Source of the DNA: Methanomassiliicoccaceae archaeon
GTDB taxonomy: Archaea > Thermoplasmatota > Thermoplasmata > Methanomassiliicoccales > UBA472
Length of the DNA stretch: 64,000 bases
Direction: 5' to 3'
Assembly (NCBI GenBank): GCA_963827135.1
Contig: CAWGZX010000004.1
Span: 69,521-133,520 of the forward strand
Shown in pieces: positions 1-64,000 of the stretch (its first letter is position 1; each line of letters begins with the position of its first letter). A model generated the notes under the pieces. That model saw only the letters and a list, made by a program, of their open reading frames with translations. It made no database searches and was not told where the DNA came from. Position numbers and translations under genes: made by a program.

Positions 1-166
1 ACTTCAACGCTCCCAACGGCTCATACTGCTGAGGCTGCCCATACGGCTGGGGACCTGGGGCAGGTCCAACATTCTGGTTCTGTGGTCTACCACAGTGAGG
101 GCAGACGTTGTATTCTGCGGGTATCTGCCTCCCGCATCCCGTGCACATACGGGTGTTGTCGGTCAT
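1..166 (-). CDS. Zinc-ribbon protein, partial (runs off the window start)
   Basis: Manual translation from ATG at 166: MTDNTRMCTGCGRQIPAEYNVCPHCGRPQNQNVGPAPGPQPYGQPQQYEPLGALK, with CxxC..CxxC then a Pro/Gln-rich linker; GGAG upstream. Not in the ORF track. Confidence 0.75.
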   Translation of the reverse strand, partial: MTDNTRMCTGCGRQIPAEYNVCPHCGRPQNQNVGPAPGPQPYGQPQQYEPLGALK

Positions 167-402
167 TTCTTTTATTCTCCTAGGTCTCCGGTCGGGCTTC
201 GCCCACCAGAGTATGAGCGTAAAATAAATTCGCTAGTCTTAAAACTATGCCTGGGGAGATGTAGTGGAATCGTCCTGGATAATGGAATTAGCTCGGATGA
301 GGCGATATGGATGATAAAATGAGAAAGAACGGTCCCGATAACTAGAACCGATCATAGGCATCGGGACCTTCAGCGCTAAGCGGTTTCAATATCAGAAAGC
401 CA

Positions 403-684
403 TCATTTCTGGTCGTTTATCTTGATGATGTGATATCCGAACTGGGTCTTGACCGGTCCGATGACCTTGCCCTTCTCCCCCTCGAAGGCGGCCTTCTCGA
501 ATTCCGCCACCATCTGACCTTTGCCGAACCATCCCAGGGAACCCCCGGTCTTCCCCGAGGGGCACTTGGAGTGCTTCTTGGCAACGTCCTCGAACTTCTC
601 ACCCGCGGCGATGCGCGCCATGAGGTCCTTCGCCTCCTTCTCGGTCTTCACCAGTATGTGCGAACAGTTGACTTGCTTGGGCAT
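403..684 (-). CDS. ppiC: Parvulin-type peptidyl-prolyl cis-trans isomerase
   Basis: SHILVK, AKKHSKCPSGKTGGSLGWF, QMVAEFEKAAF and GYHII rotamase motifs; start moved to MPKQV (ATG 684). Confidence 0.93.
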   Translation of the reverse strand: MPKQVNCSHILVKTEKEAKDLMARIAAGEKFEDVAKKHSKCPSGKTGGSLGWFGKGQMVAEFEKAAFEGEKGKVIGPVKTQFGYHIIKINDQK

Positions 685-776
685 GAGGGGTGAAGGAGCG
701 GGCTCATTGAAATAGGTTCTGACTCGCCAAGCCCGCAACCAGTAAGCATTTAGCATCGGTGGTCGATTTCCGAGCA

Positions 777-2030
777 ATGTGGCAGCCCTTGGATGTGGAC
801 AGCTGGACGGAGCGGCGCAGGGGAGAGCTCAAAGACGTCCAGGAGCCGGTCAGGGAGATAATCGAGAACGTTAGGACGAGAGGCGACGACGCCCTGTTCG
901 AGCTGACTGAGCGCTTCGACAAGGTCAGGCCTTCGTCATTGAGGATATCGGAGGAGGAGATCGAGGCCGCCTACGAGCAGGTCGAGCCCTCCCTGGTCAA
1001 GGAGCTTCGTACGGCAGCCGCTAACATCGAGCGCTTCCACCGGATGCAGCTGGAGGCAGGGAATTGGACGAAGGAGGTGGAGCCCGGGATCATCCTTGGG
1101 GTGAGGCTTCTCCCCATGAGGAGGGTGGGGGCTTACGTCCCCGGCGGCCGGGCGTCATATCCGTCCACCGCGCTAATGTGCGTCATCCCGGCCAAGGTCG
1201 CCGGCGTGGAGGAGGTCGTGGTGTGCACGCCCCCACCGGCGAGCCCGCTCACCCTAGTGGCGCTGGACATAGCCAGGGCGGACGAGGTCTACCAGTTGGG
1301 GGGAGCGCAGGCGGTGGCGGCCATGGCCCTAGGCACGACCACCATAAGGAAGGTGGACAAGGTAGTTGGCCCCGGGAACATCTACGTCACCGAGGCGAAG
1401 CTCCAGCTACGCGGCCAGGTGGAGATCGATTTCCCTGCTGGACCGAGCGAGGTCCTGGTCATCGCCGATGATTCCGCGAATCCCAAATTCATCGCCGCGG
1501 ACATCCTGGCTCAAGCGGAGCACGATCCCAGCTCTTCATGCATACTCGTTACCACATCCAAGGAATTGGCGGACAAGGTGGGCAAGGAGGTGGAGAGGAG
1601 GATCTCCGCCTCACCGCGCAAGGGCATAATCGAGAGGTCTTTGCGGAATGCTGGATACGTGATGGTCAAGGACGCGGAGGAGGCGGCCTCAGTGAGCGAC
1701 CGCATAGCGCCGGAGCACCTTTCCATCCAGACCAGGGACCCGATGGCGATTTTCGACATTATCCACAGCGCGGGCTCGGTCTTCCTCGGTCCTTTCACCC
1801 CTGTGGCGGCCGGCGATTACGCCTCGGGCACCAACCACGTGCTCCCGACCGCAGGATATCCGAGCATTCTCTCCGGGCTGGACGTAAGGCATTTCTGCAA
1901 GGCGACCTCGGTCCAGAGGCTGGACGAGAGGGGCTTGGAACGCCTCGCCCCCACCATCGAGCGATTGGCGAACGCCGAAGGGCTGGTGGAGCACGCTCGC
2001 TCCGTCCGCGTGAGGCTGGAGAAGGACTGA
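777..2030 (+). CDS. hisD: Histidinol dehydrogenase
   Basis: YVPGG, GPGNIYV, IDFPAGPSEV, AQAEHD, APEHL and GDYASGTNHVLPT motifs; start at MWQPL (777). Confidence 0.97.
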   Translation: MWQPLDVDSWTERRRGELKDVQEPVREIIENVRTRGDDALFELTERFDKVRPSSLRISEEEIEAAYEQVEPSLVKELRTAAANIERFHRMQLEAGNWTKEVEPGIILGVRLLPMRRVGAYVPGGRASYPSTALMCVIPAKVAGVEEVVVCTPPPASPLTLVALDIARADEVYQLGGAQAVAAMALGTTTIRKVDKVVGPGNIYVTEAKLQLRGQVEIDFPAGPSEVLVIADDSANPKFIAADILAQAEHDPSSSCILVTTSKELADKVGKEVERRISASPRKGIIERSLRNAGYVMVKDAEEAASVSDRIAPEHLSIQTRDPMAIFDIIHSAGSVFLGPFTPVAAGDYASGTNHVLPTAGYPSILSGLDVRHFCKATSVQRLDERGLERLAPTIERLANAEGLVEHARSVRVRLEKD

Positions 2031-2068
2031 GCGAAGCTTGATTTACAGCGGCATCGAATCCCGTAGGG

Positions 2069-3223
2069 ATGAGCGACCGCCCCAAGCTCCGACCCCAGCT
2101 GATAGGCAGGGAGTCGCAGCTGGAAAGGCTGATGGCCAAGCTGTCATCCGCTCTGGCCGGCGAGGGCTCGGTCATCTTCCTATCGGGGGAGGCGGGCTCG
2201 GGCAAGACCAGGATGGCGGAGGAGTTCCAGCAGTTCGCGTCCAACACCGGCTGCTCCTGCGTAAGCGCCACCTGCGTCCGCGGACAGCCGGCCTACGCGC
2301 CCTTCAAGAAGGCGTTGGCCAAGCTGTCCGAGAAGGAACCATCCTTGATCGGGCTGCCCTCGTACCAAGAGCTCTTCCGTTCCGACCACGAGGTACGCAT
2401 GGAAGCAGGGCTCAGGGACAGGGAGGAAAGGATGCTCTTCGCCGCACAGGAGCTGGTCGGGAACATCAGCGAACGCGCCCCTATGCTGCTCCGCATCGAC
2501 GACCTACAATACGCCGATGCCATGACCATACAGATGCTGCATTTCTTAGGGCGGAGCGTCGCTAATCGGCGGGCCATGATCGTCTGCACCTTCAGCGACG
2601 ACGAGCTCTTCGACCGTGAAGAGCGGCCACATCCATTGATTGAGGCGATGAGGATCATGAAGCGCGAAGCCCTTTGCGAGGAGGTCCCCATCTCCCCGTT
2701 GTCCGAGGAGCAGCTCGCGAAAGCCCTCGGAGAGCTGCTTGAGAGGGATCTGGACGATATGGCGCTCGGTTCGCTGTACAGGGAGAGCGGGGGCAATCCG
2801 GAGATCGCGGTGGAGCTGGCCCTGGAGGCGCTAAGGTCGGGGGCGATCGTCCTTGGCGAGGAGAAGGCCACGATGGAGCCTTGGCGCACACTTAGCATTC
2901 CTGCGAGCCTGAGGGAGTGGGTGGGGAGGAAATTGGACGCCCTGCCCGAGGACCACCTCCGCCTCCTGAGATTCGCCGCATTGGCAGGGGACATATTCGG
3001 CGCCGATCTCCTCTCCCGGGCGATGGGACGGCGGAAGCTGGAGACCCTGGAGCTACTGGATGCGGCGGTGAAGGAGTACCGCCTCTACATCGAGACGCTA
3101 GATGGTTTCCGCTTTCGTTGGGGGATAGTCAGGAGGGTGGCCATCGAACGCATGCCTTCCGCCACCGCCGAAGAGCTGAGCCGAGAGCTAGCGAAGGCAA
3201 GGCCCGAGCGAGGCTCGGCCTGA
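2069..3223 (+). CDS. STAND-type P-loop NTPase (AAA_16-like), no recognisable effector domain
   Basis: IGRESQL, Walker A GEAGSGKT, Walker B LLRIDDLQYAD, ESGGNP motif. Confidence 0.85.
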   Translation: MSDRPKLRPQLIGRESQLERLMAKLSSALAGEGSVIFLSGEAGSGKTRMAEEFQQFASNTGCSCVSATCVRGQPAYAPFKKALAKLSEKEPSLIGLPSYQELFRSDHEVRMEAGLRDREERMLFAAQELVGNISERAPMLLRIDDLQYADAMTIQMLHFLGRSVANRRAMIVCTFSDDELFDREERPHPLIEAMRIMKREALCEEVPISPLSEEQLAKALGELLERDLDDMALGSLYRESGGNPEIAVELALEALRSGAIVLGEEKATMEPWRTLSIPASLREWVGRKLDALPEDHLRLLRFAALAGDIFGADLLSRAMGRRKLETLELLDAAVKEYRLYIETLDGFRFRWGIVRRVAIERMPSATAEELSRELAKARPERGSA

Positions 3224-3229
3224 GAGGGG

Positions 3230-3869
3230 ATGGAGATGACGCCGAGGGAAGCCAGGATCGAAGCGTGGGACCGCAAGTACCAGGGCGCTCACCCTCGATG
3301 GCGAGGGCCGCCAGAGCCTGGCATCCGATCTTCCTGAGGGAGCGAGGGTCCTCGAGCTTGGTTGCGGTGATGGCAAGACCTTGCGTGGCCTGGTCGGCGC
3401 AAGAAGAGAGGTGATTGGCCTGGACTTCTCCCGGAAGGGCTTGACCTCATCGCGGGCCAGGTCAGCGGATAACAGCGAATTCCAATTGGTACAGGCCGAT
3501 GGCTCGCATCTTCCTTTTGCGCCCGGGTCCTTCGGCGTCGTCGTGGCGCACCATTTCTTCGAGCACTTCGAGGCCAAGGAACGAAAGGAAGCTGCCGCCG
3601 AGGCCGTCAGGGTTCTAGGCTGGAAAGGGGCTTTGTACCTTCGCGCTTTTTCGTCAACGGACATGAGGGCTGGGAAGGGGAGCCCCATCGAGCCTTCCAC
3701 TTTTATGAGGGAGGGCATTCCCTACCACTACTTCGAGGAGGGTGAGGTCCAGCCCCTGTTCCGCGGGTTGACCATCGAATCCATTAGGACCGATACCTCG
3801 GAGAAGAGGTTCGCTGGAGAGCCTAGGATGAGGGCGGTCATCGTTGCCGTGCTCCGGAAGAGCTTATGA
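3230..3869 (+). CDS. Class I SAM-dependent methyltransferase, one frameshift near 3310-3320
   Basis: ATG 3230 frame (MEMTPREARIEAWDRKY) stops at about 3337. The SAM motif LPEGARVLELGCGDGKT lies in the adjacent frame, which has no start of its own before it. Confidence 0.8.
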
Positions 3870-3919
3870 AGCCGGCCGATATTATCGTGACATCCTTTCC
3901 GAGCTGTTGAGGTGATGGA

Positions 3920-4321
3920 TTGAGCGAAGAGCTGAAAGACGAGAAGGTGGAGCGCGAAGTTAAGCGCAGATTGGCCGAACTGGAGCGCCTCTATGGAAGG
4001 GTGCCGCTGGTGGCGCAGGTGCTCTCGACGAGGCCGGACATCTACCTCGCCTATTCCGATTATTCGGACGTCACACTTAACCGGCCCAGGAACCTGGACC
4101 GCAAGACCGCCGAGCTCGCAGCGGTGGCGGCCGGTAGCGCCCTGGCGAGCCAGCATTGCCTCAGCATTCACCTGGAGGCGGCGATCAAGGAAGGAGCGAA
4201 CGACGACGAGATCCTCGAGTCGGTCCTCATCGGTTCCTTCATGGCCATGACCAGGAGCCAATCGGTCGCGCTGAGGATGTTCCAGGAGATGCGCGCCAGC
4301 CCGGAGCAGAAGAAGGAATAG
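3920..4321 (+). CDS. Carboxymuconolactone decarboxylase / AhpD-like protein
   Basis: LDRKTAELAAVAAG..SQHCLSIHLEAAIKEGA pattern; GAGGTG RBS before TTG start. First Cys of the usual CxxC is Ser. Confidence 0.85.
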   Translation: MSEELKDEKVEREVKRRLAELERLYGRVPLVAQVLSTRPDIYLAYSDYSDVTLNRPRNLDRKTAELAAVAAGSALASQHCLSIHLEAAIKEGANDDEILESVLIGSFMAMTRSQSVALRMFQEMRASPEQKKE

Positions 4322-4322
4322 G

Positions 4323-4925
4323 CTAACCCATGCTGAACGGGATGGTGAAATTGGCCTGGTAGCCCATCCCGTTCTCCAGCACTAGGTCCCTCTGCTCGGC
4401 ACTGCCATCGGTGGCGGTCATGCCCAGTACGATCTGCGAATGGCTGACCTTTCCGATGGCATAGTTCACTTGGATATTCTCCACATTGGTCTGGCCTGCG
4501 CCAAGGTCCCCGGAGGCGCAAGCCTCCCCATTGACGAGTAGCGTATAATTGTAGGATGTGTAAATATGCGAAGAATGGACCATGACCACGACCAGAGACC
4601 CGCCCTCCGACCAGAGCTCTGAATCGGATGGGTCGAAGTCGTAGGCGTCGGGGTAGCCATCGCTGTCGCCGTCATGCACGCTTGCCAGAGGCGAGAGCCA
4701 GGGTGAGAAGAGCAGCACGGCCACCAGGAGCGCGCCGACGGCTACGGACAGGCTCACCCCCAGAGGGATCAGGATGAGCCGGTTCAAGGAGCGGCGCTTC
4801 ATCTGCTTCGAGTCCTTCAGAACCACGTGCGTCTTGACCGTGATCATCCGTCGGAAGCGTACGGCGCAGATTCTGCACGACTCCGCGCTGTCCTGATTCC
4901 ACGCGCCGCACTTGGGACACTTCAA
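4323..4925 (-). CDS. Hypothetical protein: N-terminal zinc ribbon, one TM helix, extracellular domain with acidic Ca-binding-like repeat
   Basis: CPKCG..CRIC, hydrophobic stretch, DGDSDGYPDAYDFDPSDS. Confidence 0.7.
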   Translation of the reverse strand: MKCPKCGAWNQDSAESCRICAVRFRRMITVKTHVVLKDSKQMKRRSLNRLILIPLGVSLSVAVGALLVAVLLFSPWLSPLASVHDGDSDGYPDAYDFDPSDSELWSEGGSLVVVMVHSSHIYTSYNYTLLVNGEACASGDLGAGQTNVENIQVNYAIGKVSHSQIVLGMTATDGSAEQRDLVLENGMGYQANFTIPFSMG

Positions 4926-4972
4926 TAGATCGCCTCGGGCCCATCGGCTTGTCTGGAAATAATGTTTGCGCG

Positions 4973-6166
4973 TTAGATGATCCGTAGCTCCTTGCCCACC
5001 TTCTCGAAGGCGGAGATGGCGAAGTCCAGGTCGGACCGGGCCATGGCCGCGTTCATGATGGTGCGGATGCGCGCCTTGCCCTTGGCTACCATGGGGAAGA
5101 CGATGGGCAGGGCGAAGACCCTCTCCTCGAAGAGGCGCTGCGAGAGCTGCTTGGCCTTGCCGCTGTCGCCCACCATGACGGGGACGATCGGCGTCTGGCT
5201 CTTGCCGGTGTCGAAGCCGAGCTGCTGCATGGAACTCTTGAAGTAGCTAGTATGATCCCAGAGCGCCCTCACGTGCTGGGGCTCAGTCTCGAGCACCTCT
5301 ATGGCCGCGATGCAGGCAGCGGCCACGGCCGGAGGGTGCGAGCCCGAGAGCAACCAGGTCCGCGAGCGGTTGTAAGCGAAGTTGACCAGGTCCTTCGAGC
5401 CCGATATATGGCCTCCCACCACCCCGAAGGCCTTGGAGAACGTGCCCATCTCCACATGCACCCTATCTCGTGGCAGCTGGAAGTGCTCGACTATCCCCCT
5501 TCCTCCTTCACCGAGCACGCCCTCGCCGTGGGCGTCGTCGACGTAGAGCATAGCCCCATGTTCATGTGCCAGCCTAGCGATGTCCGGGAGGGGGGCGATG
5601 TCGCCGTCCATGGAGAAGACCCCATCGGTTATGATGAGGATGCGCCTAGGGATCGGGTCCCTCCTCTCTGACTCGACCAGTACCTTTTCCAGGTCCGCGG
5701 CGTCGCAATGCTTGTATATCGCCCGGTCCGCCACCGAGAGCCTGACCCCGTCGATGATCGACCCGTGGTTGAGCTCGTCGCTGATGATCAGGTCCCCCTT
5801 CCCAACCAGTTGAGGTATCAGCCCGGCGTTGGCGGCGAACCCCGTCTGGTAGACCAATGAGGCCTCGGCGTTCTTGAAATGGGCGAGCCGCCTCTCCAGT
5901 TCCATGTGCAGGTCCATGGTCCCGGCGATCGGCCTCACCGAGCCCGAACCGGCGCCATGGGTCCTTACGGCCTCGATGGCCGCCTCCTTCAGGCGAGGAT
6001 GGTTGCTCAGCCCGAGGTAGTTGTTGGAGCAGAACATCAGGACCTCGCGGCCGTCGACCTCGCACCAGGGCGAGCTCGGCCCCTGCAGCACCCTCAGCTT
6101 CCAATCCAGCTCGTCCTTGACCAGGGCGTCGTACTCCTCCTTAAGAAATGCGGTCGGGTCTCTCAT
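4973..6166 (-). CDS. kbl: Glycine C-acetyltransferase (2-amino-3-ketobutyrate CoA ligase), class II PLP aminotransferase
   Basis: CSNNYLGL, SDELNHGSIIDG, TDGVFSMDGD, DDAHG, GTFSKAFG; 4 bp downstream of tdh. Confidence 0.88.
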   Translation of the reverse strand: MRDPTAFLKEEYDALVKDELDWKLRVLQGPSSPWCEVDGREVLMFCSNNYLGLSNHPRLKEAAIEAVRTHGAGSGSVRPIAGTMDLHMELERRLAHFKNAEASLVYQTGFAANAGLIPQLVGKGDLIISDELNHGSIIDGVRLSVADRAIYKHCDAADLEKVLVESERRDPIPRRILIITDGVFSMDGDIAPLPDIARLAHEHGAMLYVDDAHGEGVLGEGGRGIVEHFQLPRDRVHVEMGTFSKAFGVVGGHISGSKDLVNFAYNRSRTWLLSGSHPPAVAAACIAAIEVLETEPQHVRALWDHTSYFKSSMQQLGFDTGKSQTPIVPVMVGDSGKAKQLSQRLFEERVFALPIVFPMVAKGKARIRTIMNAAMARSDLDFAISAFEKVGKELRII

Positions 6167-6170
6167 CGGG

Positions 6171-7133
6171 TCATCTCCTCAATCTCGGCGTCAAGGCCTT
6201 AACCATGTCCTTGACCATCATGGGCAGGTCGTACTTCGGGTCCCAGCCCCAGTCCCTCCTCGCCTCGGAGTCGTCCAGGCTCATGGGCCAGGAGTCGGCT
6301 ATCTTCTGCCTGTGATCTGGCACGTAGCTGACCTGCAGCTCGGGGACGTAGCGTTGCAGCTCTTGCGTCAGCTCCTCCGGGGTGAAGCTCATCGCAGTGA
6401 CATTGTAGGCGTCGCGCCTCTTCACCCTGTCGGCAGGTGCGACCATGATGTCGATGGCACAGCTCAGGCAGTCGGGCATGTACATCATCGGAAGCCTGGT
6501 GTCCTGGCGCAGGAAGCAGGTGTAGCGGCCCTTGGTCAAGGCCTCGTAGAAGATCTCCACGGCGAAATCGGTGGTGCCCCCGCCGGGATGTGTCTCGCTG
6601 CTGATGATGCCAGGATAACGGACGGACCTGACATCGATCCCATATTTACTGTAATAGTAGTTGCAGAGCAGCTCGCCGGAGAGCTTGGAGACGCCGTACA
6701 TGCTGGTGGGGAGCATGACCGTGTCCTGTGGCGTGCCTTGGCGAGGGGAGGTGGGCCCGAACACCGCGATGGAGCTGGGCCAGAAGATCTTCTCCAGATG
6801 CAGCTTGCGTCCCGCCTCAAGGATGTTGACGAGCGAGTCCATGTTCGTCCGCCATGCCATCTGAGGGTCCTTCTCCCCGGTAGCGGAGAGGACGGCGGCC
6901 AAGTGGTAGACCTGAGTCACTTCGTGGTACTTCAGCAGCTCGGTAAGCGAAGCCTCGGACGACAGGTCGACCTTCTCGACGGGACCGGAATCCAATATCT
7001 GCTCGCTGGGAGGCCGGTTGTGTATCCCGGCCACGACAACGTCCCCCCCATATCTCTGCCTCAAGGCCATGGTCAGCTCCGAACCGATCTGGCCCGTTGC
7101 GCCGGTAACTAGGATGCGAGAAGTCGTGTCCAT
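6171..7133 (-). CDS. tdh: SDR-type L-threonine 3-dehydrogenase
   Basis: TGATGQIG, YGVSK, PGGGTTDFAVEIF, LPMMYMPD and SWP motifs of the cTDH SDR family; adjacent to kbl. Start MDTTS (7133). Confidence 0.87.
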   Translation of the reverse strand: MDTTSRILVTGATGQIGSELTMALRQRYGGDVVVAGIHNRPPSEQILDSGPVEKVDLSSEASLTELLKYHEVTQVYHLAAVLSATGEKDPQMAWRTNMDSLVNILEAGRKLHLEKIFWPSSIAVFGPTSPRQGTPQDTVMLPTSMYGVSKLSGELLCNYYYSKYGIDVRSVRYPGIISSETHPGGGTTDFAVEIFYEALTKGRYTCFLRQDTRLPMMYMPDCLSCAIDIMVAPADRVKRRDAYNVTAMSFTPEELTQELQRYVPELQVSYVPDHRQKIADSWPMSLDDSEARRDWGWDPKYDLPMMVKDMVKALTPRLRR

Positions 7134-7215
7134 GCTCTGCCCATTGCCGTGAATCCTTGGGAAAGGATATATGGATTGCCTTTGACAATGTAGCAGGGAA
7201 CGCGGAGGTCTTAGG

Positions 7216-7569
7216 GTGAGGATCGAGGCCAACTATGGGTGGGCGGAGATCGATGGAAGGAGGTACGATGGGGACTTGGTCGTACACGCCGACGGGACCG
7301 TCACGCCGAGGGAGGCATCGCTCTCCATACCTTATCGGAAGGAGCTCTTCCACACCCCCCTGTCCGAAAAGGAGCTAGGATTCCTGGAGGAGGAGGCGCC
7401 GGAGGTGGTGATCATCGCCGCCGGGCACAAGGGGATGCTCACCATCACCCCCAAGGCCAAAGAGATCCTAGAGCGATACGAGTGCAAGGTGGCCATGGCC
7501 CCTGAGGCCGCGAGATTGGCCAGCAGCGAGCGAAGGCGCTTCGTCGCCATCCTCCATCTGACCTGCTGA
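7216..7569 (+). CDS. Mth938-like (DUF498) protein
   Basis: YGWAEIDG..Y..DLVV, PEVVIIAAG and terminal ILHLTC pattern. Confidence 0.85.
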   Translation: MRIEANYGWAEIDGRRYDGDLVVHADGTVTPREASLSIPYRKELFHTPLSEKELGFLEEEAPEVVIIAAGHKGMLTITPKAKEILERYECKVAMAPEAARLASSERRRFVAILHLTC

Positions 7570-7585
7570 GGCGGGGGGGCCGCGG

Positions 7586-8336
7586 ATGGACCACGACGCC
7601 AAGAAGACGCCCCCGAACCAGCTGGAGAGGCAACGCGACTGGCTGATCGAGCATTGGAGATATTTGCTAGAGCAGAGCGCGCTAAAAGAGTATGTTCCGC
7701 ATCGACCGCGGGCCTTGGACGTGGGCTGCGGCCCGGGCCTGGTGATGGAATCCCTCGAGGACATCATGGACGTGCAGGGGATCGACAATGACCCGTCCAT
7801 GGTGCAGGCTTGTCAGGACAGGCACCTCCCCGCCACCGTGGCCGAGGCTGAGCGACTACCTTACCAAGAGGGCTCATTCGACATCGTCTATTGCTCCTTC
7901 CTATTGCTGTGGGTGAGGGACCCCAAACGGGTACTGGACGAGATGTTCCGCGTGTCGAGGACATGGGTCGTTTGCCTGGCCGAGCCCGACTATGCCGCCA
8001 GGGTCGACCACCCCCCGGAGCTCGAGGAACTCACATCGCTGATCGTGGCGGGTACCAAGCGGTCAGGAGGGGACCCTTGTATGGGGCGCAAGCTCCGCTC
8101 CCTCCACGCAGGTCGTGGGCAGGTCGAGATAGGCACATATCCAGGGACGTGGAGCTTGGAGAGGCTAAGGGCCGAGAGCGCCTCTGAATGGCGATGGGCC
8201 GAGGAGATGGTGGGGAAGGGGGAGGAGACCGCAGCGCATGGCCCGGCTGAGATCGATCTGGGACCAGGCGCTTGAGGAGGGCACCCTCTATCAGTATAAT
8301 CCCATCTTCTACGCCTTGGCCAGGAAGACTAGGTGA
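7586..8336 (+). CDS. Class I SAM-dependent methyltransferase, apparent frameshift near 8230
   Basis: ALDVGCGPG, LPYQEGSFDIV, EPDY motifs. A protein-like C-terminus (RMARLRSIWDQALEEGTLYQYNPIFYALARKTR*) continues in another frame to TGA 8336. Confidence 0.78.
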
Positions 8337-9683
8337 TTAGACCGACCTACTCTCCAGGCAGAAGTAGTCGCCGTGCTCGCGGGCCAGGGGGCAGCCTCCG
8401 CCGCACACGTCCTTCAGGCCGCATTCCTGGCATTCGCCGTCGAGGAAAACCCTATCCCTGATGTCCTTGCACAGCTGATGGTTCCATATGTCCTGCCAGT
8501 CGTCCTTCAGAATGTTGCCTAGCGGCTTGTAGTAGCTCTGGCATGGAAGGACGCCGCCGTCCGGCTCGACCGCCATGCTGAGCGAGCAGGCGGTGCATTG
8601 CTTGATGCCCAATCCGAGGTTCACCGGGTTGAGCTCACAGTAGGGGGTGGGGGTGTACCAGGTGAGCTTGGTGTCGGTCTCCGCCGCCATCCGCTTGAGA
8701 TTGGTCAGTAGCGGACCGAGCTCCTCGCAGCTCACCGCCTCTGCCTCCTTCCCTTTCCCGGACCGGATGATACCATTGAAAGCGACGTTCTTGACGCCCA
8801 TAGACACCAGAAAGGAGAACGTCCTCTCGATCTGGTCGTAGTTGGAGCGCATGATGGTGGTGTTCGTGCTCACGTACAGGTCCTCGGACAAGGCTAACTT
8901 GAGCCCTTGGACGGTCTGTCTCCAGGCGCCCTGGTCGCCCACCAAGGAGTCGTGCACCCTCTCCTGATCCGAGAGGACGGTGATCTGCACGTGGTCCAGG
9001 CCCTTCTGGACCAAGCCCTTCAGATAGCCGGGCTCACGGAGCCTCCTACCGTTGGTCACCAGTCCAGTGATCTGGCCCAGTCGCTCGGATTCCATAACCA
9101 GCTCGTCCAAGCCGGGGTAGAGGGTGGGCTCGCCCCCAGTGAAGACCACGTGCGGGACCCCTAAGCTCCAAAGCCTGGTGATGACCGCCTTCCACTGCTC
9201 GGGCCCGAGCTCCTTGACCTCCCTCGGTTCGTTGTAGCAGTGGGCGCAGCGGTTCTGGCACTTGTATGTTAGGATGAGGTCCATGCGGTAGGGGGCCGGG
9301 AGCTGGTCCAAGCCGTAGGTGGGGCGCTCGGAGCCGATGCTGCTGATGACCTCGACGTCCCCATGCACGAAAAGGTCGAGCTTCTGCTTGATGGCCGCGT
9401 AGTCGGAGGCGGCTTTATCCTTGTCCAAGTTGCGGTAGCGTCTCATCATGTACTTGGCCATCGCATCCACGGACCTCGCCTCCAGGGCGCAGCGCGCATA
9501 GTCCAGCGCAGTCCCGTTGAGGAAGAGGATGCCTGAGGCATCGACCAGGAGGACGCCGTTGAGGGACGAGTCCACGCGCAGATGGAAGCGATGGTGCCCC
9601 CATTCGCCCTTACCGTCGTAGCGATATACGCCTTGGGGCAGTCCCTCGCCCTTTACCTCGCGCCACCAATCTTGGACCTTCAT
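8337..9683 (-). CDS. Radical SAM/SPASM protein (PqqE-like) with N-terminal PqqD/RRE-like extension
   Basis: CQNRCAHC, FTGGEP, SPASM CTAC..VEPDGGVLPC..CQECGLKDVCGGGC; start MKVQD (ATG 9683) overlaps the upstream stop. Confidence 0.92.
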   Translation of the reverse strand: MKVQDWWREVKGEGLPQGVYRYDGKGEWGHHRFHLRVDSSLNGVLLVDASGILFLNGTALDYARCALEARSVDAMAKYMMRRYRNLDKDKAASDYAAIKQKLDLFVHGDVEVISSIGSERPTYGLDQLPAPYRMDLILTYKCQNRCAHCYNEPREVKELGPEQWKAVITRLWSLGVPHVVFTGGEPTLYPGLDELVMESERLGQITGLVTNGRRLREPGYLKGLVQKGLDHVQITVLSDQERVHDSLVGDQGAWRQTVQGLKLALSEDLYVSTNTTIMRSNYDQIERTFSFLVSMGVKNVAFNGIIRSGKGKEAEAVSCEELGPLLTNLKRMAAETDTKLTWYTPTPYCELNPVNLGLGIKQCTACSLSMAVEPDGGVLPCQSYYKPLGNILKDDWQDIWNHQLCKDIRDRVFLDGECQECGLKDVCGGGCPLAREHGDYFCLESRSV

Positions 9684-11350
9684 CTCCCTCCCCCCGCGCA
9701 GGCGCATGCGCAAGCACAGGCGCATGCGCATCCATGTCCACCTACCGATGAGCCGGCCTTGCTCGCTGGTGCAGGGTTGGTCACCGGGGCGATCTCCCTG
9801 GTCAGCCCTCTGATGTCCTTGACCACGTTGTTGCTGGCGTTGCGCAGCCTCGAGACGTAGTCGCCAGCGATGTTGCCTCTTGTGGCATCGGCCGTTCCCG
9901 CCGTCCTGCCGACTGTAGGCCCCGTGGATGTCCTCGGAAGCGGGAGGATGACGATATCCCTCATCATCCTGTCCTCGTACCGACGATCGAGCATCATCCA
10001 GTCGTTCTTTTCCGCGAGGGACTTGGCGAAGTCCTCGGGGGTCCCCGCCGCCTTGACCTCCTGCCAGGCCTTCTCGCATATCCTATCATAATAAGTCTTG
10101 GTGGCCTCGACGTCGAATCCCGCCATTTTGGCTCGGACCGACCCGATGAGCTCGACGAGCGTCGCCTTGAGGTCGCCACGATTTACCTGTCCGTCCTTGA
10201 TGGAATGCAGGTACATCGTCTCGTATTCGCGCTCGCCCTTGTCAGCCTTCTTGATAAGGCGCATGGGGAATTCCTCGGATACGACCTGGACCAACCCTTT
10301 CTTCGTCAGCCCGAAGAGTATCATCGTCGCCACCACCTCCAACGGCCGCTCTAGGACTACGGCGGCCTCCACCGCCGTCAGGTCCCTTCGTGGACCTGCG
10401 CCGACCACGTCGAGCTTGGGCTCGAAGTAATCCTTCGCGTCCCGCCTTGCCCTTCGCAGCGAGAGAACGATGGTGGTCACGAAGAATGCCCCGAACAGGA
10501 AGGGTATGAGCAGGCCCGAGAGGGTGCACACGTCCCCAATTATGTCGATCGGAGGCTCGTCGGATCCAGGCTCGAAGAACACGTCCACATAGCCCTTGGG
10601 GAATCCCGCCCCGAAGTCCACTGCGCCGCTGGACACCGATTCCGACGAGACGGTGTTGTATTGCCACGAGGCCACGACCATTCCTGAGCTGTTGTCAACC
10701 TCGATAGAGTGCCATGGGAACCCCTCCAACCATACGGCCTGCGAGGTGTTATCGAACCCTTGAGGGAAGTAGAAGTTCTCCTCCAACGTACCGATGTTCC
10801 CGATCTGGAACTGGGTGCTGAACCAGGTCGGCCTGAACCTCACTCCGACGGTGTCGGGTACCAAAGTGTTGTTGTAGACCATGTGCGGGTTGTTCACCTT
10901 GAAGCCCAGCTCGAACGTGCCCTCGCTCTGGATCATACCGATCGTGGTTTGATCGAACTCTACCGCGATGCCGGGGGTGACATAGGGCGAGTCATGAATC
11001 TGGGATGGCTGTCTGATCTCACCGCTGACCAAGATCCAGGCCTGGGCAGAAGCCAGGTTATAAAAATTGTTCGGCATCCCAATATCGACGCCGTCCAGAT
11101 AACCGACGTTCGTGAAATGGAAGTAGTACTCGATGTCCACGCTCCCATCCCTTAAGGCTGTCACGTTCACCTTCTGTTCCGCCAGGGAGAAGGTGTAGTC
11201 CTGAGCCGTGGAGGTCGTTGCCAGCCCTCCGAAAGGCTGGAAGAGCATTATCGCCGCGAGAAGGGCGAACGCGAAAAGAACGAGTGCCGAAGTCACGGAC
11301 CTTCTGCGTTTTGCCAATGGATCACCACTTAGGAGCCTCTTCCAAGGCAT
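9680..11350 (-). CDS. DUF2207-like membrane protein with C-terminal (Cys-Ala)6-GGGR tail
   Basis: N-terminal signal/TM, extracellular beta-rich domain, TM at about aa 280-300, DLTAVEAAVVLE..ATMILFGLTKKG helical domain, tail GGHGCACACACACACAGGGR. Confidence 0.85.
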   Translation of the reverse strand: MPWKRLLSGDPLAKRRRSVTSALVLFAFALLAAIMLFQPFGGLATTSTAQDYTFSLAEQKVNVTALRDGSVDIEYYFHFTNVGYLDGVDIGMPNNFYNLASAQAWILVSGEIRQPSQIHDSPYVTPGIAVEFDQTTIGMIQSEGTFELGFKVNNPHMVYNNTLVPDTVGVRFRPTWFSTQFQIGNIGTLEENFYFPQGFDNTSQAVWLEGFPWHSIEVDNSSGMVVASWQYNTVSSESVSSGAVDFGAGFPKGYVDVFFEPGSDEPPIDIIGDVCTLSGLLIPFLFGAFFVTTIVLSLRRARRDAKDYFEPKLDVVGAGPRRDLTAVEAAVVLERPLEVVATMILFGLTKKGLVQVVSEEFPMRLIKKADKGEREYETMYLHSIKDGQVNRGDLKATLVELIGSVRAKMAGFDVEATKTYYDRICEKAWQEVKAAGTPEDFAKSLAEKNDWMMLDRRYEDRMMRDIVILPLPRTSTGPTVGRTAGTADATRGNIAGDYVSRLRNASNNVVKDIRGLTREIAPVTNPAPASKAGSSVGGHGCACACACACACAGGGR

Positions 11351-11690
11351 ATTTCATGCCGCAATAGGGGCAGGAGACCATGATGCCTCCAGAGATGACC
11401 TTGAGGTCCTTGTCGGACAGAGGCGCGCCGCAGGATTTGCATACCAGCTGCTTCTGCTCTAACTGCCCCGATCCCTCCATCTTCACATTGAAGGTCTGGT
11501 TTATCAGCTTTGGTTGCGAAGCCCTCACCTTCTCACTTTGCCAGCTGAAATAGATAAGGAAGATGGCGATCAGGACCATCACCCCTCCAGCCACAAGATT
11601 CTCGGTCCCTCCGGCGATGATGAAGATAGCGCCGAGTAGCAATAGGAAGACGGCCACGAATATCAGCACAGCAGAGACTATCCGGCTCAT
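11322..11690 (-). CDS. Small 2-TM protein with C-terminal zinc ribbon
   Basis: Two hydrophobic helices then CKSCGAPL..CPYCG; 29-nt overlap with the next gene. Confidence 0.85.
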   Translation of the reverse strand: MSRIVSAVLIFVAVFLLLLGAIFIIAGGTENLVAGGVMVLIAIFLIYFSWQSEKVRASQPKLINQTFNVKMEGSGQLEQKQLVCKSCGAPLSDKDLKVISGGIMVSCPYCGMKYALEEAPKW

Positions 11691-11846
11691 TTTTCCCCTG
11701 TCTGGATGAATGCATTATCCTGCTCTTAAAATGATTCCTTGGAGAGCTTCGATGGTCAGAACGCCTCAGTTGGACTGCCGCGGCAATGCCAGTCCTCTTA
11801 CATGTGAACATGGCTTTGTCTGTGGAGCCTGGCCTATACTAGAGGT

Positions 11847-12260
11847 CTAATCGCATGGCACGATCAGCGTCGGCACCTTCGAATGATGGACCACTTTCGA
11901 TGAGACGCTGCCAAGCAGAAATCCTTCCATTGCTCCCATGCCTCGGCTGCCCAGGACCAAGAGGTCATAGCCCTTGGAGGATTCGGTCAATATCACGTTG
12001 GCAGGACTGCCCGACAAGACCATCGCTTTGCATGCTATTCCTTTCCCCATAAGCAATTCCTTGGCCGATTCTAGGTTCTTCGGTGCCTCGGATTTCAGCT
12101 CATGTGCCGGAAGATCTCTCGTCGTCTCAGGAGGCCTATGCACGTGCAACAAGGTTATCTCCGCTCCGAACTTGGAGGCTAGACCACCTGCGAAGGCAGC
12201 CGCGGCGTCAGCGCATTTAGATCCATCGACCCCGACCAATATCCTCTTAATTTCGCCCAT
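11847..12260 (-). CDS. Universal stress protein (UspA family)
   Basis: KRILVGVDGS, DLLVLGSRGMG, GSVSSKVVHHSKVPTLIV; start MGEIK (12260). Confidence 0.93.
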   Translation of the reverse strand: MGEIKRILVGVDGSKCADAAAAFAGGLASKFGAEITLLHVHRPPETTRDLPAHELKSEAPKNLESAKELLMGKGIACKAMVLSGSPANVILTESSKGYDLLVLGSRGMGAMEGFLLGSVSSKVVHHSKVPTLIVPCD

Positions 12261-12406
12261 GTGAATCCAAAAAGGATGTAGCGGCGCATTACCAAATATT
12301 TTTCTATAGGAGGAAGTGAGGCGTTTCAGCTGCAAAGAAGATCTCAAAGAACAATAATGTAAGATGTAAAGGGTTTTTCAGACATGGTCAAAGGCCTATG
12401 AAGGTC

Positions 12407-12649
12407 TTAGAACCATGCCCAGATGGTCGCCCACATGAAGAAGTAACAGACCAGGTAGAAGATAGCACCAATTATCGCAACAACAATGATGTTGCGGCCA
12501 AGCGCCTTCTTGTTCGGGTCGTTGCTCATCAAATAGACGATACCAATGATTATGCCTATGAAGAAGAACAAGAACGCGATCAGGTATAGTATGAATACCA
12601 TGACCGGGCTCACGCCTTCAGGCATTTGCTGCTGTTGCGTCCCCTCCAA
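12407..12649 (-). CDS. Small 2-TM membrane protein
   Basis: GGAGG RBS before TTG; two hydrophobic helices. Confidence 0.7.
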   Translation of the reverse strand: MEGTQQQQMPEGVSPVMVFILYLIAFLFFFIGIIIGIVYLMSNDPNKKALGRNIIVVAIIGAIFYLVCYFFMWATIWAWF

Positions 12650-13020
12650 TTCATTCCCTCCTAAATCAAGTCAGGCACCGCCTGAACTTATTATTCCTGA
12701 TTAATTGTTTCATTTATAATAATTATGGAGGTTCAGATAAGGAACTGGGGGTAAAAGGCAAAAATAATACGATATTTCGTACCGGGTTACCAATTGGAGT
12801 AATCCAATCAACGAATACATCATCGGGTTCAATGAAACCCACTCTTTTCCGAGCTCTATCGCTCATACAAAAATCTGCCATTAATGTTCAAAGTTTCAGG
12901 GAATGAGCACAGACCGCATTAAAAAGGGCGATATCAGATATGATAACCAGACGGTTCTCTATATAAGCTGTCCTTTCGGATTCTGGACGTGAGATGGAAG
13001 GCTGTCTCTAAGGATGTGAA

Positions 13021-13491
13021 ATGATGTTCGAAGCCGGCTCTGAATCCAATCTGTCCATGGCGGAGAAAGTTCCTTCGAAGGCAACAGCTAAGGCCAAGCA
13101 GGTTAAAGCCAAGGCCAAGGTAAAAGCAAAGCCAGAAGGATTTCAGGGCATCGTGGCTCAGCTGAACAATTGGAGCCCCTCGGACCCGACGCTCACACGA
13201 AGCATCCTTTCAGACGAATTGAGGGCGGTATTGGAGGCTGAATCCCATGCCTGCATCAATTCCTGCGTCCCGGCCCTGACCGTCGATTCCACTAATGCCA
13301 TCGAAATCATGCACTTCCGGAACAAGGACGACATCGACGAGTTCGTGACGAGGATGGTCTGGATGCATGAGGTGTTCAACTCCTCCTTAGGGATCTTCAT
13401 GAACGTGCCAACGGAGAATCGGTCCTTGGTGGAAGAGGTTTGCCACGCCTTGCTCAAGATGGACGATGGTTGTGTCGTCATGATCAAGTGA
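13021..13491 (+). CDS. Hypothetical protein, paralogue of 46555..47028
   Basis: Shared motifs NWxPSD, CxPALxVD, ExMHxRN and DEFxTRMxWM with the 46555 ORF. Confidence 0.8.
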   Translation: MMFEAGSESNLSMAEKVPSKATAKAKQVKAKAKVKAKPEGFQGIVAQLNNWSPSDPTLTRSILSDELRAVLEAESHACINSCVPALTVDSTNAIEIMHFRNKDDIDEFVTRMVWMHEVFNSSLGIFMNVPTENRSLVEEVCHALLKMDDGCVVMIK

Positions 13492-13530
13492 GGGGATCCA
13501 TCTCCTTCATGTGGCACCAACATGCATAAC

Positions 13531-13538
13531 TTTATATA
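13531..13538 (+). promoter_or_regulatory. TATA box (TTTATATA) for the CxxC-x17-CxxC gene
   Basis: Consensus archaeal TATA about 130 nt upstream of ATG 13668. Confidence 0.55.
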
Positions 13539-13667
13539 CAAATAATGTTTCATCAAAGCCAGCTAAATCTAATTCGTTCGGCGTGTTCTAAACGACCCCT
13601 CCGGGGCTGCGAGGAGCCAAAGAAGGAAATTTGGTCTAGTCAATCGAAACCGGAGGTGAAATCAGAA

Positions 13668-13814
13668 ATGTACGACAGGGCACCAAGGGAAATGCACAAG
13701 ACCGTTTGCGACGACTGCAAGCAGACTTGCGAGGTCCCATTCAAACCCACAGAGGGTCGCCCAGTATATTGCCGCGACTGCTTCAACAAGCACAAGCCGG
13801 CAAGGCGCTATTAG
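13668..13814 (+). CDS. CxxC-x17-CxxC zinc-binding small protein
   Basis: MYDRAPREMHKTVCDDCKQTCEVPFKPTEGRPVYCRDCF; GGAGGTG RBS; T-rich tract downstream. Confidence 0.92.
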   Translation: MYDRAPREMHKTVCDDCKQTCEVPFKPTEGRPVYCRDCFNKHKPARRY

Positions 13815-14010
13815 ATCTGCTGCGAATAACGGCACGGTCTATTTTTTCTTAATTTTTTACTCTTATTTCTGTTTAATAGCTAACCGATATCGGCTGATGA
13901 CTCCCGAGGAAATCAACTTAGGACAGTCATCTTAATTATGATTTGAGTGTAAGAGCTTGGCTTGGATTTGCCTGATGCCCGATTGCTATCGAATGTTTTA
14001 GATAAAATAT

Positions 14011-14328
14011 CTAATTCTTCTGTCTCTTGATTGAAGCGGCAACTTCCTTCGCGGTTTTCAAAGGCTTCAGCACACTTGTTTGGAAGGACATTGTGGCCAT
14101 TATCTCGGGCTCCATCGAATATTCCATCAATTTTTCCATGCTAGGCGTGTCATAGATAGAATATACGGTATGGCTAGGGGAATCGACCCAAGCACCAATG
14201 ATCTTGATATCGTGTTTTCTCGCCAACATCTCATCCTTATCCATAGCGTTTAGGAAAGCATCCTTGAACTTCTCTACAAACGCTGGGCAAGCCTCTGGAC
14301 TATGTTTGCTTATCTTAATGACGTACAT
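14011..14328 (-). CDS. GYD/DUF3303-like small protein
   Basis: HSPEACP..IIGAWVDSPSHTVYSIYDT pattern recalled from that family. Confidence 0.65.
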   Translation of the reverse strand: MYVIKISKHSPEACPAFVEKFKDAFLNAMDKDEMLARKHDIKIIGAWVDSPSHTVYSIYDTPSMEKLMEYSMEPEIMATMSFQTSVLKPLKTAKEVAASIKRQKN

Positions 14329-14683
14329 GCTCTGACCTCACATCACCTGTTACAGCCATTCACCATGGCCTTAATCAAATGCCTCGATGCCTCACACTAA
14401 TTAACTTTTCTAAATATGGGTCTGGGAGTCATGCGGATGCCATGGCCCTTGCATCGATTCTAAATTCTCAAGAAATGACAGTCGACGGTCGTCATCAAAA
14501 AGGATCTGAATGAGGTTCATCCTCCATCATAAAGGTGTAATTTGGCATCCTGAATGTTGTATGTCGATCGGTCAACTGCTTCATCCTTACCTGAGAGATC
14601 TAGGAAATGATTGGGATATTATTAGGTGGCTCAGGAACAACCTTTTAGTGCGAAACTGAGATAATTAGAAGGAGGGCGCAAGA

Positions 14684-17091
14684 ATGCAGGATTTCGAGAA
14701 GCTCGGCGTATTCTATCTGGGCCGTAACTTTGACTTGGCAAGCAAACGATGCAGGACGACCTGCTCCTCTACGATTCCAAGGACCTGGTGACGCACGCGG
14801 TCTGCGTGGGCATGACCGGGAGCGGCAAGACCGGGCTCTGCATCTCCCTTCTGGAGGAGGCGGCGCTCGACGGCGTACCCTCCATCATCATCGATCCCAA
14901 GGGGGACATGGCCAACCTGCTTCTGACGTTCCCCGAGCTGCGCAAGGAGGACTTCTGCCCTGGGTCAACCCAGAGGACGCCAGAAGAAGGGCCTCACGCC
15001 CGAAGATTATGCGGCCAAGCAGGCTGAGACCTGGAAGAACGGCCTGGCCAGATGGGGGGAGGACGGCGCCCGCATCCAACGGTTGCGCGATGCCTGCGAT
15101 TTCACCATCTACACGCCGGGCAGCAACGCCGGTACCCCGGTGTCCATCCTCAAGTCCTTCTCCGCCCCTCCCGCCGAGATCATCGGCGACGAGGAGCTGC
15201 TGCAGGAACGCGTCAACACCACCGTCACCAGCCTTCTCGGGCTGATGGGCATCGAGGCGACCCCATCCGGTCCCGGGAGCACATCCTGATCTCCACAATA
15301 TCTCCGAGGCCTGGACGTAAGGGTGCCAACCTCGACCTGGCCGGCCTCATCCAGCAGATCCAGACCCCCCCCGTCAAGCAGATCGGCGTGCTGGAGCTGG
15401 AGTCATTCTACCCTTCCAAGAACCGCTTCGAGCTGGCCATGCAGATCAACAACCTACTCGCCGCCCCGGGATTCCGGCTCTGGCTGGAGGGCGAGCCGCT
15501 GGACGTGAAGTCGCTTCCTGTACACCCCCGATGGCAAGCCCAGGGTCTCCATCTTCTCCATCGCCCACCTCAGCGACCATGAGCGGATGTTCTTCGTTTC
15601 GCTCCTGCTGAACCATGTGGTGGGTTGGATGCGCACCCAATCCGGCACGACCAGCCTGCGCGCGATTCTCTACATCGACGAGGTCTTCGGCTACTTGCCG
15701 CCGGTGGCAAACCCGCCCTCCAAGCTGCCTCTTCTGACACTGATGAAGCAGGCCCGCGCCTTCGGCGTCGGGGTGAGTGCTGGTCACCCAGAACCCGGTG
15801 GACCTGGACTACAAGAGGCTGTCGAACACGGGCACCTGGTTCATCGGACGGCTGCAGACCGACCGGGACAAGATCCGCGTCCTGGACGCGTTGGAGGGCG
15901 CATCAGTAGGTACAGGGAAGCAGATTCGAACGCAGTCAGATGGACCAGATCATCGCCGGACTAGGCAACCGGGTGTTCCTCATGCACAATGTGCACGATG
16001 ACGCCCCGACGGTGTTCACAGACCAGATGGGCGATGTCTTACCTCGCGGACCGCTGACGAGGGAGCAGATAAAAACCCTAATAGGTCCGACCAAATCGCG
16101 ATCTCAGGCCGTACGCCCTCCCACAACGCATATCTCCATCCCTCAGACTGGGCAGGATTCAGGAAGCGTGGCAGCGGCGATCCAAAGGCCGATATTGCCG
16201 ACCGAGATCCCACAATATTTCCTACCTTCATCCAGTGGAACCTCGGCAACCTTGGTCTACAAGCCTATGTTGCTGGGCGTTTCCCAGGTACGTTTCTCCG
16301 ACACGAAGAGGAAGGTGGATGATACGAAAGAGCTCTACTTCCTCGCCCCCTTTATCGATGGTCCGGTCCCGATGAATTGGGAAAACGCAGAACCGGCCGA
16401 TCTCAATATGCCCGATCTAGCGAGCACGCCATTGGATTCAGCCAAGTACGCAGACCTTCCGTCCGCGGCAACCATGTCCAAGAACTATGGAACCTGGAGA
16501 AAGGAATTCGCCAACTGGTTATCGAGAAGCCAAAGGATCGATCTATTCATGAGCCCGGGCCTTGGTCAGGTGTCCAAGGTCGGGGAAAAGGAGAGCGACT
16601 TCAGGATACGCATGCAACTCGCCGCCAGGGAACAATCGGACCTGAACGTAGAAAAGCTCAGGAAGAAGTACGCACCAAAATACGCTGCTCTCGACGAGCG
16701 TATCCGAAAGGCGAAGGTGGCGATCGAGAAAGAGAGGGAGCAGGCAAGGAGCCAGAAATATCAGACGGCGATGTCCCTTGGTTCGTCCATCCTCGGTGCC
16801 ATGGTTGGCAGGAAAGTAAGCAGCAGCGCCACAAGAACCGTACGCAACTATGGGAAGGCCGCTAAGGAGAAGAAGGACGTCGAGTACGCTGGAGAGAACC
16901 TCGAATCCCTACAAGAGCAGAAGAAGAGGTTGGAGGAGGAGTTCCAGCAGGAGCTAAAGGCCATGGGAGAGAAGATGGACCCTTTGACCGAGAAGCTAGT
17001 AACCATCTCGATAATGCCCAAGAAGACGGACATCTCCGTGAAGCTGGTGGCACTGGTCTGGAGCCCATCGATCTCAAAAGGGAAGGCCTAG
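14684..17091 (+). pseudogene. HerA/FtsK-like ATPase (DUF87 family, about 800 aa), about 10 frameshifts in the 5' half (decay or assembly error)
   Basis: MQDFEKLGVFYLG, Walker [16 protein letters not shown], Walker [16 protein letters not shown] and [10 protein letters not shown] are spread over three frames; 16050-17091 is intact. Confidence 0.8.
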
Positions 17092-17098
17092 GCGATTC

Positions 17099-18034
17099 AT
17101 GACAAGCTCCGGTGAAATAACATGTGATGGTATAACTAAGGCTTACGAGAGAGGCAAGCCCGTATTGTCTGCGGTAAGCTTCTCCATCCCTGCGCACGGC
17201 ATCTTCGCGGTCATTGGTAGGAACGGGGCGGGAAAGACAACGTTAGCGAGGATTCTCTCCACGCTGCTCGAGCCAAGTTCGGGGCGGGCGTCGATCGATG
17301 GTTTGGACGTCATGCTGGATGCGAAGAAGTTGCGAGAGCGGATGGCGGTCGTGCCTCAAGAGGGCAGGACCGTCGCTTGGATGACACCCGTCCAGACCGT
17401 TTCCACTTACCTAATGTGGCGAGGCGTCGGCTACAAGGAGTCTCTGAGGAAGGCTGAGGAGGCGGTAGTCCAGGTCGGCCTTGAGGGACAGGCTGACCGT
17501 CTTAACCGAACCTTGTCCGGGGGAATGAAGCGCAAGGTCCTCGTGGCCATGGTCCTGGCCTCCGACGCCGAGTTCATCTTTCTGGATGAGCCGAGCACAG
17601 GCCTCGACCCTATCTCCAGGCAGGAGCTATGGCGATTACTGATCGAGCTAGGGAAAGATCGTTTCGTGCTGCTAACCACCCATTACTTGGAGGAGGCAGA
17701 AAGGGTAGCGGACCGAATCGGGATTCTAAACGAGGGCAGGCTAGTGGCTTTTGGTAGCATGCAGGAGCTGCGGGGTCGGCTCAAGCATCAGTACAGCCTG
17801 AAGGTGCCTGAGGCGGCGAACATCTCAGTGAGGGAGGGGGAGAAGATACCGTTGGGCAATGGCCAGGTTCAAGTGCTGACCACGAGGTCCGAGGCCTTGG
17901 ACCTTTCAAAGGATCTAATCCAAGCTAAGGCGCAGTTCTCAGTGAACCCCGTCACGCTGGATGATATCTTCACCTACATGGTAGGGGCCATGGACGCGGA
18001 GGCGACCGAGATCGAGGAGGTCGATGAGGAATGA
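17099..18034 (+). CDS. ABC transporter ATP-binding subunit
   Basis: GRNGAGKT, LSGGMK, FLDEPSTGLD, TTHY. Confidence 0.95.
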   Translation: MTSSGEITCDGITKAYERGKPVLSAVSFSIPAHGIFAVIGRNGAGKTTLARILSTLLEPSSGRASIDGLDVMLDAKKLRERMAVVPQEGRTVAWMTPVQTVSTYLMWRGVGYKESLRKAEEAVVQVGLEGQADRLNRTLSGGMKRKVLVAMVLASDAEFIFLDEPSTGLDPISRQELWRLLIELGKDRFVLLTTHYLEEAERVADRIGILNEGRLVAFGSMQELRGRLKHQYSLKVPEAANISVREGEKIPLGNGQVQVLTTRSEALDLSKDLIQAKAQFSVNPVTLDDIFTYMVGAMDAEATEIEEVDEE

Positions 18035-18771
18035 GCCGCCTGGGCAGTCAAATACTGGCCTCCATCCTGGTGAACGCAATCTATGAAATGCGGAATTATC
18101 CCGCAGTTCTAGTGATCACCGTGCTCTCTCCGCTCTCCTTCCTCACTTTGATCTTCTTCATAAGTGGGGGAACGCTACTGGCAGTGGGGATTGTAGGGGG
18201 CTTGATCATGAGCATGTTCTCCGCAGGGACATCGCTCCAGGCTGATCTGTCCCATCTAAAGAACGATTTCAAACTACAGGACATGGTGGTAGCGTCACCC
18301 ACGAAAGCATCCGTCTACGTCGCAGGCATGGCTATATCAGAGCTGATCTACGCCTCGCCGGCGCTTGCCATCTTGTCCATACTCTTCGCGTTGTTCGTGC
18401 ATATCGAATTGGCTGCGGTGCTTGGCATCGTCGCTGTCATGCTAATGATGTTCCTGATGTCGATCTCCCTGGGGTTCGCCCTTGCTACCATCTCCTCTGA
18501 CATAGTCCAAAGTTTCGCGTTCACGCGCCTGCTCTCTCTGCTCTTCACTACCCTGGCTCCGGTGTATTACCCGATCACATTCATTCCGTTGCCGTGGCGA
18601 TACATAGCATATCTTTCACCCACAACATACGCGGCTCAGATAGGTCACGTCCTCGTTGGTTTCTATGCGGTCCCGATGAATCAGCTTATGATAGATTGGG
18701 TCGTGCTGATAGTCCTCACCGTTCTCTTCGTTTGGATTGGTATGAAAAAGGCTAGATGGAGAGAGAAATAA
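18031..18771 (+). CDS. ABC-2 type permease
   Basis: About 6 TM helices, YYPI..LSPTTY; ATGA overlap with the ATPase gene. Confidence 0.9.
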   Translation: MSRLGSQILASILVNAIYEMRNYPAVLVITVLSPLSFLTLIFFISGGTLLAVGIVGGLIMSMFSAGTSLQADLSHLKNDFKLQDMVVASPTKASVYVAGMAISELIYASPALAILSILFALFVHIELAAVLGIVAVMLMMFLMSISLGFALATISSDIVQSFAFTRLLSLLFTTLAPVYYPITFIPLPWRYIAYLSPTTYAAQIGHVLVGFYAVPMNQLMIDWVVLIVLTVLFVWIGMKKARWREK

Positions 18772-19080
18772 ATAACGTGTAAATTTGCGTGATTGAACGT
18801 TCAATCTGTAGGTAGCTCGGGGGGTTTTCGACGGTATCTGCAAGCTTTTGACCCTGATCTCGAATTCGCGTTGTGGTCAGATGGTGACAAATGGCAGCCC
18901 ACCTGACATTGGGTCCGAGGAATAAGGTCATTCAGAAGAGTGCGAGGTAACGGGAACTCAAGGGGGACGACCTTCTTGGCTACAGAGACAGGCCTTAGGG
19001 ATGCCGTGAGGTTCGGGCTATGTAAACCGTCAATCAAATGGGTATTAGTTTTTCCTAGCGTAAGACTGGGATGCCTACGC

Positions 19081-19617
19081 TCAAGTTACGAGGATGGCAA
19101 TGAAATTCATAATTGCTAATCGATCAAGGTTCGACGCAAGAAAATCAACTCGAATGGCATTAGAGCCAGTATCGGCATGAATGTCAGTAATAACATTCCC
19201 ATCAGAGCTTCTAACAAGGACCCCACTTTTTTTGGCCCCCTCATAGGAGCCAAGATTGGATTTATACTTAAAAGCATCAGATTTGCACAGGACCTGGCCA
19301 GATCTGTCCTTAAGGGTACAAGGGAATCGAGTCTTGTTGCCTAATATGCCCGTCATGGAACCCCCTCCTTCGAAAAACCCACGCACCTGATTCAGCGAAT
19401 CGTAAATTAGAATCCTAGTTGCCAGTCCCGTCTTCCCTTCCATTCTTACCTCACTTATTCTTAAGCCTTCACTGTTCTCAAAATAATAGGGGACTGCCTT
19501 TTGTTGGCCAACTAATTGGCCCAATAGATTGCCCTCGAGGTCCTTAATCTCATATTTCACGGTCAGCAGTTTTACTTTCGTTGGCGGACCAATCAATAAA
19601 ACGTCCCTGTCGAACAT
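19081..19617 (-). CDS. Hypothetical protein, LURP-one/scramblase-like repeats
   Basis: Repeated Y/I-x-D-x-x-G-x-x-(L/I) beta-hairpin units; family assignment by recall only. Confidence 0.55.
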   Translation of the reverse strand: MFDRDVLLIGPPTKVKLLTVKYEIKDLEGNLLGQLVGQQKAVPYYFENSEGLRISEVRMEGKTGLATRILIYDSLNQVRGFFEGGGSMTGILGNKTRFPCTLKDRSGQVLCKSDAFKYKSNLGSYEGAKKSGVLVRSSDGNVITDIHADTGSNAIRVDFLASNLDRLAIMNFIAILVT

Positions 19618-19730
19618 ATCCGCATTCCCCTATAAGTCCTTGATAACAATTGGAATGCAATTTATGTTAAAATAAGTAATTTGTTAGAGTTGCCTTGAGG
19701 TTCGGACTCTAAAGATAACAGGATGATAAG

Positions 19731-19802
19731 TGGACAAGGGGGGATTCGAACCCCCGGCTTCCGCCTTGCGAAGGCGGCGATCTTCCGCTGATCTACTTGC
19801 CC
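19731..19802 (-). tRNA. tRNA-Ala(CGC)
   Basis: Cloverleaf: acceptor GGGCAAG/CTTGTCC with G3.U70, anticodon arm CCGCC-TTCGCAA-GGCGG, T-loop TTCGAAT. Confidence 0.95.
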
Positions 19803-20096
19803 GTTGGGTCAGTGCAATGAAGGAGAGGAATATATACTTGTCCGTGTGGCTGAGCGACTCTCATCTGCTGGAGCTAGAACCCGCCTACGTTATTAGTCCG
19901 CTCCCTCCGTGCTAGATTCTCAATTATCTCGAAGAACTGCTCGACCTTCAATTGTGATATCCCTTTTTCTATATTAGAGAGAATGAATCCAGACTCGTCC
20001 TCTTTGATGACCTTCAATGGAATTTCGTATATTACCACTGCGTTCTTCGCCCATGACTCGTACTCAATCCTTAGCCCAGTTGAGGGGGTCCTTCGC

Positions 20097-20395
20097 CTAG
20101 GTTATCACCGTAACCGAGCAATCGAGGCGAGCCTGGCTCAAAGTTACCGAAGGTATCCCCGGCTCGGACGTCTTCGACCTATCGACCAACATCCTCATCA
20201 GATGCGTGTCGAGGAGCGCTGTCATCCGGACGCAGAGCTCCATCGAAATCGCCAAGCGCTCCAAGGTTATCTCCCTCGCCCGCTTGTCCGCCTGCAAGGT
20301 CCTAGCCTGGGAGATCTCTTGGTTGGCACACCTGGCTTGCTGAGCCTATCCACGATGTTCCTGAAGGAGAGGAAGGCATCATTCAACTCGGACAT
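20097..20395 (-). CDS. Possible hypothetical protein (about 100 aa) with one frameshift near 20335
   Basis: MSELNDAFLSFRNIVDRLS joins RCANQEISQARTLQADK.. in the adjacent frame; no family recognised. Confidence 0.3.
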
Positions 20396-20457
20396 GAACC
20401 TTGCATGGTCATCCCTCGAAAAATCATTTCTCGATGCCTGTCGAAACACTGACGAAA

Positions 20458-20736
20458 TCAAACCTTCTGGTTACGGTTACGGCCATATCTCAGGATGAGG
20501 ACGATAATTATTAAATTGAGCGCGAGGGCGATGGCGTTCCAAAGGATCAATGGAAGCGAATCAAGCAATATCCCATAGATCAACCATATGAACAGTCCAA
20601 TACCGATGAGGATGGGCATGAACAGGGACAGGTCCCCCATGCTCTTGCTTCGATATCCCTTTACGATCTGTGGCAAGAAGCCAATGGTGGTAAGGAATCC
20701 TGCCAATAGGCCCAGGGCTATCCACTGGTCCATCAT
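20458..20736 (-). CDS. SemiSWEET / PQ-loop transporter
   Basis: Three TM helices, FLPQIVK PQ motif, DLS, IWLIYG. Confidence 0.9.
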   Translation of the reverse strand: MMDQWIALGLLAGFLTTIGFLPQIVKGYRSKSMGDLSLFMPILIGIGLFIWLIYGILLDSLPLILWNAIALALNLIIIVLILRYGRNRNQKV

Positions 20737-20742
20737 CGCACC

Positions 20743-22098
20743 TTAGGACTGTTTCGTGACCCTTTTAGCTCTGGCCACGACCTTGTCCACCATTTGCGGC
20801 GCGGACCCGATGTAGCTCGAGTAGTCCATGATGCTGTCCAGCTCCTTGGCGCTCATCACCCTTGTGACATCCTTGCACTTCAGAAGCACGTCCTTGAGGT
20901 GCTTCTCCTGCTTCTCGGCTGCCAAGCTTGCCCGTCTCACCACTTCGTGCGCGTCCTGCCTACCGATCCCCTTACCCACTAACGCCAGCATGACCGCCTC
21001 GGACATGACCATGCCCTTCGAGGACTCCAGGTTGGCGATCATCCTCTCCTTGTACACCTTGAGGCCTGAGAACACCTGGGCCGTCTTGATCAGGATATCA
21101 TCGGTGAGCACGAACATATGCGGTATGATGAAGCGCTCAGCGCTCGAGTTCGATAGGTCCCTCTCGTGCCAGAGCACCATGTCCTCGTAGGCGGCTGGGA
21201 CGAAGCAGCGCACGATCCTCGCCAAACCGCAAAGGTTCTCGGAGAGCATCGGGTTCCGCTTCTGGGCCATGGTGCTGGAGCCGACCTGCTTCTTCTCATC
21301 GAAGGCTTCCATGGCCTCCCCTATCTCCGTCCTTTGCAGGTTGCGTACCTCGGTCGCGTAACGCTCGCAAGCTGTCGCCAGAATAGCGAGGAAGGAGGCT
21401 AGCTCCGCGTAACGGTCTCGGCATACGATCTGGGTAGCGGCCTCCTCAACCTGCAGGCCGAGGTCCTTCATTACCAGGTCCTGCACCTCGAAGAAGCTCT
21501 CGCCGAAGCCGGCCCCAGTGCCAACCGCTCCGGACATCTTGCCCACGCATACCCTCGGCCGCAGCTCCCTCAAGCGCTCCAGGTCGCGCATCATCTCGCT
21601 CGTGTACCCGGCGATCTTGAAACCGAAGGTGGTGGGTATGGCGAACTGGCCGTGCGTCCTGGCGACCATCACGGTGCTGCGGTGCTTGACCGCTAGGTCG
21701 GCCAGTACCTTGATCAGCCCGATCAGGTCCTCCTCGATCAGGTCCAGGGCCTGCTTGATCTGCAATGCCATGCCCGTGTCAACCATGTCGTTGGATGTGG
21801 CTCCAAGATGAACGTACTTGCCCGACGGACCGCTCTTTTCGGTGATCGCCTTAACCATGGCCATGACGTCGTGCTTGGTCTCCGCCTCTATCTCCTTGAC
21901 CCTCGACAGTGTCACCTTACCTGTCATGCAGGTCTTGGCGATGCGCTCCGCGTCCTTCTTGGGTATGTTGCCGACCTTGGCGTGCGCTAACGCGAGCGCC
22001 GCCTCCACCTTTAACTGGGTCCTAAGGCGGTTATCCTCGCTCAGGACCTCCTTCATGACCTCCCTGCCGTACCGGTAATCCAAGGGACAGATTAGCAT
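20743..22098 (-). CDS. purB: Adenylosuccinate lyase
   Basis: HDVMA, HLGATSND, RTHGQ, GSSTMAQKRNP, WHERDLS. Confidence 0.96.
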   Translation of the reverse strand: MLICPLDYRYGREVMKEVLSEDNRLRTQLKVEAALALAHAKVGNIPKKDAERIAKTCMTGKVTLSRVKEIEAETKHDVMAMVKAITEKSGPSGKYVHLGATSNDMVDTGMALQIKQALDLIEEDLIGLIKVLADLAVKHRSTVMVARTHGQFAIPTTFGFKIAGYTSEMMRDLERLRELRPRVCVGKMSGAVGTGAGFGESFFEVQDLVMKDLGLQVEEAATQIVCRDRYAELASFLAILATACERYATEVRNLQRTEIGEAMEAFDEKKQVGSSTMAQKRNPMLSENLCGLARIVRCFVPAAYEDMVLWHERDLSNSSAERFIIPHMFVLTDDILIKTAQVFSGLKVYKERMIANLESSKGMVMSEAVMLALVGKGIGRQDAHEVVRRASLAAEKQEKHLKDVLLKCKDVTRVMSAKELDSIMDYSSYIGSAPQMVDKVVARAKRVTKQS

Positions 22099-22364
22099 AG
22101 ACCGACCGCGAGGAATATGGGCCCAGTGCTATATAGGATATCTATACGAGGATCATGGCTCTATTACGCCGAAAATTACCTGGGGGAGAGAAGGCCTCAG
22201 TCCAGCATTAAGATTCTAAGTTTATACATATATGTCGTTCGATAAATGTTGATTTTGTCGGGTAAAGTCCGATACCAGCATTTTATTCCACTTTTCCAGA
22301 TATGATAAAGGTAAGAAAAGATTAAGAAGCCTGTCGGATTATATTCGGAAAAGGCGGATTGCTG

Positions 22365-23966
22365 ATGAAGGATGGATATCGTGGGCGTATACCAGTAGAA
22401 TTGTTGAACTTTTTCCGCGCCCCCGGAGGCCACTCGCTCTTGATTAAGGGCGATGCTGGTACCGGCAAGACCACTCTCGCGCTGCAGCTGATAGAGGAGC
22501 TGTCGGACGAGCAGCCTGACTACTACCTCTCCACCCGCGTCTCGGACGAGGCGCTCTACCGCCAGTTCCCCTGGCTCGAGGAAAAGGCCAAGCGCAATGA
22601 CATCCTCAAGGCGGGGAAGGCCTTCCTCACCAAGACCAAGGCCCCGTCCTTCCGAGGCATGGAGGACTACCAGCACGACTCCACCCTAAGGGTGGCCAAG
22701 GACCTGCTCAAGGTGCTCGGGAAGGGAGATTCCTCCAGCCCCATGGTGGTCCGCTCCGAGCTCATGAAGCTCGAGGGTCAGATCGAGTCCGGGGAAGGGG
22801 ACGACTCAGGCGCCATGCCCGGTGAATTGACCGAGGACGGCATGGTCCTCGACATAGGGGTCATGCTCCCCGAGATGGAGCTGGCCTACGATATGGCTGA
22901 GGCCAACCTTCCTAACAAGACGCTCATCGTCCTCGATTCCATCGACGCGCTCTCGGAGCATTACGGCATCAGCTCCCAGAAGATCATGAACACCCTGCAG
23001 AAGGACCTGGTTGAGCACTCCGGCACCAACATCGCCTATGTCATGGAGACGTCGGAGAGGAACATCTACGACTACCTTGGGGATGGAGTGGTCCGGCTCT
23101 TCAACGCCCAGAAGGATGGACGGAGGGTGCGCGAGCTCATCATCGAGAAGCTGCGCGGCCAGATGGTCATGCGCTGGAAGTACCCGTTCACGCTGGTGGA
23201 CGGGAGGCTACGCGTCTTCGAGACCAACTGGTTCAACATCCCCGAGGAGCTGGACGCCCACGTCCCCATCGCCGATCCGGCGGCGGACAGCGTCTCCACC
23301 GGCAACGAGTCCATCGACCGGGAGCTCGGCGGATTGCGCCGGGGATCGGTCGTGCTGCTGGAGATAGGCGAGAGCGTGCCGCAGGACATCGTGAGGGCGA
23401 TCGAGTACACCCTCATCGCCGACTTCCTTTCCAAGAAGAGGGGCATCATCTGGTTCCCGCTCTTCGCCATCAACTATGACACGTTGGACAGGCAGATGCG
23501 CCGCATGGTCTCCAAGGATGCCTTGAGCGGCTGCCTAAGGGTGCTAGACCACGATGCCCCGATGGACAAGAGCTACGACTTCGTCAGCGTGATCGAGGGC
23601 TCGGACGCGGCCCAGGATCTGAGGCTGAACTCGCTGCGCTTCATGCTCTCCCGCTCCGCGATCGAACCATACATGTCGATACTCGGCTTCGATTCGTTGG
23701 AGGCGCTCTACGGCCCCTCCGTCCTGCCGGACACCTTCGTGCACATGGAGGCGATGAAGCGCGCTGGCAATGTCGTGCTGGCGGAGGCGACCACCTCCTG
23801 CGCATCGCTGAAGCAGGTCGCGCACCAGGCGAGGATCCACCTCAAGCTGGAATCGCTGGCCGGAACGGTCATGATCTGCGGCTTGAAGCCCGCCTCGCCC
23901 TACTACTACCTCGACTTCGATATGGCGAAGGAGAAGATCGCCCCGCGCCTCGTCCCGATGGTATGA
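22365..23966 (+). CDS. GvpD/KaiC-like tandem RecA-fold ATPase
   Basis: N-domain Walker A GDAGTGKT, VLDSID, EKLRG; second domain degenerate (STGNESIDRELGG, no Walker A Lys). Confidence 0.82.
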   Translation: MKDGYRGRIPVELLNFFRAPGGHSLLIKGDAGTGKTTLALQLIEELSDEQPDYYLSTRVSDEALYRQFPWLEEKAKRNDILKAGKAFLTKTKAPSFRGMEDYQHDSTLRVAKDLLKVLGKGDSSSPMVVRSELMKLEGQIESGEGDDSGAMPGELTEDGMVLDIGVMLPEMELAYDMAEANLPNKTLIVLDSIDALSEHYGISSQKIMNTLQKDLVEHSGTNIAYVMETSERNIYDYLGDGVVRLFNAQKDGRRVRELIIEKLRGQMVMRWKYPFTLVDGRLRVFETNWFNIPEELDAHVPIADPAADSVSTGNESIDRELGGLRRGSVVLLEIGESVPQDIVRAIEYTLIADFLSKKRGIIWFPLFAINYDTLDRQMRRMVSKDALSGCLRVLDHDAPMDKSYDFVSVIEGSDAAQDLRLNSLRFMLSRSAIEPYMSILGFDSLEALYGPSVLPDTFVHMEAMKRAGNVVLAEATTSCASLKQVAHQARIHLKLESLAGTVMICGLKPASPYYYLDFDMAKEKIAPRLVPMV

Positions 23967-24072
23967 TTATCATCTAGCGAAACGATAAAACCATCTGGAT
24001 AGGCATTTCTCGCTATCTCTTTTGATAGCTAGAACCTAAGGGCTTTAAAACCGGGCGACCCTCGAGCGTACC

Positions 24073-24417
24073 ATGGACGACGGCATTCATAAGGAGCAAG
24101 AGATGTCACGGCTAATGGCCGACGATTACGCAGGCAAGATCATGAGTGCCACCTACGGGAAGGCGATGTCCATACAAGAGATATCCCGCATCTGCGAGAT
24201 ACCCATCGCCGTTGCCTATCGCCGGGTCGGGAGAATGGAGGAGGTCGGCCTGGTGAAGTGCGTGAGGGAGGAGGAAGCCTATCGAGGGAAGAAGGTGCGC
24301 TTCTACATGTGCGCCGTCGACTCACTTCAGCTCTGCTTCGAGAAAGGGCACTTCACCGTCCAGGTCCAGCCCAACACCGAACTGGCATACATGGAAAAAG
24401 AGAAGGCCACCAGCTGA
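24073..24417 (+). CDS. Winged-helix (ArsR/HTH_20-like) DNA-binding protein
   Basis: SIQEISRICEIPIAVAYRRV HTH followed by a beta wing (GKKVRFY). Confidence 0.85.
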   Translation: MDDGIHKEQEMSRLMADDYAGKIMSATYGKAMSIQEISRICEIPIAVAYRRVGRMEEVGLVKCVREEEAYRGKKVRFYMCAVDSLQLCFEKGHFTVQVQPNTELAYMEKEKATS

Positions 24418-24451
24418 GCGGCCTTCTAGCTAGCGACTGGAAGACGCGCCT

Positions 24452-24967
24452 ATGCACTCCGAAGCATGGTCAAGCAAATATAAGCCTAGTCCCATTATCC
24501 CTAAGGATAACCAGGATGGAGCGGATGGGGGAATTGGCAGGGTAGACCTTCTCAGGACTTCTCAGCTATTGACCGACGAGTATTCTGTAAAGATATTAGT
24601 GGCGACGATACGCGTCCCCAAGTCCGCCCAGGACATCTCCGATGCCTACAACATCCCCATCGCCGCCTGCTACCGCCGCATCCGCGACCTGGAGCAGGAA
24701 GGCTTGCTAGTGTGCACGGAAAGGAAGCTTTCCCGGCAAGGTAAGCGCGTCTCCTACTATCTGAGCATGCTCAAGTCCGCCTACGTGTACTTCGAGAACG
24801 GCCATCTTCGGGTCAAGTTCGAGCTGAAGACCGGCGGCGCGGACCAGTACGGCACGGACTGGCACGAGATCCCCCTGGAGGGAGGGGCCAAGCCTGCACC
24901 GCCCCCGAGCAAGGAGCAGGATGACGACCTCGATGACCTAGACGACCTCGAGGACGACGGCGCCTGA
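24452..24967 (+). CDS. Winged-helix DNA-binding protein with acidic tail (true start probably near 24520-24540)
   Basis: SAQDISDAYNIPIAACYRRI..GKRVSYY; tail DDDLDDLDDLEDDG; a TATA-like sequence lies inside the annotated 5' end. Confidence 0.8.
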   Translation: MHSEAWSSKYKPSPIIPKDNQDGADGGIGRVDLLRTSQLLTDEYSVKILVATIRVPKSAQDISDAYNIPIAACYRRIRDLEQEGLLVCTERKLSRQGKRVSYYLSMLKSAYVYFENGHLRVKFELKTGGADQYGTDWHEIPLEGGAKPAPPPSKEQDDDLDDLDDLEDDGA

Positions 24968-25075
24968 TGCTGGCTTGGGCCATTTCTCGGTTAATCCATG
25001 CGAAAGGGTTATAAACGGTAGTCAGTATGTGGATTCGCTTTATTTGGTGTCTGTTAGACGATTGAGCGTGAACTT

Positions 25076-25945
25076 ATGAGTGAATTGTTGGAGGAACTGG
25101 ACCAAAAGAGACAGTACAACAACAACGAGGCGGAGAAGCATAGAAGGCTCCGTGACGAGTTGAACGAGGAGACGAAGAGATGGGTGCAGAAGAGGGACGA
25201 GCTCAATGCCAAGGTGCGCGAGCTGGTGGAGGAAGCGGCGAAGCGCCGCCAGACCCGAGACTCCCTCAACGTCCAGGTGCGCGAGGCGAAGGAGCAGCGC
25301 GACGTCTGGAACAAGAAGGTGAACGAGCTCAACGAGGCCGTCACCAACCTGAAGAAGACCAACCTGCCCAGGGAAGGCCCGCCCATCGCCAAGCTGAAGA
25401 AGGAGCTCAAGGCCTTAGAGTTCAAACAGATGACCTCGGTACTGACCGTGGAGAAGGAGCGCGAGCTGATCGAGCAGCTCTCCGAGATGCAGAAGCTCAT
25501 CAAGGAGAGGGAGAAGGCGCTCGAGGCCAACGACGAGGTCCGCAACGCCATCCGCTCCCTGCGCGAGGCGAAGGACAAGGCCGAAGGTTATCACCGCCAA
25601 GTGGGAGAGCTAGCAGAGAAGGCTCAGACCGAGCACGACGAGATGATCAAGCTCTACGAGCAGGCCGACACTCTAAGGAAAGAGGCGGACGAGGCTCAGG
25701 AGAAGTTCATCGAGACCAAGCTCAAGGCGGACGATGAGCACAAGAAGCACATCGAGCACATCCGACAGGTGCATGATTACGACAAGATATTAACAGGCTT
25801 GAAGCAGAAAGCCCGCAAGGCCCGGAAGAAGAAGGAGGAGACCGCGGCTATGAAAGAGGCCGAGGATATCTTCGAGAAGTTCAAGAAGGGCGAGAAGCTA
25901 AGCACCGAGGACCTGATGGCCCTGCAGAAGTCTGGCTATCTGTGA
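25076..25945 (+). CDS. Archaeal coiled-coil protein (COG1340-like)
   Basis: Heptad-rich, LEFKQMTSVLTVEKERELIE, terminal GEKLSTEDLMALQ. Confidence 0.85.
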   Translation: MSELLEELDQKRQYNNNEAEKHRRLRDELNEETKRWVQKRDELNAKVRELVEEAAKRRQTRDSLNVQVREAKEQRDVWNKKVNELNEAVTNLKKTNLPREGPPIAKLKKELKALEFKQMTSVLTVEKERELIEQLSEMQKLIKEREKALEANDEVRNAIRSLREAKDKAEGYHRQVGELAEKAQTEHDEMIKLYEQADTLRKEADEAQEKFIETKLKADDEHKKHIEHIRQVHDYDKILTGLKQKARKARKKKEETAAMKEAEDIFEKFKKGEKLSTEDLMALQKSGYL

Positions 25946-26035
25946 TCGGCAAACCTTTTCCCGCAATCCCTTAAACATTTGTTCCTTTTGCTTATATACT
26001 TACTTAACATCCTTAACGCAATCGTTTTAGCAATC

Positions 26036-26043
26036 TTTATATA
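26036..26043 (+). promoter_or_regulatory. TATA box (TTTATATA) upstream of the candidate small RNA
   Basis: Consensus TATA about 25-30 nt upstream of the hairpin. Confidence 0.5.
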
Positions 26044-26060
26044 GCCATGTAGAGATAATA

Positions 26061-26142
26061 GGAGCTCGGGAAGGTCTGGGCTAGTTTTCAGAGTGCATCC
26101 CATCCCTTCTGATCAGGCTAGCCCTTCCCAACCCTTTTTTTT
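26061..26142 (+). ncRNA. Candidate small structured RNA
   Basis: GGGAA/TTCCC, GGGCTAG/CTAGCCC and TCAGA/TCTGA stems between a TATA box and a T8 tract. Confidence 0.4.
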
Positions 26143-26204
26143 CCTAAATTGCTGGGCAAGGATTATCTAGTGTCATTGCTTAGCTGTCCGAAAGGTGAGA
26201 TGGA

Positions 26205-27551
26205 GTGGTATTGGAAGGCCTGGGGCAGTCCTTGCGAGGGGTGCTAAACAAGATAGCCAAGGCGAACACCATAGACGAGCCCTTGGTCAAGGAGGTCTCC
26301 CGCGACATTCAGAGAGCCTTGCTACAAGCGGACGTGAACGTTCAGCTCGTCCTAAGCCTCACCAAGGAGGTTGAGCGGAGGGCGCTCAACGAGAAGCCCC
26401 CTGCGGGCATGACCCTGAGGGAGCACGTGATCAAGATCATCTACGAGGAGCTGGTGAAGATCCTCGGGCATCCCCGGCAGCTCCCCTTGACCAAGCAGAC
26501 CATACTCATGGTCGGGCTCTACGGACAAGGCAAGACCACGCAGACCGGGAAGCTGGGAAGGTACCTGCACAAGCGGGGCCTCAAGGTCGGCTTGATCGCC
26601 GCGGACGTCCATCGTCCGGCAGCCTACGACCAGCTAGTTCAGATAGGCGAGAAGATAGGAGTGCCGGTCTTCGGCATGCCGGGAGAGAAGGACGCGGCCA
26701 AGATAGTCGCCGAGGGCATGAGGCACTTCCATGGCATGGACGTAAAGATCATCGATACTTCGGGCCGTCACGCCCTCGAGGTCGACCTGATCTCGGAGAT
26801 CAAGAGGGTGGCAGATGTCGCGAAGGCGGACGAGCGCATCCTCGTCCTCGATGCTTCGGTCGGCCAACAGGCCGGACCGCAGGCCCAGGCGTTCCACGAC
26901 GCGGTCGGGGTGACCAGCGTGATACTCACCAAGATGGACGGCTCCGCAAAGGGCGGGGGGGCGTTATCGGCGGTCTCCAAGACCCAAGCGTCCATTGTCT
27001 TCATAGGCACGGGCGAGCACCTCGAGGACCTCGAGACCTTCAACCCCGAGCGCTTCATCTCCCGACTACTGGGCATGGGGGACATCCAATCGCTCCTGGA
27101 GAAGGCGAAGGAGACCATGACCGAGGAGCAGGCCATGGAGACCACCAAGAAGATCATGTCCGGCCGCTTCACCCTGACGGAGATGTACGAGCAGATGGAG
27201 ATGGTCTCGAACATGGGGCCCCTCAAGAAGCTGCTGTCCATGATCCCGGGTTTCGGGATGCCGGGGATGACCGACAAGATCAACGTCGAAGAGACCCAGA
27301 GGAGGCTCGCTATCTTCCGAGTCATCATGGACTCGATGACCGAGGAGGAGATGGAGGATCCCAAGGTCATAAAGTCCTCGAGGGTCAGCCGCATCGCCAA
27401 GGGCGCGGGCGTCGATCCCAAGGAGGTGAGGGCGCTGCTGCATCAGTACAATACCTCGAAAAAGGCGGTCAAGGGGCTCATGGGCAACCGCAAGTTGCGC
27501 CGTCAGATGATGAAGCAGCTCGAGTCCGGTGACATGGGGGGCATGCAGTGA
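26205..27551 (+). CDS. ffh: Signal recognition particle protein SRP54
   Basis: ALLQADVN, GLYGQGKTT, DTSGRH, TKMDGSAKGGGALS, M domain with SRVSRIAKGAG. Confidence 0.97.
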   Translation: MVLEGLGQSLRGVLNKIAKANTIDEPLVKEVSRDIQRALLQADVNVQLVLSLTKEVERRALNEKPPAGMTLREHVIKIIYEELVKILGHPRQLPLTKQTILMVGLYGQGKTTQTGKLGRYLHKRGLKVGLIAADVHRPAAYDQLVQIGEKIGVPVFGMPGEKDAAKIVAEGMRHFHGMDVKIIDTSGRHALEVDLISEIKRVADVAKADERILVLDASVGQQAGPQAQAFHDAVGVTSVILTKMDGSAKGGGALSAVSKTQASIVFIGTGEHLEDLETFNPERFISRLLGMGDIQSLLEKAKETMTEEQAMETTKKIMSGRFTLTEMYEQMEMVSNMGPLKKLLSMIPGFGMPGMTDKINVEETQRRLAIFRVIMDSMTEEEMEDPKVIKSSRVSRIAKGAGVDPKEVRALLHQYNTSKKAVKGLMGNRKLRRQMMKQLESGDMGGMQ

Positions 27552-28144
27552 GGAGGTTCGTGGTCATCGGTCATCGGGCCATCACCTCTGGTGACTTCAA
27601 GCTCGACGACCTGGCCGGCGGCACGGGGCGCCTCGACGTCCTGTTGCGCTGCATCAACTCCACCTTCTTCCTCTCGCACGACATCCGCAGGGACGCCGAG
27701 ATCACCCTCATCCTCCAAGGCGCCCCGAACCCACCCAAGTCCATCCGGCTCGTCGGCTCGGAACTAAAGTACCTGAACCCGGACGAGCGGTCCACGGCCG
27801 CTCTGGTGCGCAACGCCCTGATCCAGAAGGTGGCGTTCGAGGAGCGCTCCTCGCCCGGCATCTACATCTCCAACCGCAAGTACCGGGACGTGCTCACCTC
27901 CATACCCGAGGGAGAGCAGATCGTCTACCTCAAGGAGGACGGTCAGGACGTGCGCGACTTTGATTTCAAGGAAAACGTCACCTTCGTGCTAGGTGACGAC
28001 CAGGACCTTACCCCCGAGGAGGAGGAGGCCTTGCTGGCCTACAACCCTCAGGTCATCTCGCTCGGCCCGAGGTCCTACCACGCGGACCACTGCGTCACCA
28101 TCGTCAACAACGAGCTCGACCGGCGCATCCCCCGAAGGGACTAG
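27548..28144 (+). CDS. trmY: tRNA (pseudouridine54-N1)-methyltransferase
   Basis: DLAGGTGRLDVLLRC, LNPDERS, FVLGDDQDL, SLGPRSYHADHC (SPOUT fold). Confidence 0.93.
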   Translation: MRRFVVIGHRAITSGDFKLDDLAGGTGRLDVLLRCINSTFFLSHDIRRDAEITLILQGAPNPPKSIRLVGSELKYLNPDERSTAALVRNALIQKVAFEERSSPGIYISNRKYRDVLTSIPEGEQIVYLKEDGQDVRDFDFKENVTFVLGDDQDLTPEEEEALLAYNPQVISLGPRSYHADHCVTIVNNELDRRIPRRD

Positions 28145-29325
28145 TCGACCGGCTCCTTGACGCGCTGCGCCATCTTCCTCGCGAGCTCCTCGGTCTTCTT
28201 AAGGTCCTCCTTCGTCGGGTAGCCGTTGACGTCGATTGCGCCCAAGGCATCGAGCTTGAGGGGCGCCAGGACCTCCAGGGCCTGCTTGACCGCCCCACCC
28301 CCCCATCCATACGAGGAAAGCAGGACGGCGTACTTCGCCGGGGGCTTGATGGCCTTGACCACGTTCGCCGCGTGAAGCGCCAAGGGATGCAGGCCGTTGA
28401 GCACCGTCGGGCCCGCGAGGACTATGCCTCGGGAATCGACCAGGTCCCCGGCGATGCTCGCCAGGTCGCTGACCGCGAGGTCGTACACCTGCGCCTCAAC
28501 GCCCTCTTGCATCAAGGTCTGTGCGAACTCGTCCACTAAGGCCTTGGTCGCCTGCCACATGGTCACATAGCAGATCGTGACCTTCGGGACCGTCTCCCCG
28601 CTCGTCCAATGCAGGTAGGCATCTATGATCGGCTTAGGGTCTTTATGAATAGGACCGTGGCTGGGGGCGATCATCCTGATGTCCAATCCCTCGAGCTTGG
28701 CCAGGCCGTTCCTGCCGTTCTTGGCGTAGGGCATCATGATCTCGCCGAAGTACTTCTTGGCGTAGACGAGCAGGTCGGGCACCTCGTCCGCGAAAGCCCC
28801 GCCCGCGTGATGCGAGCCGAAGAAGTCGCAGGGGAAGAGCACCTTCTCCTCCACGAGATAGGTGAACATCGTCTCCGGCCAGTGCAGGAAGGGCGCCTCG
28901 ATGAACCTCAGGCTTCGCCCTCCTAGTTCTAGGATCTCGCCGTCCTGGACGACCTTCATCCTGTCCTCGCTCACGTGGAACAATGCCTTCGCTAGCTTGG
29001 CGCCCTTCGCCGTGAGCACCAGCTTGGCTCTGGGGTTGTGCTCCAGGACGAATCCTATGTTTCCAGCATGGTCCGGCTCGGCGTGGTTCATGATCAGATA
29101 GTCGATCTTGCCCCAGGAGCCAAGCTGCTCCAGCTTGCCCTTCAGCTCCCCCTCGAAGCCGGGGTTGACCGTGTCGATGAGGGCGACCTTGTCCCGACCG
29201 TCGACGAGATAGGAGTTATAGGTCGTCCCAGCTGGCATGGGGATGAGGGCGTCGAAGAGCCTCCTTTCCCAATCCCGCACTCCCACCCAATGGACTCCAA
29301 CCGCGATCTCCCTAGTCTCGTACAT
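28141..29325 (-). CDS. fprA: Flavodiiron protein (A-type flavoprotein)
   Basis: GTTYNSYL, NHAEPDH, PFLHWPE, CDFFG, APSHG plus flavodoxin domain (SYGWGG). Confidence 0.93.
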   Translation of the reverse strand: MYETREIAVGVHWVGVRDWERRLFDALIPMPAGTTYNSYLVDGRDKVALIDTVNPGFEGELKGKLEQLGSWGKIDYLIMNHAEPDHAGNIGFVLEHNPRAKLVLTAKGAKLAKALFHVSEDRMKVVQDGEILELGGRSLRFIEAPFLHWPETMFTYLVEEKVLFPCDFFGSHHAGGAFADEVPDLLVYAKKYFGEIMMPYAKNGRNGLAKLEGLDIRMIAPSHGPIHKDPKPIIDAYLHWTSGETVPKVTICYVTMWQATKALVDEFAQTLMQEGVEAQVYDLAVSDLASIAGDLVDSRGIVLAGPTVLNGLHPLALHAANVVKAIKPPAKYAVLLSSYGWGGGAVKQALEVLAPLKLDALGAIDVNGYPTKEDLKKTEELARKMAQRVKEPVD

Positions 29326-29427
29326 GTCAATTTACCTGATGATTGGCACATCCCCATGGATATATGTAAGAATCGATGCGGCCTTCGCATAGGCTTTTAT
29401 CCTTCGAGGAGATTAAGCGCAGCTGGC

Positions 29428-29621
29428 ATGAGCGAGAAGATAGCGCAGCACCGACATTGCCGCCAGTGCGGCAAGGCCTTCGTGGGCAACGACCCGTTCT
29501 GCTCCGTAGAGTGCAAGGGTACGAATAGTACCAATCTAAAGAAAAGAAGAGACAGCTGCTCATGCTCTACGTGATATCCGCCTTAATCCTCATTTTCGCT
29601 CTGGCATACGTGAGTTTATGA
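29428..29621 (+). CDS. DUF2116-like zinc-ribbon membrane protein, one frameshift near 29548
   Basis: QHRHCRQCGKAF..FCSVEC; TM tail QLLMLYVISALILIFALAYVSL* in the adjacent frame ends in an ATGA overlap with the next gene. Confidence 0.8.
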
Positions 29622-30586
29622 CCAAGGTCGGAGTCGGCGGCACCTTCAACGTACTCCATCGAGGGCACCGCATGCTCCTGGACAAGGCTTTCGAGGTAGG
29701 CGACGTGGTCGCGATAGGCATAATGTCCGATTCCTACGTGGCGGAGAACAAGAAGCGAACCGTTGCTCTCGATGAGCGCCTCAGCACCCTCAAGGACTAC
29801 CTCGCTTCCAAGAATAAGCCGTACACCATCAACATCATCGAGGACGCGGAGGGCAATCTCATGACGGACGCTTCGGTCTCCGCCATCGTCGTCTCCCCGG
29901 AGAGATTCACGGAGGCGGAGCTGCTCTCGAAGAAGAGGGTGCAACGAGGGCTGGGCGAGCTGCGTATCCACCGCATCGGCTACGCCCTGGCTGACGATTG
30001 CGCCCCTATAAGCTCGACGAGGGTGATGGAGGGGGAGATCGACCTGGAGGGAAGGATGCTGCGGCCGATGAGGATATGCGTCGGCTCCGACAACCCGGTC
30101 AAGGTGCAGGCGGTCACGAACGTCCTCATGCGCATCTACGGGGACGTGGAAGTGACCGGCCACCGGACGAGCGCCAACGTGCCCTCGGAGCCTTGGGGGG
30201 AGGACGTGGAGCGAGGGGCAGTGGAGCGGGCCAGGAAGGCCCTGGGCCCGGCGGACTATGGCATCGGGATCGAGGCGGGCATCTTCGAGCGGAAGGGCGA
30301 CCTTTACGACGTCCAGTACTGTGCCGTCGTGGACAAGATGAACCGGGTGACCATCGGTCATGGCTCAGGCTTCAAGTACCCTCCGAAGGTGGCGGAGCTT
30401 TTGCGCAAAGGGACGACCGTCGGGGACGCGTTCAAGCAGCTCTATGAACAGGAGAGGTCCGGGAGAGGGAACGGGGCGATTGGATTCCTGACTCACGGCA
30501 TGCTCAAGAGGACCGAGCTCACCGAGCAGGCGGTGGTGGCCGCCATGGTCCCGAGGATGCGGAAGGAGCTCTATTTCGAAACCTGA
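29618..30586 (+). CDS. coaD-yjjX: Fusion: archaeal phosphopantetheine adenylyltransferase + inosine/xanthosine triphosphatase (YjjX/DUF84)
   Basis: N: VGGTFNVLHRGH, VVSPE, ISSTRV. C: VGSDNPVKVQAV, GIGIEAG, GAIGFLT. Confidence 0.88.
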   Translation: MTKVGVGGTFNVLHRGHRMLLDKAFEVGDVVAIGIMSDSYVAENKKRTVALDERLSTLKDYLASKNKPYTINIIEDAEGNLMTDASVSAIVVSPERFTEAELLSKKRVQRGLGELRIHRIGYALADDCAPISSTRVMEGEIDLEGRMLRPMRICVGSDNPVKVQAVTNVLMRIYGDVEVTGHRTSANVPSEPWGEDVERGAVERARKALGPADYGIGIEAGIFERKGDLYDVQYCAVVDKMNRVTIGHGSGFKYPPKVAELLRKGTTVGDAFKQLYEQERSGRGNGAIGFLTHGMLKRTELTEQAVVAAMVPRMRKELYFET

Positions 30587-30807
30587 GCGCGCTTCCTGCG
30601 CTCGTTCACGAAGCTCATGTAGTCTTCCAGAGTCCCGCAGTTGGCGATGCCCACGCACTCGAAGCGGCGGTACTTGCGGCAGTAGAAGCCTTGGTCGTTG
30701 AACTCACAGTTAGCCTGGCGGTCGGCGCTGCACTTCTCCCTGATGCAGCCGAACCCGTGGTAGGGCCCTCGGCACCTGCCCTCGATGTCCAGGAAATCGC
30801 AGCGCAT
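30571..30807 (-). CDS. Small 8-Cys hypothetical protein
   Basis: 78 aa; GFYCRKYRRFECVGIANC..EDYM motif shared with the upstream ORF. Confidence 0.8.
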   Translation of the reverse strand: MRCDFLDIEGRCRGPYHGFGCIREKCSADRQANCEFNDQGFYCRKYRRFECVGIANCGTLEDYMSFVNERRKRAQVSK

Positions 30808-30808
30808 C

Positions 30809-31080
30809 TCAGGACCTCCATTGGCCTTGCTTGAAGGAGTTCAGCTGGCCCATGTACTGCTCGACGGAGGAGCAGTTGTCCTTCCCGGCGCAGAAGAAGC
30901 GCTGATACTTCGCGCAATAAAGCCCGAACCATTGCTCGTTGGAGCAGTCGTAATGGCGAGCGCGGTGCTTGTCGCCGGCATGGACGGCGCATCCGTCCTC
31001 GCCCTTGCATTGTCGTCCCTCGATCGCCGCATGCGCGCAATAGCGCTCACCGTAGCGGTAACGGCACGTGTTTACCCCAT
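30809..31080 (-). CDS. Small 8-Cys hypothetical protein, paralogue of 30571..30807 (apparent 1-nt loss in a G-run after the ATG; missed by the ORF track)
   Basis: Manual translation: (M)GVNTCRYRYGERYCAHAAIEGRQCKGEDGCAVHAGDKHRARHYDCSNEQWFGLYCAKYQRFFCAGKDNCSSVEQYMGQLNSFKQGQWRS*; stop 1 nt before the next ATG. Confidence 0.75.
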
Positions 31081-31231
31081 CCCTGTCTGTAAAGACACGC
31101 CTATATTAAATTAACATTATATAAATATTCTGGATGGCTTCCAATATCTCTTTGGTCAGGAGGACGTTTACCGTTAGTACCTCGGTCTCGTCGGATACCT
31201 CTTCGCTTGGAGCACTCTAAGAAATGAGAAG

Positions 31232-31318
31232 CGCCGAGGGGGAGATTCGAACTCCCGTGGTGCAGAGCACCACCGGCTCTCAAGGCCGGCGCCGTGATCC
31301 GGGCTTAGCTACCTCGGC
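31232..31318 (-). tRNA. tRNA-Ser(TGA)
   Basis: Acceptor GCCGAGG/CCTCGGC, anticodon arm CCGGC-CTTGAGA-GCCGG, long variable arm, T-loop TTCGAAT. Confidence 0.95.
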
Positions 31319-31373
31319 TCTGGATGAACTCAGCATCTCCAGGGACCTAAAATAGTTTGCCTCCTCGTCGCGC

Positions 31374-33030
31374 TTAGACCAGACGCATCATCCTTCCTTT
31401 CATGGCAGCGTCCAGGTCCAACTCCATCGCCGCCACGGGATATCCTAGCTCGTAGCACTGCAGCACCTCGGGATGCAATTCGCCGAAGTGGCCGACCCTC
31501 GCGCCCTCTGCCAGGATAAACGCTGACCTTCCCGGTATGTAGGTGGGAAGGTCGGAGCCCTCGATCTTGAAATCGATGGCCAGGTCGTGGACGATACCTT
31601 CGACGAGGGATTTCATCTCGGTGAAGGAGGCCTTCGAATGTATGCTCACCCCGGCAAAGTGCTTCCGGCGCTTGGTATCGATGACCACATCGCCTACTTC
31701 GAACATCCGTTGCGGAAGATCGCGATGCTTGCTCTTCCTCAGCACTGCCAGCAGGGACGGCAGGAGGGAGATGCGCAAGCAATCGTGGTCCTCGGTGATG
31801 GGGTTCAGGACCTCCACCACCCCGGTAGCGCGGCAGGCGCATGGCTTCGAACTGCTCCCTCTGACTAGAGAGCGTCAAAGTCGTGACCTCATAGTAGCCG
31901 TGGCCGACCATCATCTGACGGACCAGGTCGGCCGTACGCTCGATCGGCCTCTCCGAGCCGATGGAATGAACCTCGGGTTGCTTGGAGCCGAACCTCGCGT
32001 AACCGTAGCCCTTGGCCACATCCTCCACCAGGTCCACCGGGTGCAGGATGTCCATCCTGGTGGCGGGGACGCGGACCCTCAGCCTCCCTTTCTCTGGTTG
32101 AGCGTCATATCCCATCCTCAATAGGCAGCCGGCCATCTCCTCCGGGCTGAGGCCGAGGCCGAGCCATTGGTTGGCATATTTTACCGACAGCCTCATCTCC
32201 GCGGGTTGCAGATGAGGCGTGGTCATCTTCCTCCGCCCCTCGACCTTGACCGAATGGATGCTCGCCCCTCTCTCGGCGAAGGCCGCGGCCACGATGTTCA
32301 GGACCCCCGAGATGGCGTTCAGGTCAGTGCCGGTGACGTCGATGAAGATGCTCTTGGTTCTCTCCGTGACCGTGGTCAGCCTGCCGTTGATGATCGGCGG
32401 GAAGGAGAGGACCTGGCCATCGGCGTCGAGGATGACCGGATACTTGCCCATGCCCTCGAGGATGTAAGCGTAATCGATGCCCTTCTCATGGCGTTGGAGG
32501 ATCTCGCGCATGTTCATACTCTCCTCCTTGGCCAGGGGGACGAAGCTGATCGACTCCGGGTCGACCGCTTTGTAGACGAAGGGCGGCTTGACCGCGTCCA
32601 TGTCGTGGATGCCGACCGACACCTTCTGCCTCTTCCTTCCAACGGTAAGGTGCACCTTCTCCTGCAGTTCCATCATGGAGCGGATGAGCTCGTCGGTCAT
32701 GGTCACGTCCCGCACCACGCCGGCGACGACGTACGGACGGACCTTCTCCACGCTCCTCTCCACTTTCAATGTGATTCCGGATTCGGTGACATGGTAATGG
32801 CGCAGCCCCTTCTCGAAGCCGAGGAAGGTGCGCAGGGAGCGCGCCACCCCCTCGACCGAGTAGTTGTCCGGCCGGTCGGGGAAGAACTCCACCCCCAGCT
32901 CCCCGGTGGCGGGGTCGTAATGATGGAAATCCGCGCCCATCATAGGGATGATGCTGATCAATTCCTCCGCTGGGACCTCCTTTCCGATCAAGTGGACCAA
33001 GTCCCGATAGCCGAAGGTGATTACTGGCAT
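31374..33030 (-). CDS. pheT: Phenylalanine--tRNA ligase beta subunit (archaeal type), frameshift near 31825
   Basis: PDRPDNYSVEG, QEKVH, IGIHD, FPPIING, RMDILHPVDLVEDVA; VEVLNPITEDH onward is in another frame. Confidence 0.93.
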
Positions 33031-33063
33031 GGTTGGATGCGATTGCCACCTGGGTATTTTTAA

Positions 33064-34212
33064 TTATCTGCCGAGGGCCTTATGCGAGCTCGCGAGATGC
33101 CCTTTGGCCTGCGCTGCCAGCGTTGAAAGCTCCCCTGCGAGGCAGGTGGCGGCCACGATCTCCGCGAACTTCTTGGCCTTGCCGCTGCCTAGGCACCCGA
33201 GCATGGAGAGAGCTTCGCTCTGGCAAGGAAGTCTGGTGCCCCCTCCCACGGTCCCTACCTCCAACGAGGGCAGCCTCAATGAGACATAGAGCGAATCGTC
33301 CACTACCTCCGCGGTCGTGGTGCCCATGCTCCCCTCGACCACCTGGGCAGGGTCCTGGCCGGTGGCGATGAATATCGCCGAGAGCATGTTAGCAACGTGG
33401 GCGTTGAACCCATATGACAGGGACATGCTCGACCCCACCAGGTTCTTGCGATAGCAGGCCTCGGCCACCAGCTCCGGCTCAGCCTTCAGCTTGTGCTCCA
33501 TGACCTTCCTGGTAATCACGGCGTCGACCAGTACGATCCTGCCTCTGCCCAGGATGTAGTTCAGCGCGGATGGCTTCTTGTCCACGCAGAAGTTGCCAGA
33601 GACGGATATCAGCACCGCCCCGGTCTTGTCCTGTATCACCTCGGAGGCGGCCTGGGTGGCGATGGTGGCCATGTTCATGCCCATGGCATCGCCGGTGTCG
33701 TAGGCGAAGCGGATGAAGAGGCTGCGACCGTTGGCGAACGCCTTCGCGCTCAGGAGCTTGCCATGATGGGTGGTTGATTCGGCGACCTTCCTGATCTCCT
33801 CGAAATGCTCGTCGACCCAGGCGACCACTTGCCGGGCGTGCCTTACGTCCCTCACGCGAAAGACCGGTGCCCGGGTCATCTCTTCCTTAATGATTATCGT
33901 ACGGGCCCCGCCGGATGCGGTGAGCGCCGCTGCGCCGCGGTTGACCGTGGCGAGAAGAGCGCCCTCCGTGGTGGCCATGGGGACAAGGAAATCACCGTGG
34001 GCATGGTCACCGTCGACCTTGAGGGGCCCGATGAACCCTAGGGGCAGCTGGACGGTGCCGATCATGTTCTCGATGTTCTTCTCTGCGAGCATTGGATCGA
34101 ACGGGCAATTGCCTATCTTGCTGAGCCTTGCACCGGAGAATCCCTCCACCGCTGCCCTGCGCTCGTCCATGTCCTCTCTGCTCTTGCGAGTGTTCTTGAG
34201 ACCATGTCCCAT
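33064..34212 (-). CDS. hmgA: HMG-CoA reductase, class I (NADPH)
   Basis: ENMIG, PMATTEGAL, DTGDAMGMNM, SGNFCVDKK, GQDPAQ, GTVGGGT. Confidence 0.95.
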   Translation of the reverse strand: MGHGLKNTRKSREDMDERRAAVEGFSGARLSKIGNCPFDPMLAEKNIENMIGTVQLPLGFIGPLKVDGDHAHGDFLVPMATTEGALLATVNRGAAALTASGGARTIIIKEEMTRAPVFRVRDVRHARQVVAWVDEHFEEIRKVAESTTHHGKLLSAKAFANGRSLFIRFAYDTGDAMGMNMATIATQAASEVIQDKTGAVLISVSGNFCVDKKPSALNYILGRGRIVLVDAVITRKVMEHKLKAEPELVAEACYRKNLVGSSMSLSYGFNAHVANMLSAIFIATGQDPAQVVEGSMGTTTAEVVDDSLYVSLRLPSLEVGTVGGGTRLPCQSEALSMLGCLGSGKAKKFAEIVAATCLAGELSTLAAQAKGHLASSHKALGR

Positions 34213-34259
34213 CGGAATCGCTTATGAGAAGGGATTCAAGGCTTTAATCTTCACACCTG

Positions 34260-35531
34260 TTACTTCAGCTCTTGAAGGATCTCCTTAGCGCGATCCACCC
34301 GCACTTTGCGCTCCTTGACCATGCGCTCGGCAACAACGTCGACCTGGTCGGGCCTAGCCCCTGCGGTGACGGCGATGTTACGGGCGTGCAGAGACATATG
34401 GCCGCGCTGGATGCCCTCACTTGCCAGTGCGCGGAGGGCCGCTAGGTTCTGAGCTAGGCCGACGGCGGCTAGCACCTCTCCGAATTCGCTGGCCGACTTG
34501 ACCCCCAGGATCTTCATGGCTATCCTCGCTATCGGATGGGTCTTGACCGCGCCGCCGATCAGGCCGACCGCCATGGGCAACTCTATCGAGCCCTGCAAGT
34601 CGCCGCTGTCGGTCTTGGTCCATTTTGATATCGAGGTATAATGTCCGTTCAGAGCGGCATACGCGTGCGCTCCCGCCTCGATGGCCCTGTGATCGTTCCC
34701 CGTCGCCAAGACCACTGCGGTTATGCCATTCATGACGCCCTTGTTGTGCGTGGCCGCTCGATAGGGGTCGGCGGCGGCGAACGCAGACGCGTAGGCGATG
34801 CCATCTACGACCTCCTCGCCCCCGAGAGCTTCCTTGGGCACGGTGCACCATGCCTTGGCGAGGCGTTTCACCGCTAAGTTAGAGATGATTCGAAGATAAA
34901 CGCGTCCGCCCGTGAGCTCCTCGATCATTGGCGCCACAGCCTCTGCCATCGTGTTGACCGCGTTCGCGCCCATCGCGTCTCGGCAATCCACTAGCAAGTG
35001 CACGATGAGCATTTGTCCCATGGTTGTGTCGATTACACGTGCCTCGAGGTCCTTGGCCCCTCCTCCGAATGAGTTTAGGACGGGGTCCTGGTCGTTGGCT
35101 TTCTTGAGGACATCCGCTTTGGAATTGAGAACCTTCTGTCTCGCTTCTTCAGCGTTTTTTAATTTGACCACCTGGATCTGTCCGATCATGATAGGCGCGG
35201 TGCTGCTCGTATGGAAGCCTCCGCCGTCCCGTACCATCCGGGCGGCATAGCTAGCGCCTGCGATCACGCTTGGTTCTTCGGTGGCCATTGGGATCAGATA
35301 GTCTTTTTGATTGATCTGGAAGTTTACACCAATTCCTAGCGGTTCAGGGAAGACGCCGATTACGTTCTCAACCATATGGTCTGCCCCATCCATGGACATG
35401 GAGCCTGTGTTCTCAAGCAAGTGGACTTCTTCGTCGGTCAAGCCAGCGAAGTCCTTGATGATTGCCAGTCGCTCTCTTGGCGCGAGTTTGTAAAAACCTG
35501 AGATCGTTGATGATTTAGCCATGTTTATCAC
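34260..35531 (-). CDS. mvaA: HMG-CoA reductase, class II
   Basis: ENVIG, PMATEEPSV, DAMGANAVN, ATHNKG, GNDHRA, EGIQRGHMSLH. Confidence 0.95.
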   Translation of the reverse strand: MINMAKSSTISGFYKLAPRERLAIIKDFAGLTDEEVHLLENTGSMSMDGADHMVENVIGVFPEPLGIGVNFQINQKDYLIPMATEEPSVIAGASYAARMVRDGGGFHTSSTAPIMIGQIQVVKLKNAEEARQKVLNSKADVLKKANDQDPVLNSFGGGAKDLEARVIDTTMGQMLIVHLLVDCRDAMGANAVNTMAEAVAPMIEELTGGRVYLRIISNLAVKRLAKAWCTVPKEALGGEEVVDGIAYASAFAAADPYRAATHNKGVMNGITAVVLATGNDHRAIEAGAHAYAALNGHYTSISKWTKTDSGDLQGSIELPMAVGLIGGAVKTHPIARIAMKILGVKSASEFGEVLAAVGLAQNLAALRALASEGIQRGHMSLHARNIAVTAGARPDQVDVVAERMVKERKVRVDRAKEILQELK

Positions 35532-35727
35532 TAGCCAGCGTAGATTGAATAGAGTAACTGACTCTCGGTTAATAAGCTTTAACCAACCATGAGTGGGGCC
35601 ATTTCACGACCTTTCCGACAATACGGACATTCAGGACGCGAAACACCGACATACAGGTCATCTCTTGCTTGATGACGACCACGTTGGCTCGGCAAGCCGC
35701 GGTTAGCGCGGGAGCTCAGATAAAGAC

Positions 35728-36216
35728 TCATTCGACCTTGGAGCCGCAGCTCTTACAGAACTTGGAGTCTTGGTCCATGGCAGCTCCGCAGGACTTGCAT
35801 TTCATGGGCACGACCTGTTGGCTTCCTGAATTGAAGATGAAGGCCCAATAGCCCGCGATGGATGCAGTCGCTCTTTGGTCGTGGTCGATGTATGATATTC
35901 CTCCGACCGCTACGGCAGCGAGCGGCAAGATGACTAGTCCGATTGCGCCGACCACCGCTCCGGTATCTCCTAAAGTTGCTGAGAGGCTGAGGTCGATGGC
36001 CAAGTTCTGGTTGAAGTCAGTTATGTTAAGGTCGACGACCTGCCTCAGACCCAGATGGGACTCCGTGTGAACCCCTTGAAATTGGTAAGGCCCGAAGAAG
36101 TTGATCGTATACCCCCTCTGATTCCAGTAGGTGGCGGACCTTTGTACCAGGTCCTCCTTGGTAACGCCTGAGATGATCCTTTGCTCGCGCTTGGTGAAGA
36201 GGTGCGTCAATGGCAT
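35728..36216 (-). CDS. Membrane protein with C-terminal zinc ribbon
   Basis: TM segment then CKSCG..CKSCG. Confidence 0.8.
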   Translation of the reverse strand: MPLTHLFTKREQRIISGVTKEDLVQRSATYWNQRGYTINFFGPYQFQGVHTESHLGLRQVVDLNITDFNQNLAIDLSLSATLGDTGAVVGAIGLVILPLAAVAVGGISYIDHDQRATASIAGYWAFIFNSGSQQVVPMKCKSCGAAMDQDSKFCKSCGSKVE

Positions 36217-36388
36217 GATCTTAACCTCAGATGCCTCAAGCTCACTCCCGCTAGATATTCTCTCGCCCTGTCATGCTATAACTTGCCATACAATAGCCAA
36301 AACTGAGACTGCTAATGCAAAGCTAATATAGGTGTTAGATTTTACCACCGGACTTAAGGTGTTACACACCAGGCGGCGAACAACCACA

Positions 36389-36811
36389 ATGTATAGTATG
36401 AGTCCGAAAACGGGCCCACTAATGACCGACGAACAAGTGATCGAGCGATTCAAGCAAGGCAAGGAGTGGGGACTACTGGTCTCAATAGACATGCACGACT
36501 GCGACCCCAAGAAGATCAGGGACGGAGACTACATCCGCAAGTTCTCCGTCGACCTATGCGACCACATCAAGATGAAGAGATTTGGTGACCCGATAGTGGT
36601 TAGGTTCGGAGCCGACCCGAAGGTACAAGGATACTCGCTGGCCCAGCTTATCGAGACCTCATTGATTTCGGGCCATTTCGCCGAGGACACCAACCGTGCC
36701 TTCATCGACGTCTTCAGTTGTAAGGAATACCCACCAAAGGCAGTCGCGGATTATTGTGCGAAGTACTTCGGTGCGAAGAAGACAGAGTACTCCATATCCT
36801 TCAGGACCTAA
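36389..36811 (+). CDS. S-adenosylmethionine decarboxylase proenzyme-like protein
   Basis: GYSLAQLIETSLISGHF, FIDVFSCKEY; ATG at 36389 or 36398. Confidence 0.8.
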   Translation: MYSMSPKTGPLMTDEQVIERFKQGKEWGLLVSIDMHDCDPKKIRDGDYIRKFSVDLCDHIKMKRFGDPIVVRFGADPKVQGYSLAQLIETSLISGHFAEDTNRAFIDVFSCKEYPPKAVADYCAKYFGAKKTEYSISFRT

Positions 36812-36950
36812 TACTTCAGAAACCCTTTTCGGCAATCCTCTTCAACTCTCATTCATTCTCTAAGCGAGAGCTGTGTCCTTGGAGGATGATGGCTTTCACG
36901 TCGGCAATGGAAAGGTTTAAAATGGAACGAGCTATTTGGTCGATTCACTC

Positions 36951-37028
36951 GGGCCCATAGCTTAGCCTGGTTGGAGCGCCCGGCTGATAACCGGGAGGTC
37001 AAGAGTCCAAATCTCTTTGGGCCCACCA
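36951..37028 (+). tRNA. tRNA-Ile(GAT), CCA encoded; integration target
   Basis: Acceptor GGGCCCA/TGGGCCC, anticodon arm CCCGG-CTGATAA-CCGGG, T arm AAGAG-TCCAAAT-CTCTT. Confidence 0.95.
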
Positions 37029-37039
37029 TTTCATCTGGC
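37005..37039 (+). repeat. attL (35 bp: tRNA-Ile 3' end plus 11 nt)
   Basis: GTCCAAATCTCTTTGGGCCCACCATTTCATCTGGC, identical to 45601..45635. Confidence 0.95.
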
Positions 37040-38132
37040 ATCGGTCCGAAAATGCCCCGACTGTGCAGAGTCCTGCACAACCGAGGCGACAAATCGGTCC
37101 TGAGCCTTCATAGGGTCTTCCTGGTCGGACAGGTTGAGACCGAGATACTTCTTCGTCATGTCGATGGACTCATGCCCCAACATCTCGGAGATCGTCTCTA
37201 TAGGCGTTCTAGCTGCCATTGACGCCTCCCAAACGTCCTCCTCATGCGTATGGTTCTAGAAGTCGAACGTCCTGGCGAATGCGTTCTCCATTCGATTCTT
37301 GAACCCCTGGACTATCTTATCCGATGCCTGACTCAGAATAGCCTCTCAGCTCTCCATGCCATTCATGGATGAATAAGAGATCGGGAACGGTTTGGCTAGG
37401 ATATTCCTTCTTGAACCGTTCCACCATAAGCTCTCTTTCATACATCCATCTGGCAACAAATTCCTTCACCGTGTCGTTCAGCATCATGGTCCTGATCTTG
37501 CCGCCATTCCGGCCTTTCCCTAACACCGTAACGGTCCTGGTCTCCACCTCGGATGCCTTTTGCCTCATGATCTCGATTCTCCGGCATCCCAGACCCAGCT
37601 CCATAGCAAGGATGGCGCCCTCCATTGGATCAGCCATGTTGATGAGGGCGCTCCATACCATCGTCTCCCTCCTCGATCTAGCCAATCGACTGTCGTGCGC
37701 TCGTTTTTCGGCCATTCTAGCTCCATCTTGCTAACAATGGTTTCCATTCGCTTCTAAGAAGCGCTTGAAGAATGAGAGCATCCACATTCGGTTAGTAGGG
37801 TGTCCCACCGTATACCTTGCCTAGAAGATGCCGAATCTCGGTTTCCCCTATTAGCCAGGCATCATGCTGGAGTCCCGCATTCGATAGGTAGTTATGCTCT
37901 TGTTCAGTACCCATTCCGCGCTCTCTATTGTCTTTTTGGACCTTCCCTTAAGGCGCATCCTGTCCACGTATTCCCTAATCGATTCCCTGAGGAGCCTTGC
38001 CTTATCGGGCATTTTAGACTCCTCGGACAAGGATTGCGCGTCCTGGCTAGTAATGGTTACGGAACCGTCCGATTCCGAAGCCCCACGCCTTTTTATTATG
38101 GCTCGACCAATGCGGTGGCGTTTTGAGGACAT
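37031..38132 (-). pseudogene. Tyrosine recombinase/integrase, multiply frameshifted
   Basis: LGCRRIE (R), GKGRNGGK (K), NHT/MRRTFGR (HxxR, across a shift) and LGHESIDMTKKY (H,Y) are spread over frames; one in-frame TAG. Confidence 0.85.
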
Positions 38133-38137
38133 GATAA

Positions 38138-38494
38138 TCAGCCACTTGGGTTTAGACTTCGACCAAGAACCGATTCCTTTGAAGGCGTGCCACCCCTTCC
38201 ATATATGCCGAAGGCGCGTCGAACCTCCGACGCTTCAAGGTCTCCTTCGGCATCCCCTAGGATTTCACTCTCCTCGATGGTCCTCTTGATGCTTCTCCAT
38301 CCAAAATTGAAACCTGCATAAGTGGCAAACCTACCAATTGCAATGAGCAGGAAATAATCACTGACACCGGGATACAATCTCGCCATTTCTGCCCGCAATT
38401 GGCTTAGCGCTTTTCCTTCATTGAGGTTCGTCACGACGAAGTCGTACGCGTCGAGATAGCATTCTGGAGGAAGCTCGCTACGGAAGGGGCTCAT
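38138..38494 (-). CDS. Hypothetical element protein
   Basis: MSPFRSELPPECYLDAYDF..; start overlaps the stop of the upstream ORF; C-terminus may be out of frame. Confidence 0.5.
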   Translation of the reverse strand: MSPFRSELPPECYLDAYDFVVTNLNEGKALSQLRAEMARLYPGVSDYFLLIAIGRFATYAGFNFGWRSIKRTIEESEILGDAEGDLEASEVRRAFGIYGRGGTPSKESVLGRSLNPSG

Positions 38495-38781
38495 GTCACC
38501 ACATCCACTTCGGTGTCCTCGACAATCAACAGGTGCCTTGCAGAGACGCGCTGATAAACGACCCTGGTATTGGCCATCTTCTTCAAGCTTCTCTTGATGC
38601 TCGGGATGCGCTCGATTGTGGTCTTCAAAACAACGGCATACGCGACCTCTGTTTCGGGGGGCGTATTGCCACAAATATCCGTACCTTTCTTTGCATATGA
38701 TTTCCTTTCTGAGGTAGGTGCGAGAACTCTCGTCCTACCGTCAATACTATTTCGCGGCAACGGTGCTGGCATAAAAAGCAA
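38491..38781 (-). CDS. Hypothetical element protein (start uncertain)
   Basis: Open frame ending in an ATGA/TGAC-type junction with the 38494 ORF. Confidence 0.4.
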   Translation of the reverse strand: MLFMPAPLPRNSIDGRTRVLAPTSERKSYAKKGTDICGNTPPETEVAYAVVLKTTIERIPSIKRSLKKMANTRVVYQRVSARHLLIVEDTEVDVVT

Positions 38782-39141
38782 TCCTACGCGCGCGAATTCC
38801 CGTGTTCGCGTACGCGTGAGGGTTCTACGATTCCTCGTTCGAGCCGTGCAATCCTCAAAAGACGAGGCACTATAAACACCCTTAAATCGTGCAGGAAACG
38901 GCTCTTCACGGCGTTCTGCTTCGAATTCCGATGTAGGCTATTAACAGGTCAAAATTCGTTGTCCTGAACGGAGATTTTTCCCTCCGTCAACCACCCTCAT
39001 CTCTTCTCCCCTTGCCTAGGGGCCCTTGCCCCATCCCCACATCTCTACGATAAGATGAGTGCTGGTGGGGATAAAGGTTGAATGTTATTGGGTGTAATAG
39101 TACAATCCAGAGTTCTCCAATTACGCATACTGTCATTACTA

Positions 39142-39375
39142 ACTAGCAAGCCCCTGAAAGGGGCTTCAAGGTTGTATAAGGGCCCGCATATTGCACATTT
39201 AGAACTGTACATATAGCCGAAGGCTTGGTCCCAGACTTCGCCTTCGGTTCATTTAGGAGGATAAGTGGGGATGATGGTTGGTAGGTGATGGTTAATGGTG
39301 TGATATTACTCCATATTAATCCTCATTAACGCATAGTATTGCATTCACTCACTAGCAAGCCCCTCTTTAGGGGCT
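39142..39375. repeat. Two copies of ACTAGCA + AGCCCCT-loop-AGGGGCT hairpin, 209 bp apart
   Basis: 39142 ACTAGCAAGCCCCTGAAAGGGGCT; 39351 ACTAGCAAGCCCCTCTTTAGGGGCT. Confidence 0.85.
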
Positions 39376-39529
39376 GTATATACATACTATACGCAATACG
39401 CAAGCATGCGGGGCCCTTGCAGACTTGCGATATGTAAGGATGTAAGGTTGCGTATTAGGGGGGTTGTGAGGTACTGTGAGCCCTGTACACACCCTACTCT
39501 AACACACATCAAATTCACAATTATATATG

Positions 39530-41360
39530 TTAATGATTGAAATAATGTTGGCTTACGTGCAATAGGAGAATAAGAATATAGGGCGGTCCATAATCCAGCG
39601 CCTCCTCCCAATGATGTTGGTCGTATGCAATATCCATACACTTGTTGAATAGTTCCTTGGTCCGAAGGAAGTCGTATCTTTCCGCATAAATCATCTGCTG
39701 GTACTTATCCTCGTCTACGATTTCAGCTAATATCGGCCAAATTTTTGTGGTCCCCATCCTCGTAAGATGGTTGACGAAGTCTCCTTCCCATTCAATTCCC
39801 TTACCGTATTTCTCACACAAAGACAATATTCTCTTTCATCGTTAAAGAGCCCTTGAATCAATAAGGCCCAGATGAGATTTCTCCCCCTTCAGCAGGAAAT
39901 AGTACTTGTTCTGTCCCTTGTTTTGGATTGCATATGTCACACTACCAGCTTTCCTTTGGCATTTGTAGGCTCAAGGATTTTTCTCGCGTCTGCCGTTAGA
40001 TATTCTTCTCTGAACGTTTCCTTGTATAGCTTATCACTATCGAAGACATCGGTGAGTCTCGACATCTTGTCGAGCTCGCCCTCACAAGCCAAGAACGTCT
40101 GAGCGAGGATGCGTATCTGAATGGCTTTGTCTTGTCCATACCCCATGTCTTCTAGTTCTTCAATTATTGTAAGGTTGCTGAATGCTCTCTCTTGTCTCTC
40201 GTAAAAGACGCCTGGAGGCAGTTCTTCCCTGAACTTGTCCTGCAGCTCGAGTTGAATCCTATCGTTTGCTCTTAAGTTCCATCGTTGAACCGGGTTCTGT
40301 CTGTTATTACATATGGTCACATTGACCAGGAAATCCTTGGACTCAGACTTAATGACCTTAGCCAGGACGTATATCGATTCCATTCTTTCTTTTTCGGTTT
40401 CGAGCCGGGGGTCCCCTGCCCTATCCCTCGGGAACTTCTCCAGACTAGTCACCGTCTGTGCGCCATTTAGGACGCGCGGCTCCGTGAGAATCGCTCTTCC
40501 ATCAATAAATTCTATATTCTCAGCCGAAAGGGTCACACCATTGTGATTGAAGATGAACTCATCTGGGGGCGATTTGCCTTCGAGTATATCCTTGAGGGCG
40601 GTTCGGAGATGCTTGTTCGCGGGACGGTCGGGGGACAATCCCATCCTTATATTCCTCTCGAAGAACCTTGGTCCAATCGCTCAGAACATCTGTTTAGTTC
40701 CATTAGTGGTATTTTTACCACATGCATCTCAGCATTGCTCTCAGTTTTCGTCTTGACACACTCATCAAGAATCGGAACTTGGTGGCGAGAACGTGGTCTT
40801 GCAGTCCAGGAGGGCGTTCCTCCTTCTCATGTTGCTGGATATGAAACTGAAAGCCAATCCAATATCACACCAGATACTTGTCAAGGATGAATTTCTTCGA
40901 TTGCAGGTCCTCTACATAGCTCTCGAGGACAGCACTCTCTCCAGCCTTAAGTGGGTCACCTCTGAATACGAAATGAACCAGTACCTTGTCTATGAGTGCC
41001 GAGTTTTCACTTAGGTGTGCACGGAGATTAGAAATGAGGGGGTTCTTCTTCGGGTCTTGGAGTGGGTTACCGAATACCTGTTCTAAACCAGACTGAATCA
41101 ATTGCACGAATGAATCCTTGAAGAGATTGTAGTTGTCTGAAAACTTGAATTGGTATAGATATAGTACCCTCTTCGCAGTATCAATATGGTATGCGTCAAT
41201 TCCGTAATCATGGGACCCGAATGTAACCTGGTCTATGACCTACTTCGATTTCCTTACCAAACTCCTGAGCCAAATAAAGGGCAGCATAGTAGTCTTCCTT
41301 TAAGCCCCCATAGGAAGGTTGATATTGACGAAAGGTTGCATTTAAGTCCGCTCCTCCAAT
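39530..41360 (-). pseudogene. AIPR family protein (abortive infection phage resistance), fragmented
   Basis: HDYGIDAYHID..LYLYQFK N-terminal motif; FIFNHNGVTL, VLNGAQT and NNRQNPV core; pieces in several frames. Confidence 0.8.
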
Positions 41361-41463
41361 ATTCAGATGAAACCACCGAGACTATAACTTCATAGTAACC
41401 AAAAGATTTTGCTAATGTTTTTGTGCTTAAAACTTCCTTGAAACCTCGGATGAGAGAGATTAT

Positions 41464-42384
41464 GTGGATATATTGGAACTAAAAAGCTCCACCATAATAA
41501 CCTCATGTAAAGTTGTCTGGACCTTAAAAAAATATATAACGTCGTTCGGATTGATGATTGAATGGGGCGCACTCTTGCTACATGAATCATACTTACCGTT
41601 CGAGGAATCGGAGTTGGCAAGTCATTTCCTCGGGTTCAAAGGGGACGAAGCAAGCGCGGATTTGTATACGAAGTTCTATAGGAACCTCGTCCAGAAGTAT
41701 CCTGAACAGGTCGCGATAAGTGAGAGGTTCTGGGTTGCGTCTTCGCTCATGAGATTGTTCCACGATGGAAAGCATTGCACGAGAACTTCGCAAGATTGAT
41801 GGGTGGGGCGTTCGGCAAGGCGGATAAATTCGGGTTTGATGATTGGATAAGGGCCATCGGAGAAGGGCCAAAATTGTTCTTCGAGGCCACAGTCCATCTC
41901 CTCCTTCGAGTATAGCGAACGGTCATACAACCTCCTGAATGAGGGCAACCTCATACCACAATTTTAGGAGGCATTCCCGAATAAAGGCAAGATTGAAGGG
42001 AAAACGTGGCTGGATGCAATCCTCATCAATCCCGACAATGGTTTCGCTTTGGTATTCGAAGCCAAGGTCTTCGCCGACATCGACACTTGCGTTAAGCACG
42101 ATTGTTTGCGCAATCAGTTGGCCCGCATAATCGATTGCCTCATTGACTCGAATCCAAAGCATCATTCACCCCTGAACAAGAGGCGGCCGGAAAGGACGTT
42201 CTTTGTGCTATTGACACCAGAGATGTTCAAGCCAAAGGGACCTCAAAGCCCAAGAACCAAGCTGTACGCCTATAAATTCATAGATTATAGGACCGACCCA
42301 AATTCCATTGGCAGAGACCTTCCACATAGGCACAATTGTGATTGGCCATCGATTTCAGATAGACTGAGTTGGGGGACAACGTAG
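41464..42384 (+). pseudogene. Putative PD-(D/E)xK nuclease-fold protein, interrupted
   Basis: IEGKTWLDAILINPDNGFALVFEAK..RNQLARIID; internal stops and shifts. Confidence 0.55.
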
Positions 42385-42653
42385 GATTTAAACAGAATTG
42401 ACCCGCGTTGCTGTCCATGGTTAAGTCGCTAAATAATCAGGCGTTCATCTTTGCCACAGCCATCCTGGGAACCGAGATACAAATCGAATCATCCTTCCTT
42501 GTGGCCCCCGGGTAGGAAGTTTGGTCAGGTTCTTCTCAAAAATTTATATACTGAGTACTCTTATTAATGTCTGGTATTCAATAATATCTATGATTCGGTA
42601 ATGAAGCGCATCATCTCCTTTACCATGGAAGTGCCCTCCCCGTCCTATCATAA

Positions 42654-43388
42654 CTATGGTTTCTTCAATGGTTTTTTTCCAATTGACAGTAGCTTTTCGT
42701 TTAGCTTTTCTCTCCTTTCTAGGGACTTCTTAGGTTGGACATAATAGGAATCGAACAATGATTCCAGCACATCTAAGAGGAATTTAGCCTCTTCAGTTTA
42801 GACCTCAACGATTTCCCCAGTATTGATTACCTTTTTTCGGGTGGGCTGCGAAATTGCCTACCTGTCTAATTGCGTCTAGGTTTTCAGCAATATGGCCAGG
42901 GAGGCCTGGAAGTGCCCTATCTATGCTTTTATCCAGGTCAGATGCCGCATAGCCTTGTTCTTCAAGTACCATCTGAAGGGTTCTTCGAGATAATGCAGCA
43001 CTAGCTTTCTGACTAATTTCGAACACTTCAACGGCTTCGATGAAATCTTGCTTAATCTTTAAAGGAACTTCGGTGACACAAATCTTGTTGCGCATCTTGG
43101 AAATATTAGAGGTTCGATTGAGCGCTCTGATACTTGCGTGGTTCCATAATTATCCAATACGGTAATTTTGCATGCAATTATCGGTAAATTGCAATTCGGG
43201 CAGGTTGATGAGTAAACATAAGCACTTTTACACCATTCCCCGCGAGCCTCAAAATGGTCTAGACGACCAAACCCTCTAATGGCAACCCCCTCCCACGGTA
43301 TTTCCGTTTGAATGAATTGAACCATAACCCCGCAATGGGGGCATATCCCCTTTTCTCCTTGATTATATTTTAATGAATCCGTAGTCAT
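42654..43388 (-). pseudogene. DUF4145 (HEPN-like) protein with N-terminal zinc ribbon, frameshifted
   Basis: CPHCG..CPNC; ASAALSRRTLQ, IRQVGNFAAHP; tail EEAKFLLDVLESLF..KLNEKL in other frames to TAG 42654. Confidence 0.8.
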
Positions 43389-43691
43389 GGAATATCCAGA
43401 CCTCCGATATGCCCATTTAGATTTATGATATTGCTTATGAGCAATTAATCCGTGGGTTCTAGAAGATAATGGATTTAATTTATATTGGTCAGTATAAAGA
43501 AAATGAAAAGATTTGTGGACACGAACCTCACGGCATCACAGAAGAAAGGCATGACAGTCAGGTTGATAGCGTCAGAATAATATCCCGACCTGGTAAGCAT
43601 TTGATACCAGAGAAGGTCCTCCAAGAAGACCTTCAAGGCCGAGGTCGAGGAGGAAGCGGTTGCTTGGTTCCCGCGCCAAGGCAAGGTCGAG

Positions 43692-44106
43692 ATGGCTATC
43701 TTCCACTTTATTCTGTATGTAAGGGGCCCAATGGCATTCGACCCAAAGGCTATGGCAAATGAGCAAGCATTGAATGCGCATAAGAACGGCATATCCTATA
43801 GCGAGATTCGGGCATTCTTCAATTCTTATCCAGACATGCCTTTGGCTAGTCCTAACAGAAAGACAGAATATATTCGGAAACGAGACAAGGAATTCGCGTC
43901 GTGGCAGGATTAGCATCCGTGAATTGTTCAAGAAGGAGGAGCTAATTGACCCGACGTTGCTCGAGAGGGAGCGAGGATGGCTGACCACAAACCTGACTGG
44001 GAGCTGTGTTGCCGGATTATTGAGAAAAGCGGCGATAAGGAGGATCATCCCGTGGACGCTATACTCTAAGCAATTCCTATATTGCATCAGCAAGCGAGGA
44101 TTATAG
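43692..44106 (+). pseudogene. Fragmented hypothetical gene
   Basis: Protein-like pieces in successive frames (43692..43913, then end of 43774..44106); no family recognised. Confidence 0.35.
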
Positions 44107-44167
44107 GAAACTATTAGGGGAATCGGTCATAGACCAACGCAGTCTTGATGAACGACCAGTAGAACTG

Positions 44168-44383
44168 GTGATTCGCTATAACACCCCGCGCGAGCAGTTA
44201 AGGAAGGAGCTGGAATGGCTGGACCAATTTGAGGAGGAGGTCATGGAAACGGCAGCGCTCTTTGACAGGCGCACCACGAAGCTCTGGGAGAAGCATGCCA
44301 GGCATTCGGATTTCTGGGAAGATATGCCAACAATCACCTTGACGTTAAAAGGGAGGGCACTGTTGAAGGGGCCTAAACCATAG
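44168..44383 (+). CDS. Small hypothetical protein
   Basis: 71-aa helical-looking ORF; no motif recognised. Confidence 0.45.
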   Translation: MIRYNTPREQLRKELEWLDQFEEEVMETAALFDRRTTKLWEKHARHSDFWEDMPTITLTLKGRALLKGPKP

Positions 44384-44649
44384 CCCGCTGATTCTTGTCT
44401 TGATATTCGAATCTGTGAATTCTAATAAGGTAATTTCTTAAGTGATTCCTTTAGACCACTGCTTTTCACTGTTATCCAGTACGATAATAATGGTAAAATC
44501 CATGTTAATTATTCATTTAGATAATAAACTGGAATCGACGTTTTTAGCCTTTTTATATTGATTCTATTAAGGTATTCTTTATATTCTTGGAAAAAAATAG
44601 CGAAGGAAGAGTGGACCCTAGGATGGGTTCTCCGGAGGACTCGAACAGG

Positions 44650-45176
44650 ATGAAAGCAGGAAAGAAACTTGCGGGAGGAAGCATATTAACGATAATTGGA
44701 GTGATATGCTTCGCAACCATACTCGTATCTGCAGCGGTCTTACTCACTGGTATCGCATGGAACAACACAGTAGTTGTACCCATACTCTTACCAGAAGACC
44801 GATGTATCAGGAACAACATTCGATACTATTTACCTGAATGTGCCATTAGATGGATGCAGAGGCAATTCGGGATCTCCCTACGTATTTGGAATCAGTATCG
44901 AAGTCAACAAGCAAATCACGAATGGAGTAATCAAAGTCGTAATTACCAATCAATCAGCTGGAGCTGCCGACGTTGATGCTTCCCTATCACACCTGGGCAC
45001 CTTCAACCTGGACCGTAGTTCCATCATCCCAAGCATCTAATGTATTGACCTTCACATATACTGACGCTGATACAACTTGGGAAGCATCTAGCACCGTTGA
45101 TGTCCCTTCAAGAATAACATATACTGGAACAGGAGACTATAACGTTGCTATAAGTGTTGAAGGAACCTCTGTATAA
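44650..45176 (+). pseudogene. Secreted/surface Thr-Val-Ser-rich protein, two apparent frameshifts
   Basis: MKAGKK + hydrophobic signal helix, then beta-rich segments in frames 44774.. and 44973..; T-rich terminator at 45195-45215. Confidence 0.6.
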
Positions 45177-45364
45177 AACCCTTAATCCAACCCCTTTTAT
45201 TTTTTCACTTTTCTTTGCTTGCTAGTATCCACTTTCGCCGCCTCTGCCCCTCAACCTCATGCCCCTTCAATATCCCAAACCTAGCGCATGGAAGAGCACA
45301 ACCTAGTCAATAATACGGCACTCATCTGAGGATAAGCTACTCGGAGAAATGGGGAGAATGGCTG

Positions 45365-45565
45365 GTGAGGTTCACCTTCAAGGACGGCGGGATGCATTTG
45401 ATGTTCATCAGGGACATTGAGGCTGAAGTGGAGATGCTCGAGGGTGAGGGATACGTGGAGGTTAAAGATTGGCCCCGAACCTCACGGCATCCCTACAGAG
45501 AGAAAGAAAAAGATGGAAGAGGTTTAAGATTAGTTCTTGCTCCTCAAGGAATCGATTATTATTAG
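45365..45565 (+). CDS. Small hypothetical protein next to attR
   Basis: 66-aa ORF with GGAG upstream. Confidence 0.35.
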   Translation: MRFTFKDGGMHLMFIRDIEAEVEMLEGEGYVEVKDWPRTSRHPYREKEKDGRGLRLVLAPQGIDYY

Positions 45566-45600
45566 GGCAAATAATTATTTCTGCCAGCTTCCAAAATTGG

Positions 45601-45635
45601 GTCCAAATCTCTTTGGGCCCACCATTTCATCTGGC
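45601..45635 (+). repeat. attR (35 bp)
   Basis: Exact copy of 37005..37039. Confidence 0.95.
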
Positions 45636-45643
45636 TCGACCCG

Positions 45644-45865
45644 CTAAATGCCGTTTCGAGGGCAATTTAGGGCATTTTGATACTGGGCGAGCTTCTTCAT
45701 CCCCTCACTCATGTCGTCCAAATTGAGGCCCAAGTAGTCAATTGTCGTAGAGGTGTTTTCGTGCCCCAAAATGGCGGTAATGGTTTCGAGCCTCGTATCC
45801 ATGCCAGAGTATACTGCATTCTGTCGAACAAGACGTACCAATTTCCCTTGATCTAGTATTATCAA
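45644..45865 (-). pseudogene. C-terminal remnant of a second tyrosine integrase
   Basis: ILGHENTSTTIDYLGLNLDD matches LGHESIDMTKKYLGLNLSD of the 37031 integrase; 5' part absent. Confidence 0.8.
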
Positions 45866-45947
45866 GTTGGATAATAGTCATATAATAATTATCCATTTTG
45901 ATAGCCAGTAAGCAAGCCATATAACATCACTACCCCTCGATAATACT

Positions 45948-46295
45948 ATGGAAGGGATGGCCAAGAACCTCGAAAATCATGAGGAAGAGATTTGTCGTTT
46001 CATGGCCGATGAGTATGCCTCGAAGGTCATGAGCGCCACCTATGGAAAAGCTCTGAGCATACAGCAAATTAGCGAGATCTGCGAGATACCTATCGCTGTC
46101 GCTTACCGTCGAGTAAGAAGAATGGCTAGCATCGGCTTACTACTTTGCATGAGAGAAGAGTTGGTTTACCGAGGAAAGAAGGAGAGGTATTACATTTGTG
46201 CCGTTGACATGCTGCGATACATTTTCGACAAAGGCACTTTTTCATGCCAAATGCGTTCCGCGACACAACCAATGGTTCTCCAACCAATGGATTAA
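45948..46295 (+). CDS. Winged-helix protein, paralogue of 24073..24417
   Basis: 32 of 38 identical residues over MADxYAxKxMSATYGKAxSIQxISxICEIPIAVAYRRV. Confidence 0.85.
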   Translation: MEGMAKNLENHEEEICRFMADEYASKVMSATYGKALSIQQISEICEIPIAVAYRRVRRMASIGLLLCMREELVYRGKKERYYICAVDMLRYIFDKGTFSCQMRSATQPMVLQPMD

Positions 46296-46554
46296 AGATG
46301 GAGCGATTTCACCAACAATCAAAATAGCATTATTACAGGAATTGAAAGACTAGATTCTTAATGGATAGGTTCAATTAACTCATCCCAGTAGGAATGTGGA
46401 ATTATGTTCCGCATCTCTGTGCGATACCATATCTTCTCTATCGCTAGGTATTTACTCCTCTTGACATCCAGTAATATTAATCATTATCATTTTAGATAAT
46501 TATGATGCCGCTCTGTCGCTTCTAATTGATTCATAATTCAATGACATTGAATGA

Positions 46555-47028
46555 TTAAAGAAGAATAACAATGCAATTTTTCTCTGTGCTAAAAAGGTCC
46601 TCGTATGCCTCTTCTATCGTTGCCGAGGTCTTATCATCAGGAACTCCTACAAGAATACCGATTGCCGCCTGATATTCCTCATTCATCCATAGCATCCTTG
46701 TCATGAATTCGTCAAGTCCCTGCCCATTCCGATAATGCATCAATTCTAGTGGATACTTTTCATCGACGATGAGAGCCGGAATGCATGCTCGAGTGCATTT
46801 GTGACCACTTTTTTCCAACTTGATGATAATCTCGCTAATCAGCAAACTTCGGGATGCCATCGAGTCGCTAGGATCCCAATTAGATAGCATGGCCGTTACA
46901 GCTGGAAAGTTCTTGGTCTTGGTCTGGGGTTTGGATTTCGTCTTGGGCTTTGCTCCAGTTTTCGGGGCTTTGGCAGTAGGTAGATGCTCAATTTCTGAAA
47001 TCTCTGATACCGAATTGACTTCGAACAT
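46555..47028 (-). CDS. Hypothetical protein, paralogue of 13021..13491
   Basis: Shared motifs as listed for the 13021 ORF. Confidence 0.8.
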   Translation of the reverse strand: MFEVNSVSEISEIEHLPTAKAPKTGAKPKTKSKPQTKTKNFPAVTAMLSNWDPSDSMASRSLLISEIIIKLEKSGHKCTRACIPALIVDEKYPLELMHYRNGQGLDEFMTRMLWMNEEYQAAIGILVGVPDDKTSATIEEAYEDLFSTEKNCIVILL

Positions 47029-47217
47029 GCTTGGTCAGCCCGTCTAGGTTTTATGCCGAATCCTTATTGCTTCATAACCGGGGTTATTGTGTTATTAAAT
47101 GGTCGTCGACAGTATCAGAAGTGATATTGCTTTTTCGAATGTGCCCCGATAACCCGAACCTTACGGAGCACCACATGTATTAATAATAGACGTTCCAAGC
47201 GAAATTATTGGATAATT

Positions 47218-47565
47218 ATGTCCTTGACGAAGAAGAATTTCAATATGCCCGATGAAACCCAGAATCCTCCACTAGTAAAGGTCGAAACCATCAAGATTGG
47301 GGGAATGGCCGTGGTGAGGCAAACGTACCAACCCGGGTGGAGATGGTCCAAGCACATGAAACCGCTCGCAGGAACAGACAGTTGCCAAGTGCATCATTTT
47401 GGAGTCTGGATCTCAGGCCGGATGCGTGTCAAAGTCGATGACGGTAAAGAGATGGAGTTCGGTCCTGGTGACGTATCAGACATTCCACCTGGACACGACG
47501 GTTGGGTCGTCGGTGACGATCCTGCAATTTTCTATGCCATAGTCTGCGGGTCTGCTTTGAAGTAG
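47218..47565 (+). CDS. Cupin domain protein
   Basis: YQPGWRWS..DSCQVHHFG..SGRM..IPPGHDGWVVGD. Confidence 0.88.
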   Translation: MSLTKKNFNMPDETQNPPLVKVETIKIGGMAVVRQTYQPGWRWSKHMKPLAGTDSCQVHHFGVWISGRMRVKVDDGKEMEFGPGDVSDIPPGHDGWVVGDDPAIFYAIVCGSALK

Positions 47566-47782
47566 CACAATAGGTGATAAAAGTAGGCCAAACGGTTCCA
47601 GACATCTATCGTACGAGCCTCAAGAATAATGGACTTTGTCAATGACGAAGTTGCCTGATACAGTTGAGCCAGTACCAGTTATCTGCAGGCCGCTCATTAT
47701 GTAGTACCAATAATCCGGTCGATGGGTCAAATTTTCCAGACATGCAGATTTATATATTACACATCCTCGAATTAGGGACTAC

Positions 47783-48280
47783 ATGACAATCACGAGCACA
47801 TCATCAACCGAGATTGTTCTCCTAATAGGTTCGATCGTAGCAATCATCGTAGGGCTATTGGGACGCAAGAACAAGAATGGGAGCGAATTCAAGACAGCGA
47901 TTCGCGCAATCAGCGGCATCATGGGCGCTATCATGATAATTTGGGGGATCATGATGGTGTTCGATGGAACCTGGAACCTGCTGATGCTCCTCATGGTCCT
48001 TGTGCTGGGAATTGGACTACTTCTTCCCCTCTTGCCTAAGTTCAACCTCGGAACAATCCTGGCCTTACTCTTGGCCTTGGTCGCAGGGGCAGCGGTTTCA
48101 GGCTGGGGTGGTTGGGCGATCCTCATCGTGTTCCTGATCGTGTTCTTCATCCTCTGGTTCGTATTCAAGTTGATATTTGGTGTAACCAGGGCAGCAGGAG
48201 CGGTCCTAGGGTCGAGATGGGTACTCCTGGTCGTGGGAATCTTAGGGATCGTAGTAGTTGCCTATTCGATGACCACCTGA
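47783..48280 (+). CDS. Multi-pass membrane protein
   Basis: About 5-6 hydrophobic helices; TTTATATA at about 47749. Confidence 0.8.
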   Translation: MTITSTSSTEIVLLIGSIVAIIVGLLGRKNKNGSEFKTAIRAISGIMGAIMIIWGIMMVFDGTWNLLMLLMVLVLGIGLLLPLLPKFNLGTILALLLALVAGAAVSGWGGWAILIVFLIVFFILWFVFKLIFGVTRAAGAVLGSRWVLLVVGILGIVVVAYSMTT

Positions 48281-48750
48281 ACACTTAGCTTAGGAAACGG
48301 GGCATGCCAATCCCCTTGAAGGCGCCCCGCTTGAAACCTTTTTACGCATTGGTTTTTCATCTCCCCCATTTCATCTTCCATTGCCTAAACATCAAAATGT
48401 TCCTTATGGAGATTATAGAAGTGCCGGGGAATCGGAGGACTAAACTCTTACTGGATGGGTTCCAATACCTCTCCCCCCTTTTGAGAGAGGGACATTATGC
48501 TCGCGCCTCCCCGGCAAAATCAATATCAGCTCCTTCATTACTTATGCTTTCCTGCAATCCAGATGTATCAATCATTATCACATTAGATAATGGTTGCATC
48601 ACCTTCGAGCCCCTTGCTCCATGGTCTTTCAAACGAACTTGCTGACACCATCCACGAGGGTGAGTGGTACATCGATATCCCAACGGAACAATGTCACTCA
48701 TTTTAAATATTTGAAATCCTCACAATTTCAATAGAGGCAGGTGATGAATT

Positions 48751-48972
48751 GTGGTCGAATCTGCAACCTATGATTTTCGATTAAAGAGAAAAGCCGTCAA
48801 GGATATTTTGTCCAAGGCGCCCGATGGGATGAACAAGGACGAGTTGGCGAGATTGGCTGAATTAAATGGGATCATGGATGAAGACTTTCAAAAGGTGCTC
48901 GCGAGTCTGCTAAATGGCGGTCATGTCTTCACAGAAAAATCGGGAAAAATTCATTTCATTCGAAATGAATGA
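48751..48972 (+). CDS. Small winged-helix-like protein
   Basis: GAGG/GGTGA RBS; helix-helix-beta-hairpin pattern (LLNGGHVFTEKSGKIHF). Confidence 0.6.
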   Translation: MVESATYDFRLKRKAVKDILSKAPDGMNKDELARLAELNGIMDEDFQKVLASLLNGGHVFTEKSGKIHFIRNE

Positions 48973-49075
48973 TCTAGGCATTGGATTTGTTCTCTCGACG
49001 CAACATCATTATCGATATCGATAATTATTATATTACAATATCTATTTATATTACTAGAACGACTCTATTATCAGC

Positions 49076-49162
49076 TCCCCTTGACTGAGCGATTCAAGAG
49101 GGTTGCGTACCGATAACATCGGCTCCTCCCTGGCTTGAGCGCTTCTTCAAGGGGACCGCAAC
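49076..49162 (+). ncRNA. Candidate structured RNA / leader
   Basis: TCCCCTTGA/TCAAGGGGA 9-bp stem, CCGAT/ATCGG hairpin and GTTGCG/CGCAAC crossing stem; TATA-like sequence at about 49043. Confidence 0.3.
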
Positions 49163-49329
49163 TTCTGGCGGCCTTTTCGGTTATTCTGCCCTAAGGTCGT
49201 TGACTCTGGATAGGATGGAGATAGGTTAGAGGCGATCCAACGTGATCGCTCGGATGCAAAATTGGATTTCCTAGTAAGGCACTACTCATTCAAGAAAATA
49301 ATTTCGTCGACAAGAATGAGGTGAGATGC

Positions 49330-49650
49330 ATGCCAGTGATGAAGAAGCTTAAGGAAGAGAAGGACAAGCTCAAGACGATGGTGAAGGGGGAAGAGGAGAA
49401 ATTGAAGGAGGCGAAGGCTGAGAGGAAGGCCGCCAAGTTCGAGAAGGAGAAGGAGAAGGGTCAGAAGAAGGTCGAGAAAAAGGTAGGCAAGAGCACGACT
49501 AAGAAGATAGGAGCGGACCTAAAGCAGGACAAGGACAAGCTCAAGGCGAAGATGCACGAGGAGAACGTCAAGGTCAAGAAGGGTTTGAAGAAGGCCGAGA
49601 ACACGCTCAAGAAGGACAAGGACAAGCTCAAGGCGAAGATCAAGATCTGA
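49330..49650 (+). CDS. Lys/Glu-rich low-complexity protein with repeated DKDKLKAK
   Basis: GAGGTG RBS; exact 28-bp repeat at 49526 and 49613. Confidence 0.8.
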   Translation: MPVMKKLKEEKDKLKTMVKGEEEKLKEAKAERKAAKFEKEKEKGQKKVEKKVGKSTTKKIGADLKQDKDKLKAKMHEENVKVKKGLKKAENTLKKDKDKLKAKIKI

Positions 49651-49726
49651 TCGAGGACCTTGCTATAATGGCAGGTTAAAGTGCCATTTGGAATTAGTAT
49701 CGATTACCGACATCTCATAAGCGAGC

Positions 49727-50656
49727 TTATCGGCCTTGGATCTGGTCGAGCGTGCAGTCCTCAGGGAGCTTGTCATCGCGCAACCTCTTGAACGACGGCG
49801 CCCTTAGATGCAGTTGCGATGTGACCTCGAGATACTCCACCTCACATACGACTAATGGCTTAGTCCAGAAGATCGGCTGCTCTGGAGGATTTATCACGGT
49901 AGGCCGATCCACGATCATCTCATCCAGCCTCTTTTTGAGGGACTCCATGAACGCGTCGGTGAAACCTGTACCTACCTTGCCGACATAGATCATCGAACTC
50001 GCATCCACCAGTCCTAAGGCCAGCGATGAGAGGGGTCTGAGCTCCGAGGTATATCCGACGATGACGCAATCGAGCGTGCTCGTTGTCTTCACCTTTATCC
50101 AGGATGGAGAACGGCGCCCTTCTTCATAGACCGAGTCGATTCTCTTGGCCATGACCCCTTCGATGCCCCTCTTCTTCGCCAGCTCCCAGAGCTTTGCCCC
50201 GTCCTTTGACGATACGATCGTCCTCAAGGGCCTACTCTCCGTTATCATGGATTGGAGCTGCCGGCGCCGCTCCAGGAGGGGGAGCGAGGTCAGGTCCGCA
50301 CCGTCCTTCATCAGCACATCGAACGCGATATAGGTGGCTGGATGCCTCATGCTCAGGGCTTTGCGCATCGTTGGCGTGGACTGCTCGCGCTTCTGCAATA
50401 GATGGAAGTCGGGGTTGCCTTTGGAATCGAAGACCACTATCTCCCCATCCAGGACGCAGGTGCTGGCCTTGATGTCTTGGATGAAGTCGAACTCGGGGTA
50501 GCGGTCGGTTATGTTTCTGTCCCGGCGGTTCACGAAGGTCAGCCTCGAATCCTTATAACAAAGGGCTCTGGTGCCGTCGAGCTTCGGTTCATAGAGGTAG
50601 CCTGGCCTCGACAGATCCTCCGGCCTGCCCGGCCTTGAAAGCATCGGCTGCCGCAT
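49727..50656 (-). CDS. ATP-dependent DNA ligase (LigD/LigC-type ligase domain only)
   Basis: EPKLDGTR (motif I), LDGEIV, AFDVL, EGVMAK, WIKVK, YVGKVGTG, LRAPSFKRLRDDK. Confidence 0.93.
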   Translation of the reverse strand: MRQPMLSRPGRPEDLSRPGYLYEPKLDGTRALCYKDSRLTFVNRRDRNITDRYPEFDFIQDIKASTCVLDGEIVVFDSKGNPDFHLLQKREQSTPTMRKALSMRHPATYIAFDVLMKDGADLTSLPLLERRRQLQSMITESRPLRTIVSSKDGAKLWELAKKRGIEGVMAKRIDSVYEEGRRSPSWIKVKTTSTLDCVIVGYTSELRPLSSLALGLVDASSMIYVGKVGTGFTDAFMESLKKRLDEMIVDRPTVINPPEQPIFWTKPLVVCEVEYLEVTSQLHLRAPSFKRLRDDKLPEDCTLDQIQGR

Positions 50657-50657
50657 T

Positions 50658-51422
50658 CTAGCTCTCCAAGCTAGCCTTCAAGGCGTCCAGTAGGTTTGCC
50701 TCGGGGGTGGCCTTTACCTCCTGCTCCACCTGAACCAGATGCTTGGCGTCCCTGGCCTCGATCGCCTGCTTGAGCCTCTCGCGGTAGTTGTCCTTGAACT
50801 TGGTCAGGTCCAGCTTGTCCACGGTCAGTTTTTCGATGAGCTGCTGCGCCAGCTCCATCTCGTTGCGCTTAGGCGCGACCTTCTCGCCTATGCCTTCTAG
50901 GCCCTCCATCGACCTCACCTCGTCCAGGTAGTTCAAGGTGGAGAGGAGCATGCCTGGACCGTATGACCCAATGGCGGCGAGGTACTCGCGCTCCCTCATC
51001 ACGAAGCTCGCCACCGCCAGCTTCCTCTCCTTCGAGAGTACGTCGCGGAGCAGGAAGAAGGCCTTCTGGCCTCCCTTCTCCGGTCCGAGGTAGTAATGCT
51101 GGTCGATCCAGATGCGGTCCAGCCGGTCCTCAGGAACGAACTCGTGAACCTCGATGCTCTCCGACCTCTTCGGTCTCAAGCTGCTCAGCTCCTGCTTCGA
51201 GAGCACGTAGAACGTCCCCTCCCCTAGGTCCACACCCTTTACAACCTCGTTCCATGGCACTTCATGATCGTGCTGGGAGCACCACCTTCGATATTCGATC
51301 GGTGAATTGTCCTTCTCGTGCAGCAATTTGAAGTTCACCGGTCTGCGGTCTATGGCCGCGTACATCTTCACCGGTATGTTCACCAGGCCGAAAGAGAGGG
51401 AGCCGTTCCATATCGCCTTCAT
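50658..51422 (-). CDS. ku: Prokaryotic Ku (NHEJ end-binding protein)
   Basis: IWNGSLSFGLVNIPVKMY, VVKG, YYLGP, DNYRERL, NLLDALKASL. Confidence 0.95.
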   Translation of the reverse strand: MKAIWNGSLSFGLVNIPVKMYAAIDRRPVNFKLLHEKDNSPIEYRRWCSQHDHEVPWNEVVKGVDLGEGTFYVLSKQELSSLRPKRSESIEVHEFVPEDRLDRIWIDQHYYLGPEKGGQKAFFLLRDVLSKERKLAVASFVMREREYLAAIGSYGPGMLLSTLNYLDEVRSMEGLEGIGEKVAPKRNEMELAQQLIEKLTVDKLDLTKFKDNYRERLKQAIEARDAKHLVQVEQEVKATPEANLLDALKASLES

Positions 51423-51547
51423 CTTACCACCGATGGAATCAATTCTTCCAACACGGAAATAATGCTTATTGTTGGGAAGGGGGCGCTATACGATGCCTAG
51501 GCCTCGGACCGATTGTTATAAGAACATGCCATTGACATTCGCGGAGC

Positions 51548-52126
51548 ATGGCCAGGTTGCTAGGGACCGGAACCATTCTCGTTGCAGCGACCGTACAGCT
51601 GCTTTTCTTGGTCAATATCGCCGAGTTTCTCTATCCTGGCTACAGCGTGTCCCAGAACTACATAAGCGACCTCGGCGTCGGGCCTTCGCCCTCGAAGGAG
51701 ATCTTCACCTTGGGGCTGCTCATCTTCGGCCTGCTCGTGCTCCTCGCCTCTTCGAAGCTGTACGCTGATAAGGGATCTTACCTGTGGCTGTTCTTCGCCC
51801 TCTCTGGCATAGGCGCAGTGGGCGTGGCCGTCTTCAACGAGGACACGGGTTGGCCTCATGTGCTCTTTGCCCTCCTCGCCTTCCTCTTCGGCAACCTGGC
51901 TGCCGTTTATGCGTTCACCAAGACCAAGCCAATGTTCTCCTACATCTCGCTCGGCCTGGGCTTATTAGGGCTGGCAGCCATGGTGCTACTAGGCACGGGC
52001 ACATTCCTCGGCCTCGGACCAGGAGGCATGGAGCGGGTCGTGTTCTATTCGGGCATACTCTGGGCATTGGCATTCGGGGCGAGGCTGCAAGCCCTCGAGG
52101 ACGCCAAGAAAGAGACGTCCGCTTGA
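51548..52126 (+). CDS. DUF998 family membrane protein
   Basis: YPGYSVSQNYISDLG, GGMER; about 5 TM helices. Confidence 0.88.
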   Translation: MARLLGTGTILVAATVQLLFLVNIAEFLYPGYSVSQNYISDLGVGPSPSKEIFTLGLLIFGLLVLLASSKLYADKGSYLWLFFALSGIGAVGVAVFNEDTGWPHVLFALLAFLFGNLAAVYAFTKTKPMFSYISLGLGLLGLAAMVLLGTGTFLGLGPGGMERVVFYSGILWALAFGARLQALEDAKKETSA

Positions 52127-52305
52127 CCACCGGCCAGGGTCGGCTTGGCCATCATCTCGGAGTCCTCATGTTGCTCAGGCCATTAAGCCCCAGATACCTT
52201 CATCATGTCGATGGTCCCGGTCCGCATCGGTAAACGGTATTGTGGCCTGTCCATAAGTATCAGTCAGAGGGCCTCGATCGGCCGCTCCTTCTCGTCCTTA
52301 TCACC

Positions 52306-52998
52306 TCACTGTGTCTTCGGAGGTATCAGAACCAGCCTGCGGATGCCGTAGAGCATCGCGATGATGACCACTCCCAGGGTCAAAGCGATTCCAGCCATGG
52401 CCAGGAAGAAGGATAAGGGATTCCCCGTCGCCGATATGGCGGCAATGGCCCCCGATATGCTCGCCTGCATCGACACCACCACCACCGCGAATATGCCCAC
52501 GAACACCCCAAAGGTCTCTATGACCCTGACGAAATAGGTCCTAATGACCTGGTCATGGTCCGCGATGCGCTTGCGCATCTCCGCCATCTCACCCTCGAGC
52601 GCCTTCTGGCTGGCCTCGAGGTTCTGGCGCATAGTCTCCAGGTCGCCCTTGATGCGGTCATAGGTCTCGATCAGGCGGGACTCTATCTCCTTCGCGGACA
52701 CGACGCCCTTGACCTCTCTCTCCTCAAGGCCCTGCAGGCGCTCGATGCCGGTAGAGGTGATCTTCAACCTCTTGGTCTCGGTCTTGCCGAAGGGGGCTTT
52801 GATGATCGTCTCCTCGACCAAGCCGCTGTCCCTCAAGACCACGATGTCCTTGGTGATCTGGTCGACCGTAGCTTCCTTGATCACCTTCTGCACCGCGGCG
52901 ATCAGGACGATGTCGTCGACCTTGATCGGATAGAACTCCCTCAGGCTCTTGAGGATCTGTTTCTGGATCTCAGTGTCAGCGCCCTTCTCTCCCACCAT
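52306..52998 (-). CDS. Hypothetical: winged helix + coiled coil + two C-terminal TM helices
   Basis: N-terminal helix/wing ending RLKITSTGIERL, heptad region, ETFGVFVGIFAVV TM pair. Confidence 0.75.
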   Translation of the reverse strand: MVGEKGADTEIQKQILKSLREFYPIKVDDIVLIAAVQKVIKEATVDQITKDIVVLRDSGLVEETIIKAPFGKTETKRLKITSTGIERLQGLEEREVKGVVSAKEIESRLIETYDRIKGDLETMRQNLEASQKALEGEMAEMRKRIADHDQVIRTYFVRVIETFGVFVGIFAVVVVSMQASISGAIAAISATGNPLSFFLAMAGIALTLGVVIIAMLYGIRRLVLIPPKTQ

Positions 52999-53109
52999 CG
53001 GGATACCTCGCTTCCCTAGACCGATCGGCGGCCAAGTCCATTTACAGCTCGTACATTCCGATATGGCGATATAATTACTTTCGCTCAGGAGGATGGGGAA
53101 AATATCAAG

Positions 53110-53415
53110 TCAACGGCTTTCCCGAGAACGTGATGAGAGTTCGCGAAGGCTGTCCTCAACCATGTTCCAGTCCTTGCACTCCATGACCTCGTCCTCAACG
53201 CAGTACGAATTGTCCGGTGAAGGGCTCTCGAAATGAATGACCAGGATGCGGAAGCCGCCCTCTGTGAAGCCTTCGGACTTTGGGGTGGCGACGACCGAGG
53301 CGCCCACCTCGTTGGGGAAGCGGTAGATCTTGTGGATGCGCTTGCCCTCCATGCAACCGCAAGTGCATTTGGCGTTGAGGTCGATCTCATACCTGGAATA
53401 ATCCAAGATCTCCAC
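53110..53415 (-). CDS. Hypothetical protein
   Basis: 101-aa ORF with GGTGGAG RBS-like sequence; YRFPNEVGASVV motif. Confidence 0.65.
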   Translation of the reverse strand: MEILDYSRYEIDLNAKCTCGCMEGKRIHKIYRFPNEVGASVVATPKSEGFTEGGFRILVIHFESPSPDNSYCVEDEVMECKDWNMVEDSLRELSSRSRESR

Positions 53416-53523
53416 CTGGCGGTCAAGGAATGGCTAGAGCCTAAATAACCGTTCCGCGACTTGCAAGTTCGCTTAGAGCTCCTGAGGAAGAAGGATTAAA
53501 TACCAATCAAATCGGAAATATGT

Positions 53524-54387
53524 GTGGTGAGGAAATTGGGGAATGGCGTTTGTCTAGGAATAATCGGCTGCACCGTGCTCCAGGACGAGCTGATCAATGT
53601 CCTGAGGAGGGACGACGACCTCAAGCGCCTATCGATCATAGAAAGCGAGCCAGGCGCAAGGTTCATAGAGAGGGCCGAGCCCAAACTCGCCCATCTCGAC
53701 CTAGAGATCGCGAGCCTTTCCGGCCCCGAGTCCTTCCGTGAAAAGAATGGCTTCACCGTCCTGCTGGACATGAAGACCACGTCCCTTCATCGCGACCCAG
53801 ACGCCTTCCGGAAGGAGGTGATACTCACCTGCCAGAGGATGAAGCCTTACGTGGACGGCGTGCTTCTCTTCTATGGGCTTTGTCGCAACGCATTGCGCAA
53901 GATGGGCAGGGTATCGGAGGATGTCGGCATGCCAGTCACCATCCTTAGGGACGCTCTGGGTCGAGAGGTCGACGATTGCTTCGGGGCTTTGATGGGAGGA
54001 AGGGACGCCTATCTAGAGCATATGGCGGACCATCGCGGGACGATGTTCATAATCCCTGGCTATGCTGAGCTCTGGTACGGGAAGCTCGGCTCCAAGGACG
54101 TGGAGAAGGCTCTGGAGGCATATCAGAATCTGAAATTCGTCTTCGAAAGATGCGGGTACACCAAGCTCCTGAGGTTGGACACCCATCTATGCGACCAGGA
54201 GGAGTTCGAGAGGAGGGTCGAGACCTTCGCCCGCATGTTTGAAATGCAGCTTTCGTCCGAGGAGGCCGACCTCTCCGTCTTCGACAGCTCGTACTCCATG
54301 GCCAAGAGGATGGTGCAAGGCGACTATCGGGAAAGGTCTACTACGGTGGAGCCGACGTCCATCCCGACCTCCTTGCAACCGTTCTGA
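53524..54387 (+). CDS. DUF1638 domain protein
   Basis: IIGCTVLQDE, SLHRDP, LFYGLC, VDDCFGALMGG, YTKLL. Confidence 0.85.
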   Translation: MVRKLGNGVCLGIIGCTVLQDELINVLRRDDDLKRLSIIESEPGARFIERAEPKLAHLDLEIASLSGPESFREKNGFTVLLDMKTTSLHRDPDAFRKEVILTCQRMKPYVDGVLLFYGLCRNALRKMGRVSEDVGMPVTILRDALGREVDDCFGALMGGRDAYLEHMADHRGTMFIIPGYAELWYGKLGSKDVEKALEAYQNLKFVFERCGYTKLLRLDTHLCDQEEFERRVETFARMFEMQLSSEEADLSVFDSSYSMAKRMVQGDYRERSTTVEPTSIPTSLQPF

Positions 54388-55347
54388 TCAAGGCAGCGAA
54401 ACGGTACCGACTACCCTGAGCTTGCCTCCATCGAGGTAGCAGATGACCCCGCGCGCTCCTGGTGGATGTGCCAGCTCCTTCTCGAAGACCAATTCTAACC
54501 TTGGTTTGCGCCAATCGCTGCCGTTATCGACCATGACCACGCGTGCGGGTAGGAATTGCATCCAGTGACCTATATGGACCACCATACCCTCTTTCAGTGG
54601 CGAGGGCCAGTATTTGACCAGCGAGGCATCGGTGATCACACTAGCCTCGCATTTGATGTCTTCCTGGTTGCTGAGGACGAACCCGCGGTCCATCTCCTCG
54701 GCGTCGATGCCCTTCAAGGCGAGCCCTACCCTGTCTCCGACGCCTGCCGCATCAAAGTCGTCATCGTGCTTCTGGATCGAGCGCACCAAGGCGTTCTTCA
54801 GCCCGGGCAGCAAGCGGAGGTTGTCATGCTTGTGAATCGTTCCCCGGACCACGTAACCCAGGACTACGGTGCCCACCCCCTTGACGTTGAAGAAGTGATC
54901 TATGGGGACGGACCCTGTACCAGAGGTCTCATCCACGACCCCTTTCGAAGCCTCGTCCAGATAAGACTCTCTTAGAGCGACGAAATCCTCCTGCTCGAAG
55001 GAATAGCCTTCCAGCACCGTCCCCTTGATCAGTGGGGCTAGCTTTTCGGGGGCTATGAAGTTCTTCAATATGATACGTCCAAGGCGTATGCCGAGGGCGT
55101 CAAGCATGAGGACGCATTCTCCGAACTGGGCGTTCACCTCCTCGACCACCACCAAGGCGCTGTCCGCGATGGAGCAAGCGTAGAACAGGGGCGCGAGTCG
55201 ATCGGGGTACATGGTCGGCTCGATGAAGCTGACCGTGTCCTCGCCCCTCTTAACATCGTAAAGGGTGATGTCTGTAGAAGTGCCCTTCTTGGCCATGTCC
55301 TTGGCATAGCCGACAGGGCCGATGACCGCGACAGATAGGTTCGGCAT
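54388..55347 (-). CDS. SelB/EF-Tu-like protein with degenerate G domain
   Basis: IDHFFNVKGVGTVVLG, VRSIQKHD, GDRVGLALKG (domain II); no GxxxxGKT; start MPNLS (55347). Confidence 0.85.
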   Translation of the reverse strand: MPNLSVAVIGPVGYAKDMAKKGTSTDITLYDVKRGEDTVSFIEPTMYPDRLAPLFYACSIADSALVVVEEVNAQFGECVLMLDALGIRLGRIILKNFIAPEKLAPLIKGTVLEGYSFEQEDFVALRESYLDEASKGVVDETSGTGSVPIDHFFNVKGVGTVVLGYVVRGTIHKHDNLRLLPGLKNALVRSIQKHDDDFDAAGVGDRVGLALKGIDAEEMDRGFVLSNQEDIKCEASVITDASLVKYWPSPLKEGMVVHIGHWMQFLPARVVMVDNGSDWRKPRLELVFEKELAHPPGARGVICYLDGGKLRVVGTVSLP

Positions 55348-55472
55348 GCTTCCGGGAAGAAGAGATCCGCATATTACGATATCGCTTCTCAACACGGCCG
55401 GCGATGAGCCAAGCTTTTTTTCCATAAGCCCCTATGGAAGCGCGTATACGATTCAGATGGAGGGAACGGACG

Positions 55473-56981
55473 ATGTCAGCTGGCAAGGTGGCGATCATTG
55501 GCGCCGGGCTATCCGGGCTGGCCGCTGGTTGCTACGCCAGGATGAACGACTTCCAGACCACCATATTCGAGCAGCTGGGCTGGCCCGGCGGCCTCGCGAG
55601 GTCCTGGGAACGGGACGGCTTCCAACTGGACCCTGGACCGAATCTTATTTGGGCTGTAGATCCCGGGACCTCGACCCACGACGCGCTCAGAGAGCTCGGC
55701 GTGCTCCCTCGAAGGTCAGTCAAGCGCGTGAAAAGATGGGAGATCACCGACCAGGATGGTCGACGCATGGTCAATCTCATCTCCCCTCTGGATGAATTGG
55801 AGGCGGAGTTCAAGCGGATTTCCCCCGAGGACGTGGAACTGATCGAGGACGTCATCGAAGTGGCATCGAGGATCGACCCGGTGCAATTGCTCGATTCGTT
55901 CGAATCCAAGGCTCCCGACCTGGTCGGACTGACCGACTCGCTGGCGGGTCAATGGAAGGCTAGGAGGTACCAGCGCTACCTGAGAGGGCAATGGGCGCTG
56001 ACCATGTCCGAATGGGCCGCTATGATCAAGGACCCCTTCCTCAGAGGCATCCTGTCCTCGCTCTCGCCGCCAGAGTCACCTGCCTGGCTAGGGCTGACCT
56101 ACCTATCATTGGCGGCGAAGGGGCACCTGCGAAGGCTGGATCAAGGCGCGGATGGCCTGGTGCAGGACCTCGTCGAAAGGTTCCAGGGCTTGGGTGGCGA
56201 AATAAGGCTGAAGTCGCTCGTCACCGGGATATTGCTCGATGGCGACCAGGTAAGAGGATTGACCTTGGGGGATGAGAAGGAGCCGGCGAGCTCCGTCATC
56301 ACTGCGATCGACGGGTATGAGGTCATTCATGGAATGCTCGAGGGAAGGTTCGTCGACGAGGAGATTGAGCGGAGGTATCGTCAATGGAAGCCGTCAAATC
56401 CACGGGTATCGGTCTCCATCGGCGCGGCGGGGACGATCGATGATCTGATGAGCATGCAGACCATCCTCCTAGATAGGCCGCTTATCGTCGGCACCACGCC
56501 CAACCATAGACTGGTCGTACGGAGCTTCGACCATGAGGATGGATACGCGCCGCCAGGGAAAACACTCCTATCAATTACTCTGGACAGCGATTGGCAGTTC
56601 TGGTACAAGCTGCGCGCGCTCGATGCTAAGATGTATACAGACGAGAAGGCGAGGATCGGAGAGGAGGTCATCCATGACCTGCAAGGGATCTATCCAAGCA
56701 TTTCGGAGGCGGTGGAGATGGTGGAGGTGTCCACACCTTATACGACCTGGAGGTTGAGCAGGGCCAGGGAGGGTGCCCCATGCGGCTGGTCCACGACCCA
56801 TGAGGCTTTGTCGTCCTTCCCGATTAGAGCCCTGCCAGGCCTGTCAGGGCTGTATATGGCTGGCCCATGGGCTGTTCCCACCATAGGAATCGCCGGCTGC
56901 CTCTTCTCAGGCAAGCACGCTGTCCAGATGCTATGCCATGATCAGGGAAGGAGCTTCAAGGCCATCGCCCCTATGAATTGA
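55473..56981 (+). CDS. Phytoene desaturase (CrtI/CrtD)-family FAD oxidoreductase
   Basis: IIGAGLSG, PGGLARSWERDGFQLD, STPYT, GLYMAG; start MSAGK (55473). Confidence 0.85.
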   Translation: MSAGKVAIIGAGLSGLAAGCYARMNDFQTTIFEQLGWPGGLARSWERDGFQLDPGPNLIWAVDPGTSTHDALRELGVLPRRSVKRVKRWEITDQDGRRMVNLISPLDELEAEFKRISPEDVELIEDVIEVASRIDPVQLLDSFESKAPDLVGLTDSLAGQWKARRYQRYLRGQWALTMSEWAAMIKDPFLRGILSSLSPPESPAWLGLTYLSLAAKGHLRRLDQGADGLVQDLVERFQGLGGEIRLKSLVTGILLDGDQVRGLTLGDEKEPASSVITAIDGYEVIHGMLEGRFVDEEIERRYRQWKPSNPRVSVSIGAAGTIDDLMSMQTILLDRPLIVGTTPNHRLVVRSFDHEDGYAPPGKTLLSITLDSDWQFWYKLRALDAKMYTDEKARIGEEVIHDLQGIYPSISEAVEMVEVSTPYTTWRLSRAREGAPCGWSTTHEALSSFPIRALPGLSGLYMAGPWAVPTIGIAGCLFSGKHAVQMLCHDQGRSFKAIAPMN

Positions 56982-57098
56982 ATTCGCATTATCGAGTTCT
57001 CAGGATGATTTACCATGCTGGATAATATTTATATAAAAAATATTGAAAATGATGGGACATTGTAGGAGATTGATGATGCTTCTTCGATGAATGACAAT

Positions 57099-57848
57099 TT
57101 ATTTCCTTTTACGGCCACTTTGCCGCAATCCGACGCTCGCATCTCGATTGGCGAGCAAACTGCTCCTAGACTCGAGCCTTCTCTCGACCTCTTTGGAGCT
57201 AAGCTCCCTGAGCGCGTCAGAAGCGATCCATCTCGCGCTGGGCGAACCTTGAGCCTGTATGCGCCTAGCCAGGATCATACATTCTTCCCTCAACCTTAGG
57301 TTCCTCTTCCCGATCTGCCGGATGGCCCAATTTATCGCCTTCTTCACGTAATTCCGATCATCGTTGGCTCTCTGCTCCATCAAATGGAAGAATCCAAGGA
57401 ATGCCTCATCCCTGGCCTTCTTGTCATGCACGGCCAAAACGGCAATCATAACGAAGCCCGCCCGCCTCACGAATTCCTCTTCGCTGCGCGTCCAATCTGG
57501 TATCACCTCATAAGCAAGGCGCGTCCTGGAGAAGAGGTAGCTGCAGACCTGGTCGCACACGTCCCAAGAGTCGAAATCGTGCACCCAGGCCTCCATCAGT
57601 TCGCGGTCGACGCGGGACGGCTCGGCCACCAAGGCTGCGAGGATACGCGCTTCGTGCACGCCGCTCTGCCAGAGCTCGATTGCGAGGCCATGCCTCACGC
57701 CAATCCCTTTGGCCAGTTCCTTCAGGGCGGGCATGGACACTCCGAGCGTGCCCACCTTCGATATGCCGTAGCGGGTCATCCCCTCGGCCTTCTCTGGATC
57801 TCCTAGAATCTTGAGGGCCTCGAGCGTTTCCCCGCATTCCTTGGACAT
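57099..57848 (-). CDS. AlkD-like DNA alkylation repair protein
   Basis: SWDVCDQVC, FVRRAG, YVKKAINWAIRQIGKRN. Confidence 0.9.
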   Translation of the reverse strand: MSKECGETLEALKILGDPEKAEGMTRYGISKVGTLGVSMPALKELAKGIGVRHGLAIELWQSGVHEARILAALVAEPSRVDRELMEAWVHDFDSWDVCDQVCSYLFSRTRLAYEVIPDWTRSEEEFVRRAGFVMIAVLAVHDKKARDEAFLGFFHLMEQRANDDRNYVKKAINWAIRQIGKRNLRLREECMILARRIQAQGSPSARWIASDALRELSSKEVERRLESRSSLLANRDASVGLRQSGRKRK

Positions 57849-58001
57849 CGTGCTCTCCTACTTTGCCTAGTTCTTATTAAGATGTTAACTGGAGGACTTG
57901 TTTCGTCTCCTTCCAGTCGCTATCGATAATTGTTAAATATCGGTAGTTCGAATCGAATCCGATGGTGATAATAGCATCGCCGTTTAAATGGAGGAAAAAA
58001 T

Positions 58002-58664
58002 ATGAGTGAGGACGTAAGGGGGGGCATCCCTCTAATCGGAGACAAGTTCCCAGAGATGGAGGTCGTCACAACCCAGGGGCCTATGAAGCTCCCGGATGCA
58101 TTCAAAGGCAAATGGTTCGTCCTGTTCAGCCATCCGGCGGACTTCACCCCTGTATGCACGACCGAGTTCGTCGCCTTCCAGAAGCGCATGGACAGGTTCA
58201 ACAACCTGAACTGCAAGCTCATAGGCCTTTCCATCGACCAGGTCTTCTCCCACATCAAGTGGATCGAATGGATAAAGGACAATCTGAACATCGAGATCAC
58301 TTTCCCCATCATCGCGGACCACGGCGATACGGCCAAGAAGATGGGCATGATCCACCCCAACAAGGCCTCGAACACCGTCAGAGCGGTCTTCATGATCGAC
58401 GACAAGGCCACAATCCGGGCCATGATCTACTATCCGCAGGAGGTCGGCCGGTCCATCGATGAGGTGCTGAGGACGATCGATGCTCTCCAGATCTCGGACG
58501 AGAAGAAGGTCTCCCTGCCCGAGGGATGGCCAAGGAACGAGCTCATCGGCGATGAGGTCATCGTCCCCCCGCCCCGTGATGTCAAGGGCGCCATGGAGAA
58601 GAGGAAGGGGCCGAACTGCTATGACTGGTGGTTCTGCCACAAGAAGCTCGGCGGAAAGATATAG
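58002..58664 (+). CDS. Peroxiredoxin (archaeal AhpC/Prx6 type)
   Basis: [28 protein letters not shown]. Confidence 0.95.
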
Positions 58665-58677
58665 GAAAATGGATTAT

Positions 58678-58696
58678 GGGGGGAAGACCCCCTTTT
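58678..58696. terminator. GC hairpin + T-run between convergent genes
   Basis: GGGGG(G)-AAGA-CCCCC-TTTT 14 nt after the prx stop. Confidence 0.5.
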
Positions 58697-58707
58697 ATCA
58701 ATTTTGC

Positions 58708-59301
58708 TCAGAGAGCCGATCTTAGCCCGTTCGGGGTGGAGTTGAAAGGCAGATAGATTATCCGGGCATCCTTGATCTCCAAGCTGTACTCCAAGTCCTG
58801 CAGCACCCCTGGCTTCTCCGCCTCGATGGTGATGACCACGAAGTTGGCCAGCTTGTTCGCCTCCTCCTTGGTCACGTGAGCGGGAAGGCGGGGCACGCCC
58901 CCGAAGTCCAGTCTGGTCGAGTACTTGGGCCAGCTGGCGGTGAACATGGTGGCCAGGCTCTTGAAGATGAGAGGGTCGAAGTCCGGTGCGGGCAAGAAGA
59001 TGAAAGCCTCGCCGCTGTTGCCCTGTCCTCCCTTGATCCAGTTCGACAACTTGTACATGGTTCCGCCGCTGGTGTCCATGCGCAGGATGGTGAAGTGGGC
59101 GTACAGCCTCCAGAACGGCACGTAGGTCCGGTTCTGGGGAGGGGCGCCCTTCCCGAACTCCGCGATCTCATAATCGACGACGTTTATGCCTCCGTCGCGC
59201 ACGTGCATCGTTCCGCATTGCTGGCAATGGAAGAGCAGGTCCCTCTGCTTGCTGATGATGGGCGTATTACAGTTGGGACAGCGCACCTGGATCACCTTCA
59301 T
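58708..59301 (-). CDS. Zinc-ribbon protein (last gene of SPFH operon)
   Basis: CPNC..CQQCG; YVPFW..IYLPF motifs; overlaps the upstream stop. Confidence 0.85.
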   Translation of the reverse strand: MKVIQVRCPNCNTPIISKQRDLLFHCQQCGTMHVRDGGINVVDYEIAEFGKGAPPQNRTYVPFWRLYAHFTILRMDTSGGTMYKLSNWIKGGQGNSGEAFIFLPAPDFDPLIFKSLATMFTASWPKYSTRLDFGGVPRLPAHVTKEEANKLANFVVITIEAEKPGVLQDLEYSLEIKDARIIYLPFNSTPNGLRSAL

Positions 59302-60323
59302 CTTCCCATCCCCTCCATCACCCTCAGCACGTCGCCGACATTGAACGAGCCGCTCTTCGCGGTGCCCCTCTTGCCCTCGAACTCCCCCTCCGATATCTCC
59401 GACCCGTTGCGGAAGAAGCGATAGGTGAAGAACAGGACCGCCAGGCCTACGGCAAGGCCCCCTATGGCCAGGAACCCGCTGTTCTCTCCCCCGGAGAAGA
59501 CCGCGCCCAATATGCCGAAGCCGGACACGAGGCCGGCCACGGCCGAACCGCCTGTGATGGCGAGGCTCTGGAACAATGGGTCACCCGGAGCTCTTCCCGA
59601 GAGCACCTGACCAGTGACCCCGTCCACCGTGACCACGTACATCCTGTCCCGGTACGAATAGCGCACCACCCAGATCGGGTAGTAGAGCACGCTCATCTTC
59701 CTCGGGATGGCGTAGATCCGTTCGAAGGTTATGTGAGGGACGCCGGAGCTTCGTCTTGCGTTCGCCACCGCCTCCGCCTCAGCGAGCTTGACCGCGTCGT
59801 CCACGGAGCTCGTGGTCTCGAAGGTCGGTATCATGTTGAAGTCCTCTAGGGTCCGTTCGCCGGAGAAGTTGCGAAGGCTGTGGATCCCCAGGTCGCCCGG
59901 GTCGCAGGCTATCTGCGAGTAGTGGACGTCCTGGAGCACCATGACCTCCTTGGGCACGCGCTCGGTCCGGGTGTTGCCCTTGCTGTCCGAGTGCCGTCTC
60001 TCCTCGTAGCCGCAAACCCAGCCCGCGACCTTGGTGGTCGTGGACCAGAAGGGCAGGTAGATGGGATAGAGCTCCGTGACCTTGCCGAACTTCTTCAGGT
60101 CCCTGGCCTTCCATCCCTTCCTCCACCAGGACTCAGCTGCCTGCATCACGCGCTGCGGGTCCATCTTGTTCTTGAATGCCACGGTCTGGACCCCTTTGTC
60201 GCCTTCGATGAAGAGCATGGAGTCGCAGTAGCGGCAGTTGACCACGCTCTCGCCCTCCTCGATGTTCAGGGCTCCGCCGCACGAGGGGCAGTTCATTCCC
60301 ACGGAAAGGCTCTCATCTGCCAT
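59298..60323 (-). CDS. Zinc-ribbon protein with two C-terminal TM helices
   Basis: CPSCG..CRYC; YLPFW, YYPIW, VDGVTGQV..GRAP. Confidence 0.87.
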   Translation of the reverse strand: MADESLSVGMNCPSCGGALNIEEGESVVNCRYCDSMLFIEGDKGVQTVAFKNKMDPQRVMQAAESWWRKGWKARDLKKFGKVTELYPIYLPFWSTTTKVAGWVCGYEERRHSDSKGNTRTERVPKEVMVLQDVHYSQIACDPGDLGIHSLRNFSGERTLEDFNMIPTFETTSSVDDAVKLAEAEAVANARRSSGVPHITFERIYAIPRKMSVLYYPIWVVRYSYRDRMYVVTVDGVTGQVLSGRAPGDPLFQSLAITGGSAVAGLVSGFGILGAVFSGGENSGFLAIGGLAVGLAVLFFTYRFFRNGSEISEGEFEGKRGTAKSGSFNVGDVLRVMEGMGR

Positions 60324-60326
60324 GTC

Positions 60327-61076
60327 TCACATCCTCCAGGCGACGAATAGGGAGGCGCCGAAAACCCCCGCCACGGTGACAGCGATCAGAATGGCCGCCA
60401 GCCCTGGATTGGCACCCGCTAGCAATGCCTCCCCCATGAAGGCCAAGAAACCGACCCCCGCCACGGCCATGTAAGGGCCGGACCCCCGCTTGGGGAAGTC
60501 GGAGGCATACACCTCGCCCGAGGAGCCGTCGATGACCACTTGGTAGCGCTTGCCCTCGTGGACGTAGTCGAGGGTCCAGATTGGAAAGAAGACCAGAGCC
60601 TGCTCCCTCCCCGTCCCCGGGAGCTTGTCTAAATAGGCGCTCATCTCGATGTCCGGCTGGATCATCGGTACGCCTCCTAGGTCGTATTGCGCATCGAACA
60701 CCTTCAGGTCCCCGGCGGGCACCTTGAGCTCGTGCAGGCCTGGAAGCGTCGTGGACCCTGCTGGCTCCACGCGCACCACCTCCTTGCCATCCACCGTGCG
60801 TTTGAACATGTAGACGGGGAAGTACTGCCTCTTCGAGCCGGCCAGCTGTGCCCTCTGATCGAGGTATTTGGCCTTGGTCGGGCCTGCCGCCCAGCGCTTG
60901 AAGACGCCGACGGCGTTGTCCTCCTTGACCATGAAGGGCAGGATGTAGTAGAACCCAGCTCCCGATCGGTCGATGAAGATCAGCGATGAGCAATAGCTGC
61001 AGTGGACGAACTTGTTCCCCGCGTCGAAGTCCACCTTGGCCCCGCACTTGGGGCAGCCGACGGAAGCCGTTCCCAT
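60327..61076 (-). CDS. Zinc-ribbon protein with two C-terminal TM helices (paralogous architecture)
   Basis: CPKCG..CSYC; YFPVY, FFPIW, IDGSSGEV. Confidence 0.87.
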   Translation of the reverse strand: MGTASVGCPKCGAKVDFDAGNKFVHCSYCSSLIFIDRSGAGFYYILPFMVKEDNAVGVFKRWAAGPTKAKYLDQRAQLAGSKRQYFPVYMFKRTVDGKEVVRVEPAGSTTLPGLHELKVPAGDLKVFDAQYDLGGVPMIQPDIEMSAYLDKLPGTGREQALVFFPIWTLDYVHEGKRYQVVIDGSSGEVYASDFPKRGSGPYMAVAGVGFLAFMGEALLAGANPGLAAILIAVTVAGVFGASLFVAWRM

Positions 61077-61092
61077 CCCTCCTTGCTTCTAT

Positions 61093-62217
61093 CTACGTCG
61101 GCTTGCCGCACTCCGGGCAGAACTTGACGTTGAGCGCGACCTCCGCCCCGCAATTGGCGCACTTCTTCTTCGGCGCGTTCATGGCCGTGCCGCAGTTGGG
61201 GCAGAACTTGGCACCTTCCGCCACCTTCTCGCCGCACTGAGGGCAGGGCACCATGGAAACGACCATCTTGGCTCCACACTCGCCGCAGAACTTTGCCCCG
61301 ACGGGGTTCTGCGATCCACACTTGGGGCAGAGCATGACCGCGCCTGCGGCCGCCGCCTGTTGGCCCGGACCTGGGGTCGAGCCGGCCTGGCGCATGCTGT
61401 CTATCATCTGGTAGCCCATGCCGACTCCCGCTCCGACTCCTACGCCTACACCTGCCGCTCCGCCGGAGGGGTTGTTGGCGGCCTCCCGCATCGCCTGCCC
61501 GGTCTGGTACTGCATGTAGTTCGCGCCCACCACGGTCATGGAGGCGCGGGTGTCCACCGCCTTCTGCACTTCCTCGGGCAGCGATATGTACAGGCCGGAG
61601 ATCTTGTCGATGATGACGCCATAGAGCTCGAAGTGGTCCGCAGCGCGCGACAGCACCACCTGTTCGATGTTGGTCAGGTTCGCGGCGATGTCCGCAACGC
61701 CCAATCCCTGGTTCTTCATGTCGCCCAAGGAGTCGTAGATGAGTATGACCATCTGCTCCTTGACGCGCTCCTCGACCTCCGCGGACGTGGCATAGTTGAA
61801 CGTTCCCACGAACTGGTTCACGAAGTTGGCGGGGTTCGCCACCTTGTAACGGAACTCGCCGAAGACGCGCAGGTTGACCATCCCGAACTCCTTGTCACGG
61901 AACTGATAGGGCTGCTTGGAACCGTACTTGCCGTCGAAGGCCCTCTTCTGCAGGTAGATCAACTCGGCCTGCTGCACCACCCCGGACAAGGACTTCACTA
62001 TCTTGCCCACGATCGGCGCGTTCAGCGACGTCAGCGCGTAACGGTCCGGACGGTCGATGTAATCCAGCACCTTGCCGTCACGGTAGAAGACGGCGATCTC
62101 GTCCTCCCTGACCACGATGTTGTCGTTGAACTTGATGTTCCGCGGCAGCCGGTACATGATGTTGCCACGCTTGTCGATATCCTCCCACTTGAATGTCTCC
62201 GATCCGATGAGGCTCAT
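61093..62217 (-). CDS. SPFH (band 7)-domain protein with C-terminal zinc ribbons
   Basis: IVVREDEIAVFYRDG, VNLRVFG, GVGVGAGVGMG, three CxxCG..FCxxCG ribbons. Confidence 0.92.
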   Translation of the reverse strand: MSLIGSETFKWEDIDKRGNIMYRLPRNIKFNDNIVVREDEIAVFYRDGKVLDYIDRPDRYALTSLNAPIVGKIVKSLSGVVQQAELIYLQKRAFDGKYGSKQPYQFRDKEFGMVNLRVFGEFRYKVANPANFVNQFVGTFNYATSAEVEERVKEQMVILIYDSLGDMKNQGLGVADIAANLTNIEQVVLSRAADHFELYGVIIDKISGLYISLPEEVQKAVDTRASMTVVGANYMQYQTGQAMREAANNPSGGAAGVGVGVGAGVGMGYQMIDSMRQAGSTPGPGQQAAAAGAVMLCPKCGSQNPVGAKFCGECGAKMVVSMVPCPQCGEKVAEGAKFCPNCGTAMNAPKKKCANCGAEVALNVKFCPECGKPT

Positions 62218-62221
62218 GTCT

Positions 62222-62749
62222 CTACACCTCCGTTCCAGTTATGGCCAGCTTGCGCTTTGAGAACTTGTCCTCGAAGGCGTTGAGGGAGGTCTTAATCCCC
62301 TTGATCTCAACGTCCGCCTCGGCTCCGTTCTCAGCGTCGAGAGCGGAACGCAGCCTGTCCACCCCCCATGACATGGCATTGATGTCGTTGATCATGCCCG
62401 CGTCGTACTCATAGAGGTGATTCAGCTCGCTCTCCTTGATCTTCAGGTCGGCGGCAATTCCGGAGTAGCCCACGTCCGCATGCTGCACGGCTCCCTCGAT
62501 CTTCTTGAAGTTGTTGACCAGCCTGCCGATGGCGTCCAGCTGGGGCGATGTGAAGTCCTTTACCGAGGAGCGGCAGTCCTCCAGCCCCCGTCTCACCAAG
62601 CCGAGCTGCTTAGCCATCTGAGATCGGAGCATGCGGTCCGAGTCCCTCAGGTCCTCTCGAATGCGATATCCACGGAAGCCAGGGACGAAGAGCTGAATCG
62701 TCTTCAGCAGTCCCCGGTCATCCTCGACCCTTTTCCTTATGTCTGCCAT
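62222..62749 (-). CDS. Conserved helical hypothetical protein (first gene of SPFH operon)
   Basis: IPG-like FVPGFRGY..R..D pattern, LYEYD; 4 bp from the SPFH gene. Confidence 0.8.
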   Translation of the reverse strand: MADIRKRVEDDRGLLKTIQLFVPGFRGYRIREDLRDSDRMLRSQMAKQLGLVRRGLEDCRSSVKDFTSPQLDAIGRLVNNFKKIEGAVQHADVGYSGIAADLKIKESELNHLYEYDAGMINDINAMSWGVDRLRSALDAENGAEADVEIKGIKTSLNAFEDKFSKRKLAITGTEV

Positions 62750-62919
62750 CTTAGGTCCTCCCGACCTAGCGAAATAATAAAATCACCTGCTCTTAAAATT
62801 ATGCCCAGCCAGGAGTCCGCCCCTCGACATCTTGTTGGGCTGGAGACAAAATTAGCCCTTCCTCAACCCACTTTATTAAAAGGAAATACCTTATATATCG
62901 ACCAGCAATTGCGTCCAGG

Positions 62920-63957
62920 ATGGGTGGTATGGTGGACCGGAAGAGAATCGCGCTGGTCGGATATGGGAACGTCGGGAAGGCGCTCGTTGACATGCTCGCT
63001 CAGGTCGACCCTGAGGGCAAGAGGTTCGTCTTCTCCGCCATTTGCTCCCGATCCATTGGTGTCGCAAACCTAAAGGACCTAGCTCCGGAGAAGGTGGAGA
63101 GGAAGCTCAAAGCCAATAAGGGCGATGCTAAGGCCTACAACCCCGAGGAGAGGGTCAGGGAGATCAAGGCCTACCTGAAGGAGAGCGACTACGATATGCT
63201 GGTGGAGACCACCTCTGCCGATTATGAGACCGGGGAACCGGCGCTGTCCTACATCATCACGGCCCTGGATCGGGGGATCGATGTCGTGACCTGCAATAAA
63301 GGCCCGATCGCCCTGCATTTCATGGAGCTGCAGCAGGCGGCATCGCGATCCAACGCCTCGTTGAAGTTCGAGAGCACGGTGATGGACGGCACTCCGGTCT
63401 TCTCACTGTTCAAGAGCCTCCCCCCAGTGAAGCTCAAGAAGATCAGGGGCGTGTTCAATTCTACCACTGGCATCATCATCGACAATATGATGGAGGGCAA
63501 GAATTTCGAGCAGGGCATGAAGCGGGCCAAGGCCATCGGCATGACCGAGACCGACCCGGTCCACGACCTCGCTGGCATGGACGCCGCGGCGAAGCTCGTC
63601 ATTCTCTGCACTGCCTTGGCCAACCACGGCATCAAGCTCTCGGACGTCAAGCGCGAGCAGATAACCGAGGAATCGCTGCGTAGGCTTGTGACCAAGGTGA
63701 AGGGCGACAAGTGCGTGCGCATAAGGCAGGTCGCCACCGCTGACTTCGAGAAGAAGGAGTTCAAGGTGGGGCTCGAGGTGCTCAAGCCCGAGGACATGCT
63801 CTTCTCCTGCTCCGGGGCGTCCAACGCCGCCATATTCTCAATGGACCTGTTCGGGGAGATGGTCATCGCGGAGAGGGACCCGACCCTGAGGGAGACGGCG
63901 TTCGGAATCTACTCGGACATCGTGGACCTCTACTCGAAGGACACGTGCTATTATTGA
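62920..63957 (+). CDS. hom: Homoserine dehydrogenase
   Basis: GYGNVG, VVTCNKGP, FESTVMDGTP, GVFNSTT, ETDPVHDLAGMDAAAK. Confidence 0.92.
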   Translation: MGGMVDRKRIALVGYGNVGKALVDMLAQVDPEGKRFVFSAICSRSIGVANLKDLAPEKVERKLKANKGDAKAYNPEERVREIKAYLKESDYDMLVETTSADYETGEPALSYIITALDRGIDVVTCNKGPIALHFMELQQAASRSNASLKFESTVMDGTPVFSLFKSLPPVKLKKIRGVFNSTTGIIIDNMMEGKNFEQGMKRAKAIGMTETDPVHDLAGMDAAAKLVILCTALANHGIKLSDVKREQITEESLRRLVTKVKGDKCVRIRQVATADFEKKEFKVGLEVLKPEDMLFSCSGASNAAIFSMDLFGEMVIAERDPTLRETAFGIYSDIVDLYSKDTCYY

Positions 63958-64000
63958 GGTCTTCAAGAGGATGGCTGGGACTTGGCGTCGGCAATACTGA

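What the first reader, a model, noticed from the sequence alone, without database searches (positions are those of the whole stretch)
8337..11690. Radical SAM/SPASM enzyme coupled to a membrane protein with a (Cys-Ala)6-GGGR tail: candidate RiPP-like modification of a membrane protein
Seen: three overlapping genes (29-nt and ATGA overlaps): a 2-TM zinc-ribbon protein, a 556-aa DUF2207-like membrane protein ending GGHG-CACACACACACA-GGGR, and a SPASM rSAM. The tail uses mixed codons (TGC GCA/TGC GCC/TGT GCT/TGC GCA/TGC GCC/TGC GCG), so the repeat looks selected at protein level. By TM order it should be cytoplasmic. Known: PqqE/SPASM enzymes form thioether or C-C crosslinks on Cys-rich peptides. 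Inference: the rSAM crosslinks or metallates the tail of a full-length membrane protein rather than a short precursor; no separate precursor gene is visible nearby. Alternative: the tail is a metal/Fe-S site that regulates or recruits the enzyme. I know of no characterised system with this layout.
Basis: partly seen in the sequence, partly recalled or inferred. Interest (0 to 1): 0.9.

Follow-up and report, generated by a model that had tools for sequence, protein, structure and literature searches.

The report
Radical-SAM cassette for a Cys-Ala protein tail
A Methanomassiliicoccales archaeon carries a four-gene module, shared with distant anaerobic bacteria, in which a peptide-modifying radical-SAM enzyme and a methyltransferase always accompany a membrane protein ending in an invariant Cys-Ala repeat; this points to an undescribed chemical modification made on a whole membrane protein.

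Summary
On the minus strand lie three genes:
- a 122-aa protein with two transmembrane helices and a zinc ribbon (S);
- a 556-aa membrane protein (M) ending GGHG-(CA)6-GGGR;
- a 448-aa RRE/radical-SAM/SPASM enzyme (R), joined to M by an ATGA overlap.

The last ten residues, CACACAGGGR, are invariant in 53 homologues from archaea and bacteria. Every synonymous codon is used at those positions.

In 151 genomes of the same order, S, M, R and MT occur in the same roughly 52 genomes. R lies directly after M in 52 of 54 matches. Of 76 tail-bearing loci from about eight phyla, 69 have R next door. The seven exceptions keep R elsewhere in the genome.

R folds like SkfB, SuiB and CteB, including an N-terminal peptide-recognition domain. 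By topology the tail is cytoplasmic. The tail motif occurs once in the genome, and no small precursor gene exists.

Best reading: R docks on M's C-terminal region and modifies the Cys-Ala tail, most probably with thioether crosslinks, and MT then methylates it. No chemistry has been shown. The main rival is a metal or Fe-S binding tail. I found no paper describing this system. The nearest precedents are CrpC/CrpA, QhpD/QhpC and StsB/StsA.

The parts
11322..11690 (-). S: 122-aa protein with two transmembrane helices and a cytoplasmic 4-Cys zinc ribbon, ending ...CPYC...E.PKW
   Evidence: ORF. Weak zinc-ribbon Pfam hits. Alignment of 79 relatives shows invariant C..C, CPYC and terminal PKW. Present in 52 of 151 genomes of the order, the same genomes as M and always directly upstream of it. 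Precedes M in nearly all bacterial loci.
9680..11350 (-). M: 556-aa bitopic membrane protein (alternative TTG start at 11317) and candidate substrate
   Evidence: AlphaFold model with pLDDT 84. Only 8 Cys in the protein, 6 of them in the tail.
10598..11191 (-). M residues 54-251: extracellular beta-sandwich, like ribophorin I/Ost1 and the N-domain of M1 aminopeptidases
   Evidence: pLDDT above 95. Foldseek PDB top hits are 8b6l_O, 8pn9_E, 6s7o_E and 6ezn_A, followed by IRAP and ERAP N-domains.
10430..10543 (-). M residues 270-307: second transmembrane helix, followed by RRARRDAK on the cytoplasmic side
   Evidence: Acidic stretch before the helix and basic stretch after it, which fits the positive-inside rule.
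9953..10405 (-). M residues 316-466: conserved cytoplasmic helical/winged-helix-like domain (GAGPRRDLTAVEAA...)
   Evidence: pLDDT above 90. No PDB sequence relative. A tail-less paralogue of this domain sits next to unlinked R copies in two Chloroflexota genomes.
9770..9880 (-). M residues 491-527: two helices plus the near-invariant T-N-P motif, the candidate docking ('leader-like') segment for the RRE
   Evidence: A495, T524 and P526 are near-invariant between archaea and bacteria. The docking role is inferred.
9683..9730 (-). M residues 541-556: the (Cys-Ala)6-GGGR tail
   Evidence: The last 10 residues are invariant, with only synonymous changes. Disordered in the model. 101 of 143 representative relatives end (CA)n[G(CA)n]GGG[RK] and about 18 have a CxC variant.
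8337..9683 (-). R: 448-aa RRE / radical-SAM / SPASM enzyme
   Evidence: Pfam Radical_SAM and SPASM. All NCBIfam equivalogs fall far below their cut-offs, the best being PqqE at 114 bits against a cut-off of 381. AlphaFold pTM 0.86. Foldseek top hits SkfB, SuiB and CteB align over the full length.
9366..9683 (-). R residues 1-106: PqqD-like RiPP recognition element (four strands then three helices)
   Evidence: Secondary structure. PqqD scores 15.4 bits (E 0.023) on the window protein. It scores 24.2 bits, above the cut-off, on the aligned bacterial orthologue. Invariant R32 H34 L35 R36 G43 L45 A49 N56.
9237..9260 (-). R C142-x3-C146-x2-C149: ligands of the radical-SAM [4Fe-4S] cluster
   Evidence: Invariant in 31 sequences. 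Positions.
8358..8639 (-). R residues 349-442: SPASM domain with C349, C363-x12-G-x4-C381, C418-x2-C421-x5-C427-x3-C431 and C442
7586..8275 (+). MT: 229-aa class-I SAM methyltransferase, convergent with R across a 61-nt spacer
   Evidence: Pfam Methyltransf_11 and Methyltransf_25. Its clade is present in 53 of 151 genomes of the order; of the 52 rSAM-positive genomes all are in this set, which adds only G087. It lies about 100-150 nt beyond R. It is co-directional in Anaerolineae operons.

Best explanation
S, M, R and MT form one co-inherited module that matures the cytoplasmic C-terminus of the membrane protein M.

M sits in the membrane with a ribophorin-I-like beta-sandwich outside. Inside it has a helical domain, a flexible Gly/Ser linker and the (Cys-Ala)n-GGGR tail.

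R is an RRE/radical-SAM/SPASM enzyme whose translation is coupled to M. I infer that R docks through its PqqD-like domain on the conserved helix and T-N-P segment, or on the cytoplasmic domain, upstream of the tail. It then uses 5'-deoxyadenosyl radical chemistry on the tail itself. The most likely product is a set of thioether crosslinks (sactionine or ranthionine type) from the Cys sulfurs to Ala or Gly carbons. That would turn the disordered tail into a rigid sulfur-bridged ladder that stays attached to the protein.

MT would then add one or more methyl groups, for example on remaining thiols or on the C-terminus. S, with two membrane helices and a cytoplasmic zinc ribbon, would be the membrane partner of M.

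In Anaerolineae a catalytically dead, RRE-bearing paralogue (R2) is added, probably as a substrate-holding chaperone.

Shown here: the gene anatomy, the conservation, the co-inheritance, the folds and the topology. Inferred: docking, the type of chemistry, the target of methylation, and the biological role of the modified tail.
For: 1. Selection on the peptide. CACACAGGGR is invariant across 53 homologues with 39% mean column identity. The tail scores 0.98 for the frequency of the commonest residue, against 0.52-0.59 for the folded domains. Synonymous sites are saturated with no replacement. The Ala and Gly residues are as invariant as the Cys. That is expected for an enzyme substrate or crosslink acceptor, not for a simple CxC metal site.

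2. Co-inheritance in the own order (151 genomes). M is in 54 genomes, the R clade in 52, S in 52 and MT in 53, essentially the same genomes. 52 of 54 R matches lie directly downstream of M on the same strand. All mismatches sit at contig edges.

3. Coupling across phyla. 69 of 76 evaluable tail-bearing loci have R next door. These come from Methanomassiliicoccales, other Thermoplasmatota, Anaerolineae/Chloroflexota, a deltaproteobacterium, Zixibacteria, Cloacimonadota and others. Flanking genes differ between genomes. All 7 exceptions keep an R orthologue (351-438 bits in six of them, 238 bits in one) elsewhere in the genome, twice paired with MT.

4. R is a peptide maturase by architecture. 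It has the CxxxCxxC motif, a full SPASM Cys set and an N-terminal PqqD-like domain. The best structural matches over the full length are the RiPP maturases SkfB, SuiB and CteB, and SkfB is the best PDB sequence hit.

5. Access. The tail is cytoplasmic and disordered.

6. No other substrate in view. There is no small Cys-rich ORF nearby, and the tail motif occurs once in the genome.

7. R2 keeps the RRE but has lost all cluster cysteines. This fits a system built around binding a peptide segment.

8. Precedent. CrpC, a SPASM rSAM of methanogens, puts ranthionine links on a whole protein at motifs such as ACAGM and PCAGD (PMC13692751). StsB links a CxCxC run to Gly alpha-carbons (PMC10288494).

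9. Transcription. A wetland metatranscriptome holds contigs about 95% identical that span the M/R junction.
Against: - No chemistry has been observed, so everything after 'R and M belong together' is inference.
- Alternating CxC runs are classic soft-metal or Fe-S ligands, and a His often precedes the run.
- The PqqD match on the window's own enzyme is below threshold (15.4 bits). The RRE call rests on the model and on aligned orthologues.
- R matches no curated thioether-synthase family. SkfB, StsB, AlbA and PapB score 56-76 bits against cut-offs of 300-850.
- Seven of 76 loci have the tail without an adjacent SPASM enzyme.
- A tail-less paralogue of M's cytoplasmic domain sits beside R in two genomes. 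This equally fits M being only a scaffold for R.
- The RNA evidence comes from assembled contigs of a relative and could include DNA.
Confidence: 0.55

Rival explanations
1. R does modify the tail, but not by thioether formation. Possible alternatives are oxidation of Cys to formylglycine or thioaldehyde, thio-oxazole-type heterocycles, epimerisation or C-C bonds, or inter-chain links that rivet two M molecules together. MT then caps the product.
For: The genomic coupling is the same as for the best explanation. R scores about equally against SPASM families with many different chemistries: PqqE, NirJ2, AhbD, SbtM, anSME-like and MftC. anSME and PqqE are also close structural matches. Archaeal tails are a single CA run. 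Bacterial tails are two runs joined by a G or VS hinge. This would fit a two-stranded unit that archaeal proteins can only form between chains.
Against: The anSME substrate motif C-x-(P/A)-x-R is absent from the tail (sequence). The closest full-length structural relatives with an RRE, SkfB and CteB, are thioether synthases. The invariance of Ala and Gly fits acceptor residues.
Confidence: 0.2
2. The tail is not a substrate. It is a metal or iron-sulfur binding site, or a cluster or metal donor. R, anchored at the membrane by M and S, acts on something else or assembles a cluster on the tail.
For: CxCxC runs bind soft metals and Fe-S clusters (established chemistry). A His frequently precedes the run. 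S adds a 4-Cys zinc ribbon on the same side of the membrane. A tail-less copy of M's cytoplasmic domain accompanies R in two genomes, so that domain rather than the tail may be what R needs. In a few loci the tail protein has no adjacent active rSAM.
Against: A metal site does not explain absolute invariance of every Ala and of GGGR across archaea and bacteria. Even the divergent subfamily keeps Ala at most positions. R and the dead paralogue R2 both carry a peptide-recognition domain. R never occurs without M in 151 genomes of the order. A tested link to mercury methylation failed: the HgcA motif shows no association within the family, with counts of 21, 10, 13 and 3.
Confidence: 0.17
3. The real substrate of R is the small protein S, through its Cys-bearing zinc ribbon or its invariant ...E.PKW end. 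M is only a partner.
For: S is small, Cys-containing, strictly co-inherited and at least as conserved as R. It shows 50-71% identity across the order outside the own genus and 79-91% within the genus.
Against: S looks like an ordinary CxxC...CxxC zinc ribbon behind two membrane helices. In operons it is separated from R by M. The extreme conservation signal lies in M's tail. Earlier notes of this scan describe the tail/rSAM pair in lineages without mentioning an S-like gene (unchecked).
Confidence: 0.05
4. The adjacency has no functional meaning: R is a housekeeping SPASM enzyme that merely happens to sit next to M.
For: R (60-67% identity across the order outside the own genus, 71-85% within the genus) is more conserved than M (about 50-56% outside the genus, 66-76% within it).
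Against: R is present in only 52 of 151 genomes of the order, exactly those with M. The same order of genes is kept between archaea and bacteria with unrelated flanks.
Confidence: 0.02

Closest known systems
CrpC / CrpA of Methanococcus voltae (PMC13692751, 2026; rSAM family TIGR04463)
   Same: An archaeal RRE/radical-SAM/SPASM enzyme that modifies a whole neighbouring protein rather than a short peptide. The modified motifs include ...ACAG... and ...PCAG..., and the product is a thioether (ranthionine).
   Different: CrpA is a soluble protein of about 10% Cys with ten 17-residue repeats and a leader-like N-terminus. Here the substrate candidate is the last 16 residues of a 556-aa membrane protein with only 8 Cys. 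The enzyme belongs to a different, unnamed family (no NCBIfam cut-off reached). The module also has a methyltransferase and a membrane zinc-ribbon protein.
StsB / StsA (and BlaB / BlaA) sactipeptide systems (PMC10288494)
   Same: The core has alternating CxCxC, with glycines as acceptors. The enzyme is a SPASM rSAM working with an RRE. The residue after CxxxCxxC (Tyr) and the FTGGE Thr match StsB Y113 and T147.
   Different: StsA is a short, secreted-type precursor with a separate RRE protein. StsB scores only 72 bits against a cut-off of 625. The positions after the SPASM Cys (Q382, S383) differ from StsB K338 and L339.
SkfB, CteB (SCIFF) and SuiB: structurally solved RRE-rSAM-SPASM/twitch RiPP maturases
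   Same: These are the best full-length structural matches (6efn, 5why, 5v1q), and SkfB is the best PDB sequence match. The three-domain order is the same.
   Different: Sequence identity is 14-21%. Their substrates are peptides of 40-60 aa with N-terminal leaders. No membrane-protein substrate is known for them.
QhpD / QhpC of quinohemoprotein amine dehydrogenase
   Same: A SPASM rSAM that makes intra-protein Cys thioether bonds in a subunit that remains part of a functional protein.
   Different: QhpC is a small soluble periplasmic subunit, and its acceptors are Asp and Glu. It has no Cys-Ala repeat, no methyltransferase and no membrane anchoring.
DUF2207 (PF09972) membrane proteins and ribophorin I / Ost1
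   Same: The layout is shared: an extracytoplasmic beta-sandwich, a membrane helix, a cytoplasmic part and a Gly-rich C-terminus. The fold of the ectodomain matches ribophorin I/Ost1.
   Different: M has no significant Pfam match. The cytoplasmic domain and the CA tail are specific to this family.

Membership tests
RRE-fused radical-SAM/SPASM peptide maturases (sacti-/ranthi-synthase type) | CxxxCxxC motif binding the radical-SAM [4Fe-4S] cluster | tested here: met
   C142, C146 and C149 are invariant in 31 sequences. Pfam Radical_SAM scores 83 bits.
RRE-fused radical-SAM/SPASM peptide maturases (sacti-/ranthi-synthase type) | C-terminal SPASM domain with the Cx9-15Gx4C ... Cx2Cx5Cx3C ... C motif | tested here: met
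   C363-x12-G376-x4-C381, C418/C421/C427/C431, C442, plus upstream C349. Pfam SPASM scores 37 bits against a cut-off of 21.5. The last Cys is not conserved in many bacterial orthologues.
RRE-fused radical-SAM/SPASM peptide maturases (sacti-/ranthi-synthase type) | N-terminal PqqD-like RiPP recognition element | tested here: met
   The model shows four strands and three helices in residues 18-106. Full-length Foldseek alignments to SkfB, SuiB and CteB. PqqD is above cut-off in the aligned bacterial orthologue (24.2 bits) and in R2 (28.3 bits), but only 15.4 bits on the window protein.
RRE-fused radical-SAM/SPASM peptide maturases (sacti-/ranthi-synthase type) | Adjacent gene encodes a Cys-bearing substrate | tested here: met
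   The tail is encoded immediately upstream, in 52 of 54 matches and in 69 of 76 loci. The substrate is atypical, being the end of a 556-aa membrane protein.
RRE-fused radical-SAM/SPASM peptide maturases (sacti-/ranthi-synthase type) | Enzyme forms S-C (thioether) bonds on that substrate | not testable with these tools
   This needs mass spectrometry of the co-expressed tail.
Named NCBIfam equivalogs (PqqE, SkfB, StsB, AlbA, PapB, MftC, NirJ, AhbD and others) | Score at or above the curated cut-off | tested here: not met
   The best is PqqE at 114.5 bits against 381. SkfB scores 76 against 300, StsB 72 against 625, AlbA 72 against 850 and PapB 56 against 340.
CrpC family (TIGR04463) | Match to the family model | tested here: not met
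   It is not among the 25 best NCBIfam matches, whose E-values run from 5e-33 to 7e-15 (55-114.5 bits); no family listed reaches its cut-off.
Anaerobic sulfatase-maturing enzymes (anSME) | Substrate motif (C/S)-x-(P/A)-x-R | tested here: not met
   The tail ...CACACAGGGR has no Cys with P/A at +2 and R at +4 (sequence). anSME is only a mid-ranking structural match without an RRE.
DUF2207 (PF09972) | Significant match to the Pfam model | tested here: not met
   No hit for M at E up to 0.1. Two of 53 homologues hit at E about 0.01. There is only fold-level likeness to ribophorin I.

The most novel reading that the evidence does not exclude
This would be a previously undescribed post-translational modification, shared by archaea and bacteria. 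A dedicated RRE/radical-SAM/SPASM enzyme and a methyltransferase would convert the invariant cytoplasmic (Cys-Ala)n-GGGR end of an integral membrane protein into a defined sulfur-bridged and methylated structure that stays on the protein. It would act as a built-in prosthetic group or a covalent clasp. In archaea, where the tail is a single run, the link might form between two chains. In bacteria it might form a hairpin. The result would be a RiPP-type product whose 'leader' is a 540-residue membrane protein.
Probability: 0.4. Interest if true: 0.88.

Novelty: new variant of a known kind. Interest (0 to 1): 0.78.

Why it matters
Radical-SAM/SPASM maturases are known almost only as makers of small secreted peptides. 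Proven cases on whole proteins are very few (QhpC, sulfatases, and CrpA in 2026).

Here the candidate substrate is the tail of a membrane protein. The tail is more strongly conserved than any folded part of that protein, from methanogen relatives to Chloroflexota. The whole module of four genes is gained or lost as a unit.

If the enzyme does act on the tail, this defines three things:
- a new enzyme family with a simple, synthesisable 16-25-residue substrate;
- a new kind of protein-borne sulfur structure;
- a new functional class of membrane proteins in anaerobes of wetlands, sediments and digesters.

It is directly testable with standard co-expression and mass spectrometry.

Tried and rejected
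1. Family assignment of M. Pfam and NCBIfam give nothing. A profile of the cytoplasmic half against PDB sequences gives nothing.
2. Separate precursor gene. Every short ORF with 3 or more Cys between 7000 and 12600 lies inside or antisense to the genes.
3. Further substrates. The DNA pattern for CACACAGGG occurs once in the 1.99-Mb genome.
4. Link to mercury methylation. I tested this because HgcB also ends in Cys and the carrier lineages overlap. The HgcA cap-helix motif is in 52 of 151 genomes and overlaps M overall (38 both, 16 M only, 14 HgcA only, 83 neither). Within the window's own family the counts are 21, 10, 13 and 3, so there is no association. The overall signal reflects free-living versus host-associated lineages. 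Rejected.
5. Literature. Searches for the tail string, 'Cys-Ala repeat', ACGX and DUF2207 found no description. The 'cacacacaggg' hits are DNA primers.
6. anSME-type chemistry. The substrate motif is absent.
7. The idea that GGGR is kept only because its codons form R's ribosome-binding site. This holds in this genome (GGGGGAGGGAG before the ATG). It is rejected as the cause, because other loci use all Gly codons and have 17-100-nt spacers.
8. Catalytic-site-proximity typing against StsB and CteB. It could be done only by motif, since no residue-level structural alignment is available. The result was mixed (Y150, T182 and S238 like StsB; Q382 and S383 like neither), so it carries no weight.

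Full report
**What is in the window**

On the minus strand, from 11690 down to 8337, lie three tightly packed genes.
- S (11690..11322, 122 aa) has two hydrophobic helices. These are followed by a basic stretch and a CxxC...CPYC zinc ribbon.
- M (11350..9680, 556 aa) ends ...TNPAPASKAGSSVGGHG-CACACACACACA-GGGR.
- R (9683..8337, 448 aa) starts at an ATG that overlaps M's TGA as ATGA. It matches Pfam Radical_SAM (83 bits) and SPASM (37 bits).

M has only eight cysteines, six of them in the tail.

Two details need correction. First, the 29-nt S/M overlap follows from the longest ORF. A TTG at 11317 aligns with the initiator Met of the homologues and has GGTGAT 3 nt upstream, which would give a 4-nt spacer. 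Second, M gives no Pfam or NCBIfam hit at all, so 'DUF2207-like' is a likeness of layout and fold only.

A fourth gene belongs to the set. It is a 229-aa class-I SAM methyltransferase on the plus strand (7586..8275), convergent with R across 61 nt.

**The tail is under strong selection as a peptide**

A database search that did not use the tail returned 78 relatives of M, from Methanomassiliicoccales and from Anaerolineae. All full-length ones, except three with apparently frameshifted ends, finish either (CA)3-6-GGGR in archaea or CACACACA-G-CACACA-GGGR in bacteria.

In an alignment of 53 sequences with 39% mean column identity, the last ten residues, CACACAGGGR, are invariant. The frequency of the commonest residue is 0.98 in the tail, against 0.52-0.59 in the folded domains.

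Across 82 distinct DNA versions, both Cys codons and all four Ala and Gly codons are used, as are at least five Arg codons, with no amino-acid change. Those loci were found partly by a CACACAGG pattern, but the independent set shows the same.

A profile of the cytoplasmic half finds 655 clusters at 50% identity in 1.84 billion representatives. Of the 143 new representatives among the 150 listed:
- 101 end (CA)n[G(CA)n]GGG[RK];
- about 18 carry a variant, CACACACVSCACACA[GS]GG..;
- the rest are fragments or frameshifts.

The number of CA units at the N-terminal side of the run varies. The last three units and GGGR do not.

**The genes travel together**

In 151 genomes of the window's own order:
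- M is found in 54 genomes;
- the R clade (E at most 1e-60, with nothing between that and unrelated SPASM paralogues) in 52;
- S in 52;
- the MT clade in 53.

These are essentially the same genomes, covering 12-13 of 34 genera.

52 of 54 R matches lie directly downstream of M on the same strand, with alignment gaps of -1 to 18 nt. All discordant cases are at contig ends. MT lies about 100-150 nt beyond R on the other strand, and S lies directly before M. So the module is an accessory unit, gained or lost whole.

Outside the order I examined 80 loci from named genomes. They come from Methanomassiliicoccales, other Thermoplasmatota, many Anaerolineae and other Chloroflexota including the cultured Leptolinea sp. 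HRD-7, a deltaproteobacterium, Zixibacteria, Cloacimonadota, Edwardsbacteria and Acidobacteriota. Of the 76 loci with a complete tail and enough downstream sequence:
- 69 have R immediately downstream;
- 4 have only R2;
- 3 have neither.

In all seven exceptions an R orthologue (351-438 bits in six of them, 238 bits in one) is present elsewhere in the genome. Twice it is followed by MT. Twice it is followed by a tail-less, ectodomain-less paralogue of M's cytoplasmic domain. Flanking genes differ from genome to genome.

**What the proteins look like**

The AlphaFold model of M (pLDDT 84) shows these parts:
- an N-terminal membrane helix (residues 11-37);
- a confident beta-sandwich (54-251);
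- a second membrane helix (270-307);
- a confident cytoplasmic helical/winged-helix-like domain (316-466);
- two helices (494-524) ending in a near-invariant T-N-P motif;
- a Gly/Ser linker and a disordered tail.

The basic residues before helix 1 and after helix 2, and the acidic stretch before helix 2, put the C-terminal half in the cytoplasm. The ectodomain resembles ribophorin I/Ost1 and the N-domain of M1 aminopeptidases. The cytoplasmic half has no relative among PDB sequences.

The model of R (pTM 0.86) has three parts:
- an N-terminal strand-strand-strand-strand-helix-helix-helix domain (18-106);
- the radical-SAM barrel with C142/C146/C149;
- a SPASM domain with C349, C363, C381, C418, C421, C427, C431 and C442.

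Its best structural matches, aligned over the whole length, are SkfB, SuiB and CteB. These are the RiPP maturases that carry an RRE. PqqE and anSME, which lack one, follow with shorter alignments.

The Pfam PqqD model is above its cut-off on the aligned bacterial orthologue (24.2 bits) and on R2 (28.3 bits). On the window's enzyme it reaches only 15.4 bits. No curated NCBIfam family comes near its cut-off, so R belongs to an unnamed SPASM family.

R2 is present only in bacterial operons. It is a paralogue that has lost the CxxxCxxC motif and all SPASM cysteines but kept the PqqD domain.

S is a conserved family with two membrane helices, an invariant C..C ... CPYC and an invariant C-terminal E.PKW.

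**How it most likely works**

The evidence above shows that M's tail, R, MT and S form one functional unit. It shows that R is built like a peptide maturase, and that the tail is on R's side of the membrane. It also shows that no other candidate substrate is encoded nearby or elsewhere in the genome.

I therefore infer that R binds the conserved segment upstream of the tail, or the cytoplasmic domain, through its RRE and modifies the tail. Thioether crosslinking is the preferred chemistry for three reasons:
- The nearest structural relatives with an RRE (SkfB, CteB) do this.
- The alanines and glycines are as invariant as the cysteines, as expected if they are acceptors.
- There are close precedents. 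StsB joins a CxCxC run to Gly alpha-carbons (PMC10288494). CrpC crosslinks a whole archaeal protein at ACAG and PCAG motifs (PMC13692751).

MT probably methylates the product, and R2 probably holds the substrate. Both roles are inferred.

No protease or exporter is part of the module, so the product should stay on the protein.

Bacterial tails have two CA runs with a hinge, whereas archaeal tails have one. This suggests, speculatively, a two-stranded unit that archaeal proteins would form between chains.

A wetland metatranscriptome contains contigs about 95% identical that cover the M/R junction. This is weak support for co-transcription in a relative.

**Rivals**

- R modifies the tail by other chemistry (confidence 0.2). 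The family scores do not discriminate between chemistries.
- The tail is a metal or Fe-S site and M is a scaffold (0.17). This is supported by CxC chemistry, a frequent nearby His, and the tail-less paralogue beside R. It is weakened by the invariance of Ala and GGGR and by the peptide-recognition domains.
- S is the substrate (0.05).
- The adjacency is meaningless (0.02). The co-occurrence data contradict this.

A possible tie to mercury methylation was tested and rejected.

**Comparison with what is known, and novelty**

By architecture R is an RRE/radical-SAM/SPASM maturase, and those features were tested and met. It is not a member of any named family, which was tested and not met.

The layout is an invariant Cys-Ala tail on a bitopic membrane protein, a membrane zinc-ribbon partner, a methyltransferase and sometimes a dead paralogue. 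I found no description of it in the paper library.

Earlier notes of this scan describe the same tail/rSAM pairing in other genomes. I treated them as leads. I re-derived the co-occurrence, the RRE and the dead paralogue independently. I also added the strict four-gene co-inheritance in this order and the S family.

I class the finding as a new variant of a known kind: radical-SAM maturation applied to the tail of a membrane protein.

**Verdict**

The chemistry is open and directly testable.

Noticed in passing
window 9683-9735 (minus strand): The Ala-Cys codon pairs GCA TGC create two in-frame ATGs upstream of R's start, inside the tail-coding repeat. Several public gene calls therefore extend the rSAM by about 16 residues (MRLRL...GGRE), giving 462-464 aa relatives, and one M homologue starts with the same frame-shifted string. 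In this genome the GGG GGA GGG AGA codons of GGGR also form R's Shine-Dalgarno sequence.
   Followed up: partly
window 36951-49700: A 12-13-kb island of 44-47% G+C, against about 60% elsewhere, begins at tRNA-Ile(GAT). It holds only short ORFs, nearly all without a Pfam match, and one AIPR (abortive-infection) fragment at 39937-40644. It is probably a foreign or decaying integrated element.
   Followed up: partly
window 49727-51422 (minus strand): An ATP-dependent DNA ligase (LigD-like) and Ku lie side by side at the edge of the low-GC island. This is a two-gene non-homologous end-joining pair in an archaeon.
   Followed up: no
window 14749-17091 (plus strand): A large P-loop ATPase gene (...GMTGSGKTG...) appears split over at least four or five overlapping reading frames. 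It is either a pseudogene or the result of indel errors in the assembly.
   Followed up: no
G000 contig C5:328054-328077 (outside the window): The genome encodes the HgcA cap-helix motif NVWCAAGK, as do 52 of 151 genomes of the order. This is a marker of potential mercury methylation. It is not associated with the Cys-Ala module within the family.
   Followed up: yes
L095:229-1284 and L096:3051-4052 (Chloroflexota genomes G156, G154): These are tail-less, ectodomain-less paralogues of M's cytoplasmic domain (GGGIKRGLT.PEAA..., about 335-350 aa, with N-terminal membrane helices). Each lies directly downstream of an unlinked active R, while the tail-bearing M in the same genome is followed by the dead paralogue R2. 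This hints at a heteromeric complex of M with the paralogue and of R with R2.
   Followed up: partly
window 4973-7232 (minus strand): 2-amino-3-ketobutyrate CoA ligase and an NAD-dependent epimerase/threonine-dehydrogenase-like gene lie next to the module. They are not conserved neighbours in other genomes.
   Followed up: no

Follow-up and report, generated by a model that had tools for sequence, protein, structure and literature searches.

What kind of element has inserted into the tRNA-Ile(GAT) gene of this methane-producing archaeon, and is it dead, given that nearly every one of its genes reads as broken? The integrative element is 8.6 kb long and lies within the window, which is the whole 64,000-nt stretch of DNA analysed here (Table 1). 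The original prediction was of a minimal defence islet or satellite, which would now be immobile if the indels in its integrase are real.

Table 1. Features of the islet and of its tRNA-Ile site, with positions in the window.
Feature	Position	Strand	Evidence
tRNA-Ile(GAT), integration target	36951..37028	+	ARAGORN; Rfam tRNA 65 bits; last 24 nt lie within attL
attL, 35-bp core (24 nt of tRNA 3' end, 11 nt downstream)	37005..37039		exact direct repeat
Tyrosine integrase, about 340-365 aa	37031..38132	-	frameshift-aware alignment to intact 339-aa G118 integrase
Small ORF directly upstream of integrase	38138..38674	-	distant homologues, without Pfam match
Non-coding tract with twin hairpins, ~650 nt	38940..39595		imperfect duplication
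AIPR / AbiU-like abortive-infection gene	39596..41364	-	PF10592 1.7e-23; AbiU 9e-20
Protein of ~305 aa, unnamed family, PD-(D/E)xK-like (D...E-x-K motif)	41486..42426	+	homologue alignment, AF2
Zinc-ribbon and DUF4145 protein (PD-T7-4-like)	42657..43388	-	DUF4145 5e-10; PD-T7-4 1e-11
257-aa protein	43603..44380	+	82% aa identity to P0164, full length
Membrane-anchored, beta-rich protein, pilin-like N-terminus	44652..45170	+	tblastn 4e-9 to L066 161-aa protein
Conserved right end, including 66-aa ORF with motif PEPHGIPT	45365..45600	+	homologous right ends elsewhere
attR, second 35-bp core copy	45601..45635		exact direct repeat
Older integrase, C-terminal remnant just outside element	45644..45865	-	tblastn with island integrase and C6:270164-270460

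The borders of the islet are defined by a 35-bp core, GTCCAAATCTCTTTGGGCCCACCATTTCATCTGGC. Its two copies are identical, as predicted, and a whole-genome search showed that they are the only ones in the 1.99-Mb genome. In addition, chance matches to the tRNA 24-mer numbered 0 in 100 shuffles. The predicted overlap between the 3' end of the integrase gene and attL is also present, with the stop codon at 37033-37031 lying inside the repeat. Site-specific integration into tRNA-Ile is thus supported by both the att pair and the integrase.

The integrase, as assembled, is interrupted by nine frame shifts and one TAG codon. The ORF is not open and its catalytic residues are never in one frame: the R...H-x-x-R...Y motifs (GCRRIEI, HTMRRTFG and KKYLGL) appear only when all ten lesions are bridged. 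Once frame-corrected, the protein matches PF00589 (43.3 bits, E 4.4e-11, cut-off 27.1), whereas the uncorrected frames give PHROGs integrase matches only, at ~1e-4. The single-base indels are directly visible in the nucleotide alignment to the metagenome contig L057. The gene aligns whole on the attL side, spanning residues 2-335 of the 339-aa homologue. The “suicidal” SSV-type integrases of hyperthermophilic archaea are likewise encoded by genes that overlap an att site in a tRNA target (PMC7253208). The islet enzyme resembles them as an archaeal tyrosine recombinase with such an overlap and target, but only the last ~9 nt of its gene lie in att and there is no Int(N)/Int(C) split. A partitioning integrase of this type was rejected, as the gene lies undivided next to attL and the sequence inside attR is the conserved right end, which is not integrase.

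From the known behaviour of tyrosine integrases, the enzyme would exchange strands between two identical 35-bp sequences, one at the 3' end of tRNA-Ile(GAT) and the other, attP, on the circular element, where it would overlap the integrase gene's 3' end. This exchange would regenerate the tRNA and leave the core twice, as attL and attR. The islet carries three defence-type genes and a two-gene module, with no recognisable genes for replication, virions or conjugation, and it lies ahead of the remnant of an older integrase at a hotspot in tRNA-Ile.

The small ORF predicted beside the integrase is present and conserved. The C-terminal ~120 aa of its product fall in a small family of 23 distant homologues of 70-204 aa, which share 30-45% identity with it and, in one 34-residue stretch, 82%. 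Neither a Pfam match nor an informative gene context was found for this ORF. It may be a recombination accessory or a regulator.

The defence-like cargo noted in the original prediction is borne out by matches to AIPR, AbiU, DUF4145 and PD-T7-4, which point to a defence function. The AIPR gene carries seven frame shifts and no stop codon. It is full length (a 587-aa equivalent), covers 99% of AIPR proteins of ~590 aa and aligns end-to-end with the 587-aa protein P0002 (320/597 identical positions, 54%). On the evidence of its sequence, which includes the N-terminal nuclease-like region, it is assigned to the AIPR / AbiU family and is predicted to have anti-virus activity. The zinc-ribbon-DUF4145 gene contains two frame shifts and one TAA. 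With the frames joined, DUF4145 (PF13643) is matched at 2.2e-12 over positions 2-86 of the 88 in the model; the match to PADLOC PDLC04109 (1.2e-11) covers positions 73-156 of 211, and the N-terminal zinc ribbon is unlike the PADLOC model. Judged by domain content, it has the DUF4145 domain of PD-T7-4 / DUF4145 defence proteins and is a predicted member of that group.

The third cargo gene, encoding the 305-aa protein, has 3-4 frame shifts and two TAG codons. There are 42 homologues, including proteins from Asgard MAGs, with a best identity of 38% at 97% coverage and with no Pfam domain among them. Across 35 homologues, D172 and E187 are invariant and K189 is nearly so. The AF2 model has a pLDDT of 92; its Foldseek matches in the PDB are weak, all with E > 0.03, and defence/restriction nucleases are on top. 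Correspondence to the AIPR gene and adjacent PDDEXK_4 gene paired in L055 was rejected because the nuclease-like gene of the islet is unrelated to the L055 protein. Both the 305-aa and the 257-aa families are unnamed, and they are modest starting points for the study of defence systems and of small plasmids in archaea.

The two-gene module comprises the 257-aa gene, with three +1 frame shifts but no stop codon, and the gene for the pilin-like membrane protein, with two frame shifts. A paralogue fragment of the latter lies at C6:342265-342540 of the same genome. The right-hand 1.07 kb of the islet is 82% identical, over 1067 nt, to L066, a 4,147-bp circular contig (Logan SRR12639246) that encodes an RCR Rep (PF01446) and an integrase. 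Here, both have the 257-aa gene, the intergenic stretch that follows it and the first part of the pilin-like gene, in the same order. L066 differs in having the Rep, an integrase of another subfamily and no defence cargo, whereas the islet lacks a Rep; tblastn with the L066 Rep gave no match in the window better than E 0.5. A decayed L066-type element exists in the host genome at C6:340.5-343 kb. A 54-nt hairpin-rich sequence conserved between this remnant and L066, the putative best origin candidate of the L066 type, is not in the islet. As both the HUH Rep (PF01446) and the 54-nt sequence are missing, an integrative rolling-circle plasmid of the L066 type was rejected.

What, then, is the islet? 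It is a cryptic integrated element, that is, an integrase-only defence islet, and an element of an ordinary kind. Six-frame Pfam, PADLOC and PHROGs scans, the sensitivity of which is lowered by the fragmented frames and which leave three ORFs without a family match, revealed no capsid, terminase, portal, Rep or T4SS families, in agreement with the claim that no capsid, packaging, Rep or T4SS gene is visible. The att pattern also found no match among viral contigs. An integrative conjugative element was dismissed as no T4SS ATPase, coupling protein or relaxase Pfam family occurs in any frame, and a phage or virus satellite in the strict sense as there is no Rep, primase or packaging match. The label “satellite” in the original prediction is accordingly not upheld, the more so as the putative origin hairpin of the L066 type is missing as well.

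Archaeal cryptic integrated elements (CIE), 2.6-98 kb in size, were defined for Thaumarchaeota by Krupovic et al. 2019 (PMC6563490). The islet has the features of these elements: an integrase, direct att repeats at a defined target, a site that is unoccupied in relatives, and none of the genes that mark viruses, casposons, conjugative elements or IS. It is like them in having the integrase as the sole conserved gene, a tRNA 3' end as target and a size within range, in its lack of virus, plasmid or conjugative hallmarks, and in tandem arrays formed by re-use of the site and defence/restriction cargo. It differs in its Methanomassiliicoccaceae host, in its combination of AIPR, 305-aa nuclease-like and DUF4145 cargo, and in the one module that it has in common with small rolling-circle Rep+integrase circles. 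A defence island of >20 kb at tRNA-Ile in G072 (GmrSD, a QueC-like gene and a Type ISP R-M enzyme) has the same target, low GC and defence cargo, and a homologous integrase adjoins the tRNA there as in the islet. The islet is much smaller, however, and has entirely different cargo, and the G072 genes read intact. The islet thus adds one more tRNA-targeting, integrase-only defence islet, now in soil/wetland methanogens of the Methanomassiliicoccaceae.

The islet is not fixed in its lineage. The survey of this tRNA locus proposed with the original prediction found its DNA in none of 20 relatives and an unoccupied site in two relatives, G010 and MFD02979. In both, the older integrase remnant that borders the islet lies directly 3' of tRNA-Ile. 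This remnant is ancient, because it is 85% conserved in another genus, and it marks an earlier use of the same site. In G118, the same tRNA hosts an element of 2.6 kb whose homologous integrase is intact and which is flanked by a near-identical 38-nt att. The metagenome contig L057 presents an attP-type junction, in which the right end, the identical 35-bp core and an intact integrase C-terminus are joined (84% nt identity). Further homologues of the right end are found in G004:C119, in G004:C9:1718-1966 and in the host genome itself (C5:342582-342719). The integrase family is present in 115/201 genomes of the order, often adjoining a tRNA. tRNA-Ile(GAT) is a family-wide hotspot in the Methanomassiliicoccaceae, where elements pile up and leave integrase stubs. 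The site in G018 does not count as occupied: two complete copies of tRNA-Ile lie 8.2 kb from each other there, representing a tRNA duplication and not an att pair, and the interval between them contains host-like genes and no integrase.

The prediction that nearly every gene is broken is correct. No other 8.6 kb of the genome is as poor in ORFs: those of at least 150 aa cover 26-31% of the islet, against a median of 93%. Alternative genetic codes do not account for this, as reading TAG, TGA or TAA as sense fails to restore the ORFs. Pyrrolysine read-through was also rejected: TAG is a normal stop codon in this host and ends 26% of long ORFs. The lesions amount to ~26 single-base frame shifts versus four stop codons, or ~5 per kb, and net +1 shifts outnumber net -1 shifts (17 vs 8). 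All seven aligned genes are full length relative to their homologues, with no deletion beyond a few bases. A single-base shift, again net +1 as read, also breaks the essential aspS gene of the same assembly.

Because of the full-length genes, the shift-heavy lesions and the frame break in aspS, the breakage of this cryptic islet probably reflects indel errors in the consensus of a probably polymorphic insertion with poor coverage, the low coverage being deduced from this pattern. For the same reasons, the possibility raised in the original prediction, of low coverage from a subpopulation, is the better reading. If error from few reads does hold, the insertion would be present in part of the sampled population and would probably be intact and recent. 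Also consistent with error are the identical 35-bp repeats, the +1 excess, the intact low-GC genes in the flanks and the real remnants in the same genome, which are truncated, unlike the islet genes. The dN/dS of 0.08 for the 257-aa gene has been counted here too, but it fits recent inactivation as well as artefact and does not discriminate. Against error stands the lesion density, which is ~25x that of the worst reported host region and stops sharply at the att sites. The four in-frame stops, including a change of TGG to TAG at an invariant Trp of the 305-aa protein, weigh against it as well because indel error alone makes none. If a HiFi sequencing platform was used, this explanation fails.

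These same observations bear on genuine decay, in which the shifts and stops in all genes arose after selection was lost and left an immobile remnant that cannot excise. A dead element predicts just this confinement of lesions between the att sites with intact flanks, and it would explain the stop codons. A second, intact integrase of the same family was not found elsewhere in the genome, and the tRNA-Ile locus demonstrably gathers dead integrase remnants. Furthermore, indel-rich spontaneous mutation spectra occur in some archaea (Sulfolobus, Haloferax). Decay is nevertheless the less likely account, as it sits poorly with untruncated genes free of larger deletions, with the ratio of shifts to stops, with repeats that are still identical, with the low dN/dS, with the break in aspS and with the truncation that real remnants show in this genome. 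Of the claim that the element is now immobile if the integrase indels are real, the breaks are present and the immobility is doubtful. The islet is a cautionary case, as what looks like a pseudogene graveyard has the kind of lesions that consensus error in long reads produces; before an element in such a MAG is called pseudogenised or immobile, the call should be backed by reads.

A different reading, to which only a slim chance is given, takes the islet as intact, mobile now and polymorphic, and as part of a modular system with L066-type circles that swap the two-gene module. If so, it would be a hitch-hiker in need of a helper, and in that broad sense a satellite, carrying defence genes from one tRNA hotspot to another. 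Slimmer still is the chance of a non-autonomous, satellite-like element that relies on an L066-type Rep+integrase circle or a virus as helper for replication and/or transfer. The lack of a Rep, the stretch held in common with L066 and the decayed L066-type element in the same genome would suit such dependence. However, the origin candidate is missing, the L066 integrase is from a different subfamily, no packaging or capsid-redirecting gene was found, and mobile elements often share modules, which is no proof of dependence. The provirus reading, with a small and as yet undescribed archaeal virus whose structural proteins would be among the ORFs without family match (for example, the beta-rich membrane protein), is hardly credible: although the module recurs on a 4.1-kb circle and pleomorphic proviruses carrying integrases are reported in Methanomassiliicoccales (PMC10919331), no frame has a PHROGs or Pfam structural match, there is no VP4-like fusogen-sized gene, and defence cargo takes up more than half of the coding capacity.

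Finally, the non-coding region with twin hairpins exists as described in the original prediction. It matches no Rfam family and has no copy in the rest of the genome or in related loci. Of the hairpin units, one folds better than shuffled sequence and the other does not. The near-identical GC hairpins themselves (39149-39165 and 39361-39377) sit in an imperfect duplication of ~100 nt, at about 39065-39170 and 39265-39377.

The islet, an 8.6-kb element at 37005-45635 of the window, is bounded by two exact 35-bp direct repeats, attL and attR, whose first 24 nt are supplied by the 3' end of a tRNA-Ile gene. In shuffled sequence no chance occurrence of the tRNA 24-mer is expected, and across the 8 contigs (1.99 Mb) of the genome containing the window, the full 35-mer is found at these two sites only. 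GC content falls to 40-53% over the tract ~35000-49700, as compared with a host average of 57-59%. ORFs of at least 150 aa cover 26-31% of the 8.6 kb between the repeats, which is the lowest coverage anywhere in the genome (median 93%).

Seven islet genes were delimited using a frameshift-aware protein-to-DNA alignment (our own script) and homologue searches, and are listed with their lesions in the table.

Features of the islet and its insertion site, with the lesions counted in each gene
Feature	Position	Strand	Basis	Frame shifts	In-frame stops
tRNA-Ile(GAT)	36951-37028		ARAGORN
Direct repeat, exact, 35 bp	37005-37039 and 45601-45635		Repeat finder
Integrase	38132 to 37031	-	Frameshift-aware alignment	9	1 TAG
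Small ORF, upstream of integrase	38138-38674	-	Distant homologues, without family name
Non-coding tract, ~650 nt, with twin hairpins	38940-39595
Twin hairpins AGCCCCT-loop-AGGGGCT	39149-39165 and 39361-39377
AIPR gene	41364 to 39596	-	End-to-end alignment with protein P0002 (587 aa), identity 320/597 (54%)	7	0
Nuclease-like gene, ~305 aa	41486-42426	+	Frameshift-aware alignment, 42 homologues	3-4	2 TAG
Zinc-ribbon-DUF4145 gene	43388 to 42657	-		2	1 TAA
257-aa gene	43603-44380	+		3	0
Membrane-anchored, pilin-like protein	44652-45170	+		2	0

Pfam, PADLOC and PHROGs scans were run on six-frame translations with stops masked. The - strand of the islet returned AIPR (PF10592, 1.7e-23), AbiU (9e-20), an Abi-alpha-like PHROG (2e-25), DUF4145 (5e-10) and PD-T7-4 (1e-11), together with weak integrase matches, and the + strand returned no match. 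Capsid, portal, terminase, Rep, primase, relaxase and T4SS families were absent from these scans in every frame. The homologues of the ~305-aa protein, some of which come from Asgard MAGs, carry no Pfam domain; D172 and E187 are invariant in this family and K189 is nearly so. Its AlphaFold model is confident (pLDDT 92), and Foldseek matches to it are non-significant, the top ones being defence and restriction PD-(D/E)xK nucleases. Each of the twin hairpins is preceded by ACT(A/C)ACTAGCA and both are enclosed in an imperfect ~100-nt duplication (39060-39380); they have no match in Rfam and no further copies in the genome or at related loci.

The original prediction described this anatomy accurately, as the tRNA gene, the 35-bp repeats, the integrase, the hairpins and the defence-like cargo are all confirmed. 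Cryptic integrated elements, as defined by Krupovic et al. 2019 (PMC6563490), are 2.6 to 98 kb long, can form tandem arrays, usually target a tRNA gene and share the integrase as their only conserved gene, without hallmark genes of viruses, plasmids or conjugative elements. By these definitions the islet is a cryptic integrated element, a further example of an already known class, and it is a defence islet because its cargo is of defence type. Judged by the features testable here, it is neither a provirus nor a satellite, and it is not an ICE, an integrative rolling-circle plasmid or an SSV-type element either; in particular, the integrase is not of SSV type because integration leaves its gene whole.

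Scanning metagenome contigs for the att pattern identified one (L057, Ga0209254_10148683) that carries, in window orientation, a homologue of the islet right end, an identical 35-bp core without the tRNA body and an intact integrase C-terminus of 132 aa (84% nucleotide identity to window 37040-37360). This junction is the one that would be expected for an excised circle or for two tandem elements. It also confirms how far the core extends, and that the integrase gene ends within it.

The sole homologue of the 257-aa protein (P0164) is encoded by a Logan contig (L066, SRR12639246_2756) of 4,177 bp, whose 30-nt terminal overlap therefore makes it a 4,147-bp circle. Its other products are a rolling-circle Rep (PF01446), a pilin-like membrane protein and a tyrosine integrase from a different subfamily, and the whole resembles a small integrative rolling-circle element whose hosts would be Methanomassiliicoccales-like. 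It shares 82% nucleotide identity with window 43600-44664 over 1,067 nt. In addition, a truncated, low-GC remnant of an L066-type element is found in the host genome itself (C6:340.5-343 kb, 340500-343000), with the Rep cut to residues 82-252 and a decayed membrane-protein gene. A 54-nt hairpin-rich sequence in this remnant is 94% identical to L066 2971-3022 and is a possible origin. Neither this sequence nor a Rep was found in the islet, nor was a primase, so that the satellite proposed originally is not supported: the islet has a module in common with L066-type circles and shows no sign of dependence on them.

The islet is inserted at a tRNA-Ile hotspot, and none of the 20 relatives searched carries its DNA. 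In G010, from another genus, tRNA-Ile is followed directly by a homologue of window 45636-45815 (85% identity), and the MAG MFD02979.bin.2.96 has this homologue in the same place; both layouts represent the unoccupied site. At 45644-45865 lies what is left of an older integrase, a C-terminal stub that shows earlier use of the site and predates the split of the two genera. Contigs of the same-genus G004 and G005 end inside tRNA-Ile. Contig C9 of G004 begins with another integrase stub, 80% identical to that of the islet, and the cargo behind it is an intact 482-aa gene (L033, G004:C9:1-5000, 155-1603), near the AdoMet decarboxylase gene that itself flanks the tRNA.

Integrase homologues occur in 115 of the 201 genomes of the order, where they adjoin tRNA-Ile in G118, G072, G035 and G021, tRNA-Val in G034 and tRNA-Ala in G020 and G059. 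G118 (MFD00905.bin.2.116, Methanomassiliicoccaceae) carries at the same tRNA a 2.6-kb element (L051, G118:C1:210900-230899, 254-2923), about the smallest size reported for cryptic integrated elements, which comprises an intact 339-aa integrase and one 170-aa membrane protein. It is flanked by 38-nt att repeats that are 97% identical to each other, and an older 100-aa integrase stub lies behind it. The complete genome G072 has a larger, low-GC island (>20 kb; L052, G072:C1:349000-368999) at tRNA-Ile, which likewise carries defence cargo: GmrSD, a QueC-like protein and a 1618-aa Type ISP restriction-modification enzyme, together with an intact integrase. No right border could be located for this island over 20 kb.

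Over ~5.6 kb the islet genes carry four stop codons and ~26 frame shifts, each by one or two bases, and three of the integrase indels are directly visible against L057. We favour, with moderate confidence, consensus error in a polymorphic and probably intact element. The most economical reading is that there were few reads over the islet, in which case it would be carried by just a fraction of the population; its absence from every relative searched agrees with this. All islet genes are full length relative to their homologues, with no truncation, IS element or larger deletion; the two att copies do not differ; and dN/dS of the 257-aa gene against L066 is 0.08, a value that recent inactivation would give as well. 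Genuine remnants in this genome are instead truncated, as both integrase stubs and the Rep remnant on C6 show.

Further support came from outside the window, where the class II synthetase core of aspS (PF00152; C5:126929-128270) falls into two frames with the break at profile position 200, the conserved C-terminus going on in the next frame after a single-base shift. As aspS is essential and single-copy, it cannot truly be broken, and the assembly therefore carries indel errors. This break is read as net +1, and the islet shifts are likewise skewed (17 net +1 versus 8 net -1). Two relatives are 'MFD' MAGs, one with a Flye-style contig name, and in one (MFD02979.bin.2.96; L062, 5363-7370) a long-read assembly, a KdpD-like sensor gene appears split over three frames, suggesting that sister assemblies have indel errors of the same kind. 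Base composition does not by itself explain the lesions, because the low-GC genes immediately beyond attR are unbroken.

Real decay of the islet genes is, in our estimate, the less likely reading. It would account for a lesion density ~25-fold that of the worst host region reported, for lesions that stop at the att sites and for the four stops, all of which arise by substitution, in one case of an invariant Trp; moreover, an intact integrase of this family is found nowhere else in the genome. Nevertheless, with full-length genes, ~26 shifts against four stops and an indel error in aspS, the proposal that the islet is now immobile is not supported, and low coverage from a subpopulation, the alternative offered alongside it, is the better explanation.

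To the right of attR lie an HTH gene (45948-46295) and a cupin gene (47218-47565). Paralogues of both cluster in the same genome at C5:341-342.7 kb (C5:340991-342719), along with a copy of the islet right-end ORF (PEPHGIPT motif), and a related region lies at C4:93578-94322. The C5 cluster is probably debris of related elements whose small genes are now intact. Finally, G018 has two complete tRNA-Ile genes 8.2 kb apart (L012, G018:C36:4500-20000; 2012-2089 and 10214-10291) with similar upstream regions. Between them are a histidine kinase, a cation antiporter and stressosome-like (RsbR/S/T/X-type) genes, with no integrase; the arrangement is either a duplication of the tRNA or an ancient capture.
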